A DNA stretch of 37,653 nt from Phoronis australis. Its lineage: Eukaryota; Animalia; Phoronida. The stretch is taken from NCBI GenBank assembly GCA_002633005.1, contig NMRA01000126.1, positions 869,388-907,040 on the forward strand, written 5' to 3'. Below are positions 1 through 37,653 of this stretch, piece after piece. Under the pieces are notes generated by a model that was not told the DNA's origin, made no database searches, and saw nothing but the letters and a program-made list of their open reading frames with translations. The position numbers were made by a program, and so were the translations under genes. Numbering within the stretch: the stretch's first letter is position 1; the number at the start of each line of letters is the position of its first letter.

Positions 1-645
1 CTGTATATTGCGCTTTACCACAGATAATTATTGTTTATTTCTGTATAATTTCTTAATATGTTGGTACAGCAATAGAACCCAAGTTTATTTTAGGAACAAT
101 ATAAACAATGGTTTGAACATAGCGCCGCTATTAAAACATGGGCGCATGAAAACGGAAGACTGTGATCGGTTTATAGTGTAATCCATCATCCATCATCATT
201 CTGAAATTGTTGTCACTTTCGCAGTAAAAAAATTTTCCAAGCTAGAGCCTTCCTATCTAGCCAGCTAGCTGCGAAGACTATTTTCAAAATACAGCAAGGT
301 GCCACTGCGTATTGAGCTCAAACAGACCTCGAAATTTCACACAGCCCGGATAGTTACATGTACGCTTGTCTCCTCGTCGAAAAGCTTGTATCAACATGAG
401 CTCAAGACCGGCGAGTTTGCATGCAAACTCTGGAAGCCAATTGGCATTAAAGTTGCCCGTTACGGCCGTTTAAACGAAAAACATCCGACGTCATCTTCTT
501 GTGTAATTCTCTGTCTTTTGTAACGAAAAAACGTATGTCGTCGTTTTGAAAAGAGTTCATTCGTGACACGCGCCACTTTCAAAATGTTTTCGACATCTCC
601 CATTATATGGTGACAACATCTCAGCAAAATTTGGTTCACTGATAT

Positions 646-830
646 NNNNNNNNNNNNNNNNNNNNNNNNNNNNNNNNNNNNNNNNNNNNNNNNNNNNNNN
701 NNNNNNNNNNNNNNNNNNNNNNNNNNNNNNNNNNNNNNNNNNNNNNNNNNNNNNNNNNNNNNNNNNNNNNNNNNNNNNNNNNNNNNNNNNNNNNNNNNNN
801 NNNNNNNNNNNNNNNNNNNNNNNNNNNNNN
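646..830. other. Assembly gap (185 N)
   Basis: Run of N directly visible. Confidence 0.99.
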
Positions 831-971
831 GCGTGAAATTAGTAGGCGGCCATATATTGTTTTGCATCCGGCGGAAACCGCCGATGAAAATGTCATGGAA
901 GCGATGTAATATTGTTTGCAATTTCAGCAAAAAGAAATTTCTTCTGCATTCTGACTCCGAGACCAACTTAC

Positions 972-1129
972 CGCTAAATCTGATTCCTGCTTTACACACA
1001 ACGGCTTTTTGAAAATCTTCGTCAGGTAGCAATGCCACGTGTCCGCCCTGATGACGTATTTTTGACCTTGTTTGTTCTTAAAGCCCGACCAGTCGCAGTT
1101 ATCAGATTTCTTGATGCATATCTTGTAGC
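972..1129 (-). CDS. Tae4-like domain 3, exon b: YKICIKKSDNCDWSGFKNKQGQKYVIRADTWHCYLTKIFKKPLCVKQESDLA
   Basis: Acceptor cttcgaacag|GC, donor GCG|gtaagt; 158 nt; inside ORF 924..1175. Confidence 0.9.
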
Positions 1130-4100
1130 CTGTTCGAAGACACAGGGCAGGAAGAACGACATAAACCAGTTTCAAATGGTGGGCAAATTTGTAAATTGAC
1201 TTGATAGTTCTTGTTTTATGAAAACCATATTTGAAATTTAAATAGCAGTTTACGCGTCTTGATACCCGAAAACTTCAGGAGAACTGTCTAGATGGCCAAT
1301 TGGTGTTAATTTCTTGCCAATGAAAATACAAGGAGAAGCGTCATATTGAGATACGTCCTGAGTTAACTTCGAAAGATCGTACTTACCTAATTGATATAAT
1401 GTGTAACTAAATCTCAGGCCGCATGTATCACCATAACTTTTATCAAATCCCGCCTTTTTCCACATTGCAGGCTTGTCAAATATGTTTGGGTCCGGGTACT
1501 TTGTCCACAAATCATTGAACGTAAAATCTGCAGTCATAGAAATTATAAATACAGCGTTTACGTGGCGTCCGATCGAAAGGCTGGTCCGTCGTCTTATCTG
1601 ATCTTTTACAAATGTTCATCTGACAACCATTAAAGCGACAATAACCACCCTAGTAGCCGTAAAGATATCTTGACGTTGTGTTAGATATCCACCCGCTGTA
1701 AATTAGGTTTCAAACAGAGAAAGAACTGACAGTTCCTTAAAATGATACAAAACACTGTTTTGATGATTTCAGCCAATGCTGTGTCACCTGCCAATGCATC
1801 ATTGACGTCAATTTCGAAAGACAATAGATGAAGGAATCAAATAAAAATTCATATCTCACAACTTGGATGTTAGGGTCTTTGGTGGGTGGTCTTTTCCCAC
1901 TGTTGCCGCATGATTCGCTAAAACTTATTTCACGTTTGCCTACTGATCAGCTTTTTAAATTTCCCTCCGAACATTTGAGGAAGATCGAGGTCTGCGGACC
2001 ATTATCTTGTTTCAAAGAACTGGATGGGAAAGTCATTTTAGTAGTTGTTAAAGAGCCAGAACCGGGTCTAGTATCTTTTCGATGGTTGAGATCTTGCGCC
2101 GTGATCGATCTACGCTATCTAGCTTAATTTCACGTATAAATAACGAACTGCTAGTTTTTCACAAGCCCAGATATTCAGTCTCCCGACCAATGAACAGGCT
2201 AAGCCCAGATTTGTAGCAGTTTTGTCATCGATTCGGGAATAAAAAGACACATTCTCAGAAAAACAACGGCATCAATATCATGGCCAAGTTTTGTTTGATA
2301 CAAGTGTTCAAGATGAAAACTCCAAAATGTTGTCACAGTTTTCTTAATTTTGTTTTTTAAGGATAACCATAAAATCCTTGATATGTGCTGCAGCAATACA
2401 CTAGAAGGGGAGCGAGATGAGCTCCCGAAGCTAGTTTACAACGAAACAACTTCATGAATATGAATATACATGTATGGTTGTTTATTATGACAATGAGTAA
2501 ACATACAATAAAGACTATTATCTACTGTGTAAAGGTAGGTTACAATGTGCCACAGATGCAGGCCGATGCTGCATCCATTCACCCCCTATATTTTCTAATA
2601 TCAGGTACAACATTTGATCATTTAAAAAGCAAATACCAAAATTACTTTTGAGAACAGTGCAAATGTCTCAAAGTTTCACATAAATTGGATTAGCAATTTC
2701 TGAGACTGTTTCAAATTTCGCCAAGAAATGTGAAAATTTCCTGGAGTCCTATGTAACCTTAATTTAAGTAGCGCTGAAGCAGATGTTGTGAAGATGCGTG
2801 GCGAATTCATTTTAAGAGCTCTTGATGAACCGTATTGTGGTCTAAAAGACAAAAGCAAAGTTTTCCAACATTTGTTGAAATATTCCCATCACACTCTGAC
2901 CATCACACTCTGACCATCACACTCTGCTCAGGCAATCAGATCTTACCTGCAATCTTCGTCGTTTCTTTACATGACGGAGATGGTGTAGTAGAACTAACAG
3001 TATGTGAGGTGGTGGTGGATTCAGTAAATCCAGTGCTTCCTGAAAGTGTGCTCTCTGTTGGTGGCGATCGTTTTGTTGCCGAGGTCGGGGGAGTGGCGGT
3101 AATCGAAAGTGTGGTGGTATTCAGGGGAGTGGTGGTAGTCGACTGTTTGGTGGTATTCGGGGGAGTGGTAGTAGTCGAGGATGTGGTTGTGGTCGTAGGT
3201 GTGGTGGTGGTCAGGGGAGTGGTGGTAGTAGGGGTTTTGATGGTAGTCAGGGTTGTACTGGTAGTTGGGGAGGAGGTCGTTATTTCAAACACGCAATACT
3301 TTTTGCAGTGTTCAAAATAACATTTATTTTTACAGTCTTCACCATCCCACAGGTCAATATATCCTTTGGATCTCTTGGAACCCTTTTTCCTGGTGCAACG
3401 GTGAAATATTATGATGCCTTTCCTTGTCTGAAAAATCATTCCTTAGCGATAGGTGATTAATATTCTAACATATTGGAATAATTTACCTGTCAGCCAACTA
3501 TACAAAAAACCAGAAATAGAAATAAAACCACAAAACGTTTTTGTGAGATTATTGCTATTTTGTTGTTTTATTTCTATTAGGGGCAAAAACCGACATTGTT
3601 TTGACATCAAGAGTAATGACTCATCAGATAACAACAACAACGACAACAAGAGCAACAGCAACACTCTATGATAATAATAACTAACCGACAGAAGAGGACA
3701 GCCATTGGTACGATGTTCATTAAATGTTCACTGCACACATGTTATGTGCCTATTTTCTACCATGTGGCTAAAGGGCATATTTTGCAAACCTATAATTTGT
3801 GAAGATGATTTTAATGCTATTTAAGTATTTTTGTCAGCGTTTGGACTGCGAGAGGCCATATGAGGAAATTGATGGCGGACGAGGGAGCCAAAAGTTCACG
3901 AAGTTGAATTTGTTTGTTGAATTCGATCTTTTTTTGGCTCGATCTGCTTATAATATGGGGTGAGTATCAGTGCCGTCATTACCACGGGCCCATTAGGGCA
4001 CTTGCCCGCGGCCACGACTGCAGAGGCCCCACGCCCGCGATCCAAGTCATATAGTAACGGTAAAAAAGTCAAGTGGTAGATGGTTCAGTGCCAGTATTTA

Positions 4101-7100
4101 AGTAAATAATGCTCCCAGTAAAATGTGTCTTACGTGCGTGAATGGGGCATTCACTGAGGCATTTCGCTGAATAACGGGGGCCAGTATGCAAGCTCCTGTA
4201 GGAATTTTCAAAAGGGGTGCATTCTCAGCCAATACATCGGATTTTACTAATGGGTACACAAGTAACCTAAAACAAGATGCGTTTCTGCAAAGATGGCGCC
4301 TCGCACTCACAAGATTCCACGCAACTTTGTTGTCTGATATTAAAAAACTTAGGGTGTTATTTTTGTCAATTAAAATGGTTTTGAATGCTGATATATCCAC
4401 ATCAATCATACGGAGAATTTGAGTGCTCTGGGACATTGATAATTTTATTTAGCTAAATATGAATGTGAAATCCTGTTCTGACAAATGCATTGCCATAGCC
4501 TTGTTTACAGTGGCGGTGTGGANCAGTCTAGTAGCTTTTGGGTGAAGGGTAATGCAAAGGCGCTTTTTGAGGGGGAATACTTCTTGGGGCGCCATGTAGC
4601 ACTTTTGGGGCTGGCCAAAAACAACACCGTATGATGCAGTTTTTAAGGGGAAGGGGTGCTTTCTTCCACTTGTCCACCTAGCTAATGGATACGACACCGC
4701 CAGTGGTTGTTTTTCCTATGTGAGACACTCCTGACTAAACGTTTTACAATATCAGAAATTTTGTTAAGCGTCGGCTAGCGGACTGGGTCTGAATTATTTT
4801 CAGAATGTCAGATTGATTTTACTTTAGTCCCGGCCAGACATTTACCCGATTTATTTCTGGAAACGGTGTTGACAGAATTCGCGCGCTTTGCTCTTCATGT
4901 TTGTCGAGAACTTGACAATTCAACGCAAAGAATTACTCCATTCGAAAGTTTTTGTTGGCTTATCCAATATTTACGATTAATTCACGTGAAAAACGGGCAT
5001 GCTGTTCATAACTCTTTAATTTGACAGCGGCAATGCGCAACGTTTGGGTTTTCGGGGGAGTAATTGCGGCATTTTCGACAGCCAGTGTGGTGTCTATCTT
5101 CCGTCAATTAGAAACGACATGCACATTCGACTCATTGTAGTGAGCATTGAATCATCTCACCTGCCGCGAAAAGGCCTAAAACAATGGATTACTTTACGAA
5201 CCGAGACATGTTTCAGGTGCAGACGTTGCGCCCATATCCTGATTCGACAGATGATCCATTTTATTAACCGGCTCCTTTGTGATGATAGCGCGGTTGAATC
5301 AATGAACAATAGACTGTGTTTTTACCGACATCATCGGCATTTGAGTTTCTACAATTAGATTCCAAAATTGAGAATAGGTGGTACTCAACTAGAAGACTAT
5401 TTAATATGTAACATCTCTGGCTTACTTCCTTTTTATGTTACTATTACAATTCTGTAATTTTTTACATTTTGGTAACACTCTTGGGTTTTCAGAATTAAAA
5501 TATCTTTTTAAACCTGCCACGTATGCGAAATGATAATCATTTATGTATTACATTATTCATCTTGTGCTTCTGGGATTATCATATACCATCAATAACTGAT
5601 AAAATGCTTTCTAATGATCTGACTCTCATGCAATTTGGCTGAAAAGCGGCGGAGTTGCAAAAACTTCCTAGTGACACTAACAGTGCTGTAGTGGGGGGGG
5701 GGGGGGGNGGCGCAGCCAACCATCTTTTGGCATTTGAACGTAAGTTACGTTCAGTGCTCAAGGTGATACGATGGGCTTTGGGCGCCTACTTACCTCTTCG
5801 TACTGGACACTAAATTTCATAGCAAGAACCAACGCCGGAACAAACAAATGCAAAGGAATTCCACGCATGCGCGGAGCAACCTCAACATCGCGAGATCGAA
5901 GTTGGCATTCCCAGACTAGAGTTCTATGCACGAAACCGTAGTCGCCATCGGATGTAGTGCTGTTTCTGCAAGAATTACAGTTGCGCAGACTTGTATTGTT
6001 GGCTGTACCAAGTTCAGAACGTTGAACTTTGACAGACATTGAGAGAAAATTGACCATAAAAAAGCTGTACACTCGCAAGATCAGCTCGACTGTCGATTAA
6101 AATATTGACTCAACCAAAACACTTGAGACTGTCTTCTTCATTGGAATGCTGCTGAAAAGTTTAAACTCTTTGCTGGATTTTTGGACTTAGTCGACGTTGA
6201 CATCTCTTGTATGAAAGTCGCAAACTTTTTTGTCTGCACAGACTTCTTTTTCCCTAGGGTTTTTCAATGCTGTGCGAACATACATTGTCAATGCGTGCCG
6301 TATACAGACTTTGACATGCAATATAAGCAATATGAGCATGTCTCTGGACCATCACCTTAACTCTAGTGTCCATTTCTTTTGAAAATGGGCACATTCTAAA
6401 CACATCGCTGGTGTGTTGATACTCAGGGGCTGAGAAATGGGCCAAGATTTTGAAATAAGTAGCAAAACCCCAATCACCTGTAGGCAAGCCAATCATCAAA
6501 ATTTGTACAAATTGATTTTTTTGCATATTTGTGGTTTTATTTGAATTTAGAGTACATAACTCCAATTTAAAGTTATTGCATAAGTAAAAGGGTTATTTTA
6601 TGTTAATGACATTTATTTCGACTTAACTGTACTCTCCCATTATATGGGTGTATAATCCACTGCATGGCCCTGTAGTCACCGCCAATAGTGTCAGGAACAA
6701 GGCGTGCTGGAATTGTTTTGGAAAATTTGGACTTCCAGTTATGAAATCCTCTATAAACGCCTCTTACAAAGGCGAATTTTGTCTAGCATATTTTCAAAAT
6801 GTTCCGACACTGCAGGTGAAATGTCCAGGACCTAGAGAACAGCAAAATCTCATCAAGTACAATAAAACCCGTATTAAGTTTCATTATTTTTTGCTAAGAA
6901 TTATCTACGTCCCCGTTTTGCCCGTTCTGACTCTTCCCATCTGTATTTTGGGAGACAATAACCATCCCTTATTAAAGTTACAATCTAAAAAGTTATACAG
7001 CTATAGTGAGCAGGTGACCCTAGTCGACATGTGTTATCCACTTGCTTTTTTGATTTTTTTATATCAGATGGAAGTTCTATGCAAACACAGTTCAAATTGT

Positions 7101-10100
7101 CAAATGAGAAAGAAACGAGAAAGCCACAATTTAGTTATATTTTTAGAAGCACAAAGAGTTCTTACATTCGAACTGGTCACATAAGCTATACGTCAAAAAT
7201 CGCACGTGAACCACATCGACCTGTGCCGACTCAGTGTCGACAATAACCATTGAGACTGTGAAGTCACCGACAAAAAGTTATTTCAAAATTTCAAACAAGC
7301 GGAAATCTGCAGCTGTCAAAATATCACTTTTTCTGTATTTCTTGCCGTTCCACACGTCGACATGTCCTGTGACCGGAATGCTCGGGGTCCTGTTTAGGTA
7401 TTGGCGGAACATTAAAGTCATATGATCCGTTTGTAGACGTTTTAAAAACATCGTGAATCTGCATAAAAACCATTGAAACATACTGTCTGATACTTAATTA
7501 GAACTTTTCGTAAGTATGGGGTCAATCTGTTGCCTGTACATATTTTTTCTTTTATTTTTTATTTTCTTAAAATCTGCGTGATCAAAACAAACGAATGTTG
7601 CCCATAATGCTGTGCGGTTTGACCTTTCGGCAACTAGTCAGCTGTTTCCGGTACTGCTTCGAAGAAGACAAGTTCGCCTTAACAGGTAATTTATTCGTTT
7701 CTTGAACATTTTGATGACGATATTGCTCCCTGTATAAGCTGAACAGTCTAACTATTACTCTTAGGATTAGATGAAACCATTACCTGTGGGAAAATNTGTT
7801 GCACATGTTGTATTTGTATAAACGTCAATTACTCCTGACAAAATAGCACCTGTAGAAGACAAAAGACGTCAGTTATGTATTAAAGTGTCATAGAACGTGA
7901 AAACAGACTAAATTGCGTTATTTAAAATGTTTTTCGGCAACCGAAACTGAAATCAAACTGTTCACCAGGTATTTTTACGGTTTGTTTTTAAATATTTTGA
8001 ATTTACGTTGATGTCAAAGTGTTTTTCCTTTAGTTTAAAATTTCAAAAAAACAATCTGCAAACTGCTGACACTTGATCAATTTTTCCCACACGGTATGAT
8101 GGCAAGACGCAAATGTAGCACATTTACCTTATATGGAAAAGGTGAAATTGACCTTTGACCTAAACAAAACAATGACAATTTCAAACCGCAGCCGGCGACT
8201 TCTTTGAACGCACGCGCGAAGATATGTTATTAGGGGCGGAGAATTTGAAAATTGTATTGGGAAAAATGAGCTTTTATTTCATATGTGTTTCAATAGTGAA
8301 TCTGACGATTTTTTCTACAAATTCATGCAATATGAACGTGAAGAACGCTCACGTTACGATCCGCAAAAATTAGATTCTCCGCGATCTGTTTAAAATGTAC
8401 ACTTTACGAGTTGTGCTTTGCATACCGCTTTAACAATTACCTCCAACTTTGCTCTGTTTCTCACACAAAGTGGTTTCTTGAAGATCTTCTTCAGATAACA
8501 ATGCCAAGTGTCCGCTCTGATGATGTATTTCTGACCGTGTTTATTCTTTAAGCCCGACCAGTTACAATTATCAGCTTTCGTTATGCCAATCGTGTAGCCT
8601 GCAGTAAGATAAGAGACGACAGGGACGATTTCATTAGGAGCGCAGTGACCAACCTCAGTTCTCTGAACTGTTCACAACATTAAGTGTGATTCCCATCAGT
8701 GAGTGTTCACCAATCCTTATTTGTTTTTAAAATTAATGAACTAAAACTCAATTCCAGAAACAAAACCATTTGATTTTTAAAACTTCTAAATGCCAATGAA
8801 TGCCACAAAACGGCAACACTTTGCATGTTTCTAAATACCAGGCAAAACATGGTTTTCTACACCTCTTCAAAGGTAGTTTAGGTCAGTCTAAACTGCACTG
8901 AATCAAGATAAATGTAAGAATAAAGATCTCTTGCTAACCAGAAAACTAGCTGTATGGATACTAACGTCAAAATAAGGCAAGGAACCTTAGCCAATACTCA
9001 GCTCAAACAGAAAAAACTGAAAAATGGTTCCATGCACTGACAGTAAGATCAAATACATTGAAATTCAAACATGAAGCAGGACAAGTGTATATTTTTTTAG
9101 AGATGCATGCTCAAATAAAAATGACAATTTTACAAAAAGGGCGGTCCTTCTTAAAAGCAAGGATTCGGAAATTACGGTTGAGCTGTTATGGAATCTTAAG
9201 GTCTTCACGAAGCTTGACAATTACTTTAACCTGCTCATCTTTAGACGTGCGCGATAATTTTACTTGCCTCGTCAATGAATTCCCCTAAGTACGTTTAACA
9301 TTTAACGGGTGCGTGTAGCGCCTTATAAAATTCCAAATGGTAGTCAGTGCATTACGGGCACTTACCTATACGATAGATGGCGTAACTAAACCTCAGTCCA
9401 CATGTGTCCCAGTGTGACAGGTACTTCTGATCAAACCCTGCTTTTTTCCACATAGCGGGCTTCTTAATCTTTGGATTCGGATACTTCTTCCAGATGTTAT
9501 TAAACTTGGGTTCTGTAAATATGATAGAACAACAAGAATGGGCATCATCAAAACTTTGAAGGCATTGTTCTGGTACGTGATGAACATTCAGACGTGTAAT
9601 CTTTCTGCCATTGTGCAGTTGACCTTTATTTAAAGATACTCACTGAAGGCCTTTTGTTTGGAGATCTCAAACAAGCAGAACTCTTTACACTTTTTGAAGT
9701 AACACTTGTTTCTACATTTCTTGCCGTCCCACAAGTCGATATGTCCAGTTGGTCTCTTAGGGTTATTCTTCCAGGAGCAGTGACGGAATGTGATGATTCC
9801 TTTCTTTCCCTGAAAATCATTCTCAACTAAGTCGTTTGAAAACCTGTAGCAGTCAACAGAGTGAGATATAATTTAGACACAATTTCTTTAAAATTTCTAT
9901 ACAGTTTATTGTAGAGTGATATAACAAAATATCTGATTTTGTTGTCGCATTAGACGGCTCGTCACCACCGGTTAGATGGTTAAAAACAGAAATCGAATTA
10001 GGAAGGCAAATTTCATGAAATTGGCCACTAAGTATTTCTTACAGTGATAGAGTTTGATTTCCGTCCAACAAGAACATTGAAACTATCGGCTACTCAAGAA

Positions 10101-13100
10101 AATGTTTCTGAATTTATTGGGTTGGCCATCTCCAAAATTGCGAAAAAGAAAATGGCTCATGTACACATTCATTTGCCTGTGGCTTAAGTGGGAAATAGAA
10201 CTCAGCACGGTAACGAATATTTTGTGACATTTTTAATGGGAACAGAAAGGCTAAATCTATTTTCGTTCTTTTTAGCCCACTAAACAGGGCGAAATACAAC
10301 TTTAAGTCATCATTAGTCGTCCTCAGGCGTTCGGTAGATCTGTAATCCTATTTTAGGTTTAGCTTTTAATTTGTGTCGTTGTCAAGTCAAGTGGTAGAAA
10401 TAAACTTCTAACCTAAACCGCACTCTCGCCATGGACTTGAATTCCAACTACACCGAGGCATTCTCATCGCGGGCAATTTGAGTGACCGAATTGCGCGTGC
10501 CAGTTTCTATTAAACATTGCCATGCCCGAACCAGAGCAGGCCAACACACATCACAGAATGGCGCTTCGATAGTGCCTGGCCCTAGTAGTACAAGAACGAG
10601 TAAAATTCATGTCTATTACCAACTGATGCATTTCTCTGACTTAAGCAATGGCAGAATAAAAGTCATCGATGCCGAAATATTCATAAGTGTCCTAAACTAC
10701 AGAGCGGTGGCCTCTGGCCACTGGCTACATTGTAAGACGCTCTCCTATTTGTTCGTGGTAAGGATACCATGTTTGTAGTTGCAGTTTAGCTTCCGTTATG
10801 AAGGTCCTTTGTGCGTGGAAAAAGTTTTTGAGGTCCGTAACAAGTGTTTTGTGAATGGTGGTAAGGGTTCTGCTCCGTGTTTTTTCACCGTGTTTGTGTA
10901 TCGCTGACGCAGACATTTTTTACAACAACTAAGTGAGGTAACCGACGAATATGTCCTGAAATATCATTGTTCCCAGAGAAAATAACTTTGGAAAAATCCA
11001 TTCTGCTTTATTTGTAGCTGCGTTTACGTCTTAATAACTTACCGCTAACTTTGCTTTGTTCTTTACACAGAACGGTTTTTTAAAGATTTTCATCAGGTAA
11101 CAATGCCAAGTGTCAGCCCTGATGATGTATTTCTGGCCGCGTTTGTTCTTAAAGCCCGACCAGTTACAATTATCAGCTTTCGTGATGTATATCTTGTAGC
11201 CTGTAAAATATCGTTTAATGTAATAAAATTCCCATGCGAAGCCACCCTTACAGACATGTTTAATTATTATTAAAAATATTAGGAAATTAAGTAAATCGCA
11301 GGGAAGGGGGAAGGAGGGAGGGAGTCGGAGATTCTTGAAGGTAAAAGCCAATTCCGTCGTGCAACACAATAGGAATACAACATAAAAAGTAAAGAATAAA
11401 AATGAGACAGTAATCATAAATAGTAAAGAATAGAAAATGAGAAGTAATTACTATTTATTATTCATAAATTTGACATACGTTTAGAAGACTGACACAGTGG
11501 TATGAATATTTCAATAAATAAACAAGTAAATAAACCCGACACCTGCATGTACATATCTACACAGATTACAGCATTACTTTTGCACACCTGAGTGAGTGTG
11601 CGTGCGTCTACGTGTGCAAAAATGAGTATAGTTCCTGTGTAATGGTGGAATTTGCATATGGTTATTCATGGTGCAGGAGAAGTAGCTTGAGTCATTGCAT
11701 AGTGAATAAGTATCTGTTTATCTTATCTAGAAGTGACCTTACGCCAGAAAATGAATGGCAGGTGTGATTGACCAATCAGCATGGTGCATTCCGGACACTC
11801 ATCCAGACTGCAGTTCAAGTCGCCATTTGTCTGACATTAGCGGCTGTAGGACAAAACACGTTCAACTACAATGTGCATTTTAACTGAATGGCCAAGAGGT
11901 GTTGTTGTGGTGTGTGTAATTCAGACAGTCGTTATACCAACAGAGATGAAAGTCCTGTCAATTTTTATCCTTTTCCAAAGCCTAAAAGTGACGTTGTAAT
12001 GAGCAAACGGTGGATTAATTAAACTGTGTGCACTCCCGGCGCACGAGCAGCCTTGCCTGTCAACATTGTTTGACCACTCGAAAGCTAAACACAAGTATGT
12101 TCTAAGGTATGCACTCTTTTTAACATTTCTTCCCAATATCGGAATTTTGGCTTTGGATTACAGTCTTGTTTAGTGTTTGACCCGCCTCTGCGGCACTTGG
12201 TGGTTCATTATAGCCATACATGACAACCATTTCCATAGCACTGACGAAAACGAGTTAAAATATAGCCAATCAAGAGTCAAGATGCATTGCATGTCTACCT
12301 ACTTATCTATTAGAGGCTCTTACATCTATACTGACTGTGAGTGTTGTTATAGGCCTATTCGTACATGTAACTCCTCAGTCTTGGCCCTGTCCAGCCAAAG
12401 CTCGATCTCCACAAAGATTGCCAGTAAAAGCCAAAGCGAAGGATTGAAAACTTTGTTATGAGCATGGGCGAAAATGCACATTAATTACCGAAAATACGTA
12501 GGATTTTGGCGCTACGCTGCGGCACTACAGAAGCGGCAAGCACGCACTGAGCAAATACGCAGTGCCTGTATTGGTTCTCCGCCTGTACTTAGTATATAAC
12601 TCAAATTATATAAAATAACAGATTGGCAACATTTGGCAGTCGGAAAGTGTGCTTTGTTTAGTCTGTCTTCGGAGGTCATAATCATGGTCTCAAATAATGA
12701 CCGGGTTAGGCTGGTGTTGCTTCATCAAAATCATTACCTTTGAAATGATAATTTGAATGGTTACAGTTGCTCCGAATTTCGACTTGTTACGTGCGTCTGT
12801 CACGGCGTCGGCTCGACCATCGGCGATCACTAGACAAGAAATTCTCGGTTAAACTGTTACAGATACAGCTCAGTAGGTTTCTTGATCCCCTCAATATTTC
12901 AGTAAAACGTTAACGTTTTGTTGTGAGGGAAGAATAGTTATTCATTAAGATTTTTACTATTATTTTTAACCGCATTCGTGCAGTTTTTGTCGACGCTGAT
13001 GTCAACTCTATGAGGCTCATTGGATTTGCGTTGACTTATAAAACATCCGGCGGTTACATGTCAGGTGTCCTCGACGTAAATCTTCACCCCGTTCCCGTAG

Positions 13101-16100
13101 GAATCTTTTCGGGAGGCTCTTGCCTTTTGTCTTTGTCATGGCAAGATTCATAGGGAAGATAATGTTCGCCAAAGTCTGCGTGAACATCAGTTAGCCACAC
13201 CGGTCTTGGTTGACGAAGCCATTCTCTGATGTCGGACTTCCGATCGAATCACGTGACATCATAGGCGGAGCGATCTTCTGCTGGCGTAAGGTCAAATTGA
13301 AGACGGTATTTTATTTTCATTAATAATTTTAGAAACATGAAAACGTAAATGGTGAGTTGCCATGAAACTGGTTAATTTGTAGAATAGAGTCTGGAGACTG
13401 GGAGCATTGCTGTAAGCCTGTATGTTTGGTCGTGTCGATAAAGCGTGTTCTGAGCATGGCATGCAACTTGACCAAGCTATACGTCCATGACTACGCAATG
13501 TACTGAGCGCAAAATCTATATGCAGTACCTATTTCAAAGTGAATTTGAACGGTAGACATCTGCTCATCTTGTCAATGACACTATTGTTTTTCAAATGGCT
13601 GAAGACTGGGGATTATTCAATTGTTCAGCACGCCCAACCAGTGCCTTGAGCAAGGAGAACGTACATGGAGTCAAGTTCAAATTGTCATTGGACTTTTACT
13701 TAAAAGTTACTTAAAACGCTGCCAGAGCTTAATTTCAGCAATTCGTCGCCATCTTGTCACTACAGCAACCGGGATAGTAGAAACTTACAACATTTTTAGT
13801 GACAGAAGACTGGAAGTCTGCTTCTCCCTTTCTCCGTCGTTTTACACACAATGATATGAGCAAAAAAGCAAGAGGTAGGGACCTTTAACCAAAACGTGGC
13901 TTGAATAACGTCCGATTCGGCTATGTTTCGGCACTGATCATTGCGAACGTTTTCAACGACTTTCGAACAAAAACAAAACAAGCGAGAATTTCTGCCGATG
14001 CGTTGCCATTTTGTCTCTGGCAAAAGTTCTCTTTCCAATCACAAAAGGGCGCTGCAAAGGTATATAACGGAAGTTAACCGCCATTGACTTTGTAAGGCTA
14101 CTCTAGCGCAATGTAACATTTAGATGCGGGCAGATTGATGCTAGATTGGTTTGTCATCTCAAGCTTCGACATGCTGTCAGGATTTACTCGTTAGCTTTGT
14201 TTACAAATTCAGGATTATCATGCTAATAATTGTACGATGACACTTGAATAACCCCTTTTCCAAATGCTGCCTAGTAGTTTATGAACCATGGTGATTGCCT
14301 ATTAAGACCAAGGCTCATAAACCAGAATTAGAAATGAAAAGAGTCAAGTGACATCGAACAATTCTTGGCGTGATAATCCTGAACTCGTAAATAAACTTTA
14401 GAGAGTAGACGATGGCAGCATATCAAAGCTTAAAAGAGTTACCAATCAGACATCAATGTCATGCCTCCGTCAACATTGCTCTCCTTCCCTCTATGTACCT
14501 AATAATACCCTCGGAATTGGTACATATTTGTGTATTGTTGACTTGGTTCATTGAATAATCGCGAGATCAGATCGTGATTATATGGCCTAATCATACATGA
14601 TCCAATCCACCACTCGACCATGAGTTTCTACTCACCCAGTTGGTAAAGGGTGTAGCTAAATCTCATCCCACATGTGTCTCCGTAATTCTTATCAAACCCT
14701 GCCTTTTTCCACATAGCACGCTTCGGAAACGTCTTCCGGTCTGGATACTTGGCCCACAGGTCGGCTTTGAACTTGAAATCTGCAAAAATGTCTGTACAAC
14801 TTGAAATTGCACCTGCATTTTATATATAATCTATTCTTACATTGCAGACTAGGTTATTTTTGCCGGTGTCTGCTTTTCGAAACATGTGGTTTGATTGTGG
14901 CTGTTATTTGCATTTATGCCCTGAAAATGTACAGGTTTCCGAGAAAATGTTTTTAGGATATCGTGGTAAAATTACCCCTCTGCATTGCAGCTGACACGTC
15001 AGCGTTTAAAATGGCCTCAGAGGCCCAGCAAATGTTTTCAAAATTGAAAAATAACTCTTACGTGTCTTGTAATTTGCAAAACTGTTGCACAGCATGTGAA
15101 ATTTAGTCAGAAAAGTTAATGTAACAATAACAAGGGCCTGTTACGAAGTCCCGCTTACACGTTTTGCGACTTTCAATACAAGGGGCAAAACTATTCATAG
15201 TCTAGATATCGGCAGTAACACTTTCATGAAACGAATCCTGCGTGACACCCTCACCAGTCGATTTTGGGCAACTTGACCGGTTTGATAACCATAAAATCCG
15301 CTAGGTCTAAAGAGAACATCCACCTTCAGTTGACATTATCGTTCTCTCGAGATTAACTTGGGTAATCATGTGCGAACTTGGCCATTGCAAACATAGACAT
15401 AAACATTCGGGAAGACAAATATTTCTTGCTTATGTCATTTTAATAAGAATAAGTCATTTTAAATCATAAGCTGTTCAATACTATTTTTAAATTTTCATTG
15501 GACAGTTTTTAATAGCATATTTGAATAGTTTGTGAAAATGCATGTGGTTAAGTGTTTGAAATTTCAAAAACGGACACGAAATGTGGCTTTTGTAACCTAA
15601 ATCTAGAAAATAATGTAAAGCCAGTATCCGCTTCTTCATTAATTCTGTTGGGCGCGCAACATTATAAACCAGCAGTTAGAAATTGAGGAAAGCCAAGTGT
15701 CATTGTACAATTTTGGGCATGGTGTTCCTCCGTGGTGACTAGATGATAGCGTTGTTTTTACAGGATTAAAGCGCACGGATACTACAGATACTTCTGACAA
15801 CGGTCTGAGAACAGTTTAAACATGTTCGCTATTGCTTATGCACCTAGTTGCTGTTATACCGCCTAGTCCCTGTCCTGAGAGTACTCAATCACATTTCTGA
15901 AAGCTTGTGCCAATATGAAATAAGGATATCCGCCAAATCAAAATATTGGCGAGTTGAAATCTTACTCTGAAGAGTACAGTCAGCACTGTTTAAAAGGAAC
16001 CATTAGTGGAAAGCTTTTTGTTCATACCTGATATCTTTTTTGTTTCATTGCAAGGCGGCCAGTGCGTAGCTAGCGTGCTGATTGAAGACGTTGTTGGCTT

Positions 16101-16331
16101 GGTATCCACTGGCGGACTGGTGTCCGCTGGCGGAGTGGTGTCCGCTGACGGAGTGGTGTCCGCTGGCGGATTGGTGTCCGCTGGCGGAGTGGTGTCCGCT
16201 GGCGGAGTGGTGTCCGCTGATAGAGTAGTATGGTTAGGCAGAGTAATATCCGTTGACTTAACCGTGTTTGCTGGCAGAGCGTGGTCCACGGGTGAATTGA
16301 TGGAATTCGCTTGGACTTTTAACACCGAAAA
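972..16331 (-). CDS. dae4: Multi-exon gene (partial at the 3' end, start uncertain): probably secreted protein with three tandem Tae4-like peptidoglycan amidase domains and mucin-like linkers (domesticated amidase effector, dae4-like)
   Basis: Exons 16028-16331, 14636-14779, 11043-11200, 9644-9809, 9366-9512, 8441-8598, 2947-3427, 1387-1527 and 972-1129 all have AG/GT ends and join in frame without stops (1857 nt). Each domain shows the Tae4 motif order F..(L/I)W.KYP / DTCG(L/M)RFSY / KY(I/V)IRAD..YL.KIFKKP / KGII.F / G(H/Y)IDLWDG..C...C, comparable to bacterial Tae4 NAC.IRMSY / Y.YRV..YL...GKP / GKKGII / GH..LWNG..C...C as recalled. The symbol is a family-level assignment. Confidence 0.85.
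1387..1527 (-). CDS. Tae4-like domain 3, exon a: DFTFNDLWTKYPDPNIFDKPAMWKKAGFDKSYGDTCGLRFSYTLYQLG
   Basis: Acceptor gactgcag|AT, donor TTAG|gtaagt; phase 1-1; inside ORF 1250..1537; Cys codon at 1421-1423. Confidence 0.9.
2886..2926. repeat. Short intronic tandem repeat, 14-bp unit ccatcacactctga, about 3 copies
   Basis: Directly visible. Confidence 0.85.
2947..3427 (-). CDS. Tae4-like domain 2, exon c (His replaced by Tyr) fused to Thr/Ser/Pro-rich mucin-like stalk 2
   Basis: Acceptor aatgatttttcag|ACA, donor GCAG|gtaaga; phase 0-1; TRKGIIIFHRC...KGYIDLWDGEDCKNKCYFEHCKKYCVFEI then a TTTTP-rich run to PSCKETTKIA; inside ORF 2936..3439. Confidence 0.9.
7268..7430 (-). pseudogene. Decayed extra copy of Tae4-like exon c (pseudo-exon)
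   Basis: Reads TDHMTLMFRQYLNRTPSIPVTGHVDVWNGKK...FRLFEILK*, collinear with 9644-9809. The acceptor position reads AA instead of AG, there are compensating indels, TAA replaces CAA, and a GT remains at the homologous donor position (7267-7266). Confidence 0.75.
8441..8598 (-). CDS. Tae4-like domain 2, exon b: YTIGITKADNCNWSGLKNKHGQKYIIRADTWHCYLKKIFKKPLCVRNRAKLE
   Basis: Hand translation; acceptor cttactgcag|GC, donor GAG|gtaatt; 158 nt, phase 1-0. Confidence 0.9.
9366..9512 (-). CDS. Tae4-like domain 2, exon a: KPKFNNIWKKYPNPKIKKPAMWKKAGFDQKYLSHWDTCGLRFSYAIYRIG
   Basis: Hand translation; acceptor atttacag|AA, donor ATAG|gtaagt; phase 1-1; Cys codon at 9400-9402. Confidence 0.9.
9644..9809 (-). 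CDS. Tae4-like domain 1, exon c (catalytic His): GKKGIITFRHCSWKNNPKRPTGHIDLWDGKKCRNKCYFKKCKEFCLFEISKQKAF
   Basis: Hand translation; acceptor aatgattttcag|GGA, donor TTCA|gtgagt; phase 0-1; His codon at 9741-9743. Confidence 0.9.
11043..11200 (-). CDS. Tae4-like domain 1, exon b: YKIYITKADNCNWSGFKNKRGQKYIIRADTWHCYLMKIFKKPFCVKNKAKLA
   Basis: Acceptor ttttacag|GC, donor GCG|gtaagt; 158 nt, same length as paralogous exons 8441-8598 and 972-1129; inside ORF 11031..11417. Confidence 0.9.
11888..12106 (+). mobile_element. Degenerate THAP zinc-finger exon of a DNA transposon, in an intron of the amidase gene
   Basis: MAKRCCCGVCNSDSRY...VNFYPFPKPK...KRWI, then frameshifted LC...VCSK followed by a GT donor; fits the THAP C..C / FP / W / CSxH pattern. 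Confidence 0.65.
14134..14457. repeat. Imperfect fold-back inverted repeat of about 320 bp (MITE-like)
   Basis: Left arm attgatgctagattgg...ttcaggattatcatgctaataattgtacgatgacacttga pairs with tcaagtgacatcgaacaattcttggcgtgataatcctgaa...ccaatcagacatcaat; the inner tttatgaaccatggt / accaaggctcataaa also pair. Confidence 0.75.
14636..14779 (-). CDS. Tae4-like domain 1, exon a (catalytic Cys): DFKFKADLWAKYPDRKTFPKRAMWKKAGFDKNYGDTCGMRFSYTLYQLG
   Basis: Hand translation; acceptor tttttgcag|AT, donor CTGG|gtgagt; phase 1-1; clear paralogue of 1387-1527 and 9366-9512. Cys codon at 14670-14672. Confidence 0.9.
16028..16331 (-). CDS. Exon: possible signal-peptide end plus Pro/Thr-rich stalk 1 (FSVLKVQANSINSP...(ADTTPP)n...PPCNETKKIS)
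   Basis: Acceptor ttctttctgtttcag|TTT (phase 0), donor TCAG|gtatga (phase 1), inside ORF 15990..16379. An in-frame ATG at 16367 is an alternative start. Confidence 0.8.
16101..16220 (-). repeat. Coding 18-bp minisatellite, about 6-7 copies, encoding (ADTTPP)n
   Basis: Plus-strand unit gctggcggagtggtgtcc repeated with single-base variants. Confidence 0.92.
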
Positions 16332-17014
16332 CTGAAACAGAAAGAACCAGCGGTTGTTGCGGTACATATTGTTGCACAATCATGCGACAATACGTGCCGA
16401 GTGCGACAGTTCATGTCGCAACAACAAGATGCAGTCTCCCAACTTCTTGTGTTTTACTTGCAAGTATTTGATAGAAACCGCACATAGATTTTTAAGAGAG
16501 TCTCTTTTTCAATAAGAGTGTCGTTTTTTGAAAACGTGTTTTAATCTATGACGTAACACCCAAGATCGTCCGGCAGCGTTTTTTGTTCTTTTTTGTAATC
16601 AAATTGAAGATTGTAGGTGCCGAAAAAACCCATGAAACGTCCCGTTTTCCCCCTGTAGTCGAACGGGTAGATAGGGCTATGTTGCGTGGAAATTACAGTC
16701 GCAAATGATAATATGCCAGTTTCGTCGTGTGTCAAAAAGCGGAAATTTTGATGGAGTGGCAAAACGACTGCCAAAATTTCAAAAACTAGGACAGTCCGCC
16801 AAGAGCGGGATAATTGCCAATTACAGTGTACGCTGTCAGAAGCACAAAAATTGGATTCTTTTACAAGGTAAACATTTTATTTTTTAATTTTACTTCCCGG
16901 GTATAGGTATATACTACTTGCAACATCACTGCTTAGAAATCGAATTAACAAAAAAGTAACTGGGCAACAGGTTAAGTTTGCACAAATGATTTCATTAGAA
17001 ACAGTAATGATCTG

Positions 17015-17100
17015 ATATAACGCGCCCGCATTTCGAGAACCAGTTTTCTCCACTGAATAACGGGCATCAAACTGGTCCTCAAAATACGGGCACGTTATAT
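17015..17100. repeat. Palindrome, 32-bp arms with 4 mismatches, 22-nt loop
   Basis: atataacgcgcccgcatttcgagaaccagttt versus aaactggtcctcaaaatacgggcacgttatat. Confidence 0.85.
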
Positions 17101-17161
17101 TCGATTATTGCCATGGAAAAAATAAAAACATTTTTAAAATATACATGCATATATACTCAAA

Positions 17162-17185
17162 ACACACACACACACACACACACAC
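17162..17185. repeat. (AC)n microsatellite
   Basis: Directly visible. Confidence 0.95.
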
Positions 17186-17384
17186 TTAGTTACGCAAATA
17201 AATACACAAGCCGTTATTTCAATTCGAAAGGTACGTAAACACACCAGTTAGTAGGGCCTAGCTAAAATTCATTTATAATTGTAAAACAAACGCCCAAAAA
17301 CCAAATGTCACTCGTTTCCATAAAATATTGTAACATGATTTAACACACAAACATGTTTGTTGAAAAATTGCTAACATGGTTTGA

Positions 17385-17712
17385 TAAGTGTTCGAAAAAG
17401 GTCATGAGGCTTGTTAGTACCCAACAGCTTTATTATGACCTCCTGCAACCCACGCTGTAACGGGCTCTGCGAGAGAATCAGCGGTCTATTGAAAGTCATG
17501 CTGAAGAAGGTGTGACAAAAAAGACCACGAGACTGGAACCGGTTCCTGTCAGCTGTTCTGTTTGCTTACCCGGGCAAGACCCATAGTCATACACTAGATT
17601 TTTCATTGACTTGCTGTATGGCAGGACAGTGGGAGGTCCTATGCAAATCTTGGGTGAACTTTGGACTTGAGAAGACAATAACAAGTTTCGAAATGCTAAC
17701 CAGTATGTCTTT
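17385..17712 (+). mobile_element. Gypsy LTR-retrotransposon integrase core remnant
   Basis: Hand translation PRCNGLCERISGLLKVMLKKV*QKRPRDWNRFLSAVLFAY...DLLYGRTVGGPMQILGELWT*...QYVF, matching the NGLxER / DW / LFAYR / LLYGR integrase pattern, with stops and frameshifts. Confidence 0.8.
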
Positions 17713-20700
17713 TTTGAATGTTTATTATGAAATAGTCAATACAATAAATATACAGACCAATACAAAGAAATCTATATAAAATTATACACGCATACATTAA
17801 TTTATCAAGTAATTATAAGAGTACAATGATAAGTATTAAATATAAATATGATTACGAATATCAATAAATCATTTTCATACACAATAAGTGATTTTGCAAT
17901 CAATGTGATGAAGAGTCGAAAATAAGCACCTGTATACGATGTTATCAACTCACACAAAGGGATTCAATATTAAAAAGAACTTTTGAAACTATTAAGAATA
18001 AAACCTTATTTTCATTAAACTCAAGTCCTATACAATCATTAAGAAAAAAATAATTTTGCTAAACATTTTTAGAAGATCTTAATATCTTTGTTAACATTGG
18101 GGTATTGTTTGAGTGTCTGGAAAAGCTGTGCCCTCTGCTCCCCGCATACCTTGCAAGCAAAGAAAATATGAGCACAGGAACACAAAGGTAAAGTATTATT
18201 AAAATTATGGTTAAATTTGTCACTGTTTAGGAATAATCCGCATTTTGATCTGTATAGGATAATTTCATGGTTGAGAGGAAGTTGGAATGATGTGAATGGG
18301 ACTGCAGAGTCTAGAGTAGTGATATGCAGTTTAAAGTTATTTTTGGGAGTGACGATTGAAGTACTTTCTTTTATTTTCGTTGGTAAGCTTGGCTGAGGGA
18401 AGATGGTATAGTGTATAAATTACTTTGCCTCAGTCCTGGTCTTGCGTTATGTCATCTGCAGGAGTCAAAGAGGATTTTTTAATAATTGTCTATGTTGTTT
18501 AAGACTTAGAATTTATACATGAAAATGTGGAGTTTACGACGGGTTGTTAGTTTGATCCAGTTGATTGTGTTTTATCCTTTGTATGTCCCTGTTATGGCTA
18601 AGGCTGCTTGGTATTGTTTCTTTCTAATTGAAGAAATATGCCTGCGTTTGCTGATTGCTAGATGATGTCACGGATATGGAAGCACAAAAGACTTGAACAA
18701 GAGGCACGGAGTTGAGATGACAAGAGACGATTGGAATTGGATTAATTAATTTATTGTACTTTTTGAACGAGTTCGCGATACTGAAGAATAAATGTAAGCT
18801 TATCGTCTAGTAGCAAGCCACGGTGTTCATGTGTGTGCCTTTTGGGAATAACTTCCCCATCGGCTGATAGATCAAGCATTGAATTTGTTTCGAAATTAGT
18901 GCTACACGGTATTAGACTAAGAAAATATAGGATCATCACTTTTTTCAGGTTTAAATTCCATCTTCGATTTGTGAGTGCAGTCAGAGAGTTTGTTCAGGTC
19001 AGTTTGTAATTGTAAGGAGTCATGAGGATGCAGTGTCATCAGCATGTAAGAATGTTTACCAGTTTTTGTGTCTGGAAGAGCGTTCGTGTACAGTAAAAAG
19101 AGTAAGAAGCCTAGTACGGTACCCTGTGGTTCTCAGCATTTACATAACCTGGTGTTGATGGGGGTGAGAAGACACCCTCAGTTCGGACTTTGGAAGTTCG
19201 CTATTCAAGATATGATTTTAAAAATTGGAGGAGAGGGATAGAGAAACCATAAGATTGTAAGTTTTGTAGAAGCAGATCATGAGGAACGATTATATCAAAT
19301 GCTGACGCAAAGTCTAAAAATCCGGATCTCACGTAGTACTCTTGCTCAAATTGGAGGTGGATTTCATGTACAATTTCCGTAAGTTGGGACACAAAGCATG
19401 AATCCAAATTGCCGACCATAGATGAGGTTTTGTGACGAGAGATGGTCAAACATGTTTTGAGAAATATTTTTTTCTACAAATTTGAATAAGGTGTTGGAAA
19501 GGGTTATGGGGCGATAGTTGGCATTGTCTGCTTTGGAGTCCTTTTTGTGTATTGGTATCATAGCATCAAATTTCCAGTCCAAAGGAAATTTTCCAGATTG
19601 TAGTGTGTTGTTGTATAATGTTGTCAAAGGAGCTGTAAGCTCTCTTGCTATTATCTTTTTATTAGTAATTATATCGGTACCGTCGGTTTTGTTTTCGGCA
19701 ATGTTTTTAGTAGCTTTCGGACTTAAGATGATTGGGCTTGTATGCCAGAGAAGTGCTCTAATGTTCTGTTTGGGAACTTGGGAAAGTTTGTTGGTGGTGC
19801 AATGTGACTCTTAGCGGTGAAATATTATAGAAATAGTTTACCTTTTTCAGCTGTGGATGACGCCTGAGTGTTGGCTTCCTTTAAGTGGATGGTGGGGTTT
19901 AACGATTGGTTTATCTGTCCTTGAATTTTTTTACTATATCCCAATATTCCTTAGAATTTTGGGGACGTTGTTGATTATGGAAATAATTTTCATGTTAAAG
20001 TTTTGTTTTGTCTTTCTAATTAGTTTTACCACTATTTTGCACTGTTCTTTTTAACACTTAAACGTGTACGGGTTATTAGATTTTCTGAACAATCTCTACA
20101 GTTTATTTCTATTATTCATTTCAGAATTTGTTTTGTTATTAAACCACGGTTTGCTCTTGTTTTGTATCGTTTCCATGGTTGATGGGAATTTTTGTTATCA
20201 AGTATATTGTAGAATGACTGTGTGAATGTTGAGACTGCGTCATTTACGTCACTTTTATTTAGTATTTCAATCCAGTCAAATGGGGTTATGTCGGTGCGCA
20301 ATTTGTCCATGTTAAGGAGACTGTAATTCCAAACCTTTTTAATAATGCCGGGTTCTTCAGGTGCGCAGTTGAGTGTGAATGTTGTTTCTATAACGCAATG
20401 GTCTGAGTTACCAATAGGAGATCTAACAGAAGTGGATTCAATGAATCCGTAGACAAACAAGTTTAGTCCTCGCCCGGTGTTAGAGTCATAGGCAATGTTG
20501 TATCCTGGAATAACAAGTGCACCGATGTTGTCTTCAGACAGCGTTCTGTATTCACATATGGCTATGTTCATGTAATATTTGTCTCTAATAAATTGCTTGA
20601 GAAGTTCAAATCTTGAAAAATTGTTCGCCTTGATACTGTTGATGTTAGTGAATATGACTTTAAAGCTGGCTAAACCCTGAGTCTCGGGTCCTGAATTGTC

Positions 20701-21050
20701 TTCTATGTCGCCAGCAGTCAGAAGGCACATCTCAATGATAATTCTGATATTACAAAGTTCTTCGTTGTGAAGTAAACATTACGTAAGTGCACAGCTCGGG
20801 GTCGTTTTTGTAGTAAAAAAGTGAGGTCATGCTTTGTAGGCAAAAACCAGTGAAATGTTTTTGTTCTGCAGACACCCAGATAATTACAATTATTATCTGT
20901 GTGCTAAAAACTTGATGAATTCATACATTAACATCCTTATCTAACAAGAAAAAATAAATACGAGAATAATAAAAAGTATTGTTACACCTGACGCCACCCG
21001 AATCAAATAAAGCTCTAAGACAGTTCCGTACTCGTTTGGCCATTTTATCT
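17710..21050 (-). mobile_element. Decayed CR1/L2-group LINE (APE endonuclease plus reverse transcriptase ORF2)
   Basis: ORF 20116..20730 has GDIEDNSGP, TNINS and SDH (APE). ORFs 19364..19627 and 19201..19449 have FPLDWK..IPIHKK..NYRPITL, QFGF and FLDF.SAFD..PH..LL. PQGTVLG lies near 19125, HADDT near 19040, and AATAAA with a short A tail near 17710-17726. Ends are approximate. Confidence 0.9.
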
Positions 21051-21659
21051 TGAATGCCAGTGGTGATTAAAAGTGAAACAACTTAAAAAAACGATGTTGA
21101 CTCATGGACTGACTCGCACTTGATGCGATGGACAGATTAGTAGACGAAATTGAACCATTTGAGGTAGCATGTTTGAGTGTTCCAACTATAATTGTCAAGT
21201 TCACAATAGTTTCAAAATCAGGACACAAGTGAGACGCAAAATGTCTTTAAAATATTCTTTACTTAAGACAAATATGTCCTGGTTTCTCTTTTTGTTGTCT
21301 CATTGTTATCATGAAGCCATACGTGTAACTGATTGGCCCAGAAGTGGGTTTCACTTTTTCACTGCAAAATCAAAATTCAGGCAACTTGTACTTGCTGCGC
21401 CGAGTTTAACCGTGGGCCAAAATTGTCATGTCAATATCGAAATACAAATTAATCGACAGGAACTAGTTTTGGCTTTCTTTGAGCGAATATAATTTTGGGT
21501 CACAGATGATAGGCTTTTTATTTTTTGTTACAAGCACAGGTCGGAATACGTTCTCACTTCAACTAAACTCTAAATTTACACTTGGCGGAATATTAATATG
21601 AGCCAAGACAGTATACATTGGTCTTTTGGTAACCATTCTAAACTAATTTCTGGAAATTT

Positions 21660-22220
21660 GGAATTGTATTTCTTCGAGCCCAGGAACCTTTTAGAGAAGA
21701 CATGGAAAAGCTTGTATGATGCTTATGGTATAAAGCATTAACTACGAAAAGAAGGCCAGAGACAGTTTCGAGTGGGACAGAGGGGGTTGCTGTTACTTCC
21801 CACAAGCCACAACAAACTTACCCTGTAACTGAAGGGGCCATACGAAATTACGGAGCAGCCAACCGTATGGCTTAGAGGATCAACGTGAACGGCAAGATTT
21901 AGATTTTCCGTGCCAATCTGTAGCTGTTGAAAGCATATCGCTAATGCAAGAATGACAACATCGAAGACAAAGATCGAGTCATAGGCGCGGTGTTAAATAA
22001 GGAGTGTGAGACTGATGAAGCGAACCGTCTTGGTGAAGGCTACTAAGAGCTACTTTCGGAAGTTCACGACGAGACCTAATTTGTGCGATTCCTTGACGTC
22101 AGAACGGAGTGAACAAGCACTCAAACTCCTGCATGACTACCGTGGAGTGGTATCTTCAGTAATCAGCCTAGAGAAATCAATTTGACCAATCATGCCAACG
22201 AGATGACTAACAAACGAAGA
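21660..22220 (+). mobile_element. Gypsy remnant: integrase C-terminus followed by the start of RT (Gmr1-like domain order)
   Basis: RQFRVGQRGLLLLPTSHNKLTL*LKGPYEI (GPY/F motif), VNGK..IFRANL, then LTSERSEQALKLLHDY..IFSNQP..INLTNH, which is typical of the pre-RT region. Confidence 0.7.
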
Positions 22221-22335
22221 GAGCATCCAAGAGAAGGACACAGAAGCAGAAGCAGAAGACTATACATACATGCATGTGCCAGGTGAGTAATGGTTAGAAA
22301 GTTATAGAGTAATTTTCTGTTTGGCAGGGGTGTGC

Positions 22336-23420
22336 TGTCAGGAGAAGAATTGCACTGGTTTAGGGCCATAAATGATGTTTCACTTGTTAAATATGTGAGA
22401 ATATGGACTCGTCCCACTTATACCCCCATCTTTCGGACTGGTCCATTAATCCTTTGTGTAGATTCGCATGCGGTCCTACTGCTCACGAGGCACTAGGACA
22501 TTACAGTTCCAGCCTCACTATTGGTTCGTTTGTGTCATGTGCCACGAGATTGGTCATCTCTTGGCTCCCATAGGTTGATGATTGTCACGTGTCATAGGGA
22601 TCCTTTGTTCTCAGTTAAGTTATATTTCTTGTCATCTGTACTTCGCTTTCAGCAGCACTTAGGTTCGAGTTTAATCTCTCTTCAATTTTCCCACCCTCTA
22701 CCACTCTCTCCTTTCGGTGGTTCCTCTTACCTGAGTGCTGGCGCTTTTTATTGCCCATCTTTCCAGAGATTATTATTTTATTTATATGTTATCTGTACAC
22801 TCATATTTCTGTACCTTATCAGTCATAATAAATGACCTTATATCGCCTATACACGGTCTCTTTTTGATCTCCCTTTTATTTCTTGCGACGCACCTATTAT
22901 TTTCGGGACATATTTTGCTATTTGTTTGCTTGCAGATAGCAATTGATTGACACTACCTATCAGGTCTGGACAGTTATGATGTAATTTGTTTACAATAGAA
23001 TTCTAGAGAGCATTCTAGTAGTTCCAGTTTCCTAGTGATTAACATAGAAGCTTAGTCTGGGGGCATACTTGAGCCTAGCATATGTTTGTAGAATGATTGG
23101 GTAGATTCCGGAAAGTTCTGGAATGTGTTTGAAAAGTTCCACAACATTGCAAAACACTATAAATACCCAGCGACGGGCTAGTGAGAAGCAGACGAGTTAA
23201 AAAGAAAAAGGGCTAAAGCTACAGCTACAATTACAGTTGAGTTACAGTTACAGAATCAGTAGTTACAATGTTAGTCAATTGAGAGCCAGCTTCAGAGACA
23301 GCAAGTTATTGAATCCACGAGTGTAACCGTTGCTGGAAGTGAATCAGGAGTTCATCAAAGGCTGGAGCATACAGTAGAACAAGCATCATCTCAGAAGTTT
23401 TGTTCGAGTAGACGTCTGAA
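22336..23420 (+). mobile_element. Possible LTR sequence(s) of the Gypsy remnant
   Basis: G-rich tract (ggcaggggtgtgc) followed by TGTCA at 22336, AATAAA near 22827 and TATAAATA near 23158. No second LTR copy or TSD was found, so boundaries are uncertain. Confidence 0.3.
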
Positions 23421-26400
23421 CATACGGTCCAGTTTAAGGAATCCCCAAACCTTATTCACAAAAACTGGCCATTTTTACAATATTTCACATATGTCTAGCA
23501 AAATACCTTATCTTCATTTCCGGGGAATTTCAAATGCGAAATATATACCGCGTAGCGAGAAAAAAAGATTTGGCAGAATCACCTTGGAACCGCATAACCG
23601 CGTGGAAAATTGTTCATTACTTATCCGAGGTCAAATGTTACAGGGTTGTCACTCAAATCGAACCTCCCGCCAGGCACAGAGTAGCTCCGTATGTACCCTC
23701 AGTCCCTTCATTGACCGAGTCGCCATAATAATGCATCAACGACGTGTAGATATGACAGAAAGATGCCGGGTAGAACGAAGAAAAAACGTGGCTTTGATCC
23801 TGAGAGTTGTGCGTCTACATGCTTACGACTGTTGAGAACGAGTCGCCTCACGCCGCTGTGACCTTGTGTTCATGAACACAGAAGTTGTGAAAAGAGATAA
23901 ACCTCACCCAAATTCCTTAATTCGGGTAATTTGACATTTCGCTGTTTCGATCTCATCCTCACGAGGTGCTTTAACCACCGACCCGATTCCTATATCCATT
24001 TCGTACTTGGTTTTCACAGGAGTCTCCCAGTGAGTAGTGCGTCTAACAATGAACTGTTGAGCTACTTAAAAGTGGACCACAATTTACCACCTTGACCCAC
24101 TTAATATGCTGGCTCCGCGCGTGACCGGATCGACTGGGTATAAATTAAACGTTTTTGTGATAATTAAGTTAATTACGCACTGCAAATTCAGCTGACATTG
24201 TGCATGAATGTTGAAATGATGAACGTGGCTTAGGGGTGTATAGGTAATATTGACCCAAAACAAGTTTTCACCTAATAATTAACCGAAATCCTTGAGATTT
24301 TCACGTCCCGCCTCACAATCGGCTTTTTCTCGGCTGCGGTAAATCGACTTAATTTGATTTTAGGAACACGGGTTCTCAAAAACGGCTTTGTGGATTTTAC
24401 TGAAACTTTCCAAACTTAAGATTTATTCATCAATCTCAAAAACTCTTTTAAGATTTTCGATATAAAGGCCTATTTTTGCGTAATGTTAATGCAGGAGCAT
24501 TAGTCTTTTGTTTAGGAACTTTATGTCCACTAGAGGCGTTGTATGTACATATCGAGGCGTTTCCAGAGTGCATCGTAACTGTGGTCTACCTCCGCTCTTA
24601 GGCAATGGTTTATTGGCTAACTGTGTGTTGCCATTGTGATCTAACCAATCAGAGTACCGTTTTGATGGTTTTTAGGTTGTGGAGTCATTTTACAGCGTTC
24701 TTCTCCAATATTGGTTTCCAACACGTTGCGATGGACTGTAGAGAGATTATTAGCTGGGCCACGCCGAAAACTCCAGTAAGTACATGGAATTCAGTTAAGG
24801 CTTTACGTTTAGTCTATTCATGTTGAACTGTAACGGCTGCTTTGTGGTAGTTTCGTCTAATGCGGGTTCGTGTCTCGTGTGCCAGTCACATTGACTATTG
24901 GGTAACCCTAACGTTTTGAGAACATTGTTTGGTTCCGTTTTCTGACATACTTTATTTATAGTTTGTAGATAACCGTCTCTTCAAGATTAAATCGATTTAA
25001 ACAAAGCTGACGCGTTATTCTGTCGCCCACACTAATACGTAATGTAACATAGACGAATACAACTTTTACAAAAAATACCTTACGTTTTGCGAGTTGATTT
25101 CATCATAGGAAACAAACCAAAAGGCTAATCGAAAATTCCTAACAGACTTTTTGAGGTAAGTGATGAAGTTTTCATTTAACAAAACCAACCAAGGGTATAT
25201 TTTGCTATGAATGTATCTTTCTTAAACATGGAGTTTTGACTTAAAGAAGGTGTTAACGTAATGACACATAAATATAAAACATATTTTATATTCCCTGAGC
25301 TTTTTCCGAAAATATATACTTTTAGTAGTTGACAAAGCCTAATTTTTATAATACGAGTTAGAATGGAGGCCTCTAAATAAGATTTGAGATAACCTTAATA
25401 AATTGATTAACTCGAGCCAGTATTCAGTCTATCGTTGTACCGAAAGCTATTAACATCGGTCAGAGGCGACCTGCACTCACCCATCCACGAGGTCGGGTGA
25501 AACATGACAAGGTGCTCCACTTTGCTGAGTGATTTCATGAGCAATGCTTCACTACATTTTCCAGTATGTTAGCGCTTGCCAGATAATAGCTGCTGTATTG
25601 TGGCACTGGCAGAGAAATTGACGGTTGGCAGGTGATTTCAAACTGTAAACAAATGCTTAACCCGCGGGTAGGCTTGGCATATATATATTCATAACAACAA
25701 GCCAAATCACATGACAGAAAATATTACCGCTATGCAAATGAGTTCATACATATGGAATAACCGGGTTATGCCACATACATAGGAATACTACTATAACCTA
25801 TCTCGATAGGGTATGGCAGTAGTATTCATTATGTACATGGGATAACTTATATTTATCAAGTTGAAAATACATCCATACATAATCATTTTGCGAGTTAATA
25901 ACAATAACGCAAGATTCTGTGAGACATAACTGTGACGTCATCGGAAGTACGGTAAATGTATTCACCTCCCCCACTACTTCAACAGTGACCTCTGACATGG
26001 AAAGTTCAGAAGGTAGGTCAATGTGAACTCGACGTGGTTAGCCGGTTCGATCATCAAACTTTCCGAAAATAGTGTAAATAACGCTCAACATGCAATCAGG
26101 TCCCGATTGTAACATCTGGAACAGGACTGTTAATTATATGACAGTTCTGTCTCAGTTTTCAATTGCTAAATATTATATGGTCTGCAACTCAGGCGCCGAT
26201 CCCTCGGTAACTACAATATCAAATAATATTCTTGTTATTTAACACTTTTCAGGAGATGTTACAAGTTCAATGAACAGTTACCGTTGTTTTCGTCTCTGTT
26301 ATCTCTTTTTCAAGTGATAAATCGTTACATTTAAAACTGTTACTAGAGAAAACTTACAACCTAACGTACAAGTACATCCATATAGGATGTGATACGCCAC

Positions 26401-27122
26401 GTGAACAGTCTGAGTGAAGTACTTAAAAAATCTGCCAAAGAAATACACAAAACGTACCCAGAGTGGCGTACATGAAATAATATCCCACTCGACATTATTC
26501 CGCGTATCGACCGAGACCGGGTACGCCCTTACATGGGCGAATCACAAACAATTGCACAGTAGAAATCCATACGCCTTACATTTTATCGTATGCAAAACAC
26601 TAAAACAACTAAACGCGCGCAAACCAAACAATGCCGGAATTTCGACAAGGTGACATTGTTATGATTGACAAATCGAGTGTCCCAACTGTACGTACTCTCA
26701 CCGGGAAGGACATGCAAACAACAACTTAAACGGACCCATCTTCCGCGGCGAATTCCATATCCACGTTCATTCAAACGGAGACGAGCCCCGAACTCAAGAA
26801 ACCCGGCGAGACTAGCTGTGCTGTCTCAAGGTCAATTCAGTGCTCACGCGTGGAGAAGCCTTTTGACTGTTATTTGTAAAGTTAAATTTTAATATTACAA
26901 CTTCAAAGACTATTTGTTAGATTCTAACTTGAATATTTGCTACGAAAACTGAATGCAATTTACAATTGTTCAGCTTGAAATAAATCTATCAACAAAAAGT
27001 AACTGAATTACTTTACATAAGCGTGTTTTTACAAAAGTTTTAGACACGTCGAGTTTTTCAGCATAAAAGATCGTTTTTACGGTTCATGTGACAAAACAAA
27101 TCTTACACTCAATCTTACAGTC

Positions 27123-27238
27123 GTCTCAGATTCATGACATGGGCAAAACCTCTTGGAAATTTCGTCAAAATCCACCGGCAAGCCTCGGGATTTTGGCGAA
27201 ATTTCCAAGAGGCTTTGCCCATGTCATAAACCTGAGAC
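27123..27238. repeat. Palindrome, 51-bp arms with 4 mismatches, 14-nt loop
   Basis: gtctcagattcatgacatgggcaaaacctcttggaaatttcgtcaaaatcc versus ggattttggcgaaatttccaagaggctttgcccatgtcataaacctgagac. Confidence 0.9.
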
Positions 27239-28954
27239 TCGTATAGGATTCTCTATAAATGTCGAGCCGAACACGCTAAAATACTGCCACGCGGACAGTG
27301 ATGAAATAATATCTAACACCGCTTACGTACTCTGTGGAGCAAGAAAAGCAAACTACAAATTACTTAAACGAAAAAGACGCCCCGCTAGGGACAACACATC
27401 ACAATCACCTTAGGCTATCCACATTTCCGGTAAAACAATACACACATCTCAATTTTTCTTGGCCTCCCAAAACTACAATGTACGAAAGAAGACTACATTG
27501 TGACTAAAATTAAGTACTAAATTGAAATCTCCGAACAGTGAGCTCTCTTCTAAAAGTTTTAGCAGAAGGTATACCTCAATAAAATCCGTTCATCCAAGAA
27601 GCTCAAAAAGCAAGACCAAGCAGAATCACGAAGGTGAGTTCGTCGACAAACTGATTATTCAGGGCTTCAGCAAATAAAAAAATGTGTCAACATGTCATCA
27701 ATTTCGACAGAGGAAGATGGTCGTTTCTCATCATCTCTGAATTCTGTTTGACAACAGAAAACAATTGCTATCATCTTAATGAAAAAAAAAAAAAAAAACA
27801 TTTGAGGCCAATTTACTGAAGCTTATCAACTTATTTCATGACTTCTATGTTGAGTTCGCAAGGAAGACGGAAGTAAGCCTTTAAGGGAGATTCTCTGCGA
27901 GAAAAACAACTTGACAAAATTAGAATGAGTAACAACAGGACGCTCTAATGCTGAGACAAAATCCATGCGTTAAGCTGCTATTTATTTTAAAGTTATTTCC
28001 AGGGTAAAAGCAACATCCTTGATATCAACAAATCTCTAGCAGACAATGGTGATAATTGGCAATTTGTTATAAAGTCATCAAAATACAGAGATTTTGTTGT
28101 TTTGCAGCTCTGGTGAAAGAAAAGGAACCGCAAGAAGTCTATTCCATCCAACAATAATCTGCAAAATTCATTTTTGACGGTAAAACCGATAATGTCGTTT
28201 TAAAATCACTTTTCCCACCTGTAGCTCCACTGCGGCGATCAAAGCAAATGCAACGACGTTCTTCATCTTAGACAGTAGAATATTCTAAATTCACTGAACA
28301 GTGATGGCAGTTTTCATAAAACCTTGCACCATCGACCCGTATCGTAACTGAATGCAGCGCAGGTGACTGAGAAAATAAGAAGAGAGTTTTCGACTACACC
28401 TTAAACGCGAACACGAACGTGTGATTCATCATGCTCGCGTATATGTTATGTTCCATTAGATGACTTGGGAAAACAATATTTTGTTGCAAAGCATTAAATG
28501 TGTAAATTTATTCAAACCCGATTATGTGGAGCAATTTGTGTCAAAACATCCTTGTTTCAATCCCATGTTATGTGTCTGTTTAGCAGTGTCATGAGGGGCT
28601 ACGGACATTACTGGTGTACGGACAATACAGGGCTCCTTTTGTCCTTAACTCATGAATGTGCCGTACTAGCAGAAAACAACGTCCTATGGTTTTGGTGTGC
28701 CATGATCTGAAAACAGAAAGACATCCTCATTTCTGGATGACTCTAATGTTTTTCAAAACTCCATGATCATTATTAGGACTGCGGACTATACAAAAATGTC
28801 TCTTGTTATAACGTACATGTAAAAACGTATCGAGTGCTTGTGATTCTCAATTTTTTTTGGTTTGGTACATCTTCAACCAAGTCGGCTTTGTCATTTTAGT
28901 GATTAAAGAAAACACCTAACCTTGATATTTCATGTCAAATTAATAATGAATGAA

Positions 28955-29080
28955 CAGTGGCGGATCTACGTTTGTCAGTAACGTAGGGAGGTTCATGATT
29001 CGCGCCATGGGAATCCGAGGCGCGTAGCGCCTAGCAGGGGAAGGTTGAGAGGGGCGTTCTCCCTCCCGTGTAAGAAAAAT
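28955..29080 (+). mobile_element. One end of a non-autonomous DNA transposon (hAT-like terminus)
   Basis: Starts CAGTGGCGGATCTA, followed by a GC-rich gcgcgtagcgcc / gggg block typical of invertebrate MITE ends; the partner TIR was not found. Confidence 0.35.
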
Positions 29081-29680
29081 GTTTGTTTTTGTTGCCAAAT
29101 AGAGCAATTTCCATGCCTTTGTGGCAGTTAACGTGTCTCTGGAGTTTTTCTTAAGATGATAAATCGCTTCTCGATTTCGTCTCATCAACTAAGCTCATAA
29201 GTTTTGTAAAACCATCTGTGAATGAGTCACGCCACCAGCAAAATTTTAAGTGGAACATCTGTCTACATACCGATTTTTAGCACACGAAAAGTCGCATAGG
29301 AAAACGTGTACTGTGTATACAGGGGTTTAGACAACTACCACATGTTCAAGAGCAGAAGGAACACCGACGGTCACGTAAAACCCAACACTTAATTATCAGA
29401 TGATCGCGTAACAGCAGCCTCTAGTTGTTTAGAACGAAGACCGGCACTGCTATGCCCGCAAATAAACAGATGTTCAGTTTCATTACGAGAAAAACTGACA
29501 AACGATGGTGATCTAAGCGCATAATCTATTATTAAAAGCGACAATAAACATGTAAATAACACTTTATTAAACTCCTAGAAGCACATGTTTAAACCCTTAT
29601 TAAACGGCGAGAAGACACGCAGTACTTATCCCACAACCAATACACAATCCGTAGTCGAAGAAAGTTTAAATAAACGCGTC

Positions 29681-29740
29681 ACTCACGATTCCGACCCGAA
29701 GATCACACCGCCATTTTGAACTAACCGCGATACCGGAAGT
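29681..29740 (-). promoter_or_regulatory. Housekeeping-type promoter / short first exon: ETS site, YY1 site and splice donor
   Basis: CCGGAAGT at 29733-29740, minus-strand AAAATGGCGG at about 29708-29717, and donor ATC|gtgagt at 29686-29681, in a CpG-containing patch. Confidence 0.5.
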
Positions 29741-30335
29741 ACAATTCATTCAGGAACCCAGGGCAAAGATACTGCCCAGGGTTAGTATAGACAGAGATCG
29801 TGTAACTTCGTACTATAGTTTACATAACAGCCACGGGCTTCGCATACCAAAGTCAGCCATTACACGAATGCTCAAAACAAAAGCAGCACAGCAGCTCAGC
29901 ATGGTAGTGAGCTATTCTAAGTCATATCCCTGGGTTGTATAAGGTCTGTGTTTTATATTAAATATGTGACCTGACGTTATTTTGTTGTTTGTTTATCATT
30001 CTAACTTGGGTTACAAATGCATCTGCTGCAGCATTGGTCACGTACTGTTATGATTCGTTTACTTTCTTGAGGCTGAACTGTCTCCACACACGTTCTTAAC
30101 AAGATGACACAGAGTTCACAGAAATATCCCAGAGCCAAATAACCATTTCCTAATATTGCAACATTGTGATGAATTTTGTATGATTTCCTTAAGTTGACCT
30201 TAGTGAATCACTAAAACAATCTTAACAATTGTTATTATAGATTGTTTTCGTGAGGCACTTAGTTCAGTTGCACTCCATTACTGTCCTGGTGATACCCACA
30301 TCAAACAGTCCATTTAAGAAATGGTATCAACAACC

Positions 30336-30813
30336 ATGTTTTGTACTGGACTTAAGAAAGCAAAACTAGTTCTGTACACAACTGACAATGACCTTGATCA
30401 CATTTGTTTTAGGCAAAAACAGAAGCACCACCTTTATTTACGTAGGCGCTAATTTTAAAGTTCGTGACAATTTATCTAAACATCATTCAACAAAGAATGG
30501 ACTCACCGGAGACAGTCCAAGAGTTGTTATCTCTGCGGCGAAGGATGTTAAAGTTGAGTCTCCGATGAGTTGCCAGCAGTCACTGGTACGGTGCGCGGCT
30601 TTAGACGCTCTGCGGCAGGGTTAAAGATCTTTTATAGGCCTAACTATCCCTAACTATTATGACAAAGATGTGCTACACAGTGAAAGCTTTGTTGAGCAAA
30701 CTGTTGCACGGTTGCGTATATTTTACTTTCATAAATTTCTTGAAACAGTACATGTTACCACTTGGAATGGGCAACTTAAAAACTCCGGAAGTTATATGTC
30801 TTCCAAATTTTGA
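30336..30813 (+). mobile_element. YqaJ-like exonuclease C-terminal remnant (second ORF of an ISL2EU-type element), interrupted by about 260 bp
   Basis: MFCTGLKKAKLVLYTTDNDL (30336-30397) and DVLHSESFVEQTVARLRIFYFHKFLE (from about 30667) resemble the YqaJ tail pattern M..TG.....VVWT...F......L..FYF. Confidence 0.5.
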
Positions 30814-31290
30814 TCTCTGATTAGATCAGCACGTAGGTTCACAAGCCCAGCACAAAGAATCAAGTAGTTATCCACTGATTCTGTGATACACACTGACGGG
30901 AATTACTCAAAATTTTGAAAACTTTTAAGTCTCCGTATTGCTCAGTCGCTCCAGTGGAAATGCGCCATGTTTTTATCAGACCTTTTTTACTAAGGTGTGA
31001 CTTGCCTTTGGTGAAAGCTGGTATGTTTAACTTAACTCGTCTTGGAAACAGGAGTTCATCAATAGTAAAACCTCTATCTGACATAACTTTGTCTTTGGGT
31101 AAAAGGTATTTTAGAAATCCAGATTTTTGAACAATGTATTTGTCACCACCCCTTGCCCCCAAATGCTTTAGATACGTACATGGTGTACCCATTTTTGGTG
31201 CAATTGCAACCACATACTTTGCAGTATTGTGTGATTTGTACTGGCTCTAGGTTTCACCCCCTATCAATGATTTCAAATCAACTGATCTGC
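30810..31290 (-). mobile_element. PIF/Harbinger-ISL2EU DDE transposase remnant (DDE_Tnp_4-like)
   Basis: YKSHNTAKYVVAIAP, DKYIVQKSGFL..L...D.VMSDRGF, LNIPAF.KGK..LS, LKVFKIL and terminal VDNYLILCAGLVNL, with frameshifts. Confidence 0.85.
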
Positions 31291-33343
31291 TACCAAATAC
31301 AAAACACAAGCAGGCACACCAGCTCAGAAGACTGGTTTTACAGACAGGCTGTACTGACTCCAGTGTTTAGTCTAGCATGCCAGTAATGGCGTGACCTCAA
31401 TATGGCGCTCCCCAGGAATTCGGCAGTTTCCGTAATGGAATCTGTCTATAGACCTAATCATTCACGCCGACATGAGGCCGGTTCCAAAACGAGGCTCGCT
31501 ACGATAGCTCTGTTGGCTTATCGGCGTAGTTGTATTCCGCGTTGCTAGAACGCCGAGAAAAACACGGACACTTAACTGTATGTTTTTACAATCCCGAAGG
31601 ACGTTGAGATTCGGAAGCATTGCGTCGTTGCCATACGCCGCGACGAAGGAAAATATGTCCGTGTAAATTTTTAAATGTCTTCGAAAAGTTAGATCATATT
31701 TTGTCGCATTTCGATTGCCGAGCATCATAGCAACCACAAGGAGAATCCTCGGCCAGCCAGGTTGTGTTTTCATGACTACAGGTTGAAGCATGGTGCATTT
31801 ATCTTTCCAAAAAGGACAGGGCCCTCAATCTCTCGTTTTTGGGGACCGAATATCGGCCTTATTACCCTCTCAAAAGTATTGAAAAATCAAACGAAACTCC
31901 CCCACACGAGGCCTAAAAATTCCCCTAGTGATTGTAAACTTCTCTCGGAAGTTCAAATCACACATGTGACAATTTGAAAGACCAAAAAATGCTACTTGAG
32001 ACAGAGTCTATGAGAGCTTGCAAGAGGGCGGGGTTGGTATTGATGGTGATCGGGAGGCAGATTTTCCCCTCAATCGGCGAAAAAAATCCCCCCTCAGTCG
32101 GCACAGGAACCTTTCCTCAGATGAACGAGGCCCCTGAAGAAACAGGATAACTATGCTTGCTCTGTCCAGTTAACTGAAATTGAGCAGTAAAACGAGGTTA
32201 TGCTTTGTCCGAACGAATTAGGTGTTTTAAGTTTAAAATTCAACTTGGTCCAGATTGATATTTGAAGCCTAACACAGTGAAATAGACGTAAGAATTATTA
32301 AAACCAAGAAAGCAGCATTGATGTTCAAATAATTTTTGTTTTCAATAAGGAGCCTGGTTTTTATTTCAATAAAAATATATTTGATAACATGAATTATTCT
32401 GTCTTTCAGATCAATGACAAATCAACTGTTAGTCCCGGTAGTCCCTACCTCACCAGGACCTAGACTATGCTTGATGTTAATATTCTTGATCAACAAATTA
32501 AATCTGATGTGAGTGAAACGTAATGAGCCTCCACTGTCGAATATATCTTCAACTCGTCAACAATACGAGCAGATGACCTGGTTTGTGTAGAAAGCATTTT
32601 TATCAACTATTTAGAAGAACAAACGTAACCCTGTATTCAGCATAATACCTAATCCGTAACACTAGGATCGCCGCAATTTGGTCATATTTACTTTTCATGT
32701 TTCGAACCTAGTTTCGTTAAAAATTATACCCCTTGGTCAGACAACTCTTGGGTGCATTGACTTCAGTGTTCTCTAGTGTATTTTTCTACGTCTCTGTGGT
32801 TAATTATCGACACATTTTTATGATTTAATATCCAGGTTGGACTCGAAAGACCGGCCATTTAACTCACGCAATTGTCAACTTCCGATTTGTTTTTATCGCA
32901 GTGAGCCTCGCTTTGGATTTTAATGTCCGCCGCGTGAATTAGGTCTATCCCCGTCTGTGCGACTGGAGCAGTGTCTGTTACCAGCCAGCAAAAGGGGATG
33001 AAATAATCGACAGTGGACCTCAACTTCAATAAAACCAGAATAGGGACAATTTGTACTGAAAATGCTGACAAAATGTGGCAAAATAAACTTTGACAGAATT
33101 TATTTTTCCGGGCTCAGACCTGCAGCCGGTAACCCGGTGCAGACCGATCGAGACCACTGGCACTGACAAAAGACAAAGGCAGGTCGTCCCTGGCTGTTTT
33201 ATTGGAATAAATGGTTCAAATCATGAATGCCTTATACACACAAAGATAGTTTGCGACTCTTGTATGAAATTACGGACTAGTAGGGCCTAATTACCGTGAG
33301 TCCAGCGCCAACGACAGAATACTGAACAGCCGGGGCCGACTAT

Positions 33344-36300
33344 TAGTCGGTGGGCCAGATCTCACAGCGTTCATCCTTGTGAGTACTTTGGGGGGGCAAC
33401 CTAGTTTTTTCTGTGTGGCTAGATAATATACCTATAAATCAAATTCCAAAAAGTTCCCACGTCTACACTTGCACATTTTTTTAAAAAAAGGTGTTTTTGT
33501 TGCACAAAATATGATGCACATTCCTGCCACTTGATGGCGCTTTTCTATTGAATTGACCAATCAGAGAGCCAGATTGTATTGTTGTGCTTAGTTACTTCAA
33601 TATGGCTGCTCCCATGGAGTGTGATGCCTGTATAATTCAAGGTTTATCAAACAGCACAAAATTGTGATGTCAGAGCCTAAAGAAGCTTAGGAAAGCTTCC
33701 TGACGAAAGCTGATTGACTGTGGAACTCTGTAGATCAGTAGATCAAAAAGAAGAAGAGGTGTCACAAACGTTTGTGCAGAAAACAGCTGCATGCCCTGGT
33801 AGCCTACACAGTATACTGCTGAGTGCTATAGACTAGAATACCAAGTGTCAGACCAGAAAATTGAAAGGACATAGAACGGCATAGCAACGTTTCAAGGCAC
33901 CAACAGTAGTACTAAAGCTGAAGTTGCTGAAAGTGATACAGATGTTATCCAAGATTTCCCAAGAAAATCAATCACTTCCAAAATCTGAAACACCCAATTA
34001 ACCTGAACAAGATAGGAACATTCTGAAACATGAGTGCATCATTTGTTAGCAGGAAAAGTACATTATGGGCCACATTTCAAGAAAGAGAAAGAAGTATAGC
34101 TTTCAAAAACAGGTACGTGTTTTTTAAAAATACATTTTGGTGTTTTCCACGTGTGATTCAGTATTATCACCAGTTGTTTTTTAACTTGTTCAGCCCCTTG
34201 ACTGCCTAGGCCTTAGACAATACTGCTGACCCAGTAGAGACGATGATCATACTATAGGTACTTCATATGCCGGATACTTTTCGGCAAATTATGTTCCTAT
34301 AAGTTTAGAAGTACCGCGTAGAGAGATGCCTCTGAGGAGGTCGTTAATGTTTTCATTTGTTCCCAGTTTAAACAAATACTCCTGCAATCCTGTTTTTCGA
34401 ACACTCCATTCAGTTGCCACATCGACACTGCTTGCGCTAAGGGATAATCCTATGGCGTTATACTGTGGGTGTGATTTTAAAGCACTTTAAGTCTAAAATT
34501 TTTGAGAAGGTTAAATGGAGTAGATAGTTGCAAACAACATGCCCAAGTGGCCGTCATCCCCTGCCGTAGTCTCAATTTTTTGTAAACATTAATTACTTAG
34601 GTAGCAGCTGCAATGATAATTAAATTAAAGTGCCTAAGTGGCCATCGTCGCCGTCGAAATTTGAGGACGATGGAAGCCACTGTCCATTTCGTCAAACGTC
34701 GATTACCTTAAGTGTAAATCGATTGACTATGGTTTGAGCATCTGATTTAAAAAAATTAAATTTCAATCACTGCACAGGTATATCAGCTGATTTATTTTCA
34801 GCTGCATCTACTGATCTAATTATTAGACGATCAACATTATTAGGCTACAGATCAAACGGCATGTAAATTTGTTAGGCTGGTGGTGGATCAGCTCCTGATA
34901 CGTCCGTCTGAAAAAGTTGCATGCCAACTCACTCATAGTTGAATGTTAAATTAGTGTTAACAGTTCGGGTTTTTTTCAGTTGGACTTGTATCGCAAGCAA
35001 CAGCTCAGTCCAGAGCCCTGAATATGCAAATGAAATTCAAAGATAAAGACCTTGTGTCTTAGAAGCCAAGTACCACAGATCATCATGCTGTAAAAAAGAG
35101 AAAGACAAAGATTGTGGAGAGTGACGAATCCCCAGTTTTCAGAGATGTTTTTCTACAGTTTTGTTTGGAGTTCATTGAATCAAAGCTTCTAGCACATGGA
35201 GATGTCATTTGCCTTTCAAAAATAAAGCAAGACTTTGAAGCTGTTCTTCAGAAAGCTGGTGTGCATGAAGTTATTTGGACAGGCAATCTTAAGAAATATT
35301 GTTGAAGCTACTCACTGTTGTAGTTTGTGCCTGACTAAGAGATACGAAAGTGAATTGAGGCTAGTGTTCAATAATTCACTTGCTGACTCTAATTAACACA
35401 GCCCATTATAACATATTTTGAATCAAACGTTTGCCCAAATAGTGCCCGCCTCCAAACAAGGACTTAGTGTTTGACCCTTCATTGCCTGCGGGCTAATCAC
35501 CAGTGTGCAGTGCTGTACCCTCTCTAATCGACCATAGTTGGCTCCTTGGCGGTGGAGCTTTGCAGTTAATATGTATGGCAATGACCGCATCTCCATTGAC
35601 AGTACTAAACGATGAACGCTGCAAGTGCAAAAAGAACATGTGTGCTGGGAAACTGAGTTTGTGCTGCAATGCTGGGTCAAACTGTACAGAAATGTGCAGC
35701 TGTGACAACTGTAGTAACATCAGCAACACTGACTGCATAACATTGGATAGTTCTTTGACAAGTCAACCCTAAATAGACCTCCAATCCCGTTATTTCCTTT
35801 TTTGTATTAAAAAGTTAATTTTATTTGTTGATTAAGTCATAGAAAGTACATACTTTGATCATTGTCATGTATTTGTCTCATACTGCTTGATAAACGCTGT
35901 CAGAATAATCTATTATTTTCATACAGTCTTTGTGCACATTCACAGAGATCATTCAACTATATTGTTTTTGTACTATAACGTATTTCTGGTGTATTATGCA
36001 AACAAGCTGTATTTTACACCATTAGTCAATGTTTTAGTCATTGAGGCACAAATTTTGCCCAGTCTCAAGTGTTTTGTGTTATTTTTGTTGCCTGACAATG
36101 CCAGAATAACTTCCTAAGTCTTCCTAGTAACATTCAGACTTAGTTTGCATTTTTGCCACTAGGTGTCTCTTTACGTTTTTTAAATTTCAACTGTTTACAG
36201 TTAATTTACAATAGTAAAACATGTAATGTGAGTGTAATATTGTTCAATACAATGGCACTGATGGGACCATATTACTTGTTTTCAAAAAAAGTCACCAAAA

Positions 36301-36520
36301 CTGTTGTTTTTACAAATATAAGTTTACTAAGCTCTTTGGTGATTATTAGTTAACTTCAAACTCAAATTTCTCAAAAATGTGCAACTTTATATGTGGGAAC
36401 TTTTTAGATTTTGAAAACACTCTAATAAATGAATTAAAAAACACCAAAATAAAATTGCCCCCCTAAAGTACTCACAAAAACCATTTTCTAGAGGCCCTAC
36501 AAAATCTGGCCCACCGACTA
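33344..36520 (+). mobile_element. Internally deleted Academ-like DNA transposon with both TIRs and a 3-bp TSD
   Basis: Perfect 17-bp TIR TAGTCGGTGGGCCAGAT, extending imperfectly to about 140 bp; TAT on both flanks (33341-33343, 36521-36523). Coding remnants are DKDLV.LEAKYH (about 35040-35080), TLHCLRANHQ (about 35474-35503) and a C-terminal Cys-rich finger CKCKKNMC...CC...CTEMCSCDNCSN (ORF 35503..35772). Confidence 0.85.
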
Positions 36521-37653
36521 TATGACGCATGAGGCTAGGCTAAGCGTGTTTTACTGGGTTTAATTAACTCTGATAAACAAACAGTATAAACAGAACAACG
36601 AACATGCAACATCAAATTATTGAATAAAATTGCTATACAGTTAGAATATCCTGACAGCTAAACTTGCGAAAATATGGAAAATTAATTTAGACGCATTTTA
36701 ATTCCCTACAGCCGGGCGGCTGACGAATACCAGTTGGAGGCGAAATAACTACAAGTAGAAAACTTGACATGATGCCAAAGTTTTTTATAATATAAGTATT
36801 AATAAGTTTAAAGTAAAAGGAATAATTCCCACTTAGCCAGAAACATTCGTGTACGCTGCTAGCCGGCGGAGCCGGACCGCCTGGCCTGCCGTGCGCCGGC
36901 GGACATCTGCGCGCCGCGCAGGGCAAGATGAAAACATTAGTTAGCTACCCGGCCCTGAATGAGTGAAATTCCTGTGACAAAGAAGATAAAAAACATTGCG
37001 TCATGCTCCTAACACTGCAATATATTCCCATCGCCGACATTCAGCTCATTGACTAACATTCACTACACTCCCCCCCGCTCTGGTTTGCCGCAACGCGGAA
37101 TTTTTTTTATTTAGACAACAGACTGAGGTATATATTGTAAGTTTGTTTTTGTGAGGTTTAAAAATATATTTTCCCTGATAACTGAAAATCAAAGCCACTT
37201 TAGCAAGTGATTATCACTGAGTTCCCGGCGAAGAGTCACGGCGACTGCAGGGCCGAAATTACTTCACCGGTTACTGTGTCCTGGCAGCAAAATCTACCAC
37301 AGGTATGGAGCTCATTGTTTAGAGATAAAACTTGTTTTTTTGTCGAAACATCGCCTTATGTGGATGTTTTTGCGGTGCCGATTTGCTGCCGATTATGCAC
37401 TGCGCTTACACGTCCGGGTAGTCACCGAGACACGGCAATCATGATTGCCACTTAATTCAGGCTGGTACTTTGCATCAATTTCAAGATATGGCGATAAGAA
37501 TAAGACCTAAACGGTTACTGTTGCTAATTGACCTATCGCCAAGATTATGACAGACGGCTTAATTGACCAATCAGAACGCAGCATTCTTGGCACACCTTCG
37601 TCTGCGTTACCAAGCCTCCGTTTTACCCGACAAACCATACGCAGTCGAGTAAA

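Follow-up and report, generated by a model that had tools for sequence, protein, structure and literature searches.

Bacterial Tae4 amidases, known from the structures of the Salmonella (4j30, 4hff, 4jur), Enterobacter (4hfk), Serratia (Ssp1, 4bi3) and Agrobacterium (6ijf) proteins, have an NlpC/P60 papain-like fold and are single-domain, intron-less and delivered by T6SS, with an accompanying Tai4 immunity gene. In the available excerpts of the literature, the Cys-His dyad of Tae4 is essential, two types of triad occur, the CxxxC motif is conserved, and the toxicity of StTae4 is abolished by a His-to-Ala change; a triad type with Asp at His+2 is described there for Serratia Ssp1 and Agrobacterium Tae4 (PMC6277958). 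An animal tae4 homolog, nvDae4 of Nematostella vectensis, is secreted, cleaves peptidoglycan from Gram-negative as well as Gram-positive bacteria, kills B. subtilis and is inactive as the C63A variant, and a second Nematostella paralog lacks the catalytic Cys (bioRxiv 10.1101/2021.05.13.443009; PMC8713801, in excerpt); the excerpted text describes neither tandem domains nor stalks for nvDae4. Tick Dae2 is a domesticated T6SS amidase and animal antibacterial factor of the Tae2 and not the Tae4 family, and the excerpted report assigns it a signal sequence, a single amidase domain and a specificity widened to Gram-positive walls (bioRxiv 10.1101/2020.04.10.036376). Domesticated T6SS amidases are thus an established example of bacterial weapons recruited by animals for immunity, and, as far as these excerpts go, the characterised ones are simple secreted enzymes.

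The locus analysed here is, like nvDae4, an animal tae4 homolog and a candidate for an antibacterial role such as that of Dae2. The window, i.e., the whole stretch of DNA analysed, comprises 37,653 nt of Phoronis australis (GCA_002633005.1, contig NMRA01000126.1, positions 869,388-907,040 of the forward strand).

Results

Exon structure of the locus

Nine minus-strand exons, each with an AG acceptor and a GT donor, splice in phase into the layout stalk-D1-D2-stalk-D3 (Table 1). Together they amount to 1857 nt, or 619 codons with no stop, and their phases agree in the repeating order 0-1, 1-1, 1-0; the joined peptide contains DTCGxRFSY and KYxIRAD three times each, and KGII and GxIDLWDG twice each. 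Because paralogous exons match in boundaries, in lengths (158 nt in all three B exons) and in DNA identity (69-85%), the pattern lies far beyond chance; the stop-free frame and the shared boundaries bear out the nine-exon, in-phase GT-AG tandem gene that had been proposed by a sequence-only reading. The 5' end of E1, the stalk of which has an S+T+P fraction of 0.51 and a pI of 4.4, is uncertain, lying at the acceptor at 16331 or at an in-frame ATG at 16367. In E7 the reading frame stays open over exon C and the stalk (77% S+T+P) up to an RNA-confirmed donor; this exon also carries a Cys linker, which is homologous to the last part of E1, and a possible internal acceptor at 2993. The third exon of D3 presumably sits in the assembly gap or past the left end of the window. 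A decayed copy of exon C (nhmmer E 1.9e-13; Pfam Tae4 E 0.037; 86 nt aligned to E4 with 77% DNA identity) indicates that the locus turns over, and may be a remnant either of an earlier third exon of D2 or of a lost domain. Remnants of eukaryotic transposons occur in the flanks of the locus.

Table 1. Features of the tandem Tae4 locus, numbered by position in the window.
Feature	Position	Strand	Description
E1	16331-16028	-	Acidic stalk of Pro/Thr/Ser/Asp repeats; Cys-containing linker at its end
E2	14779-14636	-	D1 exon A; catalytic Cys codon 14672-14670, motif DTCG
E3	11200-11043	-	D1 exon B; KYIIRAD
E4	9809-9644	-	D1 exon C; His 9743-9741, Asp at His+2 9737-9735, CxxxC
E5	9512-9366	-	D2 exon A; Cys 9402-9400; 131-nt intron after E4
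E6	8598-8441	-	D2 exon B
E7	3427-2947	-	D2 exon C (Tyr 3361-3359 replaces catalytic His), then Thr/Ser/Pro stalk and Cys linker
E8	1527-1387	-	D3 exon A; Cys 1423-1421
E9	1129-972	-	D3 exon B
Assembly gap (N run)	646-830	.	Just downstream of E9
Decayed exon C copy	7287-7430	-	Keeps GH; frameshifts; without in-phase acceptor

Tae4 identity and catalytic residues

Pfam Tae4 (PF14113) was matched in three of the 10 pieces searched, the relic included; E4 alone scored 30.7 bits (E 3.6e-7), above the cut-off of 27, and E7 scored 22.9 bits (E 9.9e-5). A bacterial Tae4 profile of 50 Tae4-family homologs gave 65 bits for D1, 56.5 for D2 and 14.6 for the partial D3, and in the alignment to it Cys and His fall into the columns of the catalytic residues. 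Every significant match in the PDB profile search was to Tae4/Ssp1, with E down to 1.4e-20 for a query profile that also contained two database homologs. The Tae4 identity first read from motifs is thus upheld by Pfam, by the bacterial profile and by the structure-profile search alike. The Cys motif, GH and CxxxC are features that the locus shares with bacterial Tae4, the Cys motif reading D-T-C here and N-T-C in most aligned bacterial homologs. The domains are strongly basic (net charges +28 and +26; pI 9.9). Evidence on the fold comes by proxy from a model of the lancelet protein XP_035684889.1 (pLDDT 83; Foldseek against Tae4 crystal structures, E 1.2e-10, rmsd about 3 Å), the window domains themselves existing only as joined exons.

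The catalytic Cys is present in all three domains. D1 has a complete Cys-His-Asp triad plus CxxxC, its Asp at His+2 being that of the Ssp1/AtTae4 type, and is predicted from these residues to cut peptidoglycan. At the variable position of GxIDLWDG, D1 has the catalytic His but D2 a Tyr, so D2 is predicted to be catalytically dead, i.e., a pseudo-enzyme; among 204 fetched homologs the motif takes the form GH in 171 and GY in none. For the RNA of the third exon of D3, seven differences from E4, none of them in the His codon, were found among the 40 of 498 differences listed, which suggests that D3 keeps its His and, as a prediction, probably cuts as well. The proposed three amidase domains therefore stand as three Tae4 copies that all carry the Cys, although D2 has lost its His and exon C of D3 lies outside the readable window.

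Transcript evidence

Stranded RNA reads were taken from three runs (X1, X2 and X3) of individuals other than that of the window, with a threshold of three reads for a junction. Three of the eight introns, spliced on the minus strand, were supported, namely E5-E6 (0, 5 and 1 reads in X1, X2 and X3), E7-E8 (23, 17 and 0) and E8-E9 (31, 31 and 1), whereas at this threshold no junction was listed for E1-E2, E2-E3, E3-E4, E4-E5 or E6-E7. Neither of the two domain-to-domain links is among the listed junctions. Reads that span the E7-E8 junction extend over no more than the terminal 48 nt of E7. The donor of E9 is joined by RNA (28, 27 and 3 reads) to the third exon of D3, which is about 91% identical to E4 (contig, 12 differences in 136 nt) and lies outside the readable window. 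At 9747, 44 of 47 X1 reads carry a set of mostly synonymous differences from E4, whereas E8 and E9 show one listed difference each in RNA; back-splicing of E9 to E4 (circular RNA) as the origin of this joint was rejected on these grounds. A single nine-exon mRNA is likely, and only likely because three of the eight introns are supported, depth is uneven and no domain-to-domain link was seen; of the single mRNA implied by the sequence-only reading, the reads support three introns, to which they add the third exon of D3. That the gene is a eukaryotic resident is borne out by the stranded junction reads and the transposon flanks, and, being spliced among such remnants, it is not a T6SS effector-immunity pair, so that the single-domain, intron-less, T6SS-delivered and Tai4-paired character of bacterial Tae4 does not apply to it.

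Secretion signals and spacers

No clear signal peptide was found in the window: the ATG at 16367 gives a weakly hydrophobic leader with a maximum hydropathy of 2.0, versus 3.5-3.9 in three comparison proteins, and a relaxed scan of the window for signal exons yielded 15 chance-level candidates, none of them supported by RNA. The stretch at 5868-5794 resembles a signal peptide and has a consensus donor, but it was discarded since its end falls within a repeat and no joint is listed from it. The window showed neither a membrane anchor nor an exon for a lectin domain, and the Ser/Thr/Pro tracts are read as spacers; the mucin-tethered protein envisaged earlier is thus not sustained.

Selection and phylogeny

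Between the domain copies, dN/dS (Nei-Gojobori) is 0.16, 0.11 and 0.12, a measure here of past selection since duplication, and the copies are under purifying selection; with dS of about 1.1-1.6 they are old duplicates and not alleles. The window domains, the lancelet proteins and one unnamed protein, P0173, form one clade (support 98/96), in trees that are affected by long branches and composition bias. The sister grouping of window and lancelet reached 83 SH-aLRT in a quick tree, but P0173 intervened at 90/56 in a careful one, so the wider grouping holds and the sister relation is weak. As the copy set of each species (window, lancelet) forms its own clade, the repeats arose or were homogenised separately.

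Discussion

The present data favor, at slightly better than an even chance, a model in which the product of this tandem Tae4 locus is an antibacterial peptidoglycan amidase that derives from bacteria and is secreted, with D1 and probably D3 cutting and D2 able only to bind. This model proposes that the Cys-His dyad would cut the peptide cross-link as in Tae4 and nvDae4, that the basic surface would draw the protein to anionic bacterial walls, and that D2 would add avidity. O-glycosylated stalks would keep the heads apart and retain the protein in mucus, a 5' exon not found in the window would provide for secretion, and all domains would be joined in a single chain, if only in a minor isoform. 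It is highly probable that the locus makes a peptidoglycan-hydrolysing protein of the Dae4 type, and moderately probable that a multi-domain chain is really made. The domesticated antibacterial role suggested earlier may be retained by analogy with Nematostella Dae4, but it would not extend to catalysis by D2, the His of which is gone.

A different arrangement, to which we attach a distinctly smaller though appreciable likelihood, is that tandem dae4 units are clustered here and make mainly shorter proteins, the abundant product being a linker-D3 single-domain amidase (from its own promoter, from the acceptor at 2993 or from a near-identical paralog), with D1 and D2 minor, separate or decaying. 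The in-phase joining of 619 codons would then merely reflect the fact that exons retain their phases on duplication. Reads over D3 are about ten times deeper than those over D1 and D2 (E8 at about 35-48x in X1 and X2, E1-E6 at 5x or less, E1 at about 2x or less), about 70 of the 456 nt in the main bin of E7 have read coverage, and X1 covers the D1 exons and hardly D2, with the reverse in X2, although dips in RNA depth are unreliable as findings. Such a cluster would also accommodate the end of the longest E7-side match at 48 nt, exactly at an AG, the relic exon, the stop that unspliced E4 would hit four codons past its donor, and five X2 reads, hinting at further paralogs, in which the linker is joined to an exon A that departs from E8 in its first part. 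However, E5 follows E4 with a good acceptor and without a leader of its own, the intron being so short that there is no room for a separate gene start. Further, no exons A and B belonging to E7 alone were found between 8440 and 3428, E5-E6 is spliced in RNA and under purifying selection, and lancelet gene models show tandem Tae4 chains.

It is also conceivable, if rather improbable, that the protein acts mainly as a multivalent receptor for peptidoglycan or as an agglutinin, or else serves in the digestion of ingested bacteria, and is not an inducible immune lysin. D2 is conserved despite the loss of its His, the lancelet relative adds a C-type-lectin-like domain, and one of the two Nematostella paralogs, as excerpted, is without the catalytic Cys; yet D1 has the full triad and CxxxC, and the abundant RNA is that of the D3 unit with an intact Cys. 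Very little weight can be given to an assembly artefact or bacterial contamination as the origin of the tandem arrangement: an N gap adjoins the locus and single Ns fall within it, but no N gap separates the exons, the dS values are those of old copies, and spliceosomal junctions in RNA and transposon remnants of eukaryotic type accompany the locus.

The favored model of a tandem, secreted Tae4 amidase has its nearest known counterpart in lancelets. The best match to the window domains, up to 38% over a domain, is a Branchiostoma floridae protein of 657 aa (XP_035684889.1; UniRef A0A9J7MZU6; 'uncharacterized protein LOC118421628') with a signal peptide, a C-type-lectin-like domain, a stalk and three Tae4 domains, and the Branchiostoma hybrid-assembly models XP_078604954.1 and XP_078586281.1 likewise combine a Thr/Pro-rich stalk with three Pfam Tae4 domains in tandem behind it. 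The novelty earlier entertained for a multi-Tae4 architecture is thus reduced by this unnamed RefSeq protein. The representative Tae4 search covered the best 150 of 1786 matches. Among 5913 candidate proteins of 320-2000 aa, three matched and only the lancelet protein was tandem, while a word-index search with the exon C pair gave no match among five candidates, both being weak negatives; P0180, P0182 and P0187, with two stretches each, are single domains split by inserts. No description of a tandem Tae4/Dae4 form or of a lancelet Dae4 was found in the literature searched, Chou 2015, which may list such genes, lying outside that search.

The lancelet protein and the window domains have extra cysteines and a W-x-G motif in common. 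In contrast to the lancelet protein, with its clear signal peptide and C-type-lectin-like N-terminal domain, the window yielded neither of these, and it has a second long stalk before D3. The three lancelet domains hardly differ from one another, have acidic pI values (4.6-5.2) and retain both Cys and His throughout, whereas those of the window are old duplicates, basic, and in one case without His. It is a tentative proposal, held at somewhat less than an even chance, that animals have at least twice made a multi-headed protein on mucin-like spacers from a captured bacterial type VI amidase, here combining strongly cationic active heads and a conserved, catalytically dead head that would bind peptidoglycan in one chain. 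To our knowledge, such an enzyme/pseudo-enzyme antibacterial design has not been described for Dae proteins. This locus and the lancelet protein suggest that, once captured, the gene was elaborated by the duplication of exon blocks, by stalks, by a lectin domain (in the lancelet), by the reversal of charge and by a catalytic residue being lost from one of the copies, and the protein may offer a novel enzyme for lysing Gram-positive walls. The locus thus extends the known story of domesticated T6SS amidases without adding a new class, and D1 against D2, together with the basic against the acidic domains, provides a comparison for asking how a toxin, once captured, becomes adapted to multivalent action outside the cell.

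Gene structure and Tae4 identity

On translation, the nine minus-strand exons with AG/GT ends (E1-E9), read from the sequence alone as joining in phase, do so over 1857 nt, or 619 codons, without a stop. The three tandem domains follow a three-exon plan of A (bearing the Cys motif), B and C (bearing the His motif), with D1 encoded by E2-E4, D2 by E5-E7 and D3 by E8-E9, exon C of D3 being missing. Ser/Thr/Pro stalks are formed by E1 and, in E7, by the two-thirds at the 3' end (S+T+P 0.51 and 0.77, respectively), and both end in Cys-containing linkers that are homologous to each other. Searched sensitively in six frames and as nucleotides, the window as a whole yielded three A exons, three B exons, two intact C exons and one relic.

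Tae4 matches were obtained for three of ten pieces put to Pfam: E4 scored 30.7 bits (E 3.6e-7), above the family cut-off, E7 scored 22.9 bits, under it, and the relic matched weakly. A profile from 50 Tae4-family homologs gave 65 bits for spliced D1, 56.5 for D2 and 14.6 for D3 (exon C missing), and aligned Cys and His to the catalytic columns. PDB matches were Tae4 or Ssp1 in six of seven cases with the exon C pair and in seven of seven with a fuller profile that included two database homologs; an ESM Atlas lead was consistent with Tae4 at a recognition value under the tool threshold. The Tae4-like nature of the domains is thus upheld by Pfam, homolog-profile and PDB matches alike.

The decayed mobile elements of the window are listed in the table. 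The ORF upstream of the retrotransposon fragment looks endonuclease-like by eye and has no Pfam match, and the CXC fragment is probably a terminal part of a large, decayed DNA transposon at about 33600-35800.

Features of the window other than the nine exons
Feature	Position	Strand	Basis or remark
Frameshifted relic C exon	7287-7430	minus	six-frame and nucleotide search
N gap	646-830		
Decayed non-LTR retrotransposon	18900-20800	minus	frameshifted reverse-transcriptase fragment, Pfam RVT_1 E 0.005
DDE_Tnp_4 transposase fragment	30860-31246	minus	E 1.4e-12
Tesmin/TSO1-like CXC fragment	35497-35772	plus	E 0.001
Palindromic/inverted-repeat, MITE-like element	5680-5800		many RNA reads, both strands
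Palindromic/inverted-repeat, MITE-like element	14134-14457		
Palindromic/inverted-repeat, MITE-like element	27123-27238		
Palindromic/inverted-repeat, MITE-like element	30195-30266		

Catalytic residues and selection

The Tae4 family is characterized by CxxxC and by a Cys-His-Asp site in which the His is essential and the Asp occupies one of two positions (PMC6277958, PMC3695027). D1 has the complete Cys-His-Asp set and CxxxC, with Asp at His+2 as in both Ssp1 and AtTae4. D2 retains Cys, Asp and CxxxC, and has Tyr at the catalytic His position, a motif form found in none of 204 fetched homologs (205 searched); because of this replacement, D2 is predicted from sequence to be inactive as an amidase. 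The proposal of three amidase domains therefore stands as regards Tae4 kinship and falls short at D2. Values of dS (1.1-1.6) show the copies to be old, and dN/dS (0.11-0.16) shows them, D2 included, to be under constraint; net charge is +28 for D1 and +26 for D2.

Expression and transcript structure

RNA from three raw runs (X1, X2 and X3) and one contig set, all under the same species label and from other individuals, was aligned to window positions 1-17000 at 90% likeness, about 18-19% of each raw run being read. Junction reads in X1/X2/X3, in an orientation that fits minus-strand RNA, numbered 31/31/1 for E8-E9, 23/17/0 for E7-E8 and 0/5/1 for E5-E6, so that the supposed joining of exons is seen at three of eight predicted introns, with no junction listed in the alignments for the other five. 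The E7-E8 reads match just the last 48 nt of E7, and the AG where this match ends could be an internal acceptor. In another joint (28/27/3 reads), E9 is connected to an exon sharing about 91% identity with E4; since 44 of 47 X1 reads at 9747 differ from E4, we read this exon as the putative missing exon C of D3. Four of the six affected codons are synonymous, and the His codon is unchanged among the 40 of 498 difference rows displayed. A variant E8-E9 joint (1125-1386), with four reads in each of X1 and X2, in which three letters differ where E9 begins, is an allele, a paralog or an alternative acceptor.

D3 reaches a depth of about 35-48x in both X1 and X2, compared with no more than 5x for E1-E6 (binned values, taken as upper bounds); the alignment tool cautions against taking depth dips as findings. 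Missing junctions, the short match to E7 and uneven depth weaken the model of a single abundant nine-exon mRNA and do not refute it, as the RNA is from other individuals and depth dips are unreliable. In X3, D3 stands at about 0.7x; the other two runs, from the same study, have 35-48x, a difference that suggests expression specific to a tissue or condition.

Proposed function and alternatives

As is established for the family, the Cys-His dyad cleaves peptidoglycan stems at a peptide bond. The Nematostella vectensis homolog nvDae4 is a secreted protein able to cleave walls of both types and to kill B. subtilis (PMC8713801; 10.1101/2021.05.13.443009), and tick Dae2 has widened specificity (10.1101/2020.04.10.036376). 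The reading to which we give somewhat better than even chances is a secreted, cationic, multivalent wall amidase, in which the dyad of D1, and probably of D3, would cut the stem peptide, D2 would only bind, and the stalks would be glycosylated spacers. The main rival, a cluster whose main product would be single-domain D3, is a tentative possibility; the depth of D3 favours it, and the E5-E6 junction reads speak against it. A receptor or digestive role seems improbable, and the tethering claimed earlier is not sustained, no anchor being seen in the window and the leader being uncertain. An artefact is very improbable.

Relation to other Tae4 proteins

A HMMER scan of 1.84 billion representatives (E up to 0.001) gave 1786 matches, and among the 150 listed one, a Branchiostoma protein, had three matching stretches. 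Its cluster includes B. floridae XP_035684889.1 (657 aa, "uncharacterized"). Features of that protein are a signal peptide, a domain resembling C-type lectins (Pfam match weak, E 0.023; Atlas 0.90), a stalk of Thr/Pro/Glu and three Tae4 domains by Pfam. Among the matches listed it fits the window's domains best, and it has extra cysteines in common with them. Two or more full Tae4 domains occur in three lancelet records only among the fetched proteins; a predicted model of a lancelet tandem protein (pLDDT 83) has Tae4 crystal structures as its 11 best matches. In trees of 69 and 30 rows, chosen for similarity or for putative eukaryotic origin, window copies cluster together, as do lancelet copies, which supports separate expansion or homogenization of the repeats in each lineage. 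Both groups and one unnamed protein (P0173) form a 98/96 clade, and a single transfer behind the two genes is plausible. The spliceosomal introns, the transposon remnants and the lancelet match point to an animal as the source of the window. P0173, with a weak bacterial-SH3 match beside its Tae4 domain, may be related to the donor lineage.

Elsewhere among the homologs, the unnamed P0110, P0112, P0140, P0143, P0151, P0152, P0154, P0156, P0157, P0159, P0185 and P0193 have a signal-peptide-like start, a Cys-rich N-terminal part and one Tae4 domain, lie on short contigs and fall in tree clades separate from the window's; two examined in full have Cys-rich repeats and a Pro/Ala linker before Tae4. 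These proteins seem to be of eukaryotic, perhaps protist, origin and hint at other dae4 captures that have gone unrecorded. Unnamed Kringle and Tae4 fusions (P0150, with Pfam Kringle E 8.5e-25, P0135, P0201 and P0202) pair a eukaryote-type domain with the amidase.

Animal dae4 genes are already published. No description of a tandem Dae4 was found in the literature searched, a point on which the supplements of Chou et al. (2015) may bear; the novelty suggested for the tandem stalked layout holds for that literature but not for databases, as a stalk with three Tae4 domains is already in RefSeq/UniRef, unnamed, for the lancelet. Relative to these systems, what appears new is the mix of predicted active and predicted dead heads of strongly basic character, together with a second stalk and an apparent parallel expansion.

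What the first reader, a model, noticed from the sequence alone, without database searches (positions are those of the whole stretch)
3359..3361. Domain 2 has lost the catalytic His (CAT to TAT): active enzyme plus pseudo-enzyme in one chain
Seen: domain 1 reads TGHIDLWDG (His at 9741-9743) while domain 2 reads KGYIDLWDG, although its Cys (9400-9402) and the surrounding fold motifs are intact. Inference: domain 2 may be a non-catalytic peptidoglycan-binding module, analogous to the catalytic/non-catalytic split among PGRPs. It could also be a recent single-base mutation or an assembly error.
Basis: partly seen in the sequence, partly recalled or inferred. Interest (0 to 1): 0.7.

Follow-up and report, generated by a model that had tools for sequence, protein, structure and literature searches.

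The report
His-less copy in animal Dae4 array
In an animal's tandem cluster of bacteria-derived cell-wall-cutting enzyme genes (dae4), one weakly transcribed copy has tyrosine where its relatives have the catalytic histidine, so it is likely a dead enzyme, most likely a relaxed duplicate rather than a purpose-built binding module.

Summary
The codon is real in the window: TAT at 3361-3359 (minus strand) against CAT at 9743-9741, with Cys 9402-9400 intact. The gene is an intron-containing animal dae4 (Tae4-like amidase). His is present in 97 of 97 relative rows covering that column, and His126Ala abolishes Salmonella Tae4 toxicity, so this copy is predicted inactive.

The 'two-domain chain' is not supported as stated. 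The window holds at least three domain cassettes plus a dead His-bearing exon. Contig depth implies about five more collapsed copies. The best-expressed transcripts splice cassette 3 to a His exon. The first His exon may end a one-domain isoform. No junction linking the Tyr exon to its neighbours was seen in RNA. Only two reads cover the Tyr codon, too few to be called, so an allele or error is not excluded.

Domain 2 shows purifying selection overall (pN 0.17, pS 0.66), but its lid loop has also changed. Inactive-looking Dae4 (Nematostella Cys-to-Tyr) and tandem Dae4 chains (Branchiostoma) are already known. Most likely a relaxed duplicate in a birth-and-death array. A selected cationic (net +25) binding module remains possible.

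The parts
16028..16331 (-). Predicted exon L0: likely end of a signal peptide plus Thr/Pro-rich linker; upstream start exon not found
   Evidence: GT-AG ends and open frame; RNA about 2x in X5 and X6; no convincing signal exon in the scan
14636..14779 (-). Exon N1 of domain 1, catalytic Cys codon at 14672-14670
11043..11200 (-). Exon M1 of domain 1
   Evidence: X1 contig 9717-11121 links M1 to C1 in DNA
9644..9809 (-). Exon C1 with catalytic His (9743-9741); Pfam Tae4 E 4.4e-9 for its ORF; near-identical copies lie elsewhere in the genome
   Evidence: RNA 43x, 31x and 6x, mostly from a copy spliced to an M3-like exon
9625..9643 (-). Read-through of C1 to a stop (9632-9630) overlapped by AATAAA (9630-9625): possible end of a one-domain isoform
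   Evidence: AATAAA occurs once per 819 nt on this strand; use not shown
9366..9512 (-). Exon N2 of domain 2, Cys codon 9402-9400
   Evidence: RNA 0.2x, 4.2x, 0.8x (from bins)
8441..8598 (-). Exon M2 of domain 2
   Evidence: RNA 0.3x, 3.5x, 1.1x
7278..7440 (-). Dead C-type exon (Cx) inside the predicted M2-Cy intron: keeps His (GHVDVWNG) but has 1-nt and 2-nt deletions, a stop at a Cys codon and no usable phase-0 acceptor
   Evidence: covered by single-copy X1 contig 5768-7415
3270..3427 (-). Exon Cy, domain part: Tyr (3361-3359) in place of catalytic His; also Thr-to-Lys at His-2 and Trp-to-Arg at His-10 in the lid loop
   Evidence: sense-strand RNA at 2-3x in X6 only
2947..3269 (-). Thr/Pro/Ser-rich mucin-like linker in the same exon; its last ~48 nt are shared with about five paralogous copies
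1387..1527 (-). Exon N3 of a third domain, Cys codon 1423-1421
   Evidence: N3-M3 joint in 31, 31 and 1 reads
972..1129 (-). Exon M3 of the third domain; spliced in RNA to a C1-like His exon
   Evidence: joint 9808->971 in 28, 27 and 3 reads
646..830 (.). Assembly gap (185 N) where the collapsed repeat units likely lie
   Evidence: X1 DNA contig joint 9815->850 at depth 196, against 39-48 for the listed single-copy contigs

Best explanation
This is one domain copy in a tandem, partly collapsed array of animal dae4 peptidoglycan-amidase cassettes; it carries Tyr at the catalytic His position, is therefore predicted to be enzymatically dead, and is most likely a weakly expressed duplicate under relaxed selection on catalysis while His-bearing copies would do the cell-wall cutting. 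Mechanism: in Tae4 the His activates the Cys thiol, and Tyr cannot play that role (inferred from bacterial structures and the H126A mutant). Each N-M-C cassette begins and ends in intron phase 1 (shown by sequence), so cassettes can be duplicated, skipped or lost without breaking the frame (inferred). A dead His exon next door shows that such turnover happens here. The fold, cysteines and splice sites of domain 2 are kept. That is expected if the His was lost late in its history, or if the domain must still fold as a passenger in a secreted chain (inferred, not timed).
For: His in 48 of 48 animal-type and 49 of 49 other rows with that column; 6 of 103 rows lack the column. H126A and C44A abolish StTae4 toxicity (PMC3695027 passages). 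Three cassettes plus a frameshifted relic exon in the window. Extra copies: contig depth ratios 5.4 (X1) and 5.3 (X2). Expression is dominated by His copies: about 40x at N3/M3/C1-like exons in X5 and X6 versus 0-3x at the Tyr exon. Domain 2 has the longer branch, 0.42 versus 0.088 (quick tree); in the C exon it has 4 derived changes at consensus sites versus 0. Precedent: a Nematostella paralogue has Tyr for the catalytic Cys (P0037; PMC8713801 passages).
Against: All three domain-2 exons show strong purifying selection against domain 1 (150 codons, pN 0.17, pS 0.66, each exon p<0.001). All 9 cysteines and the +25 net charge are kept. This fits long-term retention for a new role just as well. 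The rate asymmetry is not significant (7 versus 2 derived changes, p=0.18). The Tyr is unverified outside the window. In X6 only 1 read is 99+ alike, although 3 carry the 3302 change, so the two reads over the codon may share an unlisted difference, which could be a His allele. Thr at His-2 is not essential, since StTae4 has Arg there. The His survey is biased towards intact motifs and holds near-duplicate rows.
Confidence: 0.5

Rival explanations
1. Domain 2 is a selected non-catalytic module: it binds peptidoglycan or the anionic cell surface, or kills as a cationic protein, and anchors active domains through the mucin-like linker.
For: Purifying selection on N2, M2 and Cy. Net charge +25 and pI 9.9 in both window domains, versus median +2 and maximum +12 in 86 relative domains. 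Changes cluster at the His and the lid loop that covers the pocket (PMC3759425 passages). N2, M2 and Cy are covered together at 2-4x in X6. Precedent in the NlpC/P60 superfamily: RipD (PMC12067865 passages). Lysozyme has a non-enzymatic cationic activity (PMC2587705, start of abstract only).
Against: No binding data. The selection signal averages over the whole history and cannot date the His loss. No other His-less Dae4 among 97 rows. Barely expressed in 2 of 3 RNA runs. No junction to an active domain was observed. Domain 1 is equally cationic, so charge is not a domain-2 specialisation. Catalytic mutants of the far less basic nvDae4 did not kill.
Confidence: 0.22
2. The Tyr is a private or segregating allele, or a base error in this assembly, and domain 2 is an ordinary active Dae4 in other individuals.
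For: One C-to-T transition suffices (CAT to TAT). Everything else needed for the fold is intact. The RNA individuals differ from the window at about 1 in 100 sites of this exon (3106, 3147, 3155, 3302), and the read-identity classes in X6 leave room for an unlisted difference. The window differs from all X1 contigs at several sites in collapsed regions (958, 1095, 1372, 8516).
Against: The single-copy X1 contig across the site has only 3 other letters in 1,876, places not shown. The independent Trp-to-Arg change removes an aromatic residue found at that column in domain 1 and, as Phe, in 94% of animal-type rows.
Confidence: 0.2
3. Domain 2 keeps some activity, using another base such as the new His that follows the GIIIF strand.
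For: Cys and the Asp at His+2 are retained; that Asp is the third triad residue in Serratia and Agrobacterium Tae4 (PMC6277958 passages). Domain 2 has His at exon codon 9 where domain 1 has Arg.
Against: By recalled NlpC/P60 strand pairing, codon 9 would face the other side of the sheet (not modelled here). No relative uses such a swap. H126A is inactive.
Confidence: 0.05

Closest known systems
Animal Dae4: nvDae4 of Nematostella vectensis (LOC5507694; P0011/P0038/P0039), Exaiptasia P0010, Ptychodera P0009/P0028
   Same: Same Tae4 domain motifs; window domains score 125-128 bits on a profile of these proteins and group beside them in the tree (support 81, weak). nvDae4 is a secreted peptidoglycan-cleaving, bactericidal enzyme (PMC8713801 passages).
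   Different: Window domains sit on a long branch of their own (1.18; support 99), are far more basic (+25 versus +7 to +9), and lie in a cassette array with Thr-rich linkers.
Nematostella LOC5507684 (P0037), the Dae4 paralogue lacking the catalytic Cys
   Same: A dae4 paralogue with one catalytic residue replaced by Tyr and the rest of the domain intact; noted in print as lacking the Cys.
   Different: It has lost Cys, not His, and is a stand-alone single-domain protein.
Branchiostoma multi-domain Dae4 (P0004, P0033, P0036)
   Same: Several tandem Tae4 domains joined by Thr/Pro-rich linkers in one predicted chain.
   Different: Every complete domain keeps Cys, His and Asp. They are acidic, P0033 carries an extra N-terminal domain, and they form a separate clade.
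Bacterial Tae4 T6SS amidases (PDB 4J30, 4HFK, 4BI3, 6IJF; Pfam PF14113)
   Same: Sequence match of exon C1 at E 0.003; a model of the Exaiptasia relative matches these structures at E 4e-9 to 1e-6.
   Different: The window gene has spliceosomal introns and mucin-like linkers and lies among animal-type repeats; it is not an injected effector.
RipD (Rv1566c), non-catalytic NlpC/P60 protein; non-catalytic PGRPs
   Same: Concept of a dead hydrolase fold kept for peptidoglycan binding (PMC12067865 passages; the PGRP split is recalled, from no call).
   Different: RipD has lost both Cys and His and its binding is shown. PGRPs are an unrelated fold. Here only His is lost and binding is untested.

Membership tests
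Tae4/Dae4 (PF14113) domain | Sequence match to the family | tested here: met
   C1 ORF 36.9 bits, above the cut-off of 27; Cy ORF alone 21.3 bits, below it; predicted full domains 127.9 and 125.5 bits on a Dae4 profile
Tae4/Dae4 (PF14113) domain | Papain-like NlpC/P60 fold | tested here: inconclusive
   Only the relative P0010 was folded (pLDDT 75); it matches Tae4 structures. The window's own spliced domains were not folded.
Active Tae4/Dae4 amidase (domain 2) | Catalytic Cys | tested here: met
   TGT at 9402-9400 aligns with the Cys column, assuming N2-M2-Cy splicing
Active Tae4/Dae4 amidase (domain 2) | Catalytic His | tested here: not met
   Tyr at the column that is His in 97 of 97 relative rows
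Active Tae4/Dae4 amidase (domain 2) | Third triad residue (Asp at His+2) and the C-terminal cysteine pair | tested here: met
   Asp and all cysteines kept; role of the Asp from PMC6277958 passages
Active Tae4/Dae4 amidase (domain 2) | Peptidoglycan cleavage | not testable with these tools
   needs an assay
Domesticated (animal) dae4 gene | Intron-containing, transcribed, spliced host gene | tested here: met
   GT-AG exons; spliced sense-strand RNA for N3-M3 and M3 to a C1-like exon; low-level RNA over the Tyr exon
Domesticated (animal) dae4 gene | Signal peptide for secretion | tested here: inconclusive
   L0 begins like the end of a signal peptide (judged by eye); no convincing start exon found
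Domesticated (animal) dae4 gene | Groups with other animal Dae4 | tested here: inconclusive
   Sister to the animal clade with support 81, long branch, biased composition, quick tree only
Enzyme plus pseudo-enzyme in one chain | One transcript joins a His domain and the Tyr domain | tested here: inconclusive
   Frame and splice phases allow it. No C1-N2, M2-Cy or own-allele linker-N3 junction was listed; 15 of 126 joints were displayed and none.
Non-catalytic peptidoglycan-binding module (RipD-like) | Binding to peptidoglycan, and retention after loss of catalysis | not testable with these tools
   No orthologue of domain 2 was found, so the loss cannot be dated

The most novel reading that the evidence does not exclude
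An animal has turned a horizontally acquired bacterial weapon into a modular chain in which active Dae4 domains alternate with a His-less, extremely cationic (+25) Dae4 domain. That domain is kept by selection as a cell-wall anchor or non-enzymatic killer, and phase-symmetric cassettes let splicing choose how many active and dead domains a protein carries.
Probability: 0.17. Interest if true: 0.7.

Novelty: new variant of a known kind. Interest (0 to 1): 0.37.

Why it matters
If the Tyr domain is kept by selection, it would be a case of a domesticated bacterial toxin giving rise to a non-catalytic immune module. None was found in the held literature (searches; the founding dae paper was not available). 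It is directly testable by comparing two domains of otherwise equal fold and charge. If it is a relaxed duplicate, it is an ordinary step in gene-family turnover. The locus is still useful then, as a divergent, unusually basic dae4 array that the assembly under-represents about five-fold.

Tried and rejected
No whole genome is held for this window, so the collapsed copies could not be read.

No indexed holder of the stretch is on record as RNA; RNA came from same-species raw-read runs, of which only 18-19% was read.

A homologue search with the Tyr exon among longer proteins found nothing (weak evidence). The protein atlas was unreachable three times. The earlier-findings index returned nothing. 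Chou et al. 2015 (Nature 518:98) is not held; I saw nothing of it, and its supplements may already list dae4 genes lacking catalytic residues.

Rejected: the His-bearing Cx exon as the true C exon of domain 2. It has two deletions and a stop at a Cys codon, and its only phase-0 acceptor (7526) lies upstream of an in-frame stop. Also rejected: the 66-nt exon-like stretch 7784-7849 as part of the gene; it has the wrong phase after M2 and lies in high-copy repeat depth.

The N2 rows were misaligned by one codon and were replaced. The test for uncoupled expression of domains 1 and 2 gave p=0.0006 counting reads but p=0.07 counting pairs, so it is suggestive only. P0005 and P0006 (repetitive hits) and P0034 (no Tae4 domain) were dropped before the His count, and domains under 95 aa before the tree and charge tables. 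The careful tree did not finish; the quick tree is cited.

Full report
Observation. The His exon matches Pfam Tae4 (E 4.4e-9) and the Tyr exon's ORF matches weakly (E 2.9e-4). The His exon aligns with the catalytic His of solved bacterial Tae4 structures.

Gene anatomy. Self-comparison and splice-site inspection give a minus-strand gene of repeated three-exon cassettes, N (Cys), M and C (His), with GT-AG ends and an open frame over 619 codons. The order is linker L0, domain 1 (14779-9644), domain 2 (9512-3270), a Thr-rich linker, then N3 and M3 of a third domain, which runs into a 185-N gap at 646-830. Each cassette starts and ends in phase 1. Inside the predicted M2-Cy intron lies a dead C exon (about 7440-7278) that keeps His but has two deletions and a stop. 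Exon C1, if not spliced, ends in a stop overlapped by AATAAA.

The locus is collapsed. An X1 DNA contig joins 9815 to 850 at depth 196, against 39-48 for the listed single-copy contigs. The linker tail is covered by paralogous contigs at 5.4 (X1) and 5.3 (X2) times the window's own copy. Contig depth is a coarse measure, and X1 and X2 are one sample, possibly the source of the window.

RNA. In three same-species runs (18-19% of each read), M3 is spliced to a C1-like His exon in 28, 27 and 3 reads. About 40 reads each in X5 and X6 share only the last 48 nt of the linker and then diverge, so they come from other copies, joined to two kinds of N3-like exon. The Tyr exon is covered at 2-3x on the sense strand in X6 and not at all at the codon in X5 or X7. 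Two reads are below the three-read listing threshold, so the base is neither confirmed nor refuted. Against my reading: only 1 X6 read is 99+ alike, although 3 carry the 3302 change, so the two reads over the codon may share an unlisted difference. No read reaches the M2-Cy junction. Domain-1 exons exceed domain-2 exons in X5 and the reverse holds in X6 (p=0.0006 by reads, 0.07 by pairs). The X1 contig spanning the codon has 3 other letters in 1,876, places not displayed.

Relatives. The nearest proteins are animal Dae4 of Branchiostoma, Ptychodera, Glandiceps, Saccoglossus, Exaiptasia, Actinia, Actinostola and Nematostella. No close orthologue of the window's domains was found. On a profile of 18 animal-type sequences, His is present in 48 of 48 animal-type rows and 49 of 49 other rows that cover the column; 6 of 103 rows do not cover it. 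Rows include near-duplicates, six unnamed records were labelled animal-type by similarity, and the searches favour intact motifs. Cys is lost in 1 of 47 animal-type rows (Nematostella P0037, Tyr) and 1 of 40 others. Branchiostoma has chains of three intact domains with linkers. In a quick tree of 84 rows, the window's domains are sisters (support 99) on a long branch beside animal Dae4 (support 81), with end branches of 0.42 for domain 2 and 0.088 for domain 1.

Selection and surface. Domain 1 versus domain 2 over 150 codons gives pS 0.66 and pN 0.17, with every exon at p<0.001. The duplication is therefore old and domain 2 was constrained for most of its history; this does not date the His loss. 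At consensus sites domain 2 has 7 derived changes to domain 1's 2 (p=0.18), and 4 to 0 in the C exon. Besides His-to-Tyr, the loop before it has Thr-to-Lys and Trp-to-Arg. This is the lid loop over the pocket in StTae4 (PMC3759425 passages), though StTae4 itself has Arg at the Thr position. Both domains have net charge +25, versus median +2 and maximum +12 in 86 relative domains.

Mechanism. Shown in bacteria: His activates Cys, and His126Ala removes toxicity (PMC3695027 passages and section 9; triad variants in PMC3852654 and PMC6277958 passages). Shown in an animal: nvDae4 is secreted, cleaves peptidoglycan and kills B. subtilis only with its Cys, and a second paralogue lacks the Cys (PMC8713801 and its preprint, passages). 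Tick Dae2 kills Gram-positive bacteria but not E. coli (10.1101/2020.04.10.036376 passages). Inferred here: His-bearing copies are secreted cationic amidases, and the Tyr copy cannot cut. I favour a relaxed duplicate (0.5) because the copy is barely expressed, is unique among relatives, sits beside a dead exon and has abundant active paralogues. A selected binding or cationic module (0.22) fits the retained fold and charge and has a superfamily precedent in RipD (PMC12067865 passages). An allele or error (0.2) and residual activity (0.05) remain.

Membership and novelty. The gene is a dae4 by sequence and gene structure. Domain 2 fails the defining His, so it is a Dae4-fold domain but not an active Dae4 amidase. 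The fold was checked only on a relative. A His-less Dae4 was not among the relatives retrieved, nor in the held literature. The founding paper (Chou et al. 2015) and its supplements were not available. Inactive-looking paralogues and tandem chains are each already known, so this is a new variant of a known kind, of modest interest (0.37) unless retention of the Tyr domain is shown.

Noticed in passing
window 14779-3270 (-), both domains: Net charge +25 (pI 9.9) in each domain, about twice the most basic of 86 relative domains; long branch apart from known animal Dae4, so possibly a distinct lineage.
   Followed up: partly
window 646-830 and 2947-2994: Assembly gap hiding about five extra dae4 units; RNA shows at least two N3-like exon types and a different linker in the expressed copies.
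   Followed up: partly
window 7278-7440 (-): Dead His-bearing C exon, 69% identical in DNA to C1 over 146 nt, slightly closer than the Tyr exon's 66%.
   Followed up: yes
window 3021-3204: Eight X5 reads cover only the middle of the Thr-rich linker, with three fixed differences and no coverage on either side; unexplained.
   Followed up: no
window 16331 and upstream (-): No convincing start or signal-peptide exon found within the 21 kb upstream.
   Followed up: partly
window about 18500-20800 (-): Decayed reverse-transcriptase element, likely a LINE; weak RVT_1 hit at 19367-19810, E 0.0054.
   Followed up: no
window 30863-31246 (-): DDE_Tnp_4 transposase fragment, E 1.4e-12.
   Followed up: no
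window 35063-35769 (+): Weak DUF7765 and CXC (TCR) hits in short ORFs, below cut-offs; probably a decayed mobile element.
   Followed up: no
window 27123-27238, 14134-14457, 30195-30266: Self-complementary (inverted-repeat) stretches, and a repeat pair at 33439-33480 and 36373-36414.
   Followed up: no
window 17028-17087 and 5742-5797: Short high-copy repeats that draw most of the RNA reads and contigs laid on the stretch.
   Followed up: no
window about 2885-2925: Tandem 14-nt repeat; the X2 contig lacks one unit and the X1 contig shows 14 gaps, so the window may be another haplotype or over-expanded here.
   Followed up: no
protein P0018 (unnamed Logan record): Non-animal Tae4 with Ser at the catalytic Cys column and a C-terminal extension.
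   Followed up: no
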